Source of the DNA: an uncultured Gemmatimonadota bacterium
GTDB taxonomy: Bacteria; GCA-2686955
Direction: 5' to 3'
NCBI GenBank assembly: GCA_964490075.1
Contig: CAZBBK010000008.1
Span: 1 to 64,000, forward strand
Length of the DNA stretch: 64,000 nucleotides
Position numbers and translations under genes: made by a program. The notes under the pieces are model-generated. The model was not told the DNA's origin. It saw only the letters and a list, made by a program, of their open reading frames with translations, and did no database searches. Position 1 is the first letter of the stretch. Each line of letters begins with the position of its first letter. Below, piece by piece: positions 1 through 64,000 of the stretch.

Positions 1-146
1 CGCGACTCTCGATCGAGAGTGGTGAGTTGTGACCAGAATCTGGCCGCAACCTTCAACTCCTCGATCGGAATCGCTGGTTACGACCGGATTCCGACCCTGA
101 TGCTACGACGCCGTCGCCTCTCCTCTCCCGACGGTGTCGTTCCGCC

Positions 147-197
147 GGCGTTTCGATAGGGCGCTTCGCCGCCCGGAAAGCGCCCTATCGAAACGCC
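147..197. repeat. Perfect 20-bp inverted repeat (hairpin, 11-nt loop)
   Basis: GGCGTTTCGATAGGGCGCTT (147-166) is the exact reverse complement of AAGCGCCCTATCGAAACGCC (178-197); no U-tract on either side. Confidence 0.85.
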
Positions 198-380
198 AGA
201 TGGGAATCTGGCCGCTGCTCGGCAAGCCGATGGCGTTTCTGGCTGCCTTCGACGGTACCAACTCCGCCAATGGTCTCGCGCGCTCCTCGGTCGAGCGGGA
301 GTACATCACCGTCCCCCGGCGGATCTGTGTGACCACGCCGCGCTCCCCCGCCCGATTCAGCACCAGCGCGTCCAGCCGAC

Positions 381-1244
381 CTACGCGCACTCCCCGGCGA
401 TCTCGGCCCCCCGCTCCACCACCGGCGCCCACACCGCATCGAGGAAGTCGGCGATCTCGCGCGTCAGCCGCTCCGGATGCATGCGCAGTTCGGCCGCCGA
501 ATGGGCGCGCAGCAGGCGCCCGGTCGGGATCTGCTCGGCGATCTGCTCGGCGTCGCTGAAGGGGTGGATCATGTCGCGCTCGTGGCCCAGCACCAGCGCC
601 GGACAGCCGATCGCGGCGCGCGCTTCCGCGGCCGGACCGACCGGGCCCACCAGCACACCGTGCAGCACCGCCGCCAGCACCTCGGGCGGGGTCGACGCGG
701 CGTTGAGCAGGCTGTTGACCGGGCCCCAGGGGGTTCGCGGCAAGCGGCCGGCGCACCGCGTCACCAGCCCCACCAGCGCAGCCGCGTGACGCGCGGCGAG
801 CAGCAGCGGCACGAAGGTGAGCGCCGCCGCCGGCACGGCGTTTTCGAGCACCGGCATCTCCAGGACCAGCGCCCGCACCCGCCGCGGCACCCGCACCACC
901 GTCTCGAGCGACACGTTGGCGCCGAGCGAAATCCCGCCGATCACCGCCTGGTCGAGCTCCAGGTGATCGATCAGCGCGATCACCTGCTCGGCCCAGACGT
1001 CCATCCGGTAGAGCGACTCGATCGCCGGACGATCGCTGCGGCCGTGCCCGAGCAGGTCGAGCAGCACCACGCGGTTGCCGCGCTCGGCGAGGGCCGCGGC
1101 GATTCCGGCGCTCAGGTTGGTGTCGAGCAGCAGTCCGTTGGTGTAGACCAGGACCCGGTCCCCGTCGCCGAAGACCTCGTAGTAGAGGCGCCGGCCGCGG
1201 TGCTCGAAGGTCTCGCCGCGCCCGCCCGGCGCACCCGCCGGCAC
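381..1244 (-). CDS. Alpha/beta-fold hydrolase
   Basis: DLLGHGRSD motif, GISLG nucleophile elbow, late His (RAHS). Confidence 0.85.
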   Translation of the reverse strand: MPAGAPGGRGETFEHRGRRLYYEVFGDGDRVLVYTNGLLLDTNLSAGIAAALAERGNRVVLLDLLGHGRSDRPAIESLYRMDVWAEQVIALIDHLELDQAVIGGISLGANVSLETVVRVPRRVRALVLEMPVLENAVPAAALTFVPLLLAARHAAALVGLVTRCAGRLPRTPWGPVNSLLNAASTPPEVLAAVLHGVLVGPVGPAAEARAAIGCPALVLGHERDMIHPFSDAEQIAEQIPTGRLLRAHSAAELRMHPERLTREIADFLDAVWAPVVERGAEIAGECA

Positions 1245-1245
1245 G

Positions 1246-1629
1246 CTACTTCGCCCGCTCGGCGGCGATCTGGTGCACCATGATCGCGTTGCCCTCGGGG
1301 TCGAGGATCATCGCCATCTTGCAGATCTCCTTGCCCTCGTCGGTCTGGTTGGTCCACACCTCCTGGACGACTTTGACCCCCGCCTCGCTCATGCGCCGCA
1401 CATCCTCCTCGATGGCATCGCTCTCGATTGCCATGTAGACGGCGGGATTGTCCATGTGCTTGGGCGACATCGTGTCGAGCGCGATGGTCTGCCCGTCCGG
1501 CGCATCGAACTCGGCCCACATGTCGCCGTAATCGGCGCTCTGCTTCAGGCCCAGAACCTCGCCGTAGAAGTGCTTGGCTTTCTCCATGTCGCGCGTCGGA
1601 TGGGCGACGAAGGCTACTTTGGTGATCAT
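1246..1629 (-). CDS. VOC/glyoxalase-bleomycin resistance family protein
   Basis: Begins MITKVAFVAHPTRDMEKAKHFYGEVLGL and ends DPEGNAIMVHQ; ATG at 1629 inside ORF 1246..2604. Confidence 0.85.
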   Translation of the reverse strand: MITKVAFVAHPTRDMEKAKHFYGEVLGLKQSADYGDMWAEFDAPDGQTIALDTMSPKHMDNPAVYMAIESDAIEEDVRRMSEAGVKVVQEVWTNQTDEGKEICKMAMILDPEGNAIMVHQIAAERAK

Positions 1630-1728
1630 CTTCTGGTTCCTCGGTCGGGGTGGTCGCCGATGGGTGAGCTCTGGCCACGGTAACCGAAGCGACGGGACTC
1701 CGCCGGGGTAGGATGGGCGCCCAACATC

Positions 1729-2574
1729 ATGAGCAGATTCCGCCGCACCAGACGCAGACTCGCCGGCCTGGCCTGCCGCGCCCGCATGTGGACCCGGCCC
1801 GACACCGGCAAGCTCCCGGACTTCCTGATCATCGGCGCCCAGAAATGTGGCACGACGACGCTCGAGCGCAATCTGGCGCGGCACCCCGACGTCTACATGA
1901 CGGAGTACTGCCGCCCCGGGTCGTCCCGCGAGGTGCACTTCTTCAACGACCAGTGGCCTCGCGGACTGAAATGGTATCGCTCGCTCTTTCGCGAGGGGAT
2001 GCTCTGCGGCGAGAAGACCCCCCGCTACATGACACGTGCCAAATACATGGAACGGATCCATCGCACGGTGCCGCACGCCAAGCTGATCATCTGCCTGCGA
2101 GATCCGATCCGGCGCCTGATCTCGCAAGTCAACATGCGCCGCCGCCGGCTGCCGGGGTTGCGCGTAGTCGACGTGCTGCGCGATCCCGAGTACGTCGATC
2201 GCGGCTACTACCACCATCAGATCGTGCAACATGTGCTGCGCTATTTTCCGCGCGAGCAGCTGCACGTCGTCGTCGTCGATGAGCAAGCCTCCGCCATCGA
2301 TCGCGCCGCGGGGAGGCCGGGCGGCGGCGACCACGGCCTGACCGTCGCCGATCCGACGACCCGCACCCGCGACATGATGTCGGAGATTTGTTGTTTCCTG
2401 GGTCTGCCGTACGTCCAGGAGTCGCACGACGCCTACTGGGTCGGCAGCTATCCACCCGATTTCGTGGTCACCGATCGGGAGATGGCGGCGCTGCGACAGA
2501 TCTACGCCGAGCCGAACGCCCGTTTCTTCGGGTGGTTGGGACGCAAGATCGACACCTGGGAGCTCAGCGCGTAA
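1729..2574 (+). CDS. PAPS-dependent sulfotransferase
   Basis: 5'-PSB loop PDFLIIGAQKCGTTTL, EVHFF, GEKTPRY, 3'-PB motif LRDPIRRLISQ. Confidence 0.85.
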   Translation: MSRFRRTRRRLAGLACRARMWTRPDTGKLPDFLIIGAQKCGTTTLERNLARHPDVYMTEYCRPGSSREVHFFNDQWPRGLKWYRSLFREGMLCGEKTPRYMTRAKYMERIHRTVPHAKLIICLRDPIRRLISQVNMRRRRLPGLRVVDVLRDPEYVDRGYYHHQIVQHVLRYFPREQLHVVVVDEQASAIDRAAGRPGGGDHGLTVADPTTRTRDMMSEICCFLGLPYVQESHDAYWVGSYPPDFVVTDREMAALRQIYAEPNARFFGWLGRKIDTWELSA

Positions 2575-2657
2575 CCCGGCCGGCATCTCCGGACGTCCAA
2601 TCAACGTCCCTCAACCCAGTTCCTCGCGCCGGTGCAGCACTCGACAAAGGAGACACG

Positions 2658-4682
2658 ATGACCCACCGCGCGATCCTTGTCTTTTCTTGCGCCTTTCTGG
2701 TGCTCGCCGCGGCGCCGGCTCCCCTGCGCGCCGCACCCCCGATCTTCGACCCGATCGCCGAGTCGCGTGCCCTCGGCTCGGTCCTGCTGGCGCTGGAAGG
2801 GAGCGAGCTGGAGCTCGTGGTAAGCGCCCAGGACCCCGATGGAGACGAGCTCCGCTACTGGGCCGAGGGGGTTCCGGGTTGGGCCGACTTCGATACCATC
2901 AGCGCGGTCTTCAGCGGAACCCTTCCGACCTGGGCGGAGGTCGATTCGGTGCGTGTGCGGCAGCCCGGTGCGTACGATGTCGAATTCTATGTCCGCGACG
3001 ACGTCGATACCGTGAGCACGGTGCTCTCGATCGAAGTGGGCGACTCCTTGTGGACACCTGGGACGATGGCCGAATGTGTCGCCGATCGTCCGATCAGCGC
3101 TGGCGGCGAGATCGGCACCCCGGTCGCCCTCCGTCATCTGGAGGAGACGACATTCTGGAGCTCATACGGAGGAGGGCGCACTCTGCGCCGCGTCAGCTTC
3201 GGCTTCACCAGCCAGGTGCCCGATGTCGAGGGCTGGGAGGAGGACTGGGCGACCGAGGCCAATCATCTCTTCCTGCCTCCCGGGCAGCCCGCGGCACACA
3301 ACGTGGGGGCGGTGGTGGAGGGTTGCTACGCTCAGGGATGGGGGATCGAGAGGCTCGCCGAACAGGCCTGTGCCGAGCTCGATCTTCCCGTGCTCATCAT
3401 CGACTGCGACTGGGCCTTCACCTACCCCGGCTCGTTGATGACCAAGTACAACGCCGAAGCTCAGAGCGAGCGCGATCCCGAGCTCCTTTTCTACATGTTC
3501 AGCACCGCCCACTACCTGCGAGCGGCCGACGCGCTGGTGAGCGCGCTCGAGGCCGTGACCGATTGGCCGGTCTCCCACGCCGACTTCCGAGTGGCCCTCA
3601 CCGGGCATTCCAAGTTCGGGCAGACCTGCTACGCCGCGGCCGCCGCCGACTCTCACCGCGTGGCCGCCATCATGTCGAGCGGCGCCTCCGGAATCGACAA
3701 GCCGGCCTCGCGTCTCTTGGCCACCCTGCAGGGGGCGGTGTCGATCAACCCGGGCGCATCGCCCACCTACCTCGGCTCGATGACGACGCATTACGCGGAG
3801 GGCTATCGACGCCAGCGCGAGATGAACCCCAGTTCGCTGACTCTGGTCACCGAAGGCACCAACGATTCGCGGGGCACATCGGAGGGCTACGGCGCGAAGT
3901 ACGGCATGATGGTCACCGACCTCGATCTGGCGCTGCCGCATCGCGTCCTGGCGATCCCGAATCTGTTGCACACCACCCAGAGCGAGCAACACTCGACAGT
4001 CTGGAGGATGTTGCTCGCGGCCGCCTTTCTCGATAGGCCCATGGCCGAGGTGACGGACGTGTCGCACCAGGTCGGCCCCGGCGACATCACGGTCGAGGCG
4101 ACCATTTCCGGCGCCGAACATGTACTGAACGCACGCATCTGGGCCACTGGCCAGAGTGATGCCGACACTTCGGCGTGGGACCGATTCGTCGACTATCCGG
4201 TGACGTGGTTCGGCAACCAGATCCGCGGATCGATTCCAGATACGGCGACCACCTACTTCGTCGAGGTGCTGGATGAAGTCGACGGCGTGCGCGGATCGGT
4301 CACCAGTGCGCCGATGCCGGTGAATCGGGACTACCCACTGCTGCCGCTGGCGCCGGCTCCGGTCGAGGAGCTCGCGGCCGATCTGTCGGTTCCCGTGGTG
4401 ACGCTCACCTGGGAGACCCCGCCGGACGAGGATTTCGCGGGCACCTTGGTGCGCTTCAGCCCCACGCATTTCCCCATCGATCCACTCGACGGAACGACCG
4501 TCTACGACGGGGTCGGCACCTCGGCCGAGCACATCGTCGGCGCTGGCACGCGCTTCTACTACGCGGCTTTCACCTACGATGCGCTCGGCTTCTACGGCGC
4601 TCCCCAGCTCGCATCGGTCGAGCGGGGATTGATCCACATGCTCGAGGCGCCGTCGACGATGACCAGCGCACGCCGCCGATGA
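2658..4682 (+). CDS. Secreted modular protein: Ig/cadherin-like domain, PqaA/CE15-like alpha/beta hydrolase, FN3-like domain
   Basis: AAGGAG RBS and ATG at 2658; signal peptide; AQDPDGDELRY Ig motif; VALTGHSKFG elbow; C-terminal LTWETPPDEDFAG...FYYAAFTYD. Confidence 0.6.
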   Translation: MTHRAILVFSCAFLVLAAAPAPLRAAPPIFDPIAESRALGSVLLALEGSELELVVSAQDPDGDELRYWAEGVPGWADFDTISAVFSGTLPTWAEVDSVRVRQPGAYDVEFYVRDDVDTVSTVLSIEVGDSLWTPGTMAECVADRPISAGGEIGTPVALRHLEETTFWSSYGGGRTLRRVSFGFTSQVPDVEGWEEDWATEANHLFLPPGQPAAHNVGAVVEGCYAQGWGIERLAEQACAELDLPVLIIDCDWAFTYPGSLMTKYNAEAQSERDPELLFYMFSTAHYLRAADALVSALEAVTDWPVSHADFRVALTGHSKFGQTCYAAAAADSHRVAAIMSSGASGIDKPASRLLATLQGAVSINPGASPTYLGSMTTHYAEGYRRQREMNPSSLTLVTEGTNDSRGTSEGYGAKYGMMVTDLDLALPHRVLAIPNLLHTTQSEQHSTVWRMLLAAAFLDRPMAEVTDVSHQVGPGDITVEATISGAEHVLNARIWATGQSDADTSAWDRFVDYPVTWFGNQIRGSIPDTATTYFVEVLDEVDGVRGSVTSAPMPVNRDYPLLPLAPAPVEELAADLSVPVVTLTWETPPDEDFAGTLVRFSPTHFPIDPLDGTTVYDGVGTSAEHIVGAGTRFYYAAFTYDALGFYGAPQLASVERGLIHMLEAPSTMTSARRR

Positions 4683-4696
4683 AGCGGGTGACCGCG

Positions 4697-5323
4697 TCAT
4701 CGTGAGCGTCGCGAGTGCGGCCCGTGCATCCGCCGCAGCTCTTGCAGATCCTCGGCCGTGTTGACGCCAGCGAATGTGCCGGCGGGGAAGGGAAGCTCGA
4801 GCACGCTGCCCAGCTCCGCCAGCGCCCGCATTGCCAAGGGCCCACCGTGACGCAGCCGTGACGCGACCGGGTCCGCCAACGCGGGACGGTAGAGAGCGCA
4901 GACCGGCTGCGCCGCTCCCTCGCTCACCGGAACGATCGCCGGCGCATCGGGCTCCCGGCGCAGGGCACGGGCCAGCAGCGCCGGGATCTCGCTCGGCAGA
5001 AAACAGAGATCGACCGCCAGCAGCAGGATGGTTCGTCCGGGGCGTGCCTGGAAGGCGGCGTCGAGCCCCGCCAGCGGGCCGAGCCCCGGGAAGCGGTCCC
5101 GCACCGTCTCGATCCCCGGCACCGGGAAGCTCGCGCCGCGTCCGGTCAGGGCCAGCAGCTCTTCACAGTGGGGACGCAGCAGTGTCACCGCCCGCTGCGC
5201 CAACGTGATTCCCTCGATCTCGATCGACGCCTTGTCGACGCCACCCAGCCGCCGTGCCTCGCCGCCGGCCAGGATCGCGCCGACCGGCTTCCGGCCGGCG
5301 GCGGGGGAGGGGGCGCCGTTCAC
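4697..5323 (-). CDS. mobA: MobA-family nucleotidyltransferase (molybdenum cofactor guanylyltransferase-like)
   Basis: ILAGGEARRLGGVDKA, GPLAG, AVDLCFL, VNTAEDL; GTG at 5323 overlaps the upstream stop (GTGA). Confidence 0.75.
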   Translation of the reverse strand: MNGAPSPAAGRKPVGAILAGGEARRLGGVDKASIEIEGITLAQRAVTLLRPHCEELLALTGRGASFPVPGIETVRDRFPGLGPLAGLDAAFQARPGRTILLLAVDLCFLPSEIPALLARALRREPDAPAIVPVSEGAAQPVCALYRPALADPVASRLRHGGPLAMRALAELGSVLELPFPAGTFAGVNTAEDLQELRRMHGPHSRRSR

Positions 5324-6324
5324 GGCAGAGTCCAGGTCGACACGCTGTTGGAGAGCAGGTTGGTCACGAAGATGGAATCGCCGAAGAAGGTGAGCTGCAT
5401 CGGATTGCGGTTGACTCCCAGGTGCACGGCAGTGTCGAGCTCGCCACTGGCCGGGTCCCAGCTCTGCACCAGGTTGGAGAGGCTCGCCACCACCCAGAGA
5501 AGGCCCCGGTGCCACTCTACATCGTTCGGCGCGCGTCCGACCGGCCGCGGCAGGCGGGTGAAGCTGCGCTCGCGCAGGCGCACGATCCCGAGCGTCTCCT
5601 CCAGCGTGTGCAGCACGTAGATCCGGTCGCTGTCGGTCGGGTCGACCACCAGATCGACCGGGCCGTCGCCGACCGCGATCGCGTCGAGCACCGAGCCATC
5701 CGCGTCGAGGTGCACCAGGAGATCGCTGTCGAAGTCGGCCGCCAGCACCCCCTCTCCCCGCGCCGCGACCGCCGCCGCCTCGAAGCCGGCGCCCGGGCTC
5801 CAGTCCCGCACCACCACCCCGGCCGCGACGTCGACCGCCGCCACCCCCTGGTCGCCGAACGAACCGACGTAGACCAGGTCGCCCGGGCCGGCACAGGCGG
5901 CCGCGGGGTAACCCGAGAGCGAGATGCGCCGCTCGACCCGCATCGAGATCGGATCGAGAATGGCGACCTCTCCTTCGACCGCGCCATAGTCGCCGGTGCA
6001 GATCGCCGCCAGCAGATCGCGATCGGCCCCGGCGGCCACCACGACCTGGGGATTGATGCCGACTTCCGTCGCCCCGACGACCCGCGCGCTCGCCGGGTCG
6101 ATCCAGCGCACCATCCCGATATCGAAGCTCAGAGTGCCAAAGTCGAATCCCACCTCGCCGACCGCGATCTTCGATCCCACCGCCGTCACCCCGGTCGGCG
6201 CGACGCCGACCGCGATCTCGAGCTCCGCCTCCGGCGCGGCGCTCGGCAGCTCACGGCAGGCGGCGAAGAGCACCAGCGCCACCACCATCCCCGGCGTCCA
6301 CCGCCCGCAGCGCATGTCACTCAT
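5320..6324 (-). CDS. YncE/BtuG-like beta-propeller lipoprotein
   Basis: Lipobox-like LFAAC; repeated YVTN-type blades (IAVGVAPTGV, EVGINPQ, IAVGDGPVDL, CTGDYG). Confidence 0.7.
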   Translation of the reverse strand: MSDMRCGRWTPGMVVALVLFAACRELPSAAPEAELEIAVGVAPTGVTAVGSKIAVGEVGFDFGTLSFDIGMVRWIDPASARVVGATEVGINPQVVVAAGADRDLLAAICTGDYGAVEGEVAILDPISMRVERRISLSGYPAAACAGPGDLVYVGSFGDQGVAAVDVAAGVVVRDWSPGAGFEAAAVAARGEGVLAADFDSDLLVHLDADGSVLDAIAVGDGPVDLVVDPTDSDRIYVLHTLEETLGIVRLRERSFTRLPRPVGRAPNDVEWHRGLLWVVASLSNLVQSWDPASGELDTAVHLGVNRNPMQLTFFGDSIFVTNLLSNSVSTWTLP

Positions 6325-8617
6325 CGGACGACCCGCGCCCATCCATCGAACGCGTCATCCCGCCCTCGATCCCGACCGAGCATCTCAATTCCAGGCCGGG
6401 CGGCAGCGCGTCGACCGCCGTCTGGTAGCTCGAATCGAGCAGGTTGCGCGTCTCGACTCCCAGGCGCAGCCGCCACCGCTCGCCGCTCGCCAGCGTGACG
6501 CGGCCCGATGCGTCGATCAGCCAATGAGGTTCCAGGTAGACGGTGTTCGCCGCGGTGGTCGGCTGGCGCCCGACGAAACGACACGCCAGGTCGATCCCGT
6601 CGCCCTCCCGCCGGTGCCAGCCCGCGCGCAGATGCGCCAGCCGCTCGGCGCGAAATACCAGCGCCCGACCGAAGGCATTTGGGTCGCTCGGGTCGCGGTT
6701 CTCCGCCGCTTGTACGGTGAGCGCGCCCTCGAGGTCGATTCCCCGGGTGCCGCGCCAGCGCAGCACGCCTTCGCCCCCCGAGAGCCGTGCCCGCGGCAGG
6801 TTGACCGGACGCCATTGCAGCGCCGGGCCCGCCTGCCACTGGATCAGGTTCTCGATCTCGCTGTACCAGGCCCGCGCCTCCGCCGTCCATCCGCCGCCCA
6901 GGTGCCATGCCCCCTTGCCATCCACCCCATGGTTGAGCTCCGCCCGCAAGTCGGGATTGCCGCTCAGGTTCAGATCTCCGGACCAGAACAGGTCGTTGAG
7001 GGTCGGTGGACGGACCGACCGGGACGCGGCGGCCCCGAGCGACCACACCCCGCCCGAGTCCTCCGTCTCGATCCCGACCCGCGGACCGAAGAACCACTGC
7101 CCCGGAAAGAGCCGGTCGACGCGCGCCCCTGCCTGAAGGCTGCCGATCCAGGTGCCGGCCGCGCCCCACGGCCGCCGAACCAGCAGGCCCAGGTCGCCGC
7201 CTCCCTCCCGTCGCTCCCGCTCCCCCACTCCTCGGCCCGGGCTCAGATGATCGATGTCGCGATGCCGGTCGAATTCGCCCCAGCCCGCCAACGACCAGCG
7301 CCCGCGGTTCGCCGCGGCGCCGCCCACCAGCCGCCCCTCGGCGCGCACGATCTCCGCCCGACTCTCGCGCCGCGCCGGAAACGAAGGCTGGCCGTCCTGG
7401 ATCGCCGGCGACACATAGTCCTGCTCCGCCCGCGAAGCCGACAGATCGAGCCGCAGCCGGATCCGTCCCTCTTCCCAGGAGCCGTGGCGCAGCCCCAGGT
7501 GCGCCGCGCCGCGGCTGTGGCGGGCCCGCGCCTCGGGGGTCACGAACTCCAGCGTGCCGGGCGCGCCGCCCTCGGCCTCCCGCCACCAGGCCGTCGCCCG
7601 CAGCTCGGTCTCTCCCGCCGGCCAGAACCGGCCCGCCCCGACGCGGAGCGAACGTTCGCGCCAGTCCCCGTTCGGAATTCGCGCGTAGGGATAGGTCGGC
7701 TCCGCCACCGGCAGATCACCCTCATGACGCGCATCCACCGCGTCGAGATCGACTCGAACCCGACCCAGGTCGCCGCCGAGCGCAGCCTCTACGCGCCGCC
7801 ACCCGAAGTCTCCCGTGCCCACACGCCCGCGCAGCGCCGCCGCCTCGCGCTCCGCGTCCGCGCCCACTCCCGCCAGCGGCGCCTCCGTCACCACCGAGAT
7901 GACGCCCCCGGCACCGCCGTGCCCCATCGCCGCCGCCATCGCCCCGCTGCGCACCTCGATCCGGTCGATCGAGTGCACCGCCACCTCGCGCAGATCGGCC
8001 TCGCCGGTGGCCGGATCGTTGATCGGCATCCCGTCGACCAGCACCAGCACCCGCTGCGCGCCGCTGCCGCGGATCGACGCCCTCACCGCCCCGCCGGCCC
8101 GCGCCCGCTCCACCTGCACCCCCGGCGCGAAGACCAGCGCTTCCCCCAGGTGGGTGGCGCCGAGCGCGCGGATCTCCGGTCCCGTCAAGTGCGTCACCAC
8201 CGAACCCGCTTCGGGTGCCGCCACCGCTCCCCCCACCGGCTCCCGCCGCTCCCGAACCACCACTCCCTGCACCTTGTGCACCCGCGGTTCCAGTTCGAAA
8301 TGCAGTCGCGGGCCGCGCCCGCCGCGCACCCGCAGCGCCGCCTTCGACGCACTCCGGTAGGCCACGTGACGCACCCTCAGGCGGTACACGCCGTCGCTCA
8401 ATCCGGTCACTCGAAAGCCCCCGTCCGCGCCGCTCACCGCCCCGAAGGGGGTCGCTTCCACCACCACCGAGGCGCCGGCGATCGGCGCCCCGTTCCGCGC
8501 GTCGACGACCCGCCCCGCCAGCGCCCACTCCTCCTCGGCCCGGACCGGCTCTGGCGCCGCCATCGCCGCCACCGCGACCAGAAGCCGTGCCCCGAGGAGC
8601 AGCGAGCGCAATCCCAT
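6317..8617 (-). CDS. btuB: TonB-dependent outer-membrane receptor, probable cobalamin importer (BtuB-like) with N-terminal carboxypeptidase-regulatory-like domain
   Basis: GRVVDARNGAPIAGASV N-domain; plug SIRGSGAQRVLVLVDG and IDRIEVRSG; barrel motifs RPPTLNDLFW, GNPDLRAE, NLLDSSYQ; lies in the riboswitch-led operon. Confidence 0.8.
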   Translation of the reverse strand: MGLRSLLLGARLLVAVAAMAAPEPVRAEEEWALAGRVVDARNGAPIAGASVVVEATPFGAVSGADGGFRVTGLSDGVYRLRVRHVAYRSASKAALRVRGGRGPRLHFELEPRVHKVQGVVVRERREPVGGAVAAPEAGSVVTHLTGPEIRALGATHLGEALVFAPGVQVERARAGGAVRASIRGSGAQRVLVLVDGMPINDPATGEADLREVAVHSIDRIEVRSGAMAAAMGHGGAGGVISVVTEAPLAGVGADAEREAAALRGRVGTGDFGWRRVEAALGGDLGRVRVDLDAVDARHEGDLPVAEPTYPYARIPNGDWRERSLRVGAGRFWPAGETELRATAWWREAEGGAPGTLEFVTPEARARHSRGAAHLGLRHGSWEEGRIRLRLDLSASRAEQDYVSPAIQDGQPSFPARRESRAEIVRAEGRLVGGAAANRGRWSLAGWGEFDRHRDIDHLSPGRGVGERERREGGGDLGLLVRRPWGAAGTWIGSLQAGARVDRLFPGQWFFGPRVGIETEDSGGVWSLGAAASRSVRPPTLNDLFWSGDLNLSGNPDLRAELNHGVDGKGAWHLGGGWTAEARAWYSEIENLIQWQAGPALQWRPVNLPRARLSGGEGVLRWRGTRGIDLEGALTVQAAENRDPSDPNAFGRALVFRAERLAHLRAGWHRREGDGIDLACRFVGRQPTTAANTVYLEPHWLIDASGRVTLASGERWRLRLGVETRNLLDSSYQTAVDALPPGLELRCSVGIEGGMTRSMDGRGSSDE

Positions 8618-8622
8618 CGCCC

Positions 8623-9963
8623 CTACTCGACCACCAGCTCGGCGCTGGCGCTCTCGTACTGAAGCCCGCCGTCCCCGTCGAACACCCGCCCGACCAGGGA
8701 ATAGCTCCCGGCCGGCGTCGCCACCGGCAGCCTCTCCCGCAGCACGATCGACAGCGGAACCGCCGGATCGAGCACCTTCGCCGCCGCCGACGCGAACACC
8801 GGGTTTCCGCCCCAGGCCTCCCCGTCCGGCAGGTAGAGATCGAGCTCGAATCGCGCCGCCACCGCGGCATCGGTGTTGTTGACCGCCGTCGCCTCGAGCC
8901 GCACCAGCTCTCCGCCCTGCGCCGGGTTCGGCTCCAGCGCGTCGACTTCCAGCGCCACCACCGCGTCATCCCAGAGCACCATCGCCACCGGCCCGCCACC
9001 GATCGGATCGGCATCGACCGGCACCAGGTCGGGCCACGACCAGTCGATCAGCGTCCCCGCCGCGAAGTCGTAGCTGGTGCTGAGCAAGGCGCCGCGCCGC
9101 TCGTCGGGCAGCAGCGCCGAGGTCGGATCGCTGGTCAGCGGATCGTCGGGGCCGCGCAGCAACGCCAGCGTCTCCGCGTCGAAGGTGTAGAGCCCGGTCG
9201 ACAGGAAGCCGCTGTCGCCCAGGTAGCCGACCCCGTCGCGGTCGATGCGGATGCTGCCCGCCGTGCCGCCGACCTCGAGGTGCCCCGAGAGCATCATGGT
9301 CGCCGGATCGATCATGTCGACCGCCGACTCGATCGCCCCCCAGTCGCCGGTGCAGACCGCGTAGATCCGCCCGCGAAAGCTCGTCACATCCTGCGGGTTG
9401 ACGTGCGTCGCGACGCTCCCGGCCAGCTCCCAGGCGTCCAGGTCGATCGCCGCCACCGAAGGATCGACGTAGTCGAAGCTGCCGAAGTCGAAGCCGGTCA
9501 CCCCGACGAAGAGCCGGTCGCCGTGTATCACGCAGCCCTGCGGCCAGTTGCCGACCTCGATCGGGGCGCCGATCAGCTCCGCCGTGGTCGGATCGAAGGC
9601 CTGCACCGCGTTCAGCGCCGAGAGCACCACATAGCCATGACGCGCGTCACGAATCGCGATTCCCCAGGGGTTGGAGAAGGCCGGCAGCGTGATCCACCCC
9701 GGCTCCGCGCTCTCCGCCGCCAGGTCGACGCGAGCGATCGTGTCGTCCCCCGACCCGGTCACGTAGGCGTGGTCGCGCCACACCGCCAGACCGGTCGCGA
9801 AGGTCGGCAGGCCGGCCACGTTGCGCAGCAGCGACCCGCCCGGGAGCAGCTTCAGGTCGAGGGTCGAGTCGCCGCCGTTGACGATCACCGCTGCCGGCTT
9901 GGTCGCGCCGTGGGCCATGCCCGTGACGGCCGCGAGAGCAACAAGAGAGAAGAACGCTTTCAT
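8623..9963 (-). CDS. Secreted YncE/BtuG-like beta-propeller with C-terminal Ig-like domain
   Basis: Signal peptide; blades FSNPWGI, IEVGNWPQG, HVNPQDV, CTGDWG; about 110-aa C-terminal beta-sandwich. Confidence 0.7.
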   Translation of the reverse strand: MKAFFSLVALAAVTGMAHGATKPAAVIVNGGDSTLDLKLLPGGSLLRNVAGLPTFATGLAVWRDHAYVTGSGDDTIARVDLAAESAEPGWITLPAFSNPWGIAIRDARHGYVVLSALNAVQAFDPTTAELIGAPIEVGNWPQGCVIHGDRLFVGVTGFDFGSFDYVDPSVAAIDLDAWELAGSVATHVNPQDVTSFRGRIYAVCTGDWGAIESAVDMIDPATMMLSGHLEVGGTAGSIRIDRDGVGYLGDSGFLSTGLYTFDAETLALLRGPDDPLTSDPTSALLPDERRGALLSTSYDFAAGTLIDWSWPDLVPVDADPIGGGPVAMVLWDDAVVALEVDALEPNPAQGGELVRLEATAVNNTDAAVAARFELDLYLPDGEAWGGNPVFASAAAKVLDPAVPLSIVLRERLPVATPAGSYSLVGRVFDGDGGLQYESASAELVVE

Positions 9964-9975
9964 CGATTGGACTTT

Positions 9976-11574
9976 CTACTTCAGAAGGATGAGCATGCAT
10001 TGCGCCTCTGCCTCTTGCCCCGAGGACTCGAGACGCGCGAAGTACGAACCGCTGGGCGAGGCGCGACCCGAATCGTCGCGACCGTCCCAGAGCAGATGGT
10101 GGGTCCCCGCCGCGCGCCGCCCGCTCCACAGCCGCCGCACCCTGCGCCCGCTCAGGTCATAGATCCCGACCCGAACAAGACCGGCGACGGAGAGCTCGAG
10201 GGGCAGCACCACGCGCGGATTGAAGGGGTTCGGCCGCGGCGCACCGAATGCGACCCGGGTCCGCCGTAGCGGCGGCGTGCTCGTGACACGCGTCATCGGC
10301 GCGCTCCGCACCCGCATCCACACATCCCCCGCCGCGTCGGCGCCGCGGTCGCGCCACAGCGCCACCACCCGCCCATCCCAGGCCCCGTGCAGCTCAGGGG
10401 CCGTCGCCCGCAGCCCGGTCGACACCCGCTCGTCGCGCGCCCCGCTCCCATCCCAGCTGCCATCCGCGCTCGCCTGGCACCAGACCACGTCGTCGAAGAA
10501 CCCGAGCCGCCGATCCGACCAGGCGATCAGCAGGGTCCCGCCGGGAATCGCCGCCAGCGCCGGCCCGGCCGCCGCCACCCCCGCCGGGCTGACCGGAACC
10601 GCATCACCCCACTCTCCGCCGGGCCCGTCGAGCAGCGCCGTATAGATCCGCGCCGCCCCTTCGCGCCCATCCTCCCACGCGCAAAGTACCGCTCCCCCTT
10701 CCCCCGCCGCCAGCGCCGGCGCGCGCGCCACCACCCCTTCCGGCGAGATCGCTTCCGGTGCGCTCCACGCTCCTCCCCCCACCGCCAGCCACGAGTGATA
10801 GACGCGGTAGATCCCCGAATCGTTGTCGCTGAACACCACGTGCGCCGCCCCGTCCGACCCGAACACCAGGTCGGGATACTCCGAGTTGCCCCCGTTCTCC
10901 GTCAGCCGCTCGTCGGCCGCGTCGCCGGCCCTGGTATCCCACTCCCCGCCCGCCGGCCGCGCCTTCGACATGATCTCCGCGTTGTCCCCGTCGAAACGGA
11001 AGTCGAACCAGGCCACACGCAGCTCCCCGGAAGGCGCGCGCCGCAGCGTCGGCAGATAGCCGTTGTCGCCCTTGGTCTGGGGATGGTCGGTGGTGGTCAG
11101 CCGCAGGTCGGCCTCCGGCGCCGCATCCCACGCCTCACCGGCCGGGCGCGCCTTGGTATAGATCTCGACGTTCTGAATCCCGTCGACGCGGTAGTCGTGC
11201 CAGACCAGGTGCAGTCCCCCCACCCCGTCCCCGGCCAGCGCCGGCCACTTCGCCCCGGTATCGGGACGTCCCGGATACGACTCGAGATAAGGCACGATGA
11301 CGCGGGGTGGCTGCGTCACGATTTCCCCCAGCACCTCCGCCGCGTAGATCTGGTGGCGGAGGTCCCCCTCCCGCTCCGCGTCCTGCTCCATCCACACGGC
11401 ATGCACCACGCCATCCGGCGTCACCCAGGTCCCGCCGTTCGATAGCCCCACGTTCGACGGAACGCCGGGCGACTCGAGCAGCACGATCTCGGCTCCCCAG
11501 ACCTGCGCTTGGGCAACCGGCATCGCCGCCGCGGCCGCCACCAGCGCCGCGATCGTCAAGCACGTCGACTCCAT
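9976..11574 (-). CDS. Secreted repeat (propeller/BNR-like) protein with FlgD-Ig C-terminal domain
   Basis: ATG at 11574, signal peptide; repeats HxVWxDxR...EIY...W; C-terminal PNPFNP...IYDLSGRRVR...WDGRDDSGR...SGSYFARL. Confidence 0.7.
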   Translation of the reverse strand: MESTCLTIAALVAAAAAMPVAQAQVWGAEIVLLESPGVPSNVGLSNGGTWVTPDGVVHAVWMEQDAEREGDLRHQIYAAEVLGEIVTQPPRVIVPYLESYPGRPDTGAKWPALAGDGVGGLHLVWHDYRVDGIQNVEIYTKARPAGEAWDAAPEADLRLTTTDHPQTKGDNGYLPTLRRAPSGELRVAWFDFRFDGDNAEIMSKARPAGGEWDTRAGDAADERLTENGGNSEYPDLVFGSDGAAHVVFSDNDSGIYRVYHSWLAVGGGAWSAPEAISPEGVVARAPALAAGEGGAVLCAWEDGREGAARIYTALLDGPGGEWGDAVPVSPAGVAAAGPALAAIPGGTLLIAWSDRRLGFFDDVVWCQASADGSWDGSGARDERVSTGLRATAPELHGAWDGRVVALWRDRGADAAGDVWMRVRSAPMTRVTSTPPLRRTRVAFGAPRPNPFNPRVVLPLELSVAGLVRVGIYDLSGRRVRRLWSGRRAAGTHHLLWDGRDDSGRASPSGSYFARLESSGQEAEAQCMLILLK

Positions 11575-11631
11575 CGGACTCGCTCCAGCGGGAGTCGGCG
11601 TCGAGTCGCGCGTGGCGGCGCGGGTCGCGAA

Positions 11632-11667
11632 CAAAAAACCCGCCGGCGCCTCGCGCGGACGGGGGAA
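11632..11667 (-). terminator. Intrinsic terminator in the leader (riboswitch expression platform)
   Basis: Minus strand CCCGTCCGCGCGAGGCGCCGGCGGG followed by TTTTTTG, between the aptamer and the first ATG (11574). Confidence 0.6.
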
Positions 11668-11724
11668 GCACCCGAGCACTCTCGGGGGCCACCAGACCTC
11701 ACCCGCGAAGGTTCTGCGTGGACG

Positions 11725-11824
11725 GGCTCAGGGGGCTGACCTGACTGACGAAGGGCGCCGCGCGCCTTCGATCACAGTAGCGGGGCTGTGGCGGACTCTC
11801 ACCGCACTTCCGCCCGACTGAGCC
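11725..11824 (-). ncRNA. Cobalamin riboswitch, compact (about 100 nt) form
   Basis: Minus strand GGAAGTGCGGTGAGAGTCCGCCACAGCCCCGCTACTGTGA matches the Cbl core; B12-box-like AGTCAGGTCAGCC; ends GGCTCAG/CTGAGCC pair; upstream of a BtuB-like operon. Confidence 0.85.
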
Positions 11825-11905
11825 GAATCGATTGTCCGGTCACCCTAGCCCACGCCCCGAGCGCGGCGCAAGCCCGGAGCACCGGCGGTGAGTGCTGCCC
11901 TCGAT

Positions 11906-11968
11906 CACTGACCCGCCAACGCCTCTCCCAAAGCCCCACACACCCGATCCACCTCCGCGTCCCCGAGC
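11906..11968 (-). repeat. Direct repeat copy 1: duplicated 3' end of the DegT-family gene
   Basis: 58/63 identical to 12670-12732; reads LGDAEVDRVCGALGEALAGQ*. Confidence 0.9.
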
Positions 11969-11985
11969 TTGCGGACATGGGAGAC

Positions 11986-12291
11986 CTACGACTCGCTTGA
12001 CTCCGCCACGTCTTCCGAGAACAGCCGGTGCCCTTCGAACACCGTGACCACGACGATACGGTCGGCTTCGACCCGATAGACGATTCGGTAGTTGCGAAGC
12101 AGCACCTCTCGCAAGTCTGGTCGGGAGTGCTCGGGCACCATCCGACCGGACAGCGGATGTTCCGCCGCCTGTCTGGCGCGCTTCCGAAGCCGCTCCAGCC
12201 ACTTCGAGGCGGCGCGTCGATTGTCTTTGGCGATGTAGCGACCGATTTCGAGAAGGTCTTTCTGCGAGCGTCGCGACCAGCGGAGCTTCAT
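11986..12291 (-). CDS. RelE/ParE-family toxin
   Basis: MKLRWSRRSQKDLLEIGRYI...HPLSGRMVPE...REVLLRNYRIVYRV; ATGA overlap with the antitoxin. Confidence 0.9.
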   Translation of the reverse strand: MKLRWSRRSQKDLLEIGRYIAKDNRRAASKWLERLRKRARQAAEHPLSGRMVPEHSRPDLREVLLRNYRIVYRVEADRIVVVTVFEGHRLFSEDVAESSES

Positions 12292-12581
12292 TCCCCATCC
12301 GCCGGGCCGAGCTCGGCATCCAGCATCTCTCCGAGTTGCTCGTCGCTCACGACGCGACCGGCTTCGGCGTCGGCGAGGCCTTCCGACACGGCCTCGAAGA
12401 ACGCCTCACGCTCCCGCATCCGGTCGAACTCGGAAGGAGACATGACCACGCAGGCCGGGCGTCCGTTTTGGGTGATCACCAGAGGATTCCTCCGCCCTGG
12501 CAACGCCTTGATGATGCTCGCCGCCTGGGCCCTGAACTCGCCAAGGGGGACGATGTCTTCGGAGATTCTCAGTGGCTTCAT
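12288..12581 (-). CDS. Phd/YefM-family antitoxin
   Basis: EDIVPLGEFRAQA...PLVITQNGRPACVVMSPSEFD; ATG at 12581. Confidence 0.9.
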   Translation of the reverse strand: MKPLRISEDIVPLGEFRAQAASIIKALPGRRNPLVITQNGRPACVVMSPSEFDRMREREAFFEAVSEGLADAEAGRVVSDEQLGEMLDAELGPADGE

Positions 12582-12669
12582 GGGGGCCTCTTTCGTGCGG
12601 TCAAGGTGCTGGTTCAAATATAGACCAGAATCAGACCACAAACAAGCCAGCACTTGGTTCGACAGGAGG

Positions 12670-12732
12670 CACTAACCCGCCAACACCTCTCCCAGAGCTC
12701 CACACACCCGATCCACCTCCGCATCCCCGAGC
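12670..12732 (-). repeat. Direct repeat copy 2 (current 3' end of the DegT-family gene)
   Basis: 58/63 identical to 11906-11968. Confidence 0.9.
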
Positions 12733-13808
12733 GAGCATCCCGAAGGCAGATAGATCCCCTGCCGTGCCAGCCTTTCGGCCACCGGATAACGCTCCCCGGC
12801 GAACCATCCGGCGCGGGTCAACGCCGGCTGCTCGTGCATCCCCAGGAAGAAGGGCCGGCTGTCGATTCCTCGTGCTCGCAGTGCCTTCGCCAAGGACTTC
12901 CCGTCGAGCCCGGTCGATTCGTCCAGGACCACCCCGTACACCCAATAGACACTCCGAGCCCAGGGCCTCTCGACCGGCAGCGTCAATCCCGGCGAAGCGC
13001 GCAGCGCCTCCGAGTAGCGGGCGGCGATCTGTCGCTTGCGCGCCAGAGTGCGGCCGATCCTCTCGACCTGCGCCAGCCCCAGCGCGGCCTGCAGATTCGT
13101 CATGCGCAGGTTGGCGCCCAATGACTCGTGCCGGAAGCGTGTGTCGCCGCCGAAGTAGAGATTGCGATATCCGCGCAGCCGCTCCCGCAATCTGTCGTCA
13201 TCGGTCAAGACCATCCCGCCTTCGCCGGTGGTGACGATTTTGTTCGCGTAGAAACTGAAGGCACTCATCGATCCGAAGCTGCCGCAACGAAGCCAGGTCG
13301 ACGGGTCTTGCATGAGGACCTCCGCGCCGTGCGCCTCGGCCGCGTCCTCGATCAGCAGCACTCCGCTGCGCTCACAGAGCTCGACCAGCTCCGCCATGGC
13401 GACCGGATGGCCGTAGATATGCACCGCCATCACCGCCCGCGTGGCCGGACTCAGACGCTTTTCGACCTGGTCGAGATCCATGCACCAGGTGTGCGGATCG
13501 ACATCGACCAGAACCGGCGTGGCCTCCGCCGCGAGGATCGCCCGCACGCACGAGATCATGGTGAAGGTCGGAACGATCACCTCGTCGCCCGGGCGCAAAT
13601 CCAGAACCGCCAGAGCGGCCTCCAATGCGCCCGTTCCGTTGCAGACCGCGACACCATGGCGCCGCCCGCAGTAGCCCGCCCAGGCCTCCTCGAAGCGGGC
13701 CACGAAGGGTCCTTCGGACGAGATCCAACCGGTTTCGATGCACTTCCGCAGGTAGCCGAGCTCGGCCTCGTCGATGTTGGGTGTGCTGACCGGGATGAAG
13801 GGCTCCAA
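12672..13808 (-). CDS. DegT/DnrJ/EryC1/StrS PLP sugar aminotransferase (perosamine synthase-like)
   Basis: WISSEGPFV, NGTGAL, VHIYGHP, EDAAEAHG, SFYANKIVTTGEGG; GAGGAGG RBS before TTG 13808 (alternative ATG 13838). Confidence 0.9.
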   Translation of the reverse strand: MEPFIPVSTPNIDEAELGYLRKCIETGWISSEGPFVARFEEAWAGYCGRRHGVAVCNGTGALEAALAVLDLRPGDEVIVPTFTMISCVRAILAAEATPVLVDVDPHTWCMDLDQVEKRLSPATRAVMAVHIYGHPVAMAELVELCERSGVLLIEDAAEAHGAEVLMQDPSTWLRCGSFGSMSAFSFYANKIVTTGEGGMVLTDDDRLRERLRGYRNLYFGGDTRFRHESLGANLRMTNLQAALGLAQVERIGRTLARKRQIAARYSEALRASPGLTLPVERPWARSVYWVYGVVLDESTGLDGKSLAKALRARGIDSRPFFLGMHEQPALTRAGWFAGERYPVAERLARQGIYLPSGCSLGDAEVDRVCGALGEVLAG

Positions 13809-14049
13809 GACCGCCTCCTCGCGTGTCGCCGAGAGCATACTGCAATGCCTCGATCGAATCTGAAGGCCGGCCAGTCGTCGCGTGCCGCGGCCGCCTCGCC
13901 CCGGTGACCGGCTCCGTGAGAACGCGCCCGAAGAAACCCCCTGCGAGAGCCCAAATCCCTCATTACGCTCAATCCCGTGCTCGAAGACCGGGCGAGGAGA
14001 AGCGCCCGAAAGAGCCGGGCGATCGGAGCCAAGTGCTTCGGTCAAAACA

Positions 14050-15010
14050 ACTTGACCCGGACTTCCAGATCTCGAGCTTGTTCGGTGACGAGGCCGGCAG
14101 TCTGCTCAACAGCTTCACCCTGCACGACGTGATCCAGGCCTGCTCCGGCTACCAGGACTACCAGTGCCCGCCCGAAGGAGCGATCTTCCTGCCCGACGAT
14201 CCGCAAGGGCCCGAGCTCAACGATGGCCCCCCCGTGCTCACCATGGACCTGCCCCTGGATCTCGGCGCCGTTCTGGAGCCCGACGACGGTCTGGCCTTCA
14301 TGGAGGTGGTGGCCGATTCGTTCTACGCCCGCACCACCCGCGCCGTGCGCACCTACGATCCCAACCACCTGATCATGTCGGAGCGTTCTGTCGCCACCCT
14401 GGAGCCGGGCGCGGGCCCGGCCTTCGCCTTGCAGCCGATCATGGAGATTGCCACAAGTACTGCGATGTGCTGGCGCTGAATCTCTATGTCGACGCCAGCA
14501 ACGGCGCGAACGCGATCGGGGCGCTCAACAACCTCTACAACAGTCAGCCTTACTCCACCCAGCAGGGGCCCGAGCCCCTTCCTCAGAAGCGCCCGATCGT
14601 GCTTACGGAGTTCTCGTATCACGCCGATGCGAACGTGGTCACCGCGGAGAACTGGGGAGACGAGACCACCGCGGGCTGGGACCACTGCTATCCGGGTCTG
14701 GCTGACAATGAGCGCTGCAAGCACTGCCCCGATCCGGGGTTGGTCGAACCTTGCAGCTTCGCCTACCCCAACGTCGTGCACGACCCGGCTCGCGGCACCG
14801 CCTACAGCCAGTACGTCGACGGCGTGGTGACCCACGCCAAGGGCAACGGCAACCCGATCTTGCCGCCGCAGGGTAGGGCGAACTTCGTGGCGGGGTACTG
14901 CTGGTACTCGCTCTACGATCACGAGGCGGAGAAGGAGTTCGATCCGACGTTCTATCACTACGGATCCACCACTCTGGGCATGCAGAACTGGGGCCTGTTG
15001 AAGCTGCGCA
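14050..15010 (+). pseudogene. Frameshifted C-terminal remnant of a clan GH-A glycoside hydrolase (GH50 agarase-like); boundaries approximate
   Basis: FYARTTRAVRTYDPNHLIMSER in one frame continues as KYCDVLALNLY, KRPIVLTEFSY, RGTAYSQYV, FVAGYCWYSLYD, NWGLL in another after a shift near 14455; no N-terminal half. Confidence 0.6.
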
Positions 15011-16776
15011 CCAATGCACCGGCGCCGTCCCTCGTTCGGGGCGGCGCCGCCCGCGCCCTTGCCGCGTCGCTCTTCCTGCTGGCAACGGCGGGAGGTAGCG
15101 ACAGAAGTGTGGCTCGCGTGCTGAGCGTGCCTTCTCCATACCCCACGATCCAGGACGCCGCCGACCGCGCTTCCAGCGGCGACACCGTGGCGGTCTCGCC
15201 TGGGACCTATCGGGAAGGGATCGAGGTCTACGACAAGAGCCTGAGCATCATCGGCATCGGCGGCGCGGCGGAGACGGTGATCTGGCCGCCGGAGGCGGGC
15301 GTTCGCGCCCTGAGAATCGACTGCGACACGCCGCAGCCGGTCGAGCTGTCCGGTCTGACGATTCGCAACAGCAGCGCGCGGAACATCGGCTATGGTGCTG
15401 CATTCGTAACAGCGAAGAAGGCGACGATCTCTAGCTGTGTCTTTCTGGAGAACTGCGCCATCCGGAGCGTGTGCAACAGTTGCCCCTCGGGCGCCGTTGG
15501 TGCGGCAAAGGTGATTGCCGAGCTCGGTGTACGTATTTCCGACTGTCTCTTTATCGGCAATCGCGCCGGCGTAGGGGGAGCAGTCGGCCTTCACACGAAT
15601 AGAGCGGAGATCTTCGGCAACAGCTTCGTCGAGAACATTGGGAAGGCTCAAGCCGGTGCTCTGGATTTGCTCAGTCCGAAATCCCGCGCCTCGGTTCCAG
15701 CGGGGATCGAAGTCAAAGATAACGCCTTCATCGACAACATCAGCCCCGACTGCGACGGCAGCGCCGGGATCAACGGCCGAGGCGGCGCCATATTCGTCCA
15801 CGCCGACAGCGTGCTGATCGAGCACAACCTCTTCACCGAGAACCTCGGTACCTACGGCGGCGCGATCTCCTCCTGGGGCGACAACACCTACACCGTGCGC
15901 CACAACCGGTTCATCCGCAACCATGCGCCCTATGACGATCGGTTCGGCGGCGGGATATCGGGCGTCGGAGGCGCCATAGGTTACTACTGGTACGAGTACG
16001 GCTCGGTGAACATCCTGCACAACACCTTCGTCGACAACACCGTGCTGAGCGGGATCGATTTCGGCGAAATGTCCGCCAACGCGATCCAGCACCCGAACGC
16101 CCGTGTCGAAGGCAACATCTTCATCGGCGGGGACGAAGGCGCTCCCGCTCTGGCCATCTGGCGCCCCCCAGTCGGCTGGAACCTCTTCCACGACCTCCCC
16201 GACAGCGCCTACTACGGCTGGAACCCCCGCCCCAGCGACATTTTCGCCGATCCCCTGCTGCGCGATCGCGAGCACGACGACCTGCGCCTGCGCGAGGGCT
16301 CCCCCGCCATCGATGCCGCCCGTCCGGCGCGCCTCGATCCCGATTCCAGCCGCGCCGATATCGGCGCCTTGCCCTTTCTGAGCTACTGGATCCGCATCGA
16401 TGAGGTCGATGTCGCGCGCGAGCTCAACGCCCAGGGCGGCGGGTCCGCCCGCGTCGTGCTGCATCGCGGCCCCCTCGACGCCCCGCGCCGCCGCCACCGG
16501 CCCCTGCCTCTGCGCGCCACCTGGCTGCGCGATGGCGGTGGCGCCACCCTCCTCGCCGAGCGGCGGATCTCCGTCGCCGAGCTCGACGGCGCCCCGCGCC
16601 TGGAGCGCACCCTGCGCTGGCGCCACGATCTGCCACCCGGCCCCGGGCGGCTGATGATCGAGGGGGGCGGGGTCGATCCGGTGTTTCTCGCCGGGCGGGT
16701 GGAGGAGAGCGGCGCCGCGGAGGGCGCCGTCGGCCTCGGTGCTCCGGGCGGGGTCGAGTTGACTCGGCGGCGCTAA
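14980..16776 (+). CDS. Secreted right-handed parallel beta-helix repeat protein; start uncertain
   Basis: VLSVPSPYPTIQDAA...GDTVAVSPGTYRE, FxxN/GGAI repeats, DPLL...LREGSPAIDA...DIGA; in-frame ATG 14980. Confidence 0.7.
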   Translation: MQNWGLLKLRTNAPAPSLVRGGAARALAASLFLLATAGGSDRSVARVLSVPSPYPTIQDAADRASSGDTVAVSPGTYREGIEVYDKSLSIIGIGGAAETVIWPPEAGVRALRIDCDTPQPVELSGLTIRNSSARNIGYGAAFVTAKKATISSCVFLENCAIRSVCNSCPSGAVGAAKVIAELGVRISDCLFIGNRAGVGGAVGLHTNRAEIFGNSFVENIGKAQAGALDLLSPKSRASVPAGIEVKDNAFIDNISPDCDGSAGINGRGGAIFVHADSVLIEHNLFTENLGTYGGAISSWGDNTYTVRHNRFIRNHAPYDDRFGGGISGVGGAIGYYWYEYGSVNILHNTFVDNTVLSGIDFGEMSANAIQHPNARVEGNIFIGGDEGAPALAIWRPPVGWNLFHDLPDSAYYGWNPRPSDIFADPLLRDREHDDLRLREGSPAIDAARPARLDPDSSRADIGALPFLSYWIRIDEVDVARELNAQGGGSARVVLHRGPLDAPRRRHRPLPLRATWLRDGGGATLLAERRISVAELDGAPRLERTLRWRHDLPPGPGRLMIEGGGVDPVFLAGRVEESGAAEGAVGLGAPGGVELTRRR

Positions 16777-16860
16777 CTGTCAGGAGCTCGGTCGCCAGCG
16801 ACGAGGCGCGGGCTGGAACGACGAGGGCGTTCGGCGTTCCCGGGTCTACGACCGCGGTCT

Positions 16861-17289
16861 CTATGTGTCGTCGCCTACGCCCCGCGCCTCCCGCGCCGCA
16901 ACCAGCGCCACGAAGCGCGCCACCGGCTGCAACTCGTTCAGCACGGCGACCGCGCGCTGGTAGTCGAAGGCCACGTACTCGTGGATCAGGATGTCGCGGA
17001 ACCCGGGCAGGCGCGCCAACTGCTCCACCAGATCGTCCGGGAAGTCGCCAAGAGCGGTCAGGTTGCGCACCGCCTCGGCGTAGCTCTCGAAGCGCAGTCC
17101 GGCGCGGGCCGAGAGCTCGCCGCAAACATCGATCACCAATTGCGAGATCGCCAAGAGCGAGAACATCACATCGTTGTGGAGACTCAGGTCGCGGCGCAAA
17201 TCAACGGTACCTCGCACCTTGGTTCGCAGCGACTCCAGGTGCTCCAGGTGCCGGCGGATTTCCGCCAGGCGGTCGATCAGGAAGGTCAT
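16861..17289 (-). CDS. HepT/DUF86 HEPN ribonuclease toxin
   Basis: MTFLIDRLAEIRRHLEHL...LPGFRDILIHEYVAFD (R-x4-H); ATG at 17289. Confidence 0.85.
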   Translation of the reverse strand: MTFLIDRLAEIRRHLEHLESLRTKVRGTVDLRRDLSLHNDVMFSLLAISQLVIDVCGELSARAGLRFESYAEAVRNLTALGDFPDDLVEQLARLPGFRDILIHEYVAFDYQRAVAVLNELQPVARFVALVAAREARGVGDDT

Positions 17290-17545
17290 TCGAGCAGAAC
17301 CTCCAGGCGAATCCGCCGCATCCGCTCGAGGAAGGGGTGGAGCGTAGTTCAGCACCACCACGTCGACCTCGTTGCGCCGAGTGGCCGCCACCAAGGCGGA
17401 CCCGAGTCGCTCGCGAGCCGCCGCGCGCCGGGCACGGCCGGAGAGCTGCTCGTGGTCGAGGAGCACTCCCACGTCCACGTCGCTCTGGGCATGGGCATGG
17501 GCAGGGGCTCGATGAGAGGCGTTCCGGGCGTTTTCGGCGTGGAGA
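17286..17545 (-). pseudogene. Degenerate MntA/MNT nucleotidyltransferase antitoxin
   Basis: AHAQSDVDVGVLL and EVDVVVLNYAPP are retained; no GS loop or start; the tail PFLERMRRIRLEVLLE* is in another frame and overlaps the toxin ATG (ATGA). Confidence 0.7.
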
Positions 17546-17570
17546 AGCGCTATATCGAAACGCCAGGCTC

Positions 17571-18944
17571 TTACCGCCGCAGCAAATAATCCGCCATCAC
17601 GTAGTACACCTCGGTGTTGTCGATCACCCCGTGCAGCCGCTCCGCTCCGGGTCCGAGATGCGCCAGCGGCACGTCGATCGCAGTGTGCTCGCCGAGACCG
17701 GCCTTCGGATCGTCGGGCGGCAGGCCGAGCGTGTGCTCGCGCACGCAACCTAGCAGGAGTGCGGGCGGGGCCGGATCGCGCCGGCCGGGCACCGGCATGC
17801 CGCGCTCGTCGCGCTTGGCCAGGATCTCTCGCCCCCGCGGGAAGCCGATCGTGCCGTCGCTGCGCCTCCAGCCGGGCAGGAAGAGCCCGCCGGTCTCGTG
17901 GTCCGCGGTCACGATCAACAGGGTTCGGCCGTCGCGTTCGGCGAAGCGCCGCGCCACACCGACCGCCTCGTCGAAAGCCACCGTCTCCCATACCTGCGCC
18001 TTGGCGTCGCCCTCGTGGCCCGCCATGTCGATCCGCGCCCCCTCGACCATCAGGAAGAACCCCTGTTCGCCCGCGTTTGCCAGCCGCTCCAGCGCCACCC
18101 GGGTCATCTCCGCCAGACGAGGCTCGTCCGCTGCGCTGCGCTCCGCCTCGCCGCCCGGGAATCGGTCCTTCTCGTAGGCCAGGTGGTGCGCCGCGAAGAG
18201 CCCCAGGAGCTTGCCGCTCCGCGCCTCCGTCTCCCGCAGCCCGGTGGCGTCGAAGACCACCGAGTAGCCGCTCTCTCTCGCGCGCTCGATGGGTGCGGTC
18301 TCCCCCGCACCTGCGCCCGGGAGCGTGTGGCGCCGCGAGTCGCTCTCGCCGTCGCCGTCCAGGTCGGTCCCCGCCGCCAGCCAGGTCGACCAGCCGCCCC
18401 CCAGCGCCACGTCGGGCGCGGCGCGGATCAGCTGCTCCGGCATCTGCCACCAGTCGTGGCGCGAGTCGGCGTGAGCATAAAAGGCCGCCGGCGTGGCGTC
18501 GCTCAGGGCCGCCGTGGTCACGATGCCGGTCGCGAAGCCGGCCGCTCCCGCCTGCTCCAGGATCGTCGGCCTGGGCTTGCCGTTGCGATCCAATCCCAGC
18601 GCACCGTTGACGGTCTTGACGCCGCAGGCGAAGGCGGTCGCCGAGGCCGCCGAGTCGGTGGTCATCGCGTCCGCCGACCAGGTGGTCACCAGACACAGCC
18701 CCGGCAGGCGATCGATCTCGGTCCGCCCCTCGCTGCCGACCGCCATCAGCCGGGCCGCGCTGCGCTGCGCCAGTCCCATGCCGTCGCCGATCATCAGGAT
18801 CACGTTGCGACGCGGGGCCGCGGCGCGCGCGGCGGGGGGATCGGCTCCGCCGGAGAAGCGGGGCATCCGCTGCAAGTCCTGGGCCCACGCGATGGCAGAG
18901 GCGAGCGCTGCGATCAGCAGCCACGGCAGGACTCTTCTGTTCAC
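17571..18944 (-). CDS. phoA: Alkaline phosphatase (PhoA family)
   Basis: NVILMIGDGMG, catalytic TDSAASATA, DATPAAF, FFLMVEGARIDMAGH, TADHETGG, HTAIDVP; signal peptide from GTG 18944. Confidence 0.9.
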   Translation of the reverse strand: MNRRVLPWLLIAALASAIAWAQDLQRMPRFSGGADPPAARAAAPRRNVILMIGDGMGLAQRSAARLMAVGSEGRTEIDRLPGLCLVTTWSADAMTTDSAASATAFACGVKTVNGALGLDRNGKPRPTILEQAGAAGFATGIVTTAALSDATPAAFYAHADSRHDWWQMPEQLIRAAPDVALGGGWSTWLAAGTDLDGDGESDSRRHTLPGAGAGETAPIERARESGYSVVFDATGLRETEARSGKLLGLFAAHHLAYEKDRFPGGEAERSAADEPRLAEMTRVALERLANAGEQGFFLMVEGARIDMAGHEGDAKAQVWETVAFDEAVGVARRFAERDGRTLLIVTADHETGGLFLPGWRRSDGTIGFPRGREILAKRDERGMPVPGRRDPAPPALLLGCVREHTLGLPPDDPKAGLGEHTAIDVPLAHLGPGAERLHGVIDNTEVYYVMADYLLRR

Positions 18945-19241
18945 GGGCGTTCCTGGCTCGTGCGACGCATCCACCCGACCAAGCTCGCGCGAGGATAGCG
19001 CGGAACGGTCACCAGAGTTGTCAGTGATAGCCCGCGCAGCACGGCTTTTCCGGCACCGGAAGGCCCGGAAGGGAACAGATTGCCCTTTGACTTCAGTTCG
19101 GGTTTTCGGCTGCCGAACTACGAAGAGGAGGTCGAGTCCATGACACCCCGAATCGGGTGACATGGTGATCAGAAGTTGAACGCGACCTGAGCCGCTTCGG
19201 GTCAGTCGGAGGGCGGAAGTCGCACCGCAAGGAGCTGCAGA

Positions 19242-20483
19242 ATGAACCGTTGTGATTGGAGCTTGGGACTGGGCGTCGCGGTGGCGCTGACCCTGTCTTG
19301 CACCGCCCCCGCCGGCGCGGCCGTCATCATCAACGAAGTCCATTTCGACCCGGCGTCCCATATCGACCAGCGGGGCGATGCCAACAACGACGGCGTGGCC
19401 CACTACAGGGACGATGAGTTCGTCGAACTGCTGAACACCGGACCGACGACGGTCAACATCTCCGGCTACCGGATCGGAGACAACGACGTCGACTGGGCCG
19501 ACATGTTCACCTTCCAGGGCGGCACGACCATCAAGGTCAACGAGATGATCACCCTCTTCGGTGGCGGCACGCCGACCGGCTTCCCCAACCAGGTCTTCAC
19601 CGACGACGGCTCGATCGGCAGCGGGCTCGGCAACGACAACGAGAACGTCTTCTTCATCTCCGCCGACCAGGCCGACACGGTTGAGGTCTACTTCGGCTTT
19701 GCCGTCCCCTTGAGCACCGGCGCGGTGCAGATCACCTCGGCCAGCGGCAACCCCGACGAGAGCTACACCCGCAACCCCGACGGCGGCGGCACCTGGGACC
19801 GCCACTCGGTCGCCGACACCGACGACAACTCGCTCTTCTCGCCCGGCGCGCGGATCTCCGGCGAGGCGAATCTGCCAGTGCGCCTCGCCTACTTCCGCGG
19901 CGTGCCGACCTCCACCGGCGTCCACCTGGAGTGGCGAACCGTGAGCGAGGACGGCTCCAGCCACTTCGAGGTCTACCGGGCCGACAATCCCGCCATGGAG
20001 AGCAAGGACCTGGTCAGCGTGGTGCCGGCCGCGCCCGGCGGCTACTCGGCGCGTCCGATCGACTACGCGCTGGACGACGATGGTCTGGCCGAGGGAACAC
20101 GCTACTGGTATGCCCTCGAGGAAATCGATCTCGACAGCTCCGTGCATCACTACGGCCAGTTCGACATCGTCACCCTACAGTCGTACGCGGCGCTGCCCTC
20201 GGGGCGCCACGTCGACCTGGCGCAGAACTTCCCCAATCCATTCAACCCCCGCACCACCATCGAGTTCGCGGTGGCGGAGCAGAGCCCGGTCCATCTCGGA
20301 GTCTACGATCTGACCGGCAACCTGATCCGCAAGCTGGTGGATGACGAGCGCAGCGCCGGCACCCACCGGGTGGTCTGGGATGGCCGCAACGACTGGGGTG
20401 CCAACGTTCCCAGCGGCGTCTATCTCTACCGCGTGGAGACCGATCAGGCAGCCGAGGCGCGGCGCATGGTCCTGGTCAAGTAG
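19242..20483 (+). CDS. Secreted lamin-tail-domain protein with FlgD-Ig C-terminal domain
   Basis: AAGGAG RBS; VIINEVHFDP...DEFVELLN; LPVRLAYF linker; QNFPNPFNP...WDGRNDWG...SGVYLYR...RRMVLVK. Confidence 0.8.
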   Translation: MNRCDWSLGLGVAVALTLSCTAPAGAAVIINEVHFDPASHIDQRGDANNDGVAHYRDDEFVELLNTGPTTVNISGYRIGDNDVDWADMFTFQGGTTIKVNEMITLFGGGTPTGFPNQVFTDDGSIGSGLGNDNENVFFISADQADTVEVYFGFAVPLSTGAVQITSASGNPDESYTRNPDGGGTWDRHSVADTDDNSLFSPGARISGEANLPVRLAYFRGVPTSTGVHLEWRTVSEDGSSHFEVYRADNPAMESKDLVSVVPAAPGGYSARPIDYALDDDGLAEGTRYWYALEEIDLDSSVHHYGQFDIVTLQSYAALPSGRHVDLAQNFPNPFNPRTTIEFAVAEQSPVHLGVYDLTGNLIRKLVDDERSAGTHRVVWDGRNDWGANVPSGVYLYRVETDQAAEARRMVLVK

Positions 20484-20513
20484 CGCGGTTCCGCCCCGAC
20501 GGAAGCGACGAAA

Positions 20514-20555
20514 CGAGGGCGCGTCCAATCTCGCGGTGGGGGTTGGGCGCGCCTT
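20514..20555. terminator. GC-rich hairpin between convergent genes
   Basis: GGGCGCGTCCAATCTC can pair with GGGGTTGGGCGCGCC (with G-U pairs); weak U-tract. Confidence 0.4.
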
Positions 20556-20556
20556 C

Positions 20557-23064
20557 TCACATCCGGCCCGCCTCGATCCACATCTCGCTCGCATCGCCCG
20601 ATTCGAGCTGATCGTCGATCCAAGCGCGCACCACGAGCACCGTGCCGCCCGCGCAATCCGGGCACGGGTCGGGGACCTGGACTTCGCCATCGATCGCAAG
20701 GCTCGCCCCGGCCGGCAGTGTCAGGGAGCGCGGCTCCGCGAGCTGCGGCGAATGTCGGCCCGCGGCTTGGAAGGTGAGCAGAACCTCCTGCGCTGCCACC
20801 GACAGGTTGTCGACCCGCAGGCGCGCCTGGGCCGGCTCTCCCGGTCGAATCAGCTCTGGAGCCTCTTCGATCCGCACCTGCACGCGCGGCTGCGCCGGGT
20901 AGTCGTGCTCCACCCACCCCAGGTCTCGCGGATCGCCGGCTGGGTCCCGGCCGCCGGTGTCGATCGCCAGCGACTGCGGCGCCGGCCGATAGCTGGAATC
21001 GGCCGGCACGAAGTGGGGGTCGGCTTGGATCTCGAACTCGAAGCTCGCTGGACCGCGCGTCGGCCCCGCCTCGTTGTTCCAGAAGAGATTGTGTGAGAGC
21101 GGAGTGCTCTGCTGCGCTGCCGTGGTGCGAATCCCGTAGCCGCCGCGCGTGCCCGCGACGATGTTTCGTTCGAAGCTCACCGCGCACTCTCCCATGTAGG
21201 CGACCGCCGCGGCGCGGTCGCCCTCCGGAATCGAAGCGACGATCGTATTGCTCTCGATCCGTCCGGCACAGGGGGAGTTGAGGATGATGCCACCGCCTTC
21301 TTCGCTGGCGCGGTTGCCGTGCAGCAGATTGTGCCGCATCACGAACTGCGCCGCGGTATCGAAGAAGAATCCGCCGCCGCGCTGCGAATTGTTGCCGGCG
21401 ATCACATTGTCGCGAATCAGCACCCGCGCGTAGCGTCCGGTCACTCGCAGGCCGCCACCGTGACCACCTGGCGCCGCGTTACCGGCAATGGTGTTGCCGG
21501 AGATGTCGACCACCGATCCGCTGGTGAAGATCCCGGCGCCGCCCAGCGTCGTGATGGTGCTCGTCGCCACGTTGTCCTCGATACGGTTGTTCCGCACGTG
21601 GGCCGCGCAGCGCTGGTCGATGGCCAGCCCGCCTTTCCGATCCGCCTGGTTTTCGCGAATCACGTTGCCCTCGATCCACAGTGAATCGAAGTATGCCGAC
21701 TCGATCCCGCCACCCGCCTCGGCGCGATTCTCCTCGATCAGATTGCGGGCGATCAGCGATCCGGTCGGTCGCGGCCGATCCTGGTAGAAGAAGCCCTGGC
21801 TGTAGATGCCGCCACCCGAACGGGTCGTTTCGTTGCGACAAATATGGCTGTCGGAGATCTCCGAGAAGGTGTTGAAGATGAAGATCCCCCCACCCCAGCC
21901 TTCGGCACCGGTGCGGCCGACGCAGGTGTTTTCGCACACCACCAGATCTGTCATCACGGCGTCCGCGTCGTGCACGTGCAGCGCACCACCCTCGGTCCTG
22001 GAGGAGTTCTGCTCGAACACGCAGTCGGCGACCTGACCGAAGGCGCCGTTCCAGAAGTTGATGCCACCTCCGAACCCTTCCAGGGTGTCGTTGCCGGCCT
22101 CGTTGAAGCGAAATACGCAATCGGTGACATCGACAGTCGCGTCATCGCCGCCTCGCAGCGCGCCGCCGGAGCGCGCGTGATTGCCCTCGAACGAGGTCGA
22201 GACGATCTCCGCCGCGGTCGCTCCAAAGAACGCGGCACCGCCACCCGATCCATGGTCACCGCCCAGCGCCGCGAAGTTGTCGCGGAAGAGAGAGCTAGAA
22301 ATCACCACCTCGCCCGCGTCGCTGGCGCTGATCGCGCCGCCGTTGCGCTGGGCCCGATTCCCCTCGAAAGTGCAGGTTTCGATGCGCACCGACCCCTGGC
22401 GATAGAGCGACATGCCGCCGCCATGATCGGATGCGGCGTTGTCGGTGACTCGGGATTCGCGCAGCAGCAGCAGCTCCGATCCCAAGGCGTAGATACCGGC
22501 CCCACTCGGCGCCGTGTTGCCTTCGATGGTCGTCTCATCGATCAGGAAACGCGCGCTGTGAACGTGTATTCCGCCGCCCCGCTCGCCCGCCTGGTTGTCG
22601 GCGATCAACGAGCCGCGGATCGACCCCGCGCTCCCCTCGGTGATCCCCACGCCGCCGCCCTCCTGCGCCGACCCATTGCCGGTCACGACACAGTCGACGA
22701 TCGCCACCTCGCCGCCGAACTGGGCGCGCACTCCGCCGCCCGAGTGATCGGAGTAGCCCCCCCTGAGCGTCAGCGATTCCAGCAGCAAGCTGGTCTGGGG
22801 CGGAATCGTCACCACCGGCGCGCTTGCGTCGCCGCTCACCACCACCGATTCGCGGGGCGCATCCCCGCGAATCGTCACTCTGGGCGCGGCCGCCCGCAGC
22901 GAGCCGGCGTGGGTGCCGGGAGCCACCAGCACCAGGTCGCCCTCGGCGGCGACATCGAGCGCCTGTTGGATGGTCGGATACTCGGACGGGACCCGCAGCG
23001 TCGCTGCCGAGGCGAAGGTCGGGACGACAAAGAGGAGCGGGAAAAGAGCGAACGATCGAGCCAT
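20557..23064 (-). CDS. Secreted right-handed beta-helix (GGA/FxxN repeat) protein with C-terminal Ig-like domain
   Basis: ATG 23064, signal peptide, TLRVPSEYPTIQQAL, many NxA..GGG repeats, ADPHFV...SLAIDTG. Confidence 0.8.
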   Translation of the reverse strand: MARSFALFPLLFVVPTFASAATLRVPSEYPTIQQALDVAAEGDLVLVAPGTHAGSLRAAAPRVTIRGDAPRESVVVSGDASAPVVTIPPQTSLLLESLTLRGGYSDHSGGGVRAQFGGEVAIVDCVVTGNGSAQEGGGVGITEGSAGSIRGSLIADNQAGERGGGIHVHSARFLIDETTIEGNTAPSGAGIYALGSELLLLRESRVTDNAASDHGGGMSLYRQGSVRIETCTFEGNRAQRNGGAISASDAGEVVISSSLFRDNFAALGGDHGSGGGAAFFGATAAEIVSTSFEGNHARSGGALRGGDDATVDVTDCVFRFNEAGNDTLEGFGGGINFWNGAFGQVADCVFEQNSSRTEGGALHVHDADAVMTDLVVCENTCVGRTGAEGWGGGIFIFNTFSEISDSHICRNETTRSGGGIYSQGFFYQDRPRPTGSLIARNLIEENRAEAGGGIESAYFDSLWIEGNVIRENQADRKGGLAIDQRCAAHVRNNRIEDNVATSTITTLGGAGIFTSGSVVDISGNTIAGNAAPGGHGGGLRVTGRYARVLIRDNVIAGNNSQRGGGFFFDTAAQFVMRHNLLHGNRASEEGGGIILNSPCAGRIESNTIVASIPEGDRAAAVAYMGECAVSFERNIVAGTRGGYGIRTTAAQQSTPLSHNLFWNNEAGPTRGPASFEFEIQADPHFVPADSSYRPAPQSLAIDTGGRDPAGDPRDLGWVEHDYPAQPRVQVRIEEAPELIRPGEPAQARLRVDNLSVAAQEVLLTFQAAGRHSPQLAEPRSLTLPAGASLAIDGEVQVPDPCPDCAGGTVLVVRAWIDDQLESGDASEMWIEAGRM

Positions 23065-23185
23065 GGCGATCTCCACCAGACGGGGCCTGGGGCGGGGGGA
23101 AGCTCGACGAGAGATCGAGCGGAACGATCGCACACGATAGGCGCTCGGAGTGTCGCGGGAAAGCGTGGGGGGATCGGGCGGTGCG

Positions 23186-24625
23186 CTACCCGGCGGCGGT
23201 CAGCGCGCCCGCGACCAATTCGCCCAGCGGCAGCTCCTGGATCACCAGACGCCGCTTCCCGGCCAGCGTCGGCGGGATCTCTCGACAGGGCACCAGTTCG
23301 AGCACGGTGCCCGGGCCGAGCTTGGTACTGATCTGGTCGAGGATCGCCCGCTCGTCGGTCGGTCCGTAGCCCGGTCGGGCCACCAAGTGCAGCTCTACCC
23401 GCCCCTCCTCGCGTTGACGAAACTGGACATGGTCCACTCGATCGAACACGTCGGAGTGCATGTTCAGGGCGGCGGTCGAGATCGGCCGTCCTCCGCGCGC
23501 GATCAGGAATTCCTGAAGGCGCCCTTCGATCGACGCCAGGCGGGGATGCGGCCGTCCGCAAGAGCAGGGGTCGCCGGCCACCGTGGCCACGTCGTAGGTC
23601 CGGTAGCGGATCAGGGGCATGACGCGGTTCCAGAGCGCCGTCCCCACGATCTCGCCTTGCACCCCGCTCTCCCAGGGCAGCACCTCGCCGCTCTCGTCGA
23701 CCAGCTCCGCGCTGCCGTACTCGGGGAAGACGTGATAGCCCTCGCCCTGCTCGCACTCGGCCGCGTACACCACCCGCTCCGCGTGCCCGTACCAGGAGTA
23801 GATCCGGCATCGGAACGCCTCGACGAGCAGTCGGCGCTGATCGGGTCGGAGCGTCTCGGAGCTGAGCAGCAGGGCGCGCAGTCCCTCCGGAGGCGGCGTC
23901 CCGGATTCGATCAGTTGGCGACCCAGGATCGCCGCCGCCGACGGGTAGGCCTGAATGTACCGAGGCCGATAGCCACGCAGCCGATCGATCATCATCGGCA
24001 CGTGCTCGTCGGTGAGGTGGTAGCTCGAGAGCAGCAGGCTGCCCTTGATCGGATCCTCGTCGCAGATCCGCTCCCGATTCAGCACCGAGCCTCGCACGAT
24101 GGCGCCGCGGTCGCTGCGCTGGTAGCCGACCATGCCCCAGGCGTGGTCGAGCATGGCGGCCTCTTTCGAGCGGCAGACTCCCACCTGGAGATCGAAACCC
24201 ACCGGCTCACCGGTAGAGCCGCCGGTCGTGACGTAGAGCCGTTCCGAATCGCCGTGGATCTGCGAGCGCAGAGCGCTGATCTGATCGCGCAGCGTGGACT
24301 TGTCGAGCAGAGGCAGCAGTTGCAGATCCGCACGAGAGCGCAGATGGCGGGGCTCGACGCCGCGCTCGCGCATCACGCTCCTGTAGAAGGGAACGTGGTG
24401 GTAGGCGTGCTCGATGGCTTCGCGTAGCAGCCGATCCTCGAGCGCCTGGAGCTCGTCCAGTCCTACGTTCCGCGTCGCGCGCAGCAAGCCGCGCATGCGT
24501 CCGTAGACCGACCCGTAGCGCAGCCGCATCGGCAGTCGCCGGAAGCAGAAGCCGGCCCCCCTCCGGATCCACAAGGGGCTCGACTCGTACAGCTCTCGAA
24601 CGCCGTAGAGGCGATCTTCGATCAT
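23186..24625 (-). CDS. CapK/phenylacetate-CoA ligase-like adenylate-forming protein
   Basis: HAYHHVPFY, TTGGSTGEP P-loop, YGHAER, PLIRYRTYD, EGR, GKRRLV; ATG 24625 (alternative TTG 24643). Confidence 0.85.
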   Translation of the reverse strand: MIEDRLYGVRELYESSPLWIRRGAGFCFRRLPMRLRYGSVYGRMRGLLRATRNVGLDELQALEDRLLREAIEHAYHHVPFYRSVMRERGVEPRHLRSRADLQLLPLLDKSTLRDQISALRSQIHGDSERLYVTTGGSTGEPVGFDLQVGVCRSKEAAMLDHAWGMVGYQRSDRGAIVRGSVLNRERICDEDPIKGSLLLSSYHLTDEHVPMMIDRLRGYRPRYIQAYPSAAAILGRQLIESGTPPPEGLRALLLSSETLRPDQRRLLVEAFRCRIYSWYGHAERVVYAAECEQGEGYHVFPEYGSAELVDESGEVLPWESGVQGEIVGTALWNRVMPLIRYRTYDVATVAGDPCSCGRPHPRLASIEGRLQEFLIARGGRPISTAALNMHSDVFDRVDHVQFRQREEGRVELHLVARPGYGPTDERAILDQISTKLGPGTVLELVPCREIPPTLAGKRRLVIQELPLGELVAGALTAAG

Positions 24626-24736
24626 CGAGCGAACCTGGTTCAAGGTGTCGACGTGGCACTTCTGTGAGCTTCAATCGGCGTGAATCGCCTGCTCTTCAGT
24701 GCTTCAGTGGTCGCGCCCCGTGCCGATCGATTCGAC

Positions 24737-25882
24737 ATGACCAAACTCGCGAGCGACCTGAGGCGATCCGACCCGGGTGCGAGGGCGAAGGTGCTGCTGA
24801 TAGGGCCGCTGCCCCCACCGACCGCCGGTGTCGAGGCGCTGACCCATGCCCTCCTGGCACACCTGCGCCGCGGCCCCTGGGAGGCTCGTTGCCTCGACAC
24901 CCAGAAACGCCGGGTTTCGGTGGCCGGCCGCGGGCGGCTCTCGCTGGTCAACCTGAGCTACGCGGCCCGCGACCTGTCGGGTCTGCTCTGGGAGCTGGGG
25001 AGGCATCGGCCCGCCGTCGTGCACACGTCCTTCAGCTCGACCACGACAGGAGCCCTGCGCGACGCGCTCGTCGTTGCCCTCTGCCGGCTGCTCCGAGTGC
25101 CGGTCGTGGCGCACCTTCATGGCGGGGACTTCGACCGCCTGCTCGCGCACGGCCCCGCGCCCGTGGCCCGCGCCTGCCGCGGCGCGCTGCGCGCGGCCGA
25201 TCGTGTGGTGGTGCTGTCGACCTACTGGAAGGAGCTGATCGAGGGCGCCTTCGGCGAGCTGCGCTGCAGTGTGGTGGCGAACGGCAGCGACGATCTGAGC
25301 CGACACGCGCGGGTGCACAGGCGTGCCGGGCCGGTGCGGATCCTGCACGTGGGGGCGCAGGGGCGCCGCAAGGGGGTGCCCGAGCTACTCGGTGCGGTCG
25401 AGCGGCTGCGCCGCGAAGGGCACGATCTGCGCCTGACCTTGCTGGGCGCCGAGGAGTGGATCGGCGAAGGTGAGCGGATCGCCCGCACGATCCGCTGCCT
25501 CGGACTGACGCCGATCGTGACGCAGACCGGCCAGCTCGAAGGGGACGATCGAATCCCGCATTTCGAAACGGCCGACATCTTCTGCCTTCCCTCCCACCAC
25601 GAGGGCGCGCCGGTGGCCCTCCTCGAGGCGATGTCGGCCGGACTGCCGGTGGTCGTCAGCTCGGTGGGGGCCATGCCGGAGATGGTGGGCCGGGGCGGCA
25701 AGCTGGTCGCGCCGGGCGACATCGATGCGCTGGTGGACGCGCTGCGGCCTTTGGTGCTCGGTCGCGCCATGCGCGGCGACTGGGGGCGAAGGAACCGCGC
25801 CGACTGGGAACGGCGATTCACGCTCGAACGGCACCTGGCCGGAGTCGCCGCGGTGCTCTCGGAGTGTGTCCCGAAGCACTGA
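24737..25882 (+). CDS. GT4-family glycosyltransferase
   Basis: HLHGGDF, RKGV, DIFCLPSHHEGAPVALLEAMSAGLPVV (EX7E). Confidence 0.9.
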   Translation: MTKLASDLRRSDPGARAKVLLIGPLPPPTAGVEALTHALLAHLRRGPWEARCLDTQKRRVSVAGRGRLSLVNLSYAARDLSGLLWELGRHRPAVVHTSFSSTTTGALRDALVVALCRLLRVPVVAHLHGGDFDRLLAHGPAPVARACRGALRAADRVVVLSTYWKELIEGAFGELRCSVVANGSDDLSRHARVHRRAGPVRILHVGAQGRRKGVPELLGAVERLRREGHDLRLTLLGAEEWIGEGERIARTIRCLGLTPIVTQTGQLEGDDRIPHFETADIFCLPSHHEGAPVALLEAMSAGLPVVVSSVGAMPEMVGRGGKLVAPGDIDALVDALRPLVLGRAMRGDWGRRNRADWERRFTLERHLAGVAAVLSECVPKH

Positions 25883-25921
25883 CGGACGGCCCCGGCGGCG
25901 CTGCGTTATCGTTGCCCCGCT

Positions 25922-28900
25922 ATGTCCACCGACCGCATCCAGATCCGCGGAGCGCGCGAGAACAACCTCGCCGGCATCGATGTCTCGCTGCCGCGCGATG
26001 CCCTGACCGTGGTGACCGGGGTCTCCGGCTCGGGAAAGTCGAGCCTGGCCTTCGACACCCTCTACAAGGAAGGTCACCGGCGCTTCGTCGAATCTCTGTC
26101 GGCCTATGCGCGCCAGTTCCTCGGACAGATGGAGAAGCCGCGCGTCGACCATGTCGAAGGGCTCTCCCCGACGGTCTCCATCGACCAGAAGACGGTGAAC
26201 CGCAACCCCCGTTCCACGGTGGGGACCGTCACCGAGCTCTACGACTGCCTGCGGCTGCTTTTCGCCCGGCTGGGGACTCCGCACTGCCCGGAATGCGGGC
26301 ATCGCATAGAAGGCCAGACTCCCGACGAGATCGCCCGGCGCATCTTGGCGCTCGGCGAGCCGTTCCAGCGTCCGGGCGAAAAGCCGCCCCAGGCCCTGCT
26401 CCTGGCACCCCTTGTCGACGACCGCAAAGGAGAGTACCGCAAGGAGCTGCAGGATCTCGCCGCGGAGGGCTTCGTGCGGGTGCGCGTCGATGGCGAGATC
26501 CGCCGCCTGGAAGAGCAGATCGAGCTCGACCGTTACAAGCGCCACACCATCGAGGTCATCATCGATCGCGTGCCTCTGGCCGCCGACCGCCGCGCGCGCC
26601 TGGTGGAGGGGATCGAGCTGGCTTTGCGCCGGACCGGGGGCCAGGTCCGGGCTCTGGTCGGAGAGCAGCTTTCCACTTTCAGCTCGCTGCGGGCCTGCCC
26701 CCGCCACGAAGTCGAGCTGCCGGAGATCGAGCCGCGCCTGTTCAGCTTCAACTCGCCCCACGGTGCCTGTCCCGACTGCAATGGACTCGGATGGAAGCGC
26801 CGGGTCGACGCGCGGCTGCTGGTTCCCGACGACCACCGATCGATCGCCGGCGGTGCCTTTGCCAACACCGACCGCCATGGGAAGCTGCTCTACACGCCCT
26901 ACCGTCTCGACGATCTGCGCGTCGTGGCCGACCACCTCGGCGTCTCGTTGGACACGCCCTGGCGTGCCCTGCCGGCCAAGGCGAGACGTGTATTCATGAA
27001 GGGCACCGGTCGCATCGAGCTGGAGTTCGATGTGGCCTGGGAAGGGCGCGGTCGCAAGGTCTCCGGAACCGTCCGGCGCGCCTTCCGCGGAGTGGTCGGG
27101 GGCATGGAGCATTTCCTGCGTTGGGCGGGCGGTGGAGAGTGGTCGAAAGTGTCGCGATTCCTGGCGGAAGGAGATTGCAACAGTTGCGACGGTACTCGCT
27201 TGCGCCCGGAGGCCCTGGCGGTCCGATTTCGCGACCTGTCGATCGCCGATCTCGCCGCCATGACGGTCGATGAGACCGCCGCCTGGACCGCGGACCTGCG
27301 CTTGGAGTCGGGACGCGAGCAACAGATCGGGCGCGAGATCGCCAAGGAGCTTCGCACTAGACTCCGTTTCCTGGCCGACGTTGGTCTGGGATACGTGACC
27401 CTCGATCGCCGCACAGGCTCCCTGTCGGGGGGCGAAGCGCAGCGGATTCGACTAGCCAGGCAGGTCGGCTCGGGCTTACGCGGAGTGCTGTACGTGCTGG
27501 ACGAGCCCTCGATCGGCCTGCACGCGCGCGACAATCGCAAGCTCCTCGATACCCTGGGCACGCTCCGCGATCAGGGCAACACCGTAGTCGTAGTCGAGCA
27601 TGACGAAGCGACCATGCGCGCCGCCGATCACATCATCGACGTCGGGCCGGGGGCGGGAGTCGACGGCGGCCGCGTGGTAGCCAGCGGAGGCTACTCAGCG
27701 CTGCGCGACGCCGCGCGCTCGTTGACGGCGGACTACCTCTCCGGGCGCCGCGTGATCGCCCTACCGGAGCGCCGCAGATCGCCCGACCAGGGAGTGATCG
27801 CCGTTCGCGGTGCCCGCCAGTTCAACCTCAAGGGCATCGATGTCGAGATCCCGCTCGGCTGCTTCGTCGCGGTGACCGGCGTGTCCGGCAGCGGAAAATC
27901 GACGCTGGTACACCAGGTCCTTTACCGTGCGCTGCGTCGGCACTTGCACGGAGCCCACGAGGCTCCCGGCGATCACGACCGCATCGACAATATCGATGCG
28001 GTCGACAAGGTCATCGAGATCGACCAATCTCCGATCGGACGCACACCGCGTTCCAACCCGGCGACCTACACCAAGGTGTTCACCGAGATCCGCGATCTCT
28101 TCGCCCGGGTCCCGGAGTCGAAAGCCCGCGGCTACAAGCCCGGGAGATTCTCGTTCAATGTCAAAGGGGGGCGCTGCGAGTACTGCAAGGGAGCCGGGCT
28201 GCGCGAGGTGGAGATGCAGTTCCTGTCTACCGTGCAGGTGCTCTGCGATGAATGCGGAGGGTTGCGCTTCAATCGAGAGACCTTGGAGATCCGCTACAGC
28301 GGGCGCACCATCCACGACATCCTGGAAATGACTGTGGACGAGGCGCTGGCTCTCTACGCGGACGTGCCGCGAATCGCTCGCACTCTCGGCACTCTCGCCG
28401 ATGTCGGACTTGGCTATGTACGGCTCGGCCAACCATGCACGACCCTCTCCGGGGGAGAGGCACAGCGCGTGAAGCTGGCCTCCGAGCTGCGCAGGCCGGA
28501 TACAGGGAAGACGCTGTACATCCTCGATGAACCGACCACTGGATTGCATTTTGCCGACGTGGAGCGCCTGATCGCTGCCTTGCAGCGTCTGGTCGACGCC
28601 GGCAATACGGTGCTGGTCATCGAGCACAACAGCGACGTGATCAAGGTCGCGGACTGGATCGTCGATCTGGGACCGGAGGGTGGTGACGCGGGCGGCGAAA
28701 TCGTCGCCAGCGGTGCACCCGAGCAGGTAGCGGAGCACGCGTCGGGAGCGACCGCGCGCCTCTTGGCCACTGTACTGGCCGGCGGTGGCGCCGACCTCGC
28801 GAACCAGCGCGCGGCTCGGCGCCGGGCTCTCGACGACGAGCGGATCGCCATCCACGGCGCGCGCACCCACAACTTGAAGGGAATCGATGTCGAGATACCG

Positions 28901-31816
28901 CACGGCAAAATGACCGTGGTCACCGGTCTCTCGGGATCTGGAAAATCGTCGCTTGCCTTCGATACGATATTCGCCGAAGGACAGCGCCGCTTCGTCGAGT
29001 CGTTGTCGACCTATGCACGGCGTTTTCTCGGCCGCATGGACAAGCCCCCGGTCGACTCGATCGAAGGACTTGCGCCGGCGATTGCCATCGACCAGGGGCG
29101 GGCCTCGCGCAGCCCGCGTTCGACCGTGGCCACCAACACCGAGGTGCACGACTACCTGCGACTGCTCTGGTCGCGCATCGGGCGCCCCCATTGCCCCGAT
29201 TGCGGGCACGAGATGAAAGCCTACTTTCCAACCAGTGCCGCCCGCGAAGCTCTGGCGCTGGCCGAAGGGCGGCGGATCCATATCACGATCCCGCTTTTCG
29301 ACGCCACTCGGCCCGAGCGTTTCGAGCTCGGTTCGGCGCGGCAGCTGCTCGAGAGCCGGGAGCGGATGCTGGGCGAGGGCTTCCTGCGGGTCCTGGTAGG
29401 AGATCGTGAGATTCGTCTCGACGAAGAGATCGAGCTCGACCTGGGGACCGTCGCCCGCATCGAGGCGGTGGTTGACAGAGTGCGGGCGCATGCGCGGAAC
29501 CAGCGCAGAATCGCAGAGGCATTCGATCGCGGCTACCACATCACCGGCGGCATCGCCGGCGTGGTCGCGCTGGACGACCGCGAAGGGGCGCGGATCGCGC
29601 GGGAGCTCTCGACCCGCCCCGGATGTGTTCCCTGTGACAAGTATCTCGACTCCGAGCTGAGCCCGCGGATGTTCAGCTTCAACAGCCACCAGGGAGCGTG
29701 CCCGACTTGCCATGGGCTCGGTGTGTCTCGCGAGCCCGATCCGGCACTGCTGATCGCCGACCAGAGCAAGCCGATCTTGGCGGGATTGGACAAAGCGCCG
29801 GCCTTTCTGCTGCGCCACAGCAACAGCACCTACGGTCCGCTGCTGCGGGCAGTGGTGGAGCGCATCGGGGCGACCATGCGCACCTCCTGGAGCAAGCTGA
29901 CGCGCGCACAGCGCGAGGTGTTGCTGAATGGCGATCCCAAGCATGTCTACACCATCCGCCGCCGTCGTCGCCGTCGCCGGGCATCCCGGGACTACACCTA
30001 TGAGATGCGCTGGGATGGCCTGGGCCCGCTGGTGAAGCGCTGGCATTCGGCGTCGACCGGAGGAGCCTGGACGCAGAGCCTGGAAAGGGTGATGGTGAAA
30101 CGATCCTGCGCGGAATGCGGAGGGCAGCGCTTACGCCGTGACATGTTGGCGGTGACCATCGCAGGTCTCAACATCATGGAGGTCGGAGCGATGACCGTCT
30201 CCGAGTGCGGCGATTGGTTCCATCAGCTCGAAGCAAGGCTCACCAAGGTAGAAGCCGAGATCGCACGCGACGCGATTCGAGAATGCATCTCGCGGCTCGG
30301 CTTTCTCGAGGACGTGGGAGTCGGGTACCTGGGCCTCGACCGCCCCTCCAGCACGCTCTCCGGTGGCGAGGCGCAGCGCATCCGTCTGGCGTCTCAGATC
30401 GGCAATCGACTGGCGGGGGTGATCTACGTGCTCGATGAGCCGACAGTGGGCTTGCACCCACGCGACACCGAGCGCCTGCTCGATACGCTGGAAGACTTGC
30501 GCGATCTCGGCAACACGATTCTGGTGGTGGAACACGACCGCGACACCATCGAACGCGCGGATCACGTGATCGATCTGGGTCCGGGGGCGGGTGAAGAGGG
30601 CGGCCGCGTGGTAGCGGCAGGGCCTCCGGCGGACCTGGCGAGGTCGCCGGAATCGTTGACCGGCGCCTATCTGTCCGGGCGCGAGGTGGTCGTGGCGCCC
30701 GCGGCGCGGAGATCGGGCACCGGAGGGGCGATTCGCGTGCGTGGAGCCGACATCAACAACCTACAGGGCGTGGACGTCGAGTTCCCGACCGGTGCGTTCT
30801 CCGTTGTCACCGGGGTGTCTGGTAGCGGCAAGTCGTCGCTGGTGATGGAGACCCTGCGACCGGCCATTGCGACCCTGCTCTCGGACGACTTCCGCGACGC
30901 CCGAGTGTTGCTGGTCCAGCCCAAAGGAGGGATGAAACCCCTGCGGAAGTTGGCGGTCATCGATCAAGCGCCGATCGGTCGCACGCCGAAGTCGAATCCC
31001 GCCACCTACTCCGGCGTTCTACCGCCGATTCGAGCGCTGTTCGCGAAGACACCGCTGGCCCGCCAGCGCGGCTATGCCGCCCGGCGCTTCAGCTTCAACA
31101 TTGCGGAAGGTCGTTGTCCAACCTGCGAAGGCGCTGGCGCCACACTGGTGGAGATGCATTTTCTGTCGGATGTGTGGGTGCGGTGTGACAAGTGCAAGGG
31201 CCGGCGTTTCAATCAAGAGACCCTGGAGGTGCGCTACCGGGGCAAGACGATCGCCGATGTGCTCGACTTGCACATCGAGGAGGCGGCGATCTTCTTCCAG
31301 AATCACCGGAGCATCTATCGGATTCTCGACACGCTCTGCCGCGTGGGCCTCGGCTATGTGAGGCTGGGCCAGAGCGCGACCACCCTCTCGGGCGGTGAGG
31401 CGCAGCGAATGAAGCTCGCCACCGAGCTGGCGCGCGTGCAGACCGGCGACACGCTCTACCTCCTGGATGAACCGACCACCGGCTTGCACCTGGCGGACGT
31501 CCGCAAACTGCTGGAAGTACTCGAAGGGCTCGTGCAGTCGGGGAATACGGTCATCACCATCGAGCATCATCCAGATGTGATGCTGGCGGCCGATTTCGTG
31601 GTCGACATGGGTCCGGAAGCGGGTGACGAAGGAGGAGAGATCGTCGCCTTCGGTTCGCCCGAGGAGGTGATGCGCACGAGAACGCATACGGCCAAGGCGC
31701 TGATCGAGCATCAACGAATGGGCAGAAAACGCGCCACGGGAAAACAGAGCAGCGCGAGCCGCCACCAACGATTGCGGCGCCGCAAGAAGAGCGGGGCCCC
31801 GGCGGAGCCGGTCTGA
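25922..31816 (+). CDS. uvrA: Tandemly duplicated (double-length) UvrA, 1964 aa
   Basis: Two complete UvrA units: four Walker A (G[VL]SGSGKS), four LSGGEAQR signatures, duplicated FSFNS and GRTPxSNPATY motifs and zinc fingers. Confidence 0.95.
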
Positions 31817-32409
31817 TGCTCGTGGATGCTGGCGCGGGCTTCGGCGGGCCGGCCATCGGCGGCCAGCGCCTGTGCCTGGCGAAAGCAGGCCTCGGCGGAT
31901 GAGGGGCATCGGGCCGCGGCCTTGGCGTAGCGCCCGAGTGCTTCGCCAGACGATCCCAGACGCGAGTAGGCGCGCGCCGCCAGCAAATCGGCATCGCCCG
32001 GCCGGTGGCTCGGATGCTCGTCGGCTACTTCGCCGGCCAGGGCCGCCGCGCCGGCGAAATCGCCGCGCGCGAACCGAACCCGCGCGCAGTCCAGCATCAG
32101 CTGCGGGTCGGGGTCTGCGTGACGGTTGCCGCGCATCATCTCGTGGGCCTCTTCCAAGTAGTGCGCAGCCTTGGCATAGCGCCGGCCTCGAAGGTAGATC
32201 GCGCCGAGCTGGTGGCGAGCTTCGTAGTCGGCGGGGTTGGCCAGCTGCGCCCTCCTCTGGTCCATGAAGCGCGCGCGCTGGGCCATGACGGTGACCAGGC
32301 GGGTCAGCCACTGGCCTGCGAGGAGTGCGGCGAGCAACACGCCGACCCCCGCGACGCCGAAGTAGCGAAGGCCGAAGTAGAGCGCGATGATCCAGACCCA
32401 GGCGCTCAT
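31711..32409 (-). CDS. Membrane-anchored TPR protein
   Basis: N-terminal hydrophobic helices, NPADYEARHQLGAIYL TPR-like repeats; ATG 32409 overlaps the NUDIX stop. Confidence 0.65.
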   Translation of the reverse strand: MSAWVWIIALYFGLRYFGVAGVGVLLAALLAGQWLTRLVTVMAQRARFMDQRRAQLANPADYEARHQLGAIYLRGRRYAKAAHYLEEAHEMMRGNRHADPDPQLMLDCARVRFARGDFAGAAALAGEVADEHPSHRPGDADLLAARAYSRLGSSGEALGRYAKAAARCPSSAEACFRQAQALAADGRPAEARASIHEHQTGSAGAPLFLRRRNRWWRLALLCFPVARFLPIR

Positions 32410-32900
32410 CCCTCGGTCCGGCCTCCGGCCAGCGTCGCCAGATTTCGGACGCCGCGCCGCCATTCAAGGTAGTGCCCGATGATCTCCTCGTGGTCGAAGG
32501 CCATCGGCTGCGGCGGGTCGCGCGGATCGACGATGGCCACCTTCGCGGCGTCGTCCATGGCCCGAGGGATCCCCTTCGAGCTGGCGACGTAGACGGTGGT
32601 GGTGGTCAGGCCGCGCGGGTCTCGACCGGGGGTCGAATAGACGCCGAGCAGGCCCTCCAATCGGATCTCCAGTCCCGTCTCCTCTCGCGCTTCCCGCTCC
32701 GCACAGCGCTCCAAGTCCTCGCCGGGATCCAGGAACCCGCCAGGCAGCGCCCAGCCGAAAGGGGCATTCCGTCGTTCGATCAGCACGATGCCGCGCATCG
32801 AGTCCGAGGCATCCCGCAGCTCGATCAGAGCGTCGGCCGTGACCCGACGCGGCGGATCCTGACTGCCGCATTTCGAACAGAAAGCGCTCGACGATGTCAT
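32406..32900 (-). CDS. NUDIX hydrolase
   Basis: Nudix box GGFLDPGEDLERCAEREAREETGL; RDPRG; AFDH. Confidence 0.9.
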   Translation of the reverse strand: MTSSSAFCSKCGSQDPPRRVTADALIELRDASDSMRGIVLIERRNAPFGWALPGGFLDPGEDLERCAEREAREETGLEIRLEGLLGVYSTPGRDPRGLTTTTVYVASSKGIPRAMDDAAKVAIVDPRDPPQPMAFDHEEIIGHYLEWRRGVRNLATLAGGRTEG

Positions 32901-32937
32901 GGGACGAATGCTATCGCTCCCACGCCCTTCCCCACCG

Positions 32938-32974
32938 AAAAAGGAACGGGGACCGCCCGAAGGCAGCCCCCGTC
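32938..32974 (-). terminator. Intrinsic terminator
   Basis: Minus strand ACGGGGGCTGCC-TTCG-GGCGGTCCCCGT followed by TCCTTTTT. Confidence 0.75.
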
Positions 32975-33038
32975 GGCTGGGGTTCGACGCATCTCTTGCG
33001 TCGGTCTTTCTACGAGTCAGAGCGCGCGAAGATCCCCG

Positions 33039-34025
33039 CTACTCATCCCACGGCGCGTGAACCAGGAAGGGAATCGCCCAGGCGGTGCTGTTGTAGTCGT
33101 CGCCGAACTCGGTCATCAGAGTCGAAGACGCCATCACGTCGACCACCACGCGCGCCAGCGGACGATCGCCACCGAGCTCCAACTCGATCGTGTAGATGCC
33201 ATCGCCCGGAATGCGATCGCCTCGCTCGCCGTTGTCCGCCATGCGGAAGCGCCGGCCGATCGGTCGATCGTCGTTGAAGCCGTCGCTACCCCAGTCACGA
33301 ACCCGGCGGCCCTGGGTGTGCAGGTAGACCCACTGGGCGGGAGTCCAGGTCTGATCGGTGTTGCCGACCGCGGCCTCGACCCGCAAAACCTGTCCGGGCT
33401 CGGCGAAGGGAAGATCGGCGGGGAACGCGAGGAAGATGCTCGGGTCGTCGATGGAGAGCATCTGCTCGCCATCCACCCAGATATCGACGCTCTCGATGTA
33501 GACGGTCTGGTCTTCGATGTTCGCCAGGCGGATCGTGGCGGGGGTCAGCGCGGTCAGCCGCCACTCGTCGTCCTCGATGCGCGCGAAGCGGCTGGAGCGC
33601 TTCCAGTTGTCCACGAACCCCTTGACCCCGGGATTGCGGATCCCGTCGTCGCTGCGGTCGATGTAGAGCCTTCCTCCCATGGTGCGTCGAATGGTCGTTT
33701 CGGCGTGTCTGGGATCGGGGTAGAAGGTCTCGACCAGGCGGCGCAGCGGACCGGTGGGCTGACGGCCCCAGGCCACCGGAAGCGTGGCGTTTCCATCCTC
33801 GGGCTCGAAGGCGGCATCGACGTCGCCGTCGCGCTCGTCTCCGGCGTAGACCGCGCCTTCCATCGACTCGTAGTGCACGTCGAAGAAGTCGCCGTAGTTC
33901 GAATCCATCGAGCTTTCGAGCCCGGCATCGTCCGATCCCTGGCTACCGAGCGGGTTGTCGGCGCAGCCGACCAGGGTCAGAGCGGCGGCCGAAAGGGTCG
34001 TCATGAGTGCGAGAGTGCGGTGCAT
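33039..34025 (-). CDS. Lipoprotein of unknown function
   Basis: AGGAG RBS, ATG 34025, lipobox LVGC; Asp/Gly loop DNGERGDRIPGDGIYT. Confidence 0.7.
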   Translation of the reverse strand: MHRTLALMTTLSAAALTLVGCADNPLGSQGSDDAGLESSMDSNYGDFFDVHYESMEGAVYAGDERDGDVDAAFEPEDGNATLPVAWGRQPTGPLRRLVETFYPDPRHAETTIRRTMGGRLYIDRSDDGIRNPGVKGFVDNWKRSSRFARIEDDEWRLTALTPATIRLANIEDQTVYIESVDIWVDGEQMLSIDDPSIFLAFPADLPFAEPGQVLRVEAAVGNTDQTWTPAQWVYLHTQGRRVRDWGSDGFNDDRPIGRRFRMADNGERGDRIPGDGIYTIELELGGDRPLARVVVDVMASSTLMTEFGDDYNSTAWAIPFLVHAPWDE

Positions 34026-34281
34026 CGTATGTTCTCCTGAACAGCGGTGAGCGGTTGTGGTTGCCCCTGCACCGCGACTCAGGCAAGAGCCAAGCCAGGC
34101 CGCCGCCGTATCTCGCAATTCGTTTAAGGGTGTTGTATTACACGGCTGCCGAAGCGTTGGATCCGCGCTCGCCACGCGGCTCTTGTGCGCATCCGTACAC
34201 CGGAACGCACCCTTGCGTGCAGCCCACCACGGGAAGCGCCGCCCGCGGAGACGGGCGGCGCTCTGAGGAGCTACGGGTGGC

Positions 34282-35019
34282 TCACACCATGACGATGCGG
34301 CCGTCCCCCTTCCGTCGCGCGTCGGCCAGCCGTTTCTCGGCCAGGTCCATCAACCTCTTGGCCGAGTCGGCATCGATTGGATACGCGGCGACCGCCGCGG
34401 TGAACGATCGAATGCGACCGGGGGCGGGATCGTTGCCGGCCAGATGGTCCTGCAGCCGAGAGATGACCGTCATCGCCTGCGTGGGGTAGGTGGCGGGCAT
34501 GACCAGCGCAATCTCCTCGCTTCCCCATCGCCCGACGCCATCGACCCTGCGCAGCCGTTGGCGCACGAACTGTGCGAACTCCGACAATGCCCGATCGGCG
34601 GCCTCCGGACCCAGGCCCGCGGCCAGCGAGTCGAGTCCGTTGGGATCCAGAATCGCCACCGCGAAGGGCTTCATGATTCGCGCGGAGAGCTCGACCTCGT
34701 TCTCGACTCGGGTGAAGAGGTTTTCGCGCCCGGGCATTCCGGTGACCGGGTCGACGCCGGCCGCGAAGCGCTCGCGACGGATCGCCTCGAGCCTACCGGC
34801 GACCAGGGCGATCACGCGCTCGGGGACGATTTCCTCGTCCTCCGGGACGCTGAGAGTCGGCACATTCGCCGGGCCGGGTCCGCTGCTGCCGTCCACGACC
34901 GCCAGTTGGGCCTCGGCCGCCCGCTCGTCACAGACGACCTCGAACCCGGCGAGCCCGAGCGCCTGCTCCCAGCTCTGCGCACGTTTCTCGTCTACCACGA
35001 GGGCGATCGAGTCGGTCAT
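34282..35019 (-). CDS. GGDEF-domain protein with degenerate active site
   Basis: DPVTGMPGR, RxxD I-site (RRVD), RWGSEEI in place of RxGGDEF; ATG 35019. Confidence 0.75.
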   Translation of the reverse strand: MTDSIALVVDEKRAQSWEQALGLAGFEVVCDERAAEAQLAVVDGSSGPGPANVPTLSVPEDEEIVPERVIALVAGRLEAIRRERFAAGVDPVTGMPGRENLFTRVENEVELSARIMKPFAVAILDPNGLDSLAAGLGPEAADRALSEFAQFVRQRLRRVDGVGRWGSEEIALVMPATYPTQAMTVISRLQDHLAGNDPAPGRIRSFTAAVAAYPIDADSAKRLMDLAEKRLADARRKGDGRIVMV

Positions 35020-35131
35020 GTCCCCAGTCCTTTCGGCTTTCCGTCGCCATGCTCCCGCACGAGGCACTCTGTCCCGCGGGGTCCTTCGATGTTCATCGTC
35101 ATCGTTCTTGTTGCCTTGAGTATTACGGTCT

Positions 35132-37963
35132 TCAAACACAAGCCAGAGGCCGTGACCGGACGATCCAGTTCGCGTCCAGGTAGAACTCCACACCGGCCAA
35201 GGTCTCTTCCAGTTCGAGAGACCAGGAGAGGATCTTGATGATCGTACCGGGGAAGACTTCGCCGCGCACTCGAACCGTCGCCGGGTAGGTCCCACGCTGC
35301 GGAATCAAGGTCGTCCACCCCCCCTCGGGCGGCTCGGGCGGGGCGTCTTCGCGCAACCCCACGGTGGCTCCCACCTCGACGAAGGTGCGGGCGCCGAGCT
35401 CGCTGCCGAGCTTCTCGGCCTCGATTCTTTGCGCCGCACGCAGTGATCCGCCGACGCCACGGCTCTTGCCCCTGCCGAAACGAAGCGTGCCCAGAGTGCG
35501 GATATCCGCGTTGATCGCTTCTCGCCGCACCAATACATCGCCCTGCGCGACGATCAGGGCGCGATCGACAACGGCGACGTCGACGTCTTGTCCCGCGTGA
35601 ACCTCGGCCCGGCTGGCGAAGTAGACCCCCTCGCCGACGTAAACCGATGCCGGCGAGTGAATGAGGCCGTCTTCGACCGACTTGCCGACGAAGACGGGGC
35701 CCCCCGCCCGCACCTCGAATCCAGCGGCGACGGTCCCCTCTATCGTGACCATGCACTTCGAATCGATGTGGCCCACTGCGAAATCGACGTCTCCTTCGAC
35801 GACGTAGTTCTCCAGGACCTCGACGACGTCTTGCTGCTGGTTGTAGACGCCCTCCCGAGCGGCGAAGTACTCGAGCTCGTCTGAGCTCAAGCGCACTCCG
35901 CGCCCGGCGCGAGGGGTCAGGTCTTCGCCGTCGCGACACGGAATCTCCGTCCCGAGCACGCTGATCCCGGAAGCACCTCCGCGGGTCGGCGGAACGCGAG
36001 AGGCCAGGTGATGGCCGGCCTCCACTGCCCGCGAGTGGATCATCTCCCGGAAGTCGACCTGTTCGTCTCCTTCCGCGCCCTCGAATCGGTTCCTCGTGTC
36101 GATGTGGCAGATGAACCGGGCGGGGTCGCCATGCTCCGGTTCCGTTCCCGTGGCAAGAGCGATCGGAGCGGCCGCGGCACGCCACGCCTCTCCCGCGCGT
36201 GCGGCCAGAGCGTTCAGCGCCTCCTCGTCGATGCCGTGCACCACTCCTGCGCGCTCCAGCGCGGCATCGATGCCGGCGCGATCGGGAACGACCAGCCCCT
36301 CCGGAGCCGCGTCGCGCGGAAAACTGGCGCTCAAGAGATCGTCGGCGATCCCGACCATCGATTCGGTGCACAGGGTGCCGGCCTGGAGTGCCGGCAGCGA
36401 GGTCTCCGGCCCCGACGCCGAGAACGAGAGGCCATCCGCTTCGGCCACCACACCATCCCCGGCCTCGAGGAGGATGTCGCGCCCGGACTCGGCCTCGATC
36501 GTCTCTCCGGTGACGCTCAGGCCGTCGGTCCCCGGCGCCGCCGGTTTCTTGGACGCCAGCTTCTGGCCGGCCCCCGCCCACTGGTCGGCCGCGTGGAACT
36601 CCGGATCACCGATGAAGCGATTCGGGTCCTCGCCGCGCACGGTGAATTCGAAGGTCACACGGGCGTCGTCGCCCGGGACCGGTTCGATGCCGCGGGCGAC
36701 GACACGGCGCGGGCCGAGCTCTGCATCGGGCTCCAAGTCCCGGCACTCCCGGGCGAGATTCTCGATCTCCTCGGGCAGCAACCGCTCCTTGGCGATCCCC
36801 TCCCCGATGAGCGCATCGGTCAGGATCTCCGCTCTCATCTCCTCTTTCTTGACGTCGATCGCCCCGTTCTCATCGCGCCGGGCCACCGTCATGACCGGCA
36901 GCGCCTCCATTGTCGCGCTAAGCCGGTCATTCGCGATCTTGACCAGCGGTCTCAGGGCCACGGAGTCGCCCAGGAAACGCATCCGGCCGAATCGCGTGGC
37001 CACCAGGTCGTTGGTCTCGGCATCGAGCTCGACTCCCGGTCCGGGGCGCAGTTCGGGGCGCTCCGTCGAATCGAAGCGAATCCGTCTTCCCGTTACGTCC
37101 TGGCCGTCATGTCCGGTCGCGGCCGAGATCCTGGATCCGATGATCGAATCCCTCGGCAGAACCTCGTCCTCGGCAACGTAGAACTTGTGCCGAGATACCT
37201 CGCCACGCTTGACCGCCCGACCACGGGCGACCTCGACATCGGCGATCGACTTTCCGCTCGCCTTGGCCTTCGCCAGTGCCGTGCGGATTGACGCTTCGTC
37301 CAGCCCGTGGATCACACCGCAGTCCCGGATCGTGCGCGCGAGCGATTCCGGCGTCGCTTGCACGGTGCCGGCCAGCACAGGAGGGATTGTGGCGGTCGCC
37401 GTCAGTCGATCGGGCGATATCGCAATCATGGGACGCAGATCGAGCAGGCCCTCGCGCAGCACCGGGAGTCCGAAGATCCTGGCGGTCGCGGCGGCGCCGC
37501 CCTTCAAGACCTGAACCCGCGCCGTCGCGGGCCGCGCGGTGGTGTCGCCCTCCGGGGCACGAATCCTCTTTCCGCCGACCGTGACGCCGTCTCGGCCGGG
37601 GCCTCCCGCCCGCCAGCGTGCGATGGGCTCTCCGCGCGGCGCCGGCAGCGGAGGGTCGTCGCGCAGCTCCCAACGGCCAGATGTCGGGGGACTGGGGGGG
37701 TGGGCTCGAACCAGAATCAGCGCGGCATCGCCTCGGCCCAGCTTGTCCCATGCCTTGTTCAGTCGCGTCTCGATCCCCTTCGGCAGAGGGATCTTGATAC
37801 CAGCAGCAGTCGCGGCCGCGCACAGCTCCGCGCGCTTCGGTGGCGATCCCGGAGGACAGCCTCTTCTGGTCAGCTTGGCTGAGAGGTCATCGGCGGCCAC
37901 CACGATCTTGAAGGGGGAACGCGGGCTGCCGGCCGCCCGCCTGTCCGAGTGCGGATTCGGCAT
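35132..37963 (-). CDS. FapA/DUF342-family protein with repeated N-terminal modules
   Basis: Repeated ISxDxLxA...GVxHGxDE...VAxGxxP units; VDFREM; C-terminal beta-solenoid VVEGDVDFAVGHI...VFPGTII; start uncertain. Confidence 0.75.
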   Translation of the reverse strand: MPNPHSDRRAAGSPRSPFKIVVAADDLSAKLTRRGCPPGSPPKRAELCAAATAAGIKIPLPKGIETRLNKAWDKLGRGDAALILVRAHPPSPPTSGRWELRDDPPLPAPRGEPIARWRAGGPGRDGVTVGGKRIRAPEGDTTARPATARVQVLKGGAAATARIFGLPVLREGLLDLRPMIAISPDRLTATATIPPVLAGTVQATPESLARTIRDCGVIHGLDEASIRTALAKAKASGKSIADVEVARGRAVKRGEVSRHKFYVAEDEVLPRDSIIGSRISAATGHDGQDVTGRRIRFDSTERPELRPGPGVELDAETNDLVATRFGRMRFLGDSVALRPLVKIANDRLSATMEALPVMTVARRDENGAIDVKKEEMRAEILTDALIGEGIAKERLLPEEIENLARECRDLEPDAELGPRRVVARGIEPVPGDDARVTFEFTVRGEDPNRFIGDPEFHAADQWAGAGQKLASKKPAAPGTDGLSVTGETIEAESGRDILLEAGDGVVAEADGLSFSASGPETSLPALQAGTLCTESMVGIADDLLSASFPRDAAPEGLVVPDRAGIDAALERAGVVHGIDEEALNALAARAGEAWRAAAAPIALATGTEPEHGDPARFICHIDTRNRFEGAEGDEQVDFREMIHSRAVEAGHHLASRVPPTRGGASGISVLGTEIPCRDGEDLTPRAGRGVRLSSDELEYFAAREGVYNQQQDVVEVLENYVVEGDVDFAVGHIDSKCMVTIEGTVAAGFEVRAGGPVFVGKSVEDGLIHSPASVYVGEGVYFASRAEVHAGQDVDVAVVDRALIVAQGDVLVRREAINADIRTLGTLRFGRGKSRGVGGSLRAAQRIEAEKLGSELGARTFVEVGATVGLREDAPPEPPEGGWTTLIPQRGTYPATVRVRGEVFPGTIIKILSWSLELEETLAGVEFYLDANWIVRSRPLACV

Positions 37964-38262
37964 CTTGAGCTTCTGGGAACCGGGTCCAGTGTGTGGCTCT
38001 CCTCGGTGGAGATCCCTGATCGTCTCGCCCTGATCGAAGGCCCGTGATAACCTCCTGCCAGGTTTGATCTGAGCGCCCATCGCTGCAGCCTGCCGGCAAC
38101 GGTGCGAACCGGTTCGTGCTCGGATCCGGCCTGTTCGCACAGCGAGTGTCCGCAGGCTATCAGCCTCGAGAGCGGCCCGAGCCCCCGCCGCTCGTCGTGG
38201 AACTCGAACCCTATGCTCAGACTATCGGTCTGGATCGTCCAGGGTTTTCAGTTGGAGAGCAG

Positions 38263-39477
38263 ATGGCGAACCAGAGATTCCGAGTCTGTGTCATCGACGG
38301 AGACGGCGATTCCGTCGCGGCCGTCTCGGACGCGTTGGCGTCTCTCAACGCCGACATCGTGGGTGTCTCCGATGGGGCGAAGGGGCTGTCCGCCCTGATG
38401 AGGCGTTCCTTCGATCTGATCATCCTCGACCTGATGCTCGATCAACTCTCGGGATTCGAGCTCGTCGAGCGAATCCGCTCAGAGGGTCCGAACTCACGGA
38501 CGCCGGTGGTCGTGGTGTCACCTCTGGTTATCGACGATACGCTAGTGAGCGAGGACGAGCTCAACGTCGATGCACTCTTGCCCAAGCCGCTCGACCAACG
38601 AGAGCTCGAGCGCGCGGCGCGGTCGATCCTGGAGCCCTCATCTGTAGAGCTCGAAGCCATCAGCCGCCGGAAGCTCCTGTTGGTTGAGGACAACGAGTAC
38701 AACGCCGAGCTGGTTCGTCTTCGACTGGGACAGGAGACCTACGACGTATCACACGCGGTCGACGGCCAGGGCGCGCTGCGCGCGTTCGAGAGAATCCACC
38801 CCGATGTCGTCTTGCTGGACATCCAGATCCCTTCACCGAACGGCCTGGAGGTGCTGCGGGAAATCCGAGCGCACGATCAGGACGTGCTGGTGGTGATGAT
38901 GACGGCCTTCGGGTCCGAAAAGGTCGCGGTCGAGGCGATGAAGATCGGTGCCGATGAGTACCTCACCAAACCGCTGGAGCACCGAAAGCTGGAGCGCTTT
39001 CTCGACGAAGCCTGGGTCCGGAGCCGGCTGAAAGCCGAGAACCGTCAGCTGGTCGCTCGTCTCTGGCTCTCGACCCGCGAGCTGCTGGGCCAGTACAAAG
39101 CGACCTCAGCTGCCATGCTTGCTCTGCGCGAGAAACAGGACGAACTGGTCCGTGCCCAGCGGCTGGCGGCCGTTACCGAGGCCGCGGTCAGCATCAACCA
39201 CGAAATCAACAACCCGCTGTGCTCCATCGTGGGCAACGCAGATCTGTTGCTGCGCAAGCACCCCGCCGCGGACCCGGATATCATCCGCAAGGTACGGAGT
39301 ATCGAGCGCGAGAGTCAGCGCATTCGCGAAATCACCAAGAAGCTGGCCAGCCTGGCCAACGTTGTCACGACCCAGTATGCCGGTGGTGTTCAGATGATTG
39401 ACATCGACCGGTCTCTGACCACCGACTCACAGACTCCCAGTCAACCCAAGAAGAAACGGAACAGAAGCGAACCATGA
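38263..39477 (+). CDS. Double receiver-domain protein with C-terminal HisKA (DHp) but no ATPase domain
   Basis: REC1 IILDLML..SG...LPKP; REC2 LLDIQIP..NG...YLTKP; H-box INHEINNPL; no N/G1/G2 boxes. Confidence 0.8.
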   Translation: MANQRFRVCVIDGDGDSVAAVSDALASLNADIVGVSDGAKGLSALMRRSFDLIILDLMLDQLSGFELVERIRSEGPNSRTPVVVVSPLVIDDTLVSEDELNVDALLPKPLDQRELERAARSILEPSSVELEAISRRKLLLVEDNEYNAELVRLRLGQETYDVSHAVDGQGALRAFERIHPDVVLLDIQIPSPNGLEVLREIRAHDQDVLVVMMTAFGSEKVAVEAMKIGADEYLTKPLEHRKLERFLDEAWVRSRLKAENRQLVARLWLSTRELLGQYKATSAAMLALREKQDELVRAQRLAAVTEAAVSINHEINNPLCSIVGNADLLLRKHPAADPDIIRKVRSIERESQRIREITKKLASLANVVTTQYAGGVQMIDIDRSLTTDSQTPSQPKKKRNRSEP

Positions 39478-40784
39478 ACCATGCGCGGAAACTGATCGAA
39501 CGGATCGAGCGCGGTGAAGCTCGATGCGGCGTCATTGGATTGGGTTATGTGGGTCTGCCGCTGGCCTGCGAGTTCGCTCGCTCCGGGCTGACTGCCGTCG
39601 GATTCGATGTGTCCGCCGAGAAGTGCGCCAGCATCAATGATGGGCGCTCGTATGTGAAGGACGTGACTTCACAAGATCTTGCCAAAGAGGTGGCCGCCGG
39701 TCGTCTCTCAGCGACCACAGATTTTGAACTGCTCTCGAGCTTGGATACCATCAATATTTGCGTCCCCACTCCCCTTCGCAAAACGCGAGATCCCGACGTT
39801 TCGTACATCGTTTCGGCGGTCACCGAGATCGCCAAGTACTTACGGGCCGGACAGTTGGTGATTCTCGAGAGCACGACCTACCCGGGCACGACCGACGAGC
39901 TCATTCTGCCCCGATTGGAACGTACCGGCCTGGAGGCATCGAAGGATTTCTTCCTCGCGTTCTCACCAGAGCGGGTCGACCCAGGAAATCCGCGTTTCAA
40001 TACGCGCAACATCCCCAAGGTGGTCGGTGGGCATTCAGAAGCATGTACCGACGTGGCGCGTGCCCTCTACACGAGAACCGTGGATCGAGTCGTCCCGGTA
40101 TCGTCGACAAGAGTGGCCGAAATGGTCAAGCTCCACGAAAACACTTTTCGCAGTGTGAACATCGGTCTGGTCAACGAGCTCGCGTTGATGTGCAACGAAA
40201 TGGGGATCGACGTCTGGGAGGTGATCGAAGCGGCCGCCACCAAGCCCTTCGGTTTCACTCCTTTCTTTCCCGGGCCGGGACTCGGTGGACATTGCATTCC
40301 GATCGACCCCTTCTACCTCTCCTGGAAGGCGCGGCAGCACGGGTTCGAGGCTCGGTTCATCGAGCTGGCCGGGCATGTGAATACCAGCATGCCTCACTAT
40401 GTTGCCACGCGTGTTTCCGAGGCGTTGAACTCCCGCTCGCGCTCGGTGCGAGGGGCCAAGATCATGATCGCGGGCGTTGCCTACAAGCCGGATATCGATG
40501 ACTCCAGGGAGTCTCCCGCCTTGGACGTCATTGAGCAGCTACATAGATGGGGAGCGTCGGTGGTCTACTCCGATCCCTTGATCCCGGTGTACAAGGAGGG
40601 GAGCGTCGACATGGAATCGGTTGCGTTCGACGCGTATCAGATCACGGCACAGGATTGCGTGGTGATCATCACCAATCACGAAGCGTTCGACTACGATTTG
40701 CTGCTGTCGAGCGACGGGCCGGTCGTGGTGGATTCACGAAATGCGCTGCGTGGAGTGCAATCCCCACACATCTTCAGGCTCTGA
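39474..40784 (+). CDS. UDP-N-acetylhexosamine 6-dehydrogenase (WbpA/WecC family)
   Basis: GLGYVGLPLA, ICVPTPL, ESTTYPGTT, SPERVDPG, GGHCIPIDP, AYKPDIDDSRESP. Confidence 0.92.
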   Translation: MNHARKLIERIERGEARCGVIGLGYVGLPLACEFARSGLTAVGFDVSAEKCASINDGRSYVKDVTSQDLAKEVAAGRLSATTDFELLSSLDTINICVPTPLRKTRDPDVSYIVSAVTEIAKYLRAGQLVILESTTYPGTTDELILPRLERTGLEASKDFFLAFSPERVDPGNPRFNTRNIPKVVGGHSEACTDVARALYTRTVDRVVPVSSTRVAEMVKLHENTFRSVNIGLVNELALMCNEMGIDVWEVIEAAATKPFGFTPFFPGPGLGGHCIPIDPFYLSWKARQHGFEARFIELAGHVNTSMPHYVATRVSEALNSRSRSVRGAKIMIAGVAYKPDIDDSRESPALDVIEQLHRWGASVVYSDPLIPVYKEGSVDMESVAFDAYQITAQDCVVIITNHEAFDYDLLLSSDGPVVVDSRNALRGVQSPHIFRL

Positions 40785-42501
40785 AGATCTCCGGCGCGAT
40801 TCGGCGCAGCGCGTGCAGCCCGCCCTGGATGACCAGCGTGTCGATCTTGCCGAGCGAGTGCAGCAGGACCTGCACTTCGTAGGAACGGGCGCCTGCGTCG
40901 CAGACGATGATCAGGGTCTTGCCGGCGGGGAGCTCGCCGTGGCGGCGGCGGATTTCTTCGAGGGGAATCGCCAGCCACCGGTCGGCACCAATTCGGTCGA
41001 CCAAGGCCGCGCTTTCTCGCTCGGGGCGAACGTCTAGGGCCAGCCATTGCTGTTCCTGGTCTGTATCGCGCAGCCAATCGATGAAGCGGCGCAGATCGAC
41101 CGTGTGCAGTCGACCCGCGCAGAGGTTGTCGGCGACCGAGGCGACGGCGTTGAGCGAGTCGATGGCCGTGGAAAAAGGCGGTGCGTAGGCCATCTCGAGA
41201 TTGATGAAGTCTTCGACGATTGCGCCGGAGGCCAGGGGCATGGCCGCGGCATCGACTCGAGCGAGCACGGCGTCACCGTTTGGACCGAAGGCCTGCAGAC
41301 CAAGTACGCGCCGCGAGCGGCGGTCGAAGACCATCTGCAGGATCAGGATCTCTTGTCCGGGATAGAAGTGGGCCCGATCGAACGCGGCGGCGAGAGCGAC
41401 TTCGGGCTCGAAGCCCGCGTCGCGAGAGCGTTCCGCGCTCAGGCCGGTCGCGGCAACACAGCGCTCGAACGCCTTCATGATGAAGCTGCCGACGATCCCG
41501 GAGAAGACCGAGCGGTTGCCGGCCATGTTGTCGGCGGCGACGCGCGCCTGGCGATTGGCCAGCGACCCCAAGGGCATGTGGCAAGGATTGCCGGTCAGCA
41601 GATGCCTGGTCGCGGTGCAGTCGCCCGCGGCGAAGATCAACGGATCCGACGTCTGGAGATGTTCGTTGACGACGATTGCTCCGTTGTCAGAGGTCTCCAA
41701 CCCTGCCGCGATTGCCAGTTCGGATCGCGGCCGCACTCCGGTCGCCACCACGACCAGGTCCGCCGCGATGGTTCGATTGGGGGTCTCGACTCGTATCGGC
41801 TCGCCTGGCGTTCCGCCCGCCAGAGCGATGGCGGGCTCGCCGGTGTGGACGGTCACATCCTGGTCTCTTAGGTGCGCCTCGACCATGGCGGCGAGCGGCC
41901 AGTCGACGAGCTTCGGCAGCAGCCGGGATTCGGCCTCGATCAGAGTCGTTGGGATCCCCCACAGATCGGCCAGGGCCTCGGTCATCTCGATGCCTACGCC
42001 GCTGCCCCCAATCACGACAGCAGTGCCCACTTCGCCTCGGGTCAGTCTTTGGCGGATCTCGATCGCGCTGTGCAGGTTGGCGACGGCGAACACACCATCG
42101 AGATCGATGCCCGGAATCGGGGGGCGCAGCGGGGTCGCTCCTGTTGCCAGGAGCAGCTGATCGTAGGGGAGCCGAAGCTCGGCGCCGGTCTCCAACTGCT
42201 TGGCGATTACGGTCCTGGTCTTGCGGTCGATTGACACCACCCGCGTGCGGGTTTGGACCTCGACACCCTTCGCGTTGGCGAAGAACTCGGCGTCCCGCAG
42301 GGCGTGGTAGCTGGTCGATCGCAGCTGGGCTTCCTCGGGTATGTCGCCAGATACGAAGTACGGAATTCCGCAGGCCCCATAAGAGATCAGGTCATCCTCG
42401 TCGATGAGGGTGATCTTCCAGTTCGGCTTCAGCCGCCGCAGGCGGCAAGCCGCCTTCGAACCGGCCGCCACGGCACCGACGATCACCACGCGCTGTGTCA
42501 T
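40774..42501 (-). CDS. FAD-dependent CoA-disulfide/persulfide reductase with C-terminal rhodanese domain (CoADR-RHD/Npsr-like)
   Basis: VVIVGAVAAG, ISYGACGIPY redox Cys, AAGDC, YAPPFS, rhodanese LDVR...VCDAGARSY. Confidence 0.85.
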   Translation of the reverse strand: MTQRVVIVGAVAAGSKAACRLRRLKPNWKITLIDEDDLISYGACGIPYFVSGDIPEEAQLRSTSYHALRDAEFFANAKGVEVQTRTRVVSIDRKTRTVIAKQLETGAELRLPYDQLLLATGATPLRPPIPGIDLDGVFAVANLHSAIEIRQRLTRGEVGTAVVIGGSGVGIEMTEALADLWGIPTTLIEAESRLLPKLVDWPLAAMVEAHLRDQDVTVHTGEPAIALAGGTPGEPIRVETPNRTIAADLVVVATGVRPRSELAIAAGLETSDNGAIVVNEHLQTSDPLIFAAGDCTATRHLLTGNPCHMPLGSLANRQARVAADNMAGNRSVFSGIVGSFIMKAFERCVAATGLSAERSRDAGFEPEVALAAAFDRAHFYPGQEILILQMVFDRRSRRVLGLQAFGPNGDAVLARVDAAAMPLASGAIVEDFINLEMAYAPPFSTAIDSLNAVASVADNLCAGRLHTVDLRRFIDWLRDTDQEQQWLALDVRPERESAALVDRIGADRWLAIPLEEIRRRHGELPAGKTLIIVCDAGARSYEVQVLLHSLGKIDTLVIQGGLHALRRIAPEIFRA

Positions 42502-42536
42502 TGGATCCTCTCGGAGCTCGCAAGGCTCAACGGCGT

Positions 42537-44333
42537 TCAATCCGTCGCGGCGGCTCTCCGGCGCTCGATCGCGCGAGCGAGATCAGCGAGGCTGACTTCG
42601 TCGTCCAGCCTCTCGACCTTCGCCCAGCCGCGCTCTCGAGCGCGCCCGGCGGCGGCCCCGCCGATGCACCAGGCAACGACCTCGGCGCTCCAGCCGCGGG
42701 AGTCGCGCTCGTCATCCAGGAAATCTACATCGTCGGAGCTGCGCACAATGGCGCCCGTGATCGGCAATGCGGACAGCACCACGCGCGCGGACTCGGTGAT
42801 GGGCAACGGCACTTCGATCACGTCGGCACCCTTCATCTCGAGCAGGTCTTTCAGATCGGAGCAGGGGGCCGGAGCCACCAATCGCTCCCCCTGCAGCGGC
42901 CGAGAGCTGAACCAGTCGAGTCGATCGGCGTGTTTCACCGTCGGGCCGATCACGAACAGGCCGGGTGGACGCAGATTGTTGGTGGCGACCGCGCTCGGCA
43001 GCTCACGAAGCGAAGTGCGAACGGTCCGCTGCCGTGAAGTGGTGCCGCGTTCGATCATTGCGGCCGGCGTCTCGGAGTCCATGCCGGCCTCGATCAAACG
43101 CCTCACGACCTCGTCGATGCAGGTAACACCCATATAGCCGACGAGCGTCGCGTGAGGATCCGCCGCGAGCAGATCCCAGCGCACCTGCTCTCCGTCCGAC
43201 TTGATCGCCTCGTGCGCGGTAAACAGCGTCAAGCGCACGGCCTCGCGCCGGCTGGTCACGGGGATGCCGGCGTAGGCCGGCACCGCCACTCCGGCAGTGA
43301 CACTCGGCACGATTTCGAAAGGAATGCCCGCCTCGACCAGAACCAGGGCCTCCTCGCCTCCGCGCCCGAAGACGACGGGATCCCCGCCCTTCAGGCGAAC
43401 CACGCGCTTCCCTTGCAGAGCAAGCCGCACCAAGAGCGCATTGGTCTCCTCCTGGGGGACCGGGTGATGACTCGACTCCTTGCCGACGCAGCGCAGCTCG
43501 ATATCGGCGGGGAGATCGCAGGGCAGCGCCGGCGCCGCCAGTCGGTCGTAGACGATGACATCGGCTGCGTGCATGCGCTGGCGTGCGCGTAGAGTCAACA
43601 GACCTGGATCTCCTGGTCCCGCACCAACGAGCGAGACCATGCCGGCTTTTGGCTCCGCGGACGATTCGACTTCTGCGCGAGAACCCGCTGATTCGTTCTC
43701 CCGGCCTGCGACGGGCACCGACAGCAGCCGTTGCTCATCGGCCGCGACCGGCACTCGAGCTCTGAGACCCTCCGGATCTACTGTGGCCTGGAAAAAGCGA
43801 TCGAAGCGCTCCTCCTCTTCGGGCTTGGACAACGCCAACGCGCGGACCGCGCGCCGAAACCGCGCCGCCGCATCCATCCACTCGCCCCATTCGGGGCCAA
43901 AACGTCGCTCCAGGAGCTGGCGCATCCGTCTGACTACGAAGGGCGCCTCTCCCGCCGAGCCGATCGCGAGCTGCATCGCGCCGCGCTGGACGCGGGCAGG
44001 CAGCTGAAAAGTGCAGAGCTCCGGGTCGTCCGCCACGTTTACCCAGATCCCGGCATCACGCGCGTCGGTGTAGACCAGCCGGTTGACCGCTCGGTCGTCG
44101 GTTGCGGCAAACACCAGCGCGAAGTCACGCGCTTCCGGGCTGTGGTAATCGCGCGCCTGTAACTCGATTCTGCCCGCGTCGGCGAGCCCATGCACCGCCG
44201 CCATCGGAGCAGGCGCGACTACGAAGACCCGTGCGCCACCCTCCAGCAGGCCTTCGATCTTCCGCAGAGCGACACCACCGCCGCCCACGACCAGGCAGCG
44301 ATGGTCGCGCAAGTCGAGCATGATAGGAAACAC
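42537..44333 (-). CDS. cysG: Siroheme synthase CysG with C-terminal HemD-like extension
   Basis: LVVGGGGVALRK, NVADDPELCTF; methyltransferase VGAGPGDPGLLT, RLKGGDP.FGRGGEE; extra tail from RPLQGERLV. Confidence 0.9.
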   Translation of the reverse strand: MFPIMLDLRDHRCLVVGGGGVALRKIEGLLEGGARVFVVAPAPMAAVHGLADAGRIELQARDYHSPEARDFALVFAATDDRAVNRLVYTDARDAGIWVNVADDPELCTFQLPARVQRGAMQLAIGSAGEAPFVVRRMRQLLERRFGPEWGEWMDAAARFRRAVRALALSKPEEEERFDRFFQATVDPEGLRARVPVAADEQRLLSVPVAGRENESAGSRAEVESSAEPKAGMVSLVGAGPGDPGLLTLRARQRMHAADVIVYDRLAAPALPCDLPADIELRCVGKESSHHPVPQEETNALLVRLALQGKRVVRLKGGDPVVFGRGGEEALVLVEAGIPFEIVPSVTAGVAVPAYAGIPVTSRREAVRLTLFTAHEAIKSDGEQVRWDLLAADPHATLVGYMGVTCIDEVVRRLIEAGMDSETPAAMIERGTTSRQRTVRTSLRELPSAVATNNLRPPGLFVIGPTVKHADRLDWFSSRPLQGERLVAPAPCSDLKDLLEMKGADVIEVPLPITESARVVLSALPITGAIVRSSDDVDFLDDERDSRGWSAEVVAWCIGGAAAGRARERGWAKVERLDDEVSLADLARAIERRRAAATD

Positions 44334-44335
44334 GC

Positions 44336-45505
44336 TCAGGCCTCGCGCAGACTTCCCACGGATGCTCGGGCGGCGAGGGCAACTCTGTAGAGCACCGTCA
44401 GCACACCGACACCGACGGCGTAGATACCGATCCCGATCAGAGCCTCGGGGAGCGTCGGCCAGTACTCCGTCACATCGCCGAAGGGCGAGGGAACGAATCC
44501 ACCGACTACCATCCCGAGTCCCTTGTCGATCCAGATCCCGGCGACCGCTGCGACGCAGGCAACCACCAGCGTAGTCTCACGCTTTCTCGTCTTTGGGATC
44601 AGCAGCAGCAGCAGTGCTCCCAGGCAGAGCAGCTGAGCAACCCACATCCACGGCACCAGCGCGCTGGCGCCGTCCAGCCCCAGGAACAGGTACTGGAAAT
44701 GGTGCAAGTGCTCTGGTATGTCGCTGTAGATGACGGTGAAGAACTCCATGGCCACGAAGAATAGGTTGGCCAGCATCGCATACACCACGATCAGGCTCAG
44801 CAGATTCAGAGCCTTCTTGCCGGCGTCGAAACCGCTGACTCGCCGTAGGACCAGACAAATGAGAATCAGCAACGCGGGCCCGGAAGCGAATGCGGAGGCG
44901 AGAAAGCGCGGCGCGAGAATCGCGGTCATCCAAAACGATCTGGCGCCCAAGCCGGCGTACAGGAAGGCAGTAACTGTGTGAATGCTGACCGCCCAAGGAA
45001 TCGACAGAACGATGATCGGGCGGATCCACTTGGGAGGCGCGCAGCCGTGGATCTCCGCCTGAAACGTCACTCTGGATATGACGACGTTCAATACCAGATA
45101 ACCGAACAGAACCGTCATGTCCCAGAACATGAGCGAGTTTGGAGTAGGGAAGAGCGCGACGTTGAGGACCCGCGTCGGCTGCCCCATGTCGACGAATATG
45201 AAGAGCATACACATCAATACGGCCGAAATCGCCAGGAACTCCCCCAGCACCACGATGCGCCCGAACGCTTTGAAATCATGGAGGTAGTAGGGAAGCACCA
45301 GAACAACCGCCGACGCCGCCACTCCCACCAGGAACGTGAATTGAGAGATGTAGAAGCCCCAAGGCACGTCGCGGCTCAAGCCGGTGACCGTCAGGCCGAC
45401 GCTGAGCTGCCGCAGGTAGGCGAACAGACCGAGCAGAACGAATAGGCCGAGGACACCGAGCAGGGTTCGATACCCGCGGCCACCGCCGAGCGCTTTCTCC
45501 AGCAT
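44336..45505 (-). CDS. dsrP: DsrP, NrfD-family membrane subunit
   Basis: GLTVTGLSRDVPWGFYISQFTFLVGVAASA, SIPWAVSIHTVTAF, APRFLASAF; gene order. Confidence 0.95.
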   Translation of the reverse strand: MLEKALGGGRGYRTLLGVLGLFVLLGLFAYLRQLSVGLTVTGLSRDVPWGFYISQFTFLVGVAASAVVLVLPYYLHDFKAFGRIVVLGEFLAISAVLMCMLFIFVDMGQPTRVLNVALFPTPNSLMFWDMTVLFGYLVLNVVISRVTFQAEIHGCAPPKWIRPIIVLSIPWAVSIHTVTAFLYAGLGARSFWMTAILAPRFLASAFASGPALLILICLVLRRVSGFDAGKKALNLLSLIVVYAMLANLFFVAMEFFTVIYSDIPEHLHHFQYLFLGLDGASALVPWMWVAQLLCLGALLLLLIPKTRKRETTLVVACVAAVAGIWIDKGLGMVVGGFVPSPFGDVTEYWPTLPEALIGIGIYAVGVGVLTVLYRVALAARASVGSLREA

Positions 45506-45512
45506 TACAACC

Positions 45513-46286
45513 TCACAGCTTGTAGTGAACCTTGGGTCGCGTGCCCAACTCCGCCTTGCGCTGCGCGACCAGATTCGCGCGTACCAACTGGCGGATCTCG
45601 GAGTGTTCGTCGTTCAGATCTCCGAACACCATGGCGCCGCCGACCTTCTGGCATGCCTCGACGCACGCCGGCAGCTGACCCCCGGCCAGTCTCTCAGCGC
45701 AGAACGTGCACTTCTCGACGACGCCCTTGGTTCGTGTCGGGTAGTCGGCGCGGATCTTGTCGATGTAGGGCCTGGGATCGGACCAGTTGAAGCTGCGAGC
45801 TCCATAGGGACAGCCCACCACGCAGTAGCGGCAGCCGATGCAACGATGCTGGTCCATCATGACGATGCCGTCGTCGCGCTTCCAGGTCGCCTTGGTGGGG
45901 CAAACGCGTACGCAGGGCGGGTTGTCGCAGTGGTTGCACATGACGGGGAGCGGGCGCTCGCGAATCTCCTCACCGGTCTCGGAGAGGACGCGGTGCGGGA
46001 ACACCTTCTGGAGCGGCTCTTTCCAGATCCACTTGACCTCTTCTTCGACGTTTTCGATCAAGGGGATGTTGTGGACATCGCGACAAGCCTCGACGCACGC
46101 CGTGCATCCAGATCCCTCGGCGCATTTTTGGGTGTCGATCGCCAGAGCCCACCGAATTCCGGAGCTCGAGACCTCGCCGCCGCCAGTGGATCCACGGGCG
46201 CTCATCAGCACCAGCGGTGCCCCGCCACCCACTCCAAGTGCAGCGGCCCCGGCAGCCTTCAGAAATCCGCGTCGAGAGGTATCCAT
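45513..46286 (-). CDS. dsrO: DsrO, periplasmic Fe-S subunit
   Basis: Tat signal SRRGFLK; CNHCDNPPCVRVCP, CIGCRYCVVGCP, KGVVEKCTFC. Confidence 0.95.
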   Translation of the reverse strand: MDTSRRGFLKAAGAAALGVGGGAPLVLMSARGSTGGGEVSSSGIRWALAIDTQKCAEGSGCTACVEACRDVHNIPLIENVEEEVKWIWKEPLQKVFPHRVLSETGEEIRERPLPVMCNHCDNPPCVRVCPTKATWKRDDGIVMMDQHRCIGCRYCVVGCPYGARSFNWSDPRPYIDKIRADYPTRTKGVVEKCTFCAERLAGGQLPACVEACQKVGGAMVFGDLNDEHSEIRQLVRANLVAQRKAELGTRPKVHYKL

Positions 46287-46288
46287 GC

Positions 46289-46669
46289 CTACTCTCCAGA
46301 TGGATCGACGTGGCAATCCCAACACGCGGGCTTGACGTCGACATAGTTGTGGCATCGATCGCAGAACTCCGCCTTGCTGGTATGACAGCCGAGGCAGGTC
46401 TTCGACAGGCTCATCTCGTGCTCCACGCCATCAGGGCCGCGGTAGCGTCGTTCGCCGTGGCGTACCACCTGATCTCGCCAGTGATTGAGGAGCTCCATGT
46501 GCGAGGCGCGCATGTGCTCCGTCGATTCCACGCACCCGCCGCCGCCCTCTGGAAGAGTCAGCTCGGGAAGGTCTCCGGCGCCGCCCTTGGCCGCCGAGTA
46601 CCACAATGGAAACGCGCACACAAGGACAAACACGGCGAGTCCGGATACGATCTTCGCGCCATCGTACAT
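46289..46669 (-). CDS. dsrJ: DsrJ triheme cytochrome c
   Basis: CLGCH, CDRCH, CWDCH; MRASHMELLNHWRD. Confidence 0.95.
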   Translation of the reverse strand: MYDGAKIVSGLAVFVLVCAFPLWYSAAKGGAGDLPELTLPEGGGGCVESTEHMRASHMELLNHWRDQVVRHGERRYRGPDGVEHEMSLSKTCLGCHTSKAEFCDRCHNYVDVKPACWDCHVDPSGE

Positions 46670-46671
46670 CG

Positions 46672-48300
46672 CTAGTCCTCCTGTCCATTGAGCGGATCCA
46701 GCCTGAGATCCTGCGTTCGCTCCGTCTGCCCTTTCATGATCAGAGCGTTGCCCACCAGCTCGTGGATCCCCGTGACCTTGACCCCTGGCGCCCAGTAGTC
46801 ACAGACCGTGGTCAGGGTCGCTCGATCGATGGCGCACATGGCTGCGAGGTAATTCACTCCGAACTCGTCACGAACGTGCCGCACGGCATTACCGCGGGGA
46901 AGTCCGCCGCGCAACCGCATCTCCATGTTCTCATCGGTTCCCAGACCGGCGCCTCCACCGCAGCAGAACGTCTTTTCACGAATGGTGTTCTCGGGCATCT
47001 CCGTGAAGTTGTTGCAGACGTTCCTCAAGACGAATCTCGGTTCTTCGAAGATCCCCATGGCCCGGGCCGGGTTGCAGGAATCGTGGAAAGTCGCATGAAT
47101 ATGGTCGTTCTTGGACGGGTCGAGCTTCAGCTTGTCGTGCTTGATGAGGTCTGCCGTGAACTCGGTGATATGGATCATCTTGGTCGACCGCGCGTGCTCG
47201 AAGCGCGTGCCAGTGATCGGCGATGTCGGCACTTCGAGGCAGTCCACCGGGCCGTTCATGGTGCCCATGTATTGATTCAGCACGCGCCACATGTGGCCGC
47301 ACTCTCCGCCCAGGATCCACTTCACTCCCAAGCGTTGGGCCTCTGCGTAGATCTTGGCGTTTAGCTTCTTCATGGTATCGTGCGAGGTGAAGAGGCCGAA
47401 GTTCCCCCCGTCCGACGCGTAGCTGCTAAATGTGTAGTTCAGACCGAGCTCGTGGAAGAGCATCATGTAGCCCATGCAGGTGAAAGTGCCGGGCTCGGCC
47501 AGGAAGTCCCCCGACGGGGTCACGAAAAGGATGTCCGCGCCGACCTTGTTGATCGGAATGTCCACGGCGATTCCGGTGATTTCCTCGATATCCTCGGCGA
47601 AGAACTCCAGCGTGTCTTTCAGCCCGTGGGGCTGAATGCCCAAATGGTTGCCCGTGCGCGAGCAGTTAGCCACCGGCTCCAGCACCCAGTTGACGTTGAG
47701 TCCCAGGAGGTGGAGCAGCTCGCGCGCCAGCATCGTGATCTCGGCGGTATCGATACCGTAAGGACAAAACACCGAGCAGCGACGACATTCGGTGCATTGG
47801 TAGTAGTAGTAGAACCACTCCTTGATGACGTCGACGGTCAGCTCCCGACCGCCGGCCATTCGCCCGAGGATCCGTCCGGCCTTGGTGAACTCCTTGCGAT
47901 AGATCGATCGAAGCAGCTCGGCGCGGAGCACGGGCATGTTCTTGGGATCGCCGCCGCCGATGTAGAAATGGCACTTGTCTGCGCACGCTCCGCAGCGCAC
48001 GCAGATGTCCATGAAGAGCCTGAAGGAGCGATACTTCTGCAGTCGTTCCGCGATGCCGTCGATGATGATTTGTTTCCAGTTCTCTGGAAGCTGCCAGTCG
48101 TCATCGGTCGGTGCCCACTGTCGGGGATTGGCCATTCCCAGATAGGAGAGATGCTTCGGCTTGGCGGGATAGATGAAGCTCCCCGGCCGCATGTCGACCG
48201 GAGTGTCCATCCAGTCGGTGGGAGGCGGCTTCGCGTCGATATTGGACAACGTATCGTGGTCGTAGAACGCCATCTCGTCGGGCTGATGATCGGGCGCCAT
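46672..48300 (-). CDS. dsrK: DsrK, Fe-S/CCG catalytic subunit
   Basis: CVRCGACADKC, CTECRRCSVFCP, GECGHMWR, HDSCN, CCGGG. Confidence 0.96.
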   Translation of the reverse strand: MAPDHQPDEMAFYDHDTLSNIDAKPPPTDWMDTPVDMRPGSFIYPAKPKHLSYLGMANPRQWAPTDDDWQLPENWKQIIIDGIAERLQKYRSFRLFMDICVRCGACADKCHFYIGGGDPKNMPVLRAELLRSIYRKEFTKAGRILGRMAGGRELTVDVIKEWFYYYYQCTECRRCSVFCPYGIDTAEITMLARELLHLLGLNVNWVLEPVANCSRTGNHLGIQPHGLKDTLEFFAEDIEEITGIAVDIPINKVGADILFVTPSGDFLAEPGTFTCMGYMMLFHELGLNYTFSSYASDGGNFGLFTSHDTMKKLNAKIYAEAQRLGVKWILGGECGHMWRVLNQYMGTMNGPVDCLEVPTSPITGTRFEHARSTKMIHITEFTADLIKHDKLKLDPSKNDHIHATFHDSCNPARAMGIFEEPRFVLRNVCNNFTEMPENTIREKTFCCGGGAGLGTDENMEMRLRGGLPRGNAVRHVRDEFGVNYLAAMCAIDRATLTTVCDYWAPGVKVTGIHELVGNALIMKGQTERTQDLRLDPLNGQED

Positions 48301-48303
48301 GGC

Positions 48304-49296
48304 CTACTCCTTCTCGACCGGGATGCCGGCTGCCTTCATCTTCTCGCGGAACTCGTCCTCGTACTTCTCGTACGGGTAGACCTCGAAGGGAGGGTTCCAG
48401 GGATTGATGTGGCGAACCATGCGGTTGTTGTTGGCGAGATTGCGTGTCGGGCTGAGGAAGACGCCGCCCGCGTGCATGAGCTTGCTGAAGGGGAAGTAGA
48501 TCAGGAGCACGCAAACCAACAGAAGATGAGCGTAGAAGAGCCAGTGGATCTGCGCATCCGTGGCAGGGCTGAATGCCACCAGCGCCATGATCGTGGTCTT
48601 GATCGAAGCGACGTCGGTCTTGGCGAAATGCCTGAGCAAGATGCCGGTCACGGCGATCGCTCCGATCAGCAGCAACGGAAAGTAGTCCGCTGCGAGAGAA
48701 AGGTAGCGAAGTTGGGGCGACGCGAGTCGTCGGACCAGCAAGTAGAGCGTCGCGAGGAGCAGTCCAATGCCGGTCATCAGTAGCCCAGGCACCCCGATCT
48801 GCAGGAATCCATCCAGCCCGCTCACCCACCCCACGAATGCCGGCACCGGCTCTGTGAAGAACCTCAAGTGGCGGATGATCACCAGGGCGAAGCACCAATG
48901 GAAGACCATTGACGCCGCCCACAGTATCTTGTCCGAGGCGTGGATGACGTTGGCTCGTGCGTCGACCGTAGTCGCGGTATTTCGGAACAACGACCGGAAG
49001 CAGAGGATTTCCAGCGCCATCCTGCCAATTACACCGAGTGTCGTCTGGGGGTTGTCGAGAGGGCTGGACTTGATCCAGGGAAGAGAGCGTTGCTGGCCGC
49101 AGGTCGTGGGAATCCGGAAGGGCACCGGACTCCTGGCCCAGACGACGACCCGCCAAATGAAGCCGACCACGAAGACCGCAAATGCGAGATAGGGCAGCGC
49201 CGCTCCAACAAAGAGGCGCAGGCCGAGAGGCTCGACGCCGACGTACGCCGCGAGCAGCAATGCCACGACGACGATCAAAGGTACTGTGAGTTTCAT
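48304..49296 (-). CDS. dsrM: DsrM, NarI-like cytochrome b
   Basis: PVPFRIPTTCGQQ, FRSLFRN, FHW, RHLRFF, YFPFSKLMHAGG, NNNRMVRHINPWN. Confidence 0.95.
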   Translation of the reverse strand: MKLTVPLIVVVALLLAAYVGVEPLGLRLFVGAALPYLAFAVFVVGFIWRVVVWARSPVPFRIPTTCGQQRSLPWIKSSPLDNPQTTLGVIGRMALEILCFRSLFRNTATTVDARANVIHASDKILWAASMVFHWCFALVIIRHLRFFTEPVPAFVGWVSGLDGFLQIGVPGLLMTGIGLLLATLYLLVRRLASPQLRYLSLAADYFPLLLIGAIAVTGILLRHFAKTDVASIKTTIMALVAFSPATDAQIHWLFYAHLLLVCVLLIYFPFSKLMHAGGVFLSPTRNLANNNRMVRHINPWNPPFEVYPYEKYEDEFREKMKAAGIPVEKE

Positions 49297-49820
49297 TCGC
49301 CACCACCTTTCCGCGGTTGGAGGTCGCATTCCGCGTCTTGCCACGCAATCTGGTTCATGCGGAGGATCGTCGCTACCTGGCCTCTGTTCTCGCGGATCCT
49401 GATATCGGCGATTCTGCGTTGTTGAGCCGAGTAGTGGTCAAAGGCGCGCAGTGCCAGACGATCGACTCGATCTTCTAGCTCCCGCATGGCGTCCGACCGC
49501 AAGCAGTCGCTCAGCTGAGCTCGCAGCAAGTCCTTCACACGAAACACGAAAGAGATCGCCGTGGAGGGCGCCAGCTCCTGTACGGAGATCAGCCGTACGA
49601 TTTGGTCGAGGCTCTGGTCGGTCGAATCGTCGCCGTCTCCGGCGAGCAACCCATCGAGGAGGCGACGCAACTCGACGGCGATGGTGTGGCCGACAGGGTT
49701 CGCGAAAGGGTCGGTGTTGCCGCGTAGGAAGCGCTGAGAATCGGTCGCATAGATGTCGATCGTCGAATCGATCCAGGCCTCCAACAAGACCTGGCGCCGC
49801 CTTGCATCGATTGTCTTCAC
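49293..49820 (-). CDS. dsrT: DsrT (RsbRD N-terminal domain)
   Basis: DPFANPVGHTI, VQELAPSTAISFVFRVK, LALRAFDHY; directly upstream of dsrM. Confidence 0.88.
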   Translation of the reverse strand: MKTIDARRRQVLLEAWIDSTIDIYATDSQRFLRGNTDPFANPVGHTIAVELRRLLDGLLAGDGDDSTDQSLDQIVRLISVQELAPSTAISFVFRVKDLLRAQLSDCLRSDAMRELEDRVDRLALRAFDHYSAQQRRIADIRIRENRGQVATILRMNQIAWQDAECDLQPRKGGGE

Positions 49821-50025
49821 AGAGGTTTTGCTTTCTTCGCTGGGGCCGGGAGAGCGACGACCGATCCAGAGCCTTGGAGAGCTCCTCGACCGGTCGACGC
49901 TCGTGTTGCGAGACGGCTCGTCGCCTCCGCGGACCGAGCAGTGCGCACGGTCCGGCGGGCTGCCTCGAGAGGCAGCCGCAGGTAGGCCCAGCAACAAGAC
50001 CTGAGACGGATTCGAGGGGCGAGAA

Positions 50026-50343
50026 TCAGACGCAACCGGTGGGCTTCGGAAGCCCGGCGACTTTGCACGCGCCCTTCGCGGGGCCAGACGGGAACAGGTC
50101 GTAGATCTCCTTCAGTTTGAAGCCGGTTGCCTTACACAGCTTGCGGATCATCGGCGCGACGCCGTACTCCATGTAGTATTCGCGCAAGTAGTTGACGACC
50201 TTCCAGTGATCGTCGGTCATGTCCTGCACGCCCTCGGTGTCCGCCAGTGCATTCGCCACGGCGTCATTCCAGCGATCGGGTTCTTGGATGAATCCGTCTT
50301 CGTCGACTTCGATTGTCGTGTCGCCAACTTGAAACTCGGCCAC
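50026..50343 (-). CDS. dsrC: DsrC sulfur carrier
   Basis: VDEDGF; LFPSGPAKGACKVAGLPKPTGCV with both C-terminal cysteines; AAGGAG RBS before GTG 50343. Confidence 0.97.
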   Translation of the reverse strand: MAEFQVGDTTIEVDEDGFIQEPDRWNDAVANALADTEGVQDMTDDHWKVVNYLREYYMEYGVAPMIRKLCKATGFKLKEIYDLFPSGPAKGACKVAGLPKPTGCV

Positions 50344-50359
50344 GAGTCTTCTCCTTCGC

Positions 50360-50947
50360 TCACAGTGAGCTATCGTTGCTAGGTTTGGGGTCGATTTCGA
50401 TCGCAAGGTCATCTCCGCCGCCCGTTCGGCGGCCGAGGGCCTTTTCGATCTCCTTTACGAAAGAAGGTTCGGGAGAGAAACCAAGGGACTTGGCCCTCTC
50501 GAAACTGATTATTGCCGCATCGATCTCGTTCAGAGCGTTGAGGCCGACAGCCAGGTGGTAGTGACCACCAGCGTTCTGGTCGTCGAGCTCCACCACGCGT
50601 CGGAAGCACTCGACCATCTGCTCCGCTTCACTCAAATAGAGGTGGCAGAGACCTTGATTGTAGTGGCCCTGAACGCCACCCGGCTGACACTCGACGGCTT
50701 TCTTGTTCGCTTCGAGGCTGGCGGCGAAATCCCAGCGCGAGAAGAGCACACCCCCGAGATCGATCCACGCCCGGTACATCGTTGGATCGAGATCGAGCGC
50801 TCGGCGCAGCGAGCATTCGGCCGCGGCGAGGTCGCCCTGCTTGCGCTGCAGGGTGCCCAATCGGTAGTGCGCCATGGGCGAATCCGGTTGCGATTCGACC
50901 GCCTGTTTCAGCTCGTTCAGCCCTTGGGCCGGGGTGTTGTCAGGCAT
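50360..50947 (-). CDS. TPR protein within the dsr operon
   Basis: About four TPR units (AHYRLG, AWIDLG, GHYNQG, GHYHLA). Confidence 0.85.
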   Translation of the reverse strand: MPDNTPAQGLNELKQAVESQPDSPMAHYRLGTLQRKQGDLAAAECSLRRALDLDPTMYRAWIDLGGVLFSRWDFAASLEANKKAVECQPGGVQGHYNQGLCHLYLSEAEQMVECFRRVVELDDQNAGGHYHLAVGLNALNEIDAAIISFERAKSLGFSPEPSFVKEIEKALGRRTGGGDDLAIEIDPKPSNDSSL

Positions 50948-51407
50948 CTCCGTGAGCTCCTCTCCGTAGGACCGCCTCGATCGCGTTGATGAGGGCCGAT
51001 CCGAGACGCTTCTGGCATCGGTCCACGACGACCCGGAGCGCCCTCTGCAGGTCTGGTCGCAGATCCTCGTCGGTCGCCAGGCGGACCAGGTCCGGGGACA
51101 CGGAAACGAGCAGGTCGGGGCGCTCTCGGGCGATCGCAAGCACGACAGCGGGGGCGGTCAGCGAGTTGGTGCCCGATTCGTCGTTCATGGCCCATACCAG
51201 GCGACGCACCAGGCGCTGGGTCAGCCTGGGATGATGGCGGCCGCCGATCGCCATGCCGTGGGCGGCGATCGCTCTCAGATCCCCGTCGCTGTGATAAGTG
51301 AGGGCGAGCACGTGCCGCAGAGCACGCGGGTCGTGCTCGATCAAACGCTCGAGCGCATCGAGCTCGCCACCCTCGGCCGCCCTTCGGACCTCTTGCCGCA
51401 GGTTCAT
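50940..51407 (-). CDS. HEAT-like helical protein, DVU0298-like
   Basis: RRLVWAMNDESG motif recalled from the DVU0298 family; ATG overlaps the dsrN stop. Confidence 0.6.
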   Translation of the reverse strand: MNLRQEVRRAAEGGELDALERLIEHDPRALRHVLALTYHSDGDLRAIAAHGMAIGGRHHPRLTQRLVRRLVWAMNDESGTNSLTAPAVVLAIARERPDLLVSVSPDLVRLATDEDLRPDLQRALRVVVDRCQKRLGSALINAIEAVLRRGAHGDA

Positions 51408-52864
51408 GGCCGAGCTCCATTCGCGGCCCGCACCACGCCGCCGGCCCACTCTGGTGTGCCCAACGCATGCAGGTGTGTGTAGCTTGCCACTACTTTTGCG
51501 ACCTGAATGCCGTCGCGCCCCGCGCCGATGCCGGTGCCGCGCTCCATGGCCATCACACTGGCCACTTCGGCATCGCCGTGTCGCACGCGCGAGTAGTGGA
51601 ATTCGTGGCCGCGCAGCGCGGTTCCTTCCCGAAGAAAGGGATTGGCGCGGTCGATCTGGGCTCGAACGTAACCGTGGCCTTGCGGACGTGGCTGCTGCTC
51701 GACCTCGATCGGCAACGCGCCCACCATCGGGAAGGTCGTTCCGGATTGCTGCAACGAGCGCGCCAGGTACATCAGACCGCCACATTCGGCCCATACCGGG
51801 AGTCCCTGGTCGATCGCCTTTGCGAGCGACTTCCGCAGCGCGGCATTGTCCGAGATCCGTTTAGCGTGAACCTCTGGAAACCCGCCTCCCGCGTAGAGAG
51901 CGTCGATCGCGGGGAGCCGCGAGTCGTCGAGAGGCGAAACCGGCACCAGCTCGGCGCCATGCCTCTCGAGCGCCTCCAGGTTCTCGGGGTAGTAGAAAGA
52001 GAACGCGGGATCGCGCAGCACTCCGATGCGCGGCACGCCGGCGATTGCCGGTTCAGCGGTCACGGATTCCAACGGCTCGAGAGCCGGCGTGTCCTTCGCC
52101 AGGGTCAGCAGACCGTTCAGGTCCACATGCTCTTCGGCCAGCTCGCCCAGGGCTTCGAGCGCCGCCCTCTTCTCCGGGTGCTCGAACGCCGTGACCAGGC
52201 CCAAGTAGCGATTCGGCAGCCGTTGTTCGGTCAACCGGGGGATCGCACCGAGCACCGGTAGACCGGTTTCCAGCGCGATCGCCTCTTTGATCACACGTTC
52301 CTGGCGCGCCGTTCCTACGCGATTGAGGATGACACCCGCCAGCTGCAAATCAGGGTCCATTACGCGACAACCGAGCACCTGCGCGGCGACCGTCCGGGTC
52401 ACCTTGGTCACGTCGATCACCAACACGACGGGCGTAGCCGTGAGCTTCGCCAGCTGGGCCGTCGAATGTGATCCCCTGGCGTCGAGTCCGTCGTAGAGTC
52501 CGCGATTGCCTTCGATGATCGCTACGCCAGAGTGTGACGCCGCGCCGCGCAGCGATTCCAGGATGGCGGAGTTGGGCATGAGAAAGGTGTCGAGGTTCCT
52601 TCCCGGGCGCCCGGCCGCCTCACCCAACCAGGCCGCGTCGATGAAATCCGGCCCCTTCTTGAACGGTGCCACCTCCACGCCCCTTGCGCGGAGACCCGCA
52701 ACGACGCCTAGCGAGACCAGGCTCTTCCCGGTATCTCCGGCCATCCCGGCGAGAACCACACGGGCCAGGGGCAAGGCGCGCTGCTGCGCCTCCACCGCCG
52801 CATCGTTCGTCGATGCGGCGTCGCACGGTAGCGACCGTCGACCTTGATCGTTGCGCCTGGCCAT
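51404..52864 (-). CDS. dsrN: DsrN siroheme amidase (CbiA/CobB family)
   Basis: GDTGKS, FKKGPDFID, EGNRGLYDG, AFSFYYPEN, AECGGLMYL, GHEFHYS; inside the dsr cluster. Confidence 0.9.
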   Translation of the reverse strand: MARRNDQGRRSLPCDAASTNDAAVEAQQRALPLARVVLAGMAGDTGKSLVSLGVVAGLRARGVEVAPFKKGPDFIDAAWLGEAAGRPGRNLDTFLMPNSAILESLRGAASHSGVAIIEGNRGLYDGLDARGSHSTAQLAKLTATPVVLVIDVTKVTRTVAAQVLGCRVMDPDLQLAGVILNRVGTARQERVIKEAIALETGLPVLGAIPRLTEQRLPNRYLGLVTAFEHPEKRAALEALGELAEEHVDLNGLLTLAKDTPALEPLESVTAEPAIAGVPRIGVLRDPAFSFYYPENLEALERHGAELVPVSPLDDSRLPAIDALYAGGGFPEVHAKRISDNAALRKSLAKAIDQGLPVWAECGGLMYLARSLQQSGTTFPMVGALPIEVEQQPRPQGHGYVRAQIDRANPFLREGTALRGHEFHYSRVRHGDAEVASVMAMERGTGIGAGRDGIQVAKVVASYTHLHALGTPEWAGGVVRAANGARP

Positions 52865-52901
52865 CGGTCTCCACTCCGCCCTTTGGTGTGATGGCGGAGG
52901 C

Positions 52902-54659
52902 CTACTTCATATCCAGGAATCCGCAGGGACATTCGTCCGCGCACTTGTTGCAGCCGTCGCAAGATCCCAGGTCGATCGTGTAGAAGCTTCCCGGGCGCAG
53001 GTCTTCCGGCTTGACCTTCTTGAAGCAGCCCGGCGTGCAGTACATCCAGCAACGCTCGCAGCCGAAGCACTCGCCACAGGAGAAGCAACGTGCCACCTCG
53101 GCTTCGAATCCGGTCTGGCCGATGCCCAGGTCGATCTCCCGTTGTGGCTCGGCGAGTCTCACCTCGGGCTCCAGTACCTCCCGCTCGGCCCGTGGACTCG
53201 CCTCGTAGAAGTCCATCTTGATGCGCTCCGGCCCGACCGACGTTCCGTTGCTACTGGTGGCCGGATCTTCGCCACGCAACGCAGCATGCATGCTGAGCGC
53301 AGCGCTTCGACCCTGGCCGATCGCGGCCGTCGCCAGGCCGAGATTGATGTTGTCGCCACCCGACCAGACGCCCTCGAGCTCGGTGCGTCCCCATTCGTCC
53401 GCGTTCAGCCAGCCGACATCGGTGAATGCGCCGAGCTGCTTGCAGTCCGGTGCCTGGCTGACCGCGGTGATCACGGTATCGGCCTCGATCTCGGTGATCT
53501 TGCCTTCGATGGGAACCGGTCGCCGGCGTCCAGAGGCGTCCGGCTCGCCCAGCTCCATGTGCTGGATGCGAACCTTCTCGATCGAACCGTCGTCGCCGCG
53601 CACCACCTCCGCAGGTGCGGCCAGGAACTCGATTCGGATTTGTTCCTCGAGCGCCTCTTCCACCTCGCGGTCGATCGCCGGCATCTCTTCGCGCGTCCTA
53701 CGGTAGAGGATCATCACGTCGCTGCCGTCGGCGCCGGAGTCGCTCATGCGTCGCGCTACCCGCGCCGCGTCGATTCCGGTCTGGAAGATGACCCGCAGCG
53801 CCACGCGGGCGGCGTCTACGGCGGTGTCGCCGCCGCCGACCACGACCACCTTCTCGCCTACGGGCGGAGGGTTGCCGGTGGCGACCTGACGCAGGAAATC
53901 TGTGCCCGTATATATATTGGGCCCATCCTCACCGGGGACTCCTAGCGTCTTGCCGGTGTGGGCGCCGATGGCAACGAATACCGCGTCGTAGTCGCGCCGC
54001 AGGTCGTCCAGCGTGGTGTCCTTGCCTATCGCCACGCCGTAGCGGATCTCGACGCCCAGATCGGTGATACGCTCGACCTCTTTGTCGATGACCTCGCGAG
54101 GCAGCCGATACTCCGGAATACCGTAGCGCAGCATCCCGCCCGATTCGGGCAGAGCCTCGAACACGGTCACAGAGTATCCGCGCCGCGCCAGCTGATAGGC
54201 GCAGGACAATCCCGCCGGGCCGGCGCCGACCACCGCGATCTTCTCCTCGAAGGGCCCTCCGGCATCGAGCTTCGGCAACGCCAGATCGTGTCCCAATCCC
54301 CAATCCCCGATATGCCTTTCGACTCCGTTGATCGAGACCGCGCCGTCCTTGGCACTTCGGTTGCACTTCTCTTCGCACGGGTGGGGGCAGACGCGCCCCA
54401 TGACGGCGGGGAAGGGATTGGTATCCACCTCGATCTGCCAGGCGCGATCGAGCGCCGCATCGAGGTCGATTCCCAGCTTCTCGCGCTGGGCGACGACGGT
54501 CAGCCACCCGCGAATGTCGTTCCCGCTGGGGCAGGTGTCCATGCAGGGCGCGAGCTTGGTTAGCTGCTGGGGCCGCAGAGCCGAGCTCTTGGTTCCGGCC
54601 GCGCCCCGTCCGGTGGTTCGCAGCGGCTTCTTCTTCTTGCCCTTTTTCAGGAGGCCCAT
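52902..54659 (-). CDS. dsrL: DsrL iron-sulfur flavoprotein, YRR-containing (DsrL-2-like)
   Basis: CMDTCP, GRVCPHPCE, GAGPAG, GGGDTAVD, LYRR, C-terminal CFSCGECFGCERC and CDGCNKCADECPCG. Confidence 0.92.
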   Translation of the reverse strand: MGLLKKGKKKKPLRTTGRGAAGTKSSALRPQQLTKLAPCMDTCPSGNDIRGWLTVVAQREKLGIDLDAALDRAWQIEVDTNPFPAVMGRVCPHPCEEKCNRSAKDGAVSINGVERHIGDWGLGHDLALPKLDAGGPFEEKIAVVGAGPAGLSCAYQLARRGYSVTVFEALPESGGMLRYGIPEYRLPREVIDKEVERITDLGVEIRYGVAIGKDTTLDDLRRDYDAVFVAIGAHTGKTLGVPGEDGPNIYTGTDFLRQVATGNPPPVGEKVVVVGGGDTAVDAARVALRVIFQTGIDAARVARRMSDSGADGSDVMILYRRTREEMPAIDREVEEALEEQIRIEFLAAPAEVVRGDDGSIEKVRIQHMELGEPDASGRRRPVPIEGKITEIEADTVITAVSQAPDCKQLGAFTDVGWLNADEWGRTELEGVWSGGDNINLGLATAAIGQGRSAALSMHAALRGEDPATSSNGTSVGPERIKMDFYEASPRAEREVLEPEVRLAEPQREIDLGIGQTGFEAEVARCFSCGECFGCERCWMYCTPGCFKKVKPEDLRPGSFYTIDLGSCDGCNKCADECPCGFLDMK

Positions 54660-54878
54660 GTCGCTTTGCCCTCTGGTCGTGAGTGGGGTGGCGGCCTGGC
54701 GTGACCTTCATCGGCCGTGGAGGCACGATGAGTGGCCGCGAGCAGCCGAGTGCTCTGATGGTTCGTTCGGCTCCGGACTCGCAGTCCGCAGCCGGCCGAT
54801 CGATGTTGGGTTGGCCCTCCGGCATCGAGCCCCGCCCGATGTCCGGGGGGCCACCCCGTCCTGTCGTCTAGCGGTGCG

Positions 54879-55121
54879 TCATTCGCTGTCGGGCGACAGC
54901 ACGATGTAGCTTCCGCCGACGTACGAGTAGGTGCACCGACCGGAGTCGATGAGTTGGCGGATCGCCTTCTTGCAGAGCTTCTTATCGCAGCTATCGCCGC
55001 CGAACTGCTCGATCATGCCCTTGGTCAGGTCCATGGCCTTGAGATTCCTCTTGCCGTGGTACTCCTTGACCATTGCGTACATCGCCTCGGCGACGGTGTC
55101 GACGGTCACCTCTTCACTCAT
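54879..55121 (-). CDS. dsrD: DsrD
   Basis: 80-aa winged-helix-like protein right after dsrB; KKAIRQLIDSGRCTYSYVGGSYI. Confidence 0.85.
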   Translation of the reverse strand: MSEEVTVDTVAEAMYAMVKEYHGKRNLKAMDLTKGMIEQFGGDSCDKKLCKKAIRQLIDSGRCTYSYVGGSYIVLSPDSE

Positions 55122-55133
55122 CGTTCTACTCCT

Positions 55134-56210
55134 CTAACCTTGTCGAAGCTGGGCGGAACGTTTGTAGGTCTCGCCCGCGTGTGTGAAGTCGTCGATGTGG
55201 TACTTGGTGAATTCGATGTCGGCGATCTCGAAGAACTTCGGCCAGCCGATCCGCTCGATCCACTCGCCCATGCGCTCAAACTTGCGAGCGTTGGCCGCGT
55301 AGATATCGACCAGGTTCTTGACCGCCGCGACCACCTCGGGCCAGCGTGGCGGATTGTTCGGTAGGTACGGAATCGCCAGCTTGGAGAACATCGGCTCGTG
55401 GCGAGCATTGCTGACCTTGCCACCTACCCAGATCGACACACCGTCCATCTCTGGATCGTTGAGCGTCATCGAGGGACAAACCGTGTAGCAGTTGGCGCAG
55501 AACATGCACTGCTCTTCGATGACCTCGACCGAATCGTGGCCGTCGACCGTCTTCGGGCGCACGGCACCGGTGGGGCACGAAGCGACCGTGGACGGGACCT
55601 CGCACTGGGTCTTGATCGTCGAGTGATCGATGACCGGAGCCCGGCGGTGGACGCCGAGAATCGCGATGTCCGAGCAGTGGACCGCTCCGCACATGTTCAA
55701 GCAGCAGGCGTAGGCGATGCGCAGCTTCGCTGGCAGATCCATGTTCACGAAGTGCCCAAAGAGCTCGTCCATGACCGCCTTCACCACACCGGATGCGTCC
55801 GATGCAGCGGAGTGGCAGTGGACCCAGCCCTGTGTATGCACCACATTCGTGATCGACGCGCCGGTGCCTCCGACCGGGTAGCCCTCTTGGCCCAGACGCT
55901 CGATCAAGGGCTCGATTTTGCTCTCGTCGGAGAGCAGGAACTCCACGTTGTTGCGGCTGGTCCATCGCAGATGGCCACCCGAGAACTCGTCGGCCAGATC
56001 CGCGAAAAGGCGCAGCGTGTGAACACTGGCGATTCGCGCCGTGGCGGCACGCACCGAGTAGAGCTTGTCTCCGGACTCGGAGATGTGCACCAGAACGCCG
56101 GGCTTCGGGTTCTCGTGTCGCTTCCACTTGCCGTAGTTCTCTTTGATGATCGGCGGCAGGAACTTCTCATAGTGAGGAGGGCCGATGTCCGTCTTGCGCT
56201 CGGTAGCCAT
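55134..56210 (-). CDS. dsrB: Dissimilatory sulfite reductase beta subunit
   Basis: [49 protein letters not shown]. Confidence 0.98.
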
Positions 56211-57410
56211 CTAGTTGTCCTCCTCTTCTTCGTCCTCTTCTTCGAAGAAAATGTAGGGGTTGGTTCGGGGGTGGATGACCATTTCGGGAGCGGGATCGAG
56301 GCCGATCTGCTCGAGGAAGTTGCCCAATCCGACGCGCTGGATGAACTCGCCGACGCGCTCGCGATTGTTGCCGTACTCACCCCAAATGTCCCAGATCGCT
56401 TCGGTGAGCTCCTTGAGGTCCTCGTAGGGCGGCTCCATCTCGAGGAAGGGAACCAGCACCGAGCAGAGCAGAGCTCCGCCGATGATCGGCGCCTTCCCAC
56501 CCAGCAGAACCGTTGCTCCGCGATCGTCTCCCGGCGACAGCGCCTTGTGCAACACGTTGATGCAATGCATGCACTTGACGCAGTTCGAGTCGTCGATCGA
56601 GAGCTCGCTGCCGTTCCAGCTCATGCATCGCGACGGGCAGCGCGAGGTGACGTGTGCGTGGATGTCGATCTCGCCCGCGCTGGCGTAGTTCCGGACCTCG
56701 TCCTGATCGATCTTGATTCCGTCACGCCAGGTGCCAATGATCGACATGTCCGAGCGCGCGATGGAGGCCACACAGTCATTGGGGCAGCCGGCGAACTTGA
56801 ACTTGTACTTGTAGGGAAAAGCGGGACGGTGCAGCTCGTCCTGGAACTCGTTGGTGATGTCGTGGGTCACCCCCATCGTGTCGTAGCATGCCCACTCGCA
56901 ACGAGCCTGGCCGCAGCAGCAGCTCGGCGTCCTCATGTCGGAGCCGGAACCGCCCAGGTCGAACCCGGCCTCGGTCAGCTCGCTGAAGATCGGCTCCAGC
57001 GCTTCGGTCTTGGCACCCAGGAAGATGATGTCACCGGTCGATCCGTGCATGTTGGTGATGCCGGATCCGTGCTTCTCCCAGATGTCGCAGAGCTTGCGAA
57101 TCGCATCAGAGGTGTAGAACCACCCGGAGGGCTGGTTGATTCGAATGGTGTGGAACTGGGAGCACTCCGGAAACTCCTCGGGCAGGTCGCTGTAGCGCCC
57201 GATGACCCCACCGCCGTAGCCCATGACGCCGACCAGGCCACCGTGCTTCCAGTGCCCGATCTTGTCTTTGTACGAGCGCTCGAGAAGCCCCAAGAGGTCG
57301 TTCGTCGCCGCGTTGTCGGCGGCGCTCTTCTTGAATTCTTTCACGAAGCTGGGCCACGGTCCCGCTTCGAGCTCATCCAGCAGCGGGGTGTCCCTCTTGA
57401 TGTCCGTCAT
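56211..57410 (-). CDS. dsrA: Dissimilatory sulfite reductase alpha subunit
   Basis: [43 protein letters not shown]5C (CCGQARC) and [15 protein letters not shown]. Confidence 0.98.
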
Positions 57411-57652
57411 GGCAGCTCCTCATCGGTAGCCATGTGATGCCTTCAGGTATGAGCGATTCGCTCGCCCCCGATCGATTGCGGGTTCGCCCGTGAACGCCCT
57501 GTGCTCTGCCCGCTCCCATGGAACGCGGCGTGCGCCATCCGCACCGATCTCGAAGGACTCGGGCGGCGGACGAAATCCGATGTCGATGGACATAAGCCAG
57601 CGATCGCAACGGCTTTGTACAGTGGGAATCTAAGGGGTTTCGCGGACCACGG

Positions 57653-57695
57653 GTCAAACGGATAATCTCGATGGGCCCGATAAGATGTGTTGATC
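57653..57695 (-). promoter_or_regulatory. Putative LysR-dependent promoter of dsrA (T-N11-A box, second box, TTGAC -35)
   Basis: Minus strand GATCAACACATCTTAT-CGGGCCC-ATCGAGATTATCCGTTTGAC; aligns without gaps to 58836-58878. Confidence 0.6.
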
Positions 57696-57828
57696 GACGT
57701 TCGTTGGCGGTAGCAAATCGGCTAAACTCAGCGCAGAACCATAGCGTGCGAGCGGGACCGTTGTGCCGGGCGCGCGCCCCTCGTTCTCCCGTATTCGCGG
57801 CAACCGCCGCGGGCAAGGACGCTCACTC

Positions 57829-58773
57829 GTGGAGCTTCATCAGCTTAGGTGCTTCGTAGCGGTGGCGGAGGAGGGCGGGTTCAACCGCGCCAGCCACCGG
57901 CTGCGGATCACGCAGCCCGCCGTCTCCTACCAGGTCAAGCAGCTCGAGATGGAGCTCGGACAGTCGCTGTTCAACAGGGGACCGCGAGGAGTGACGACCA
58001 CCGAGGCGGGGCGTGTGCTCTTGCAGCACGCGTTGCAGGTCTTCGAGTCGATTCGCAGAACCAGGCACGCCTTGCAGCGGCTTTCGGGCGGCGTCGCCGG
58101 CGAGGTGCGAATCGGCACCGTCAACAGCGTCGGCATGTACGTGCTGCCGGATGTGTTACGCCAGATTCGCGTGAAGTACCCGAGCATTCGTCCCACGATC
58201 CTGTTCCGGAACTCCCACGCGGTGATGGATGCCCTGCACTCCAACCAGATCGAGATGGCCATCGTGGCCAATCCCTCTCCCGACCGGCGCTATCGGTTCG
58301 AGGCTTTGATCGAGGAGCCCGTCTCCCTTGTTTGCGGTCGCGCGCATCCCTTTTTCGGGCGCCTCGAAGTGGACCCGGAGGAGCTCAGGCAGGTCGATTT
58401 CGTCTCCTTGACCGATGATACTCCGACGGGCAGACTGGCTCGAGCGCAGCTGGAACAGCTTGGCGTCACCCGAGCGCCCGTGGTGCTCACGGAGAATATC
58501 GAGACGATCAAGCGGATGGTGGAAGTCGGTTTGGGCGTGGCGCTTCTGCCCAACATGGTGACCAGCGAGGAGGTCGCCTGCGACCTGCGTCTCTCAGGCC
58601 AGCTCGCGCGCATCGCCATCCCCATGAAGCTGGAGCGCCGGATCGTGCTGGTGACCTGGAAGCAGTTCGAGCTCAGCCCCGCGGCCAGCGCGTTCATCGA
58701 GCTGCTGCGTGCCGAGTGCAAGGACTGGGCCGATTGTCTCGATGACGGCAGTCGAACGAAAACACCATCTTGA
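57829..58773 (+). CDS. LysR-type transcriptional regulator
   Basis: ELHQLRCFVAVAEEGGFNRASHRLRITQPAVSYQVKQLE.ELG..LFNR HTH; ETIKRMVEVGLGVALLP; GTG 57829. Confidence 0.95.
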   Translation: MELHQLRCFVAVAEEGGFNRASHRLRITQPAVSYQVKQLEMELGQSLFNRGPRGVTTTEAGRVLLQHALQVFESIRRTRHALQRLSGGVAGEVRIGTVNSVGMYVLPDVLRQIRVKYPSIRPTILFRNSHAVMDALHSNQIEMAIVANPSPDRRYRFEALIEEPVSLVCGRAHPFFGRLEVDPEELRQVDFVSLTDDTPTGRLARAQLEQLGVTRAPVVLTENIETIKRMVEVGLGVALLPNMVTSEEVACDLRLSGQLARIAIPMKLERRIVLVTWKQFELSPAASAFIELLRAECKDWADCLDDGSRTKTPS

Positions 58774-58835
58774 GCAGCCACTGCGCTGGAGGGTCATCGG
58801 GCTGCAAAGGCCTCTGTATCTGTCTCTGCGCACGC

Positions 58836-58878
58836 GATCAGCGGACTCTATAAGGGGAATCGAAAGTTTCGTTTTGAC
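58836..58878 (+). promoter_or_regulatory. Putative LysR-dependent promoter of aprB (T-N11-A box, second box, TTGAC -35)
   Basis: GATCAGCGGACTCTAT-AAGGGGA-ATCGAAAGTTTCGTTTTGAC; weak -10 CATCCT 17 nt after TTGACG. Confidence 0.6.
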
Positions 58879-59012
58879 GCGGACTTCCGAGACCTGCATC
58901 CTATTGGGCGATACCGCTGCGGCTCGGAGCCAATTTCGCACGCATTTGACGGCGTGATCTTTCGAGCGTTCCGAAGTAGTTCGTCAGCGCGATAACCTCG
59001 TGGAGGCTTTTT

Positions 59013-59450
59013 ATGCCAAGCTTCGTACGTCCGGACAAGTGCGACGGATGCAAGGCGCTCGATAAGACCGCCTGCCAGCACATCTGCCCGAATGACCTGA
59101 TGGTGCTCGACAAGGACTCGATGAAGGCGTTCAACCAAGATCCTTCTCAGTGCTGGGAGTGCTACAGCTGCGTGAAGATCTGCCCGCAGGACGCCGTCGA
59201 CGTGCGCGGGTACGCGGACTTCGTTCCGATGGGGGCGTCCGTGGTTCCGATGCGTTCCACCGACTCCATCATGTGGACACTGAAGTTCCGCAACGGGACC
59301 ATCAAGCGGTTCAAGTTCCCGATCCGCTCCACCCCGGAGGGCTCGGCGGAGCCTTCGGGCGGTTGGTCGAGCCCCGCCGATCTCGACAGCCCCACCCTCT
59401 TCTCCGAGCCCGAATCGCTGGGGCTCGACGAAGTGTGGACCAAGAACTAA
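59013..59450 (+). CDS. aprB: APS reductase beta subunit
   Basis: MPSFV..DKCDGCK..DKTACQHICPNDLM, CWECYSCVKICP, RGYADFVP, KRFKFPIR. Confidence 0.98.
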   Translation: MPSFVRPDKCDGCKALDKTACQHICPNDLMVLDKDSMKAFNQDPSQCWECYSCVKICPQDAVDVRGYADFVPMGASVVPMRSTDSIMWTLKFRNGTIKRFKFPIRSTPEGSAEPSGGWSSPADLDSPTLFSEPESLGLDEVWTKN

Positions 59451-59468
59451 GGACAGGAGGGGATTTAG

Positions 59469-61346
59469 ATGCCTAGCTTCACGACTGTCGAGGTAGAGAC
59501 CGATCTGCTCATCCTCGGAGGCGGGATGGCGTCCTGCGGTGCTGCCGTCGAAGCAGCCCACTGGGCGAAGCAAAACGACCTGAAGGTCACTCTGGTGGAC
59601 AAGGCCGCGATGGATCGCTCCGGCGCCGTCGCCATGGGCCTTTCGGCCATCAACCAGTACGTCGGTCTGAAGGACGGCGAGAACACCATGAAGGACTATG
59701 TGGACTACGTCCGCAACGACCTCATGGGTGTCTGCCGCGAGGATCTGGTCGCGAGTATCGCGCGCCATGTCGACTCATCGGTCCACCTCTTCGAGAAGTG
59801 GGGTCTGCCGATCTGGAAAGACAAAGACGGCGGATACGTTCACGAGGGTCGCTGGCAGCTGATGATCAACGGTGAGTCCTACAAGGTCATCGTTGCCGAA
59901 GCCGCCAAGAACGCGCTTGGAAATGACAATATCTACGAGCGCGTCTTCATTACCGAGCCACTCATGGATGGCGACCGTTGCGTAGGTGCCGTCGGTTTCT
60001 CGGTGCGCGAAAACAAGTTCTATGTGTTCAAGGCGCGCGCGACGCTGGCGGCCATGGGCGGAGCGGTCGGCGTATTCCGTCCGCGCTCCCAGGGTGAGGG
60101 TGCGGGTCGCGCATGGTACCCGCCTTTCAACTCCGGCGCTTCGGCCTACTTCACGATCCAAGCTGGCGCGGAAATGACCTGCCAGGAAGTGCGTTTCATT
60201 CCGGTGCGCTTCAAGGACGCTTACGGGCCCGTGGGCGCGTGGTTCCTGCTCTTCAAGTCGACTGCTACCAACGCGCTCGGCGAGGTGTACATGCAGACCC
60301 GCCGTCCGGAGCTCGAGAACTGGCAGCCCTACGGCAAGGTCAAGCCGGTCCCGGCGAACCTGCGCAACTATCTCATGATGCTCGATGTGTTGGAAGGCAA
60401 GGGCCCGATCTACATGCAGACGGCCGACGCCATCAAGCGCATCGCGGAGAGCGAGGACGATCCCAAGAAGGCCAAGAAGAAGCTCAAGGAGCTCGAGGCC
60501 GAGGCATGGGAGGATTTCCTCGACATGACGATCTCGCAGGCCATCCTCTGGGCCGCGACCAACATCCAGCCCGAGGTGTCGCCCTCCGAGATCGCCGCCG
60601 CCGAGCCGTACTTCATCGGCTCGCACTCCGGCGCTTCGGGTGCCTGGGTGAGCGGTCCGAAGGACCTCGCGCCGCCCGAGTACTTCTGGGGCTACGAGAA
60701 CATGACGACGATTACCGGCCTGTTCGCGGCGGGTGACGCGTCGGGCGCCTCGTCTCACAAGTTCTCGTCCGGTTCCCACGCCGAGGGACGCATCGCCGGC
60801 AAAGCGGCGATTCGCTTCCTCGTCAACGAGAACCCGGATCTCGGCAACGTCTCGGCCGATCAGATCGAGGGCCTGAAGGCTCGTGCGATCAAGCCGATGG
60901 TCGTCTACGAGGAAAACAAGGACAAGACCACCCAGACCGACGTCAATCCTCACTACATCCTGGCCAAGAGCTACATGCAGCGTCTGCAGAAGCTCATGGA
61001 CGAGTATGCCGGAGGCGTCGTCGCGCAGTTCTGCACCTCCGAGAAGAACCTCGAGAAGGCGCTCGAGCTGCTGACCTTCCTGAAGGAGGACTCGGAGAAC
61101 CTGGCCGCCAAGGATCTTCACGAGCTGATGCGGTGCTGGGAAAACGTCCACAGGACCTACCAGGGCGAAGCCCACGTTCGGGCGATGTTGTTCCGCGAAG
61201 AGACCCGCTGGCCGGGCTACTACTTCCGGTCCGACACTCCGAAGATGGACAACGAGAACTGGAATGTCTTCGTCAACTGCACCTTCGATGCAGAGACCAA
61301 CGAATGGAGCTTCAAGAAGGTGCCGATCCAGACCATTCTCTCGTAA
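59469..61346 (+). CDS. aprA: APS reductase alpha subunit
   Basis: RSGAVAMGLSAIN, WQLMINGESYK, RFKDAYGPVGAWFL, HKFSSGSHAEGR, REETRWPGYY. Confidence 0.98.
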   Translation: MPSFTTVEVETDLLILGGGMASCGAAVEAAHWAKQNDLKVTLVDKAAMDRSGAVAMGLSAINQYVGLKDGENTMKDYVDYVRNDLMGVCREDLVASIARHVDSSVHLFEKWGLPIWKDKDGGYVHEGRWQLMINGESYKVIVAEAAKNALGNDNIYERVFITEPLMDGDRCVGAVGFSVRENKFYVFKARATLAAMGGAVGVFRPRSQGEGAGRAWYPPFNSGASAYFTIQAGAEMTCQEVRFIPVRFKDAYGPVGAWFLLFKSTATNALGEVYMQTRRPELENWQPYGKVKPVPANLRNYLMMLDVLEGKGPIYMQTADAIKRIAESEDDPKKAKKKLKELEAEAWEDFLDMTISQAILWAATNIQPEVSPSEIAAAEPYFIGSHSGASGAWVSGPKDLAPPEYFWGYENMTTITGLFAAGDASGASSHKFSSGSHAEGRIAGKAAIRFLVNENPDLGNVSADQIEGLKARAIKPMVVYEENKDKTTQTDVNPHYILAKSYMQRLQKLMDEYAGGVVAQFCTSEKNLEKALELLTFLKEDSENLAAKDLHELMRCWENVHRTYQGEAHVRAMLFREETRWPGYYFRSDTPKMDNENWNVFVNCTFDAETNEWSFKKVPIQTILS

Positions 61347-61411
61347 TCACCCGAACGGTGGTACAGGTGGCCTGCTGATCCAACAGGCCTCGGCCTGAGA
61401 TACCGCCAGAG

Positions 61412-61450
61412 GCCCCAGACGCCGTTCGGGCGTCTGGGGCTTTCGAGTTT
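61412..61450 (+). terminator. Hairpin/intrinsic terminator after aprA
   Basis: GCCCCAGACGCC-GTTCG-GGCGTCTGGGGC perfect 12-bp stem followed by TTTCGAGTTT. Confidence 0.75.
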
Positions 61451-61454
61451 TGAA

Positions 61455-61730
61455 ATGACCGACAAGAGCCCATCATATAGCTGTCCCCATTGCGCCTCGA
61501 GCCTGTACTCCGTCGTGCTCCCGGAGGGAACGGGATGGGAGACGGGAGCTCAGTGGGTCTGCTTCAACGACGAGTGCAGCTACTTTCAGGAAGGGTGGGA
61601 CTGGATGTGGGAGAACTACCGAGCCAAGGCCTCCTATCGGTATCGGATCATCAATCCGCAGACCGGCTCGGCTTCCCCGCTTCCCGTCTGGTCCACCGAT
61701 GCCCTTCGCAATTTCATAGTCGAACAGTAA
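61455..61730 (+). CDS. Small Cys/Trp-rich putative zinc-finger protein
   Basis: CPHC...CFNDEC ligands; GWDWMWENY...SYRYR...PLPVWS. Confidence 0.7.
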   Translation: MTDKSPSYSCPHCASSLYSVVLPEGTGWETGAQWVCFNDECSYFQEGWDWMWENYRAKASYRYRIINPQTGSASPLPVWSTDALRNFIVEQ

Positions 61731-61784
61731 ACGGACGGTTCGCGCCGAGCGACGGGTGGAGAACCGCCAGGATTGAGAAGATCC

Positions 61785-62585
61785 GTGAACAACCGACCCG
61801 ACAATCCGAAGAGCCCTTTGCCCCAGAGTTTGGAGGGGCGGCGCCAGCTCGAAGCACAAGACGACTTCTGCTTCGGGTGCCATGAGAAGCTGGATTGCTT
61901 CAAGCGCTGCTGCTCCGATGTCAACATCTTCCTGACTCCGCTCGATGTCCTGCGGCTGGCGCGAAGGTCGGAGATGTCGACGACGGACTTCCTCGACCGA
62001 CACACACTGACGCCCATTAGCAAGGACCTTCAGCTTCCGGTCGTGGTTCTGCGCATGATCGACGAGCAAGGAACGGCCTGTCCCTTCCTCGGCGACGAGG
62101 GTTGCACGGTGTACGAAGACCGCCCCTGGTCTTGTCGCATGTACCCTGTTGGGCTGGCGCTGCCGCCGGCGCGCGCCGGACTCGATCCCGAACCGATGTA
62201 CTTCCTCTTCGAAGACAGTCACTGCGACGGCGGAACACAGCCCCAGAAATGGACGGTCGAAAGCTGGACCGAGAACCAGGGGATTCCGGAGCGGGAACGG
62301 ATCGAGGAGGGCTTCCGTAAGCTCGTCTCGCATCCGTGGTTCATCGGTGGCAGACAGCTCGATCCTCGGCGCATGCAGATGTTCCACATGGCGTGCTACG
62401 ACCTGGATGGCTTTCGCAGATTCGTATTCGACAGCACTTTCCTCGAGAGATTCGAGCTGGACCAAGCGCTCGTATCACAGCTTCGAGACGACGACGAGGC
62501 GTTGCTGCGCTTCGCTTTCCGCTGGCTTCGATACGCACTTTTCGCTGAACCCACAATGAACCCGCACAAGAACGCGGAAACCTAG
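61785..62585 (+). CDS. YkgJ-family cysteine-cluster (CxxCxxCC-like) protein
   Basis: FGCHEKLDCFKRCC, LTPLDVLRL, CPFLGDEGCTVYEDRPWSCRMYP. Confidence 0.85.
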   Translation: MNNRPDNPKSPLPQSLEGRRQLEAQDDFCFGCHEKLDCFKRCCSDVNIFLTPLDVLRLARRSEMSTTDFLDRHTLTPISKDLQLPVVVLRMIDEQGTACPFLGDEGCTVYEDRPWSCRMYPVGLALPPARAGLDPEPMYFLFEDSHCDGGTQPQKWTVESWTENQGIPERERIEEGFRKLVSHPWFIGGRQLDPRRMQMFHMACYDLDGFRRFVFDSTFLERFELDQALVSQLRDDDEALLRFAFRWLRYALFAEPTMNPHKNAET

Positions 62586-62649
62586 CATTCGCCCATCCCC
62601 GAGCGCTGCTTTCGAGAAGCTCACGGGGACCCGGCGAAGGGAGATTGCC

Positions 62650-63906
62650 GTGACCACACCGGCATCACGACCCATCCTGACGATCGGAGCAGGGATCGCT
62701 GGCGTGACCACTGCTCTCGAGGCCGCAGAAGCAGGGCACGATGTGATTCTGGTCGAACGCGAGCCGGCGATCGGCGGGCGGGTCGTCAGGAACCACCAGT
62801 ACTTCCCAAAGCTCTGTCCCCCGCTCTGCGGGATGGAGATCAACACCGGTCGTCTGGATCGCAACGAGCGCATCCGGCTGCTGACGAGCAGCGAGGTGAC
62901 CAGTGCCGAGCGCATTGATGAAGGCTGGACGGTCGAGATCCGGCAGGCGCCGGAGCATGTGAATGGCCGTTGCACGGCATGCGGAGATTGCACCAAAGTT
63001 TGTCCGGCCACCACTCCCGATCGCTTCAACTACGCGATGAGCGAAGGACCGGCGATTCGACCTCTCCACACCGAGGCCTATCCGGCTCGCTACACGCTCG
63101 ATAGAGCCGCATGCCCGGCGGATTGCCGTGCCTGTGTCGATGCCTGCAAGTACGACGCCATCGACCTCGAAGCGCAGCCGACGGACCAGACGATCGACGT
63201 CGGTGCCGTTGTCTTGGCGACGGGATGGGATCCCTATCCACTGGAGAAGCTGAGCGAGTTGGGTGGCGGCGAGCTGGCGGACGTGATCGCCAATGTGCAC
63301 CTGGAGAGAATGGTTGCGACCTCGGGACCGTCGGAGGGGAAGATCCTGCGTCCGTCGAACGGAGAGCCCCCCAAGCGAGTGGCGTTCGTCCAATGCGCCG
63401 GCTCCCGCGACACCAACCACCTGCCCTACTGCTCCGCGGTCTGTTGTCTCGCCTCGTACAAGCAGGCGACCTACGTGCGCGACCAGCTCCCCGATGCGGA
63501 GGTGGCGATCTACTACATCGATCGCCGCGCCCCGGGCAGAAACGAGGAGATGCTGAAGCAGGCGGAGGAACTGGAAAGCGTCGATCTGGTCAAAGGCAAA
63601 GTGGGAAGGATCGAGGCCGGCGACGGAGGTGTGCTGAAGCTGCGCGTGGAGGACATCGACTCCGGCCGGCTGCTGGAAGCGGAGGCCGATCTGGTGGTTT
63701 TGGCTACCGGCATGGTGCCGCGCGTCGACCAGGACGGAGCGCCCTTCGGCGCTCAGCTGGATGACTACGGCTTCGGACTGGATGACAAGGACGCCAAGGT
63801 CTTCGTGGCGGGGGTCTCGCGCAGACCCGAAGATGTCGCCGCCTCGGTGCGGAACGCAACAGGCACGGCCGCGAAGGCGATCGTTGCAGCGTTGAGGAGT
63901 GCATGA
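62650..63906 (+). CDS. qmoA: QmoA (HdrA-like flavoprotein)
   Basis: GAGIAG.T.ALEAAEAG, YFPKLCPPLCG, FVQCAGSRD..HLPYCSAVCC; downstream of aprBA. Confidence 0.92.
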   Translation: MTTPASRPILTIGAGIAGVTTALEAAEAGHDVILVEREPAIGGRVVRNHQYFPKLCPPLCGMEINTGRLDRNERIRLLTSSEVTSAERIDEGWTVEIRQAPEHVNGRCTACGDCTKVCPATTPDRFNYAMSEGPAIRPLHTEAYPARYTLDRAACPADCRACVDACKYDAIDLEAQPTDQTIDVGAVVLATGWDPYPLEKLSELGGGELADVIANVHLERMVATSGPSEGKILRPSNGEPPKRVAFVQCAGSRDTNHLPYCSAVCCLASYKQATYVRDQLPDAEVAIYYIDRRAPGRNEEMLKQAEELESVDLVKGKVGRIEAGDGGVLKLRVEDIDSGRLLEAEADLVVLATGMVPRVDQDGAPFGAQLDDYGFGLDDKDAKVFVAGVSRRPEDVAASVRNATGTAAKAIVAALRSA

Positions 63907-64000
63907 TGGAAAACGTCGGTGCATTCGTTTGCACGGGATGCGATATCGGTGAGGCGATCGACGTCGCGGAGCTCGAGGAGATCTGTGACGACGGCGGTGC
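63903..64000 (+). CDS. qmoB: QmoB N-terminus (truncated by the window edge)
   Basis: MMENVGAFVCTGCDIGEAIDV; ATG overlaps the qmoA stop. Confidence 0.75.
   Translation, partial: MMENVGAFVCTGCDIGEAIDVAELEEICDDGG

Follow-up and report, generated by a model that had tools for sequence, protein, structure and literature searches.

[quoted passage not shown] The gene identities on which the original prediction was built hold, with dsrA, the regulator, and aprB recovered by TIGR02064, by HTH_1 plus LysR_substrate, and by TIGR02060, respectively; dsrA, dsrB, aprB, and aprA are all above their NCBIfam cut-offs (Table 1). The left-hand cluster has the order dsrAB-(80 aa)-dsrL-dsrN-TPR-dsrC-dsrMK..P, and the right-hand one aprBA-x-x-qmoABC-sat, the latter closed by a gene for an HdrD-like protein that carries a fused receiver domain. 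The 80-aa ORF is DsrD-like in position and size only; no meaningful match to it was found among solved structures, and the Pfam DsrD model is uninformative in this case, having no match in the window's genome and none in any control genome. That the pathway runs in the direction of sulfate respiration is a conjecture from gene content, with dsrL present, DsrH not found, and an ORF without a Pfam match at the dsrD position. The suggestion of a facultative organism is plausible, two COX1 homologues (heme-copper oxidases) being encoded in the genome. A search for sequencing runs that contain the region found four DNA runs of one study and no RNA run. Reads from the four DNA runs contain no variant within either intergenic region; the same read set also yields a contig on which a dsrA-like start and an aprB-like start of another organism in the sample are connected.

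Table 1. Genes, operator-like elements, and predicted core promoters in the window and just past it on contig C8.
Feature	Positions	Strand	Support or detail
dsr cluster, remainder (TPR to dsrP-like)	44336–51139	−	
dsrP-like	44336–45505	−	Pfam NrfD
dsrK-like	46672–48300	−	Pfam Fer4 + CCG
dsrM-like	48304–49344	−	Pfam Nitrate_red_gam
dsrC	50026–50412	−	Pfam DsrC
TPR protein	50360–51139	−	Pfam TPR
dsrN-like a,c-diamide synthase	51404–52864	−	TIGR00379, 433 bits
dsrL-like NAD(P)-binding iron-sulfur flavoprotein	52902–54659	−	NF009410, 556 bits; Fer4_20 + Pyr_redox_2
80-aa ORF at usual dsrD position	54879–55121	−	GC3 0.86; no Pfam or NCBIfam match
dsrB	55134–56210	−	TIGR02066, 500.3 bits
dsrA, first gene of left-hand cluster	56211–57410	−	TIGR02064, 577.5 bits (cut-off 392.85)
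dsrA core promoter, predicted	57627–57657	−	TTGACC (57657–57652), 19-nt spacer, TAGATT (57632–57627)
dsrA-side element	57653–57695	−	box 1 ATCAACACATCTTAT (57694–57680), box 2 ATCGAGATTATCCG (57672–57659), ends TTTGAC; matrix 51.3 bits
LysR-type regulator	57829–58773	+	314 aa, GTG start; Pfam HTH_1 + LysR_substrate
aprB-side element	58836–58878	+	box 1 ATCAGCGGACTCTAT (58837–58851), box 2 ATCGAAAGTTTCGT (58859–58872), ends TTTGAC; matrix 58.1 bits
aprB core promoter, predicted	58874–58902	+	TTGACG, 17-nt spacer, CATCCT (58897–58902)
aprB, first gene of right-hand cluster	59013–59450	+	TIGR02060, 214 bits
aprA	59469–61346	+	TIGR02061, 900 bits
Small Cys-rich ORF	61455–61730	+	
Small Cys-rich ORF	61773–62585	+	CxxCxxCC
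qmoA-like	62650–63906	+	
qmoB (past window, C8)	63903–66158		
qmoC-like, Fer4 protein (past window, C8)	66168–67355		
sat (past window, C8)	67352–68617		

The regulator has the architecture of an LTTR, about 300 aa with an N-terminal winged helix-turn-helix and a C-terminal substrate-binding domain (HTH_1, PF00126, 82 bits; LysR_substrate, PF03466, 151 bits; both above the Pfam cut-off). Its start is placed at GTG 57829 rather than at 57763 because, in the alignment, the orthologues begin with MELHQL at 57829. The protein reaches the cut-off of none of the named NCBIfam LTTR models, the best match being NF040786 (selenium-metabolism-associated LysR) with 167.4 bits, below its cut-off of 250. 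Identities as CysB/Cbl (NF009327, CysB family, 80.4 bits versus a cut-off of 402), OxyR (NF008361, 99.5 versus 329 bits), and CbbR (142 bits versus an NCBIfam cut-off of 450) were rejected. Among solved structures, the protein is closest to a Rubisco-operon regulator (5y2v, E 1e-26), OxyR, and NtcB. One copy of the subfamily is present in the window's genome (E ≤ 1e-40), and four cysteines (Cys8, Cys169, Cys251, and Cys303) are conserved within the subfamily. The regulator gene adjoins its putative targets: in the window and on the metagenome contig L049, it and dsrA diverge, and in the window and in G001, a genome of the same family, it immediately precedes aprB. The DNA-reading head (residues 1–40) of the G001 protein shows one difference from that of the window protein.

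The two copies of the element align without gaps at the positions originally given, with 27 of 43 bases identical, and no other pair of 43-mers from the two intergenic regions matches better. This identity alone is only marginal, being reached in 8 of 300 dinucleotide-preserving shuffles. The substructure described for them, ATCA-N7-YTAT, N7, and ATCGA ahead of TTTGAC, is present at both sites. In the more general layout, box 1 reads ATMA-N7-YTAT, a T-N11-A motif centered ~30 bp upstream of the −35, and is followed by a 7- to 8-bp spacer of variable sequence and by an A/T-cored box 2 (ATCGAnAnTTnCnn) that leads directly into the TTGAC −35 hexamer. This second box had been said to abut the −35; the box is there, and the wording was loose, 10 bases separating ATCGA itself from TTGAC, with the conserved box 2 spanning ~14 bp and reaching the T run ahead of TTGAC. 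Over eight sites, which comprise the dsr/apr sites and the hdr sites discussed below, the T and the A of box 1 are invariant and the surrounding dyad is imperfect, with 2–4 of 4 outer pairs symmetric (2–3 of 4 at the dsr/apr sites). ATCA and ATCGA recur 22 bp apart, corresponding to two helical turns, in the five dsr/apr sites. Reckoned from the predicted −35, the two boxes are centered at about −66 and −44.

Comparative data lift the element far above chance, because its register is kept in relatives and it is unique genome-wide. The conservation proposed as a check is found: the element precedes both dsrA and aprB in G001 as well as dsrA on L049, in the same register, and the five sites from these three organisms, the window included, fit ATCA-N7-YTAT-N7-ATCNANA-N7-TTTGAC. 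The 27 positions common to the window pair are kept at 23 in G001 aprB, 23 in G001 dsrA, and 21 in L049 dsrA, values that none of 300 shuffles attains in any of the three comparison sites. The spacers are variable, and the remaining dsrA upstream sequence can hardly be aligned. The genome scan that had also been proposed returns the two window sites only: a weight matrix of the five sites, run over the 5.7-Mb genome, gives 18.8 bits for the next best position, compared with the window scores in Table 1, which are circular, as are the pattern matches at the sites from which the matrix and patterns were built. Independence from this training is confined to the scores elsewhere in the genome, the hdr sites, and the genomes in which the LysR is missing. 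Among G001–G004, the strict pattern with up to two mismatches has no match except before aprB and dsrA in G001. The link to dsr/apr comes from three organisms, two of them from one family and, as kin, not independent. Moreover, on the assembled contig of G001, an isocitrate dehydrogenase gene, not dsrA, lies opposite lysR; its dsrA is on a separate contig, whose final 92 bp form a 97.8% overlap with the sequence upstream of lysR. Taken as a whole, the sequence comparison supports an element that is real, conserved, and unique in the genome, with the layout of a LysR operator.

A relaxed pattern (ATMA-N7-YTAT-N21/22-TTTGAC) is found beside the LysR orthologue in all five genomes that carry one, which belong to two phyla, with two matches each in G000, G001, and G552 and one each in G640 and G484. 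Seven of these eight matches lie beside lysR or before dsrA/aprB, and a reversed-pattern control yields none. In contrast, there is no match in any of five genomes without an orthologue, three of which carry dsrA (69–72% identity). G552, G640, and G484 belong to another phylum; their LysR orthologue is 52% identical to the window protein, dsrA was not found in them, and their lysR is followed immediately by the box and then by hdrC, hdrB, an HdrA-GltD fusion, and [NiFe]-hydrogenase genes. These hdr sites, which adjoin the regulator gene, share box 1 with the dsr/apr sites and likewise have TTTGAC and a second box with an A/T core, and they differ in their target, an Hdr/Mvh-type hydrogenase operon directly downstream of lysR, in the distance from box 1 to TTTGAC (22 nt versus 21 at the dsr/apr sites), and in the ATC of the second box, which is not kept. 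This pattern of presence and absence, together with the different operon in the other phylum, shows that the box tracks the regulator and not dsr/apr as such.

The link between this LysR and dsr is lineage-specific, because the orthologue was not found in 33 other dsrA-bearing genomes sampled (E ≤ 1e-70), and in the 27 of these with a dsrA locus examined, any LysR is more than 1.5 kb away from dsrA. In a 400-genome sample of relatives, none of the 396 genomes outside the window's family has the orthologue. It was likewise found in none of 39 genomes in the phylum of G061 and in none of 4, 1, 2, 11, and 13 in the phyla of G408, G049, G044, G431, and G022, respectively; the phylum of G233 has it in 3 of 285. 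A search of genome contigs returned only LysRs of ~30% identity and one 27-residue match at 63%. Among 80 metagenome loci kept, L049 is the sole useful one, the query patterns being too generic; L030, L041, and L069, with 48–59% identity in the N-terminal part, lack both dsrA and the box, and no match was found in viral contigs. The subfamily itself counts roughly 270 members and extends over at least 120 protein clusters at 53–70% identity, from MAGs labeled Planctomycetota, Myxococcota, Deltaproteobacteria, and Deferrimicrobium.

The core promoters predicted behind the element differ between the two kinds of targets. In all three dsrA upstream regions, TAGATT or TAGATA stands 18–19 nt past TTGACn, and the G001 counterpart of the aprB promoter is TTGACC-N18-CAACCT. 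The three hdr sites have TTGACT-N17 followed by TATCCT, TAACTT, or TATAAT, close to consensus, whereas the promoters of the window are weak; a strict sigma-70 scan of 57350–59100 calls none. The 19-nt spacer of the dsrA promoter is long.

What else could the shared sequence be? It is highly improbable that it reflects a common strong-promoter architecture, a −35 with an A/T-rich upstream element and no dedicated regulator. All eight sites do have TTGAC at their end, and they are rich in A/T for a 68% GC genome, but nothing else in the 5.7-Mb genome of the window exceeds 18.8 bits, which means that the element is missing from rRNA, tRNA, and ribosomal-protein promoters; also, the conservation is position-specific with the spacers left free, and the element co-occurs with one regulator gene. 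Binding by another factor, for example, a global anaerobic regulator or a response regulator that recognizes the direct ATC repeats, is quite unlikely too; the LysR would then be a bystander with some other target. The 22-bp repeat of ATCA/ATCGA and the receiver-domain fusion that closes the apr-qmo-sat cluster would suit such a factor; however, the box remains next to the orthologue even in the other phylum, with its different target operon, and is missing where the orthologue is missing, the ATC of box 2 is not kept at the hdr sites, and no Rex/HcpR-type TGTGA-N6-TCACA box was found in either intergenic region (best, 7/12).

A different possibility, and in our view an unlikely one, is that the LysR does bind the element and chiefly represses or autoregulates, keeping dsr/apr off, for example, under oxic conditions. 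According to the available part of one source, LTTRs repress leaky promoters in the absence of effector (PMC11739112), and the second box runs into the −35. Moreover, the hdr-type core promoters are near consensus (TTGACT-N17-TATAAT) and should need no activator, and box position 6 is A in the three dsrA sites (TTGAT on the lysR strand) and G in the two aprB sites, which fits an overlap with the lysR promoter. Nonetheless, the core promoters of dsrA and aprB are weak, with a 19-nt spacer in the first and CATCCT as the −10 in the second, the boxes at about −66 and −44 occupy the positions of activated LTTR promoters, and a conserved lysR −10 was not found by eye.

The explanation that we favor, with a probability of roughly 0.7, is that this LTTR and a ~43-bp operator before dsrA and aprB co-regulate the dissimilatory sulfur pathway. 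In the way usual for LTTRs, a tetramer would occupy the recognition site (~−66) and the activation site (~−44), and a change of effector state would then allow RNA polymerase to fire from two weak core promoters. Because these promoters head the dsr and apr-qmo-sat clusters, one protein would co-regulate the entire pathway. The putative parts of this model are operator binding, whether control is positive or negative, where transcription begins, and which effector is sensed. The co-control originally proposed is strengthened insofar as a unique, conserved, operator-like element heads both clusters and follows the LysR in five of five genomes. The comparison speaks against a sensor dedicated to sulfate respiration. 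The effector, for which sulfur compounds had been suggested, is probably not specific to that process, because orthologues with the same box adjoin, and putatively control, an hdr-[NiFe]-hydrogenase operon where dsrA was looked for and not found; these hdr-linked orthologues favor a broader redox or energy signal. Given the four cysteines conserved in the subfamily, a thiol or redox signal is a reasonable guess.

Classical LTTR activators of the BenM/CatM, CbbR, and CbnR type use a T-N11-A recognition site together with activation sites by the −35. The window system resembles them in the two domains of the protein, in having one divergent target, and in the 15-bp T-N11-A box ~30 bp ahead of the −35, which a weaker box follows at a distance of two helical turns. 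Unlike in those systems, the targets are the dissimilatory sulfite reductase and APS reductase clusters, and the regulator gene is flanked by two operators for two clusters. The same scheme of recognition site, activation site, and T-N11-A is given in the available part of a published account of LTTRs (PMC11739112).

Regulators of these genes in Desulfovibrio are of another kind. As described in the accessible portions of the sources, Rex is an NADH-sensing repressor of sat in Desulfovibrio vulgaris (PMC7531388), and HcpR, a CRP/FNR regulator, is predicted for sat and apsAB, with Desulfovibrio dsrAB outside its predicted regulon (PMC545781). In those systems, as predicted for the window, dissimilatory sulfate-reduction genes are controlled from an operator in the promoter region. 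However, Rex and HcpR belong to other protein families and have the operator TTGTGA-N6-TCACAA, which was not found in the two intergenic regions of the window, the best match having 7 of 12 specified bases; also, dsr and apr share one element here, whereas Desulfovibrio dsrAB would escape HcpR. The same-class genome G004, which is without this LysR, has a 9-of-12 CRP/Rex-like box before aprB.

No LysR-dsr/apr regulon is described in the open-access article text searched. To our knowledge, little is known about the control of dissimilatory sulfite/sulfate metabolism outside Desulfovibrio, and nothing for uncultured lineages with dsrAB and dsrL. The present case offers a concrete, testable regulon, with one regulator, two operators, and two promoters covering the genes from sat to dsrMK..P. 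If the prediction is true, it would explain how the pathway is switched as a unit in a possibly facultative organism with heme-copper oxidases, and the operator grammar could be used for regulon prediction across this LysR subfamily in metagenomes. Moreover, the hdr-hydrogenase link of the orthologues points to a common signal behind several Hdr-type energy modules. A tentative extension, which we consider rather doubtful, is that this cysteine-bearing subfamily acts as a thiol/redox master switch for Hdr-type anaerobic energy modules through one operator grammar, applied here to dsr and apr-qmo-sat and elsewhere to hdrCBA-[NiFe] hydrogenase. If so, it would be the first dedicated transcriptional switch for the whole dissimilatory sulfur pathway and also a general regulator of anaerobic energy metabolism.

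The LysR gene lies precisely between dsrA and aprB, the first genes of two clusters that jointly hold every step of the dissimilatory pathway, and family searches bear out the gene calls made in the original prediction. The source genome (5.7 Mb, 68% GC, 136 contigs, completeness 95%) belongs to a thinly sampled lineage, with three other genomes in the family and one more in the class. For the LysR protein the start codon is GTG 57829, the point at which all orthologues read MELHQL.

Genes and elements around the LysR gene (positions in the window)
Feature	Position	Strand	Remark
TPR protein, dsrC, dsrM-, dsrK-, dsrP-like genes	on down to 44336	minus	
dsrN-like amidase	51404-52864	minus	family search
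dsrL-like NAD(P)-binding iron-sulfur flavoprotein	52902-54659	minus	family search
80-aa ORF, no family match	54879-55121	minus	directly after dsrB, usual dsrD position; GC3 0.86
dsrB	55134-56210	minus	family search
dsrA	56211-57410	minus	family search
dsrA-side element	57653-57695	minus	
LysR gene	57829-58773	plus	
aprB-side element	58836-58878	plus	
aprB	59013-59450	plus	family search
aprA	59469-61346	plus	family search
two small Cys-rich ORFs	61455-61730 and 61773-62585	plus	between aprA and qmoA-like gene
qmoA-like gene		plus	next in apr cluster, after Cys-rich ORFs
qmoB, qmoC-like gene, sat	past window end, contig C8	plus	same strand as aprBA

The 80-aa ORF gave no match to the Pfam DsrD model or to any solved structure, and, of the Cys-rich pair, one has a weak Ogr/Delta-type zinc-finger match and its partner carries a CxxCxxCC domain. 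The apr-qmo-sat array ends in a gene (C8 69986-71749; 6186-7949 of locus L144) for an HdrD/DsrK-like protein (Fer4 and CCG) fused to a response-regulator receiver domain, an unusual combination by which phosphorelay signalling could be coupled to a thiol/disulfide enzyme; between this gene and sat are one ORF for a macro-domain protein and another of 223 aa without family match. Also, downstream of dsrP lies a fusion of a CoA-disulfide-reductase-like flavoprotein with a rhodanese domain (40774-42540, minus).

The two 43-bp elements are as first quoted, and their identity of 27/43 is the top 43-mer match between the dsrA-side and aprB-side intergenic regions. This value is only marginally unusual, being reached by 8 of 300 dinucleotide shuffles (shuffle mean 24.2), and, judged from the window alone, the finding of a shared element is weak. 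Comparison with relatives upholds it, the element being conserved in register, beyond shuffles, in the same-family genome G001 and in L049, a metagenome contig. The pattern ATCA-N7-YTAT-N7-ATCNANA-N7-TTTGAC fits all five dsr/apr sites, and the three sites outside the window keep 23, 23 and 21 of the 27 positions common to the window pair, which none of 300 shuffles achieves; in G004, which belongs to the same class and has no LysR orthologue, the sequences ahead of dsrA and aprB are at chance (14-15/27).

The LysR of G001 is 68% identical overall to that of the window and differs from it at one position within residues 1-40, the DNA-reading head. It is followed by aprBA, and conservation in the lysR-aprB intergenic alignment sets in exactly at the box start. 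The dsrA gene of G001, with the box upstream, is on a separate contig whose last 92 bp (end of locus L094) match at 97.8% the stretch 167-258 bp upstream of G001 lysR; given this overlap, dsrA may adjoin lysR in G001 too. The assembled lysR contig runs instead into an isocitrate dehydrogenase gene, and the overlap probably marks either a break in the assembly or a chimera formed with the idh side. A 19-bp inverted repeat is present upstream of this lysR (locus L013, G001 contig C177, 2875-3045). In L049 (1952 bp, 57% GC), dsrA (76% identity) and a LysR N-terminus (65% identity) are divergently oriented, and their intergenic region is otherwise unalignable to that of the window, yet the box is present in the same register. 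Spacer sequences vary freely from site to site, and fixed boxes with free spacers would be the pattern of protein contacts, not of shared descent alone. In run X1, a 2358-bp contig from another organism of the same sample matches both the dsrA start and the aprB start (window 57420/59013 joint); therefore, the divergent arrangement is present in further community members.

An ordinary strong promoter was considered as an explanation of the element. A weight matrix derived from the five sites gave 58.1 and 51.3 bits at the two elements in the window, a circular result since these sites had gone into it. Nothing else in the genome exceeded 18.8 bits, and this empty background is free of the circularity. 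In this genome-wide scan, proposed in the original prediction, only the dsrA-side and aprB-side sites stand out. Moreover, allowing up to two mismatches, the strict pattern recovered only the aprB and dsrA sites in G001, with no match in G002 or G003 (same family; dsrA, aprA and LysR not found in either) or in G004 (dsrA 70%, aprA 71% identity). The ordinary-promoter explanation is rejected on this empty background and on the confinement of the pattern in G001.

The window LysR falls in a large unnamed subfamily (272 proteins at E<=1e-40 in a protein search). Among the 120 matches listed, identity to it is 53-70% and few members are named, the named ones originating from MAGs with the labels Planctomycetota, Myxococcota, Deltaproteobacteria, Proteobacteria and Deferrimicrobium. 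Among the genomes examined the subfamily is rare. No orthologue was found in any of 396 genomes sampled outside the family; 33 of them have dsrA, and in the 27 of these 33 whose loci were examined, the 1.5 kb on either side of dsrA are free of LysR genes. In the phylum of G233, a genome without the orthologue, 3 of 285 genomes (G552, G640 and G484) have one, each 52% identical to the window LysR, and dsrA was not found in these three. Here the orthologue is downstream of hypF, hypD and an hypE-like gene, and is followed by hdrC-like and hdrB-like genes, a 1492-aa HdrA/GltD-type fusion, [NiFe]-hydrogenase small and large subunits and a maturation protease. Directly 3' of the LysR stop are ATMA-N7-YTAT, 22 nt with an A/T-cored box 2, TTTGAC, a 17-nt spacer and TAACTT, TATCCT or TATAAT. 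The fusion, a single ORF between the hdrB-like and hydrogenase genes (9469-13947 of locus L133, G552 contig C16), combines HdrA-like, GltD/DsrL-like (Fer4_20 and Pyr_redox_2) and ferredoxin domains, and would be under the LysR-type box.

A relaxed pattern (ATMA-N7-YTAT-N21/22-TTTGAC), run genome-wide, gave 2, 2, 2, 1 and 1 matches in the five orthologue-bearing genomes (reversed-pattern control, 0) and none in G002, G003, G004, G233 and G044, five genomes that lack the orthologue. Seven of the eight matches are next to lysR or just upstream of dsrA or aprB. This co-occurrence is the strongest argument that the box would be the operator of this LysR subfamily, and it also supports TTGAC as the predicted -35.

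With TTGAC so taken, box 1 is centred at about -66 and box 2 at about -44, two helical turns apart. The T and A of box 1 are invariant at 8/8 sites, with 2-4 of 4 outer pairs symmetric, and box 2 extends to the T run ahead of the -35. This layout, at the window, relatives' and hdr sites, resembles the recognition-site and activation-site scheme of LysR-type transcriptional regulators (LTTRs) outlined in a passage of PMC11739112. The predicted core promoters of dsrA (TTGACC-N19-TAGATT; N18-TAGATA in L049) and aprB (TTGACG-N17-CATCCT; N18-CAACCT in G001) are weak, which fits activator dependence, and a strict sigma-70 scan called none of them. The hdr promoters are near consensus, so repression without effector would be equally possible there. 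Box position 6 is A at 3/3 dsrA sites and G at 2/2 aprB sites; the A gives TTGAT on the lysR strand, a hint that a lysR promoter may overlap here and that lysR may be autoregulated, although both are only inferred, since no conserved -10 for lysR was found.

Among known regulators, Rex senses NADH and represses sat in Desulfovibrio vulgaris (passage in PMC7531388, citing Christensen 2015), and HcpR, of the CRP/FNR family, is predicted for sat and apsAB, not dsrAB, in an excerpt of PMC545781. The window differs in that their TGTGA-N6-TCACA-type box is absent from both intergenic regions (best match 7/12). G004 carries a 9/12 CRP/Rex-like box, ATGTGAATTTTTTCACGT, before aprB, just downstream of a promoter-like TTGACA, which suggests that a different regulator may act on the same operon in this relative. 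The region concerned (locus L098, G004 contig C44, ~630-700) is A/T-rich and reads TTGACA...GATACA, then the box. Full-text literature outside subscription journals and supplements yielded no account of dsr or apr genes forming a LysR regulon.

Regarding the effector, the LysR protein is below every named NCBIfam cut-off, the best match being the selenium-associated LysR family (167 bits versus 250), with CysB at 80 versus 402. Its nearest solved structures are a Rubisco-operon regulator, OxyR and NtcB. An alignment of 12 sequences shows Cys8 and Cys169 to be invariant, with Cys251 and Cys303 at least 90% conserved. Orthologues with the same box would control the hdr-hydrogenase operon. Since this box heads that operon, the sulfur-compound effector originally proposed overreaches, and a sulfite- or APS-specific sensor seems less likely than a redox/thiol-type signal common to Hdr-related energy modules.

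As for pathway direction, DsrH was not found in the genome by a search that gave matches in control genomes; the DsrD model matched neither this nor any control genome and is thus uninformative on DsrD. dsrL is present, and such dsr gene content alone does not fix direction, according to a passage of PMC6338057. Two COX1 homologues are encoded in the genome, which makes a facultative lifestyle plausible.

Overall, the proposed common switch is largely right in its mechanism, an LTTR that would co-control dsr and apr through two predicted operators, whereas "dedicated" goes too far, given the orthologues with the same box at the hdr-hydrogenase operon. The predicted regulon is new, and its regulator is of a very well-known kind. 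The finding yields a prediction, precise enough to be tested, on gene control in an uncultured lineage, and would give a first outline of the operator grammar used by an LTTR subfamily that is widespread and uncharacterised.
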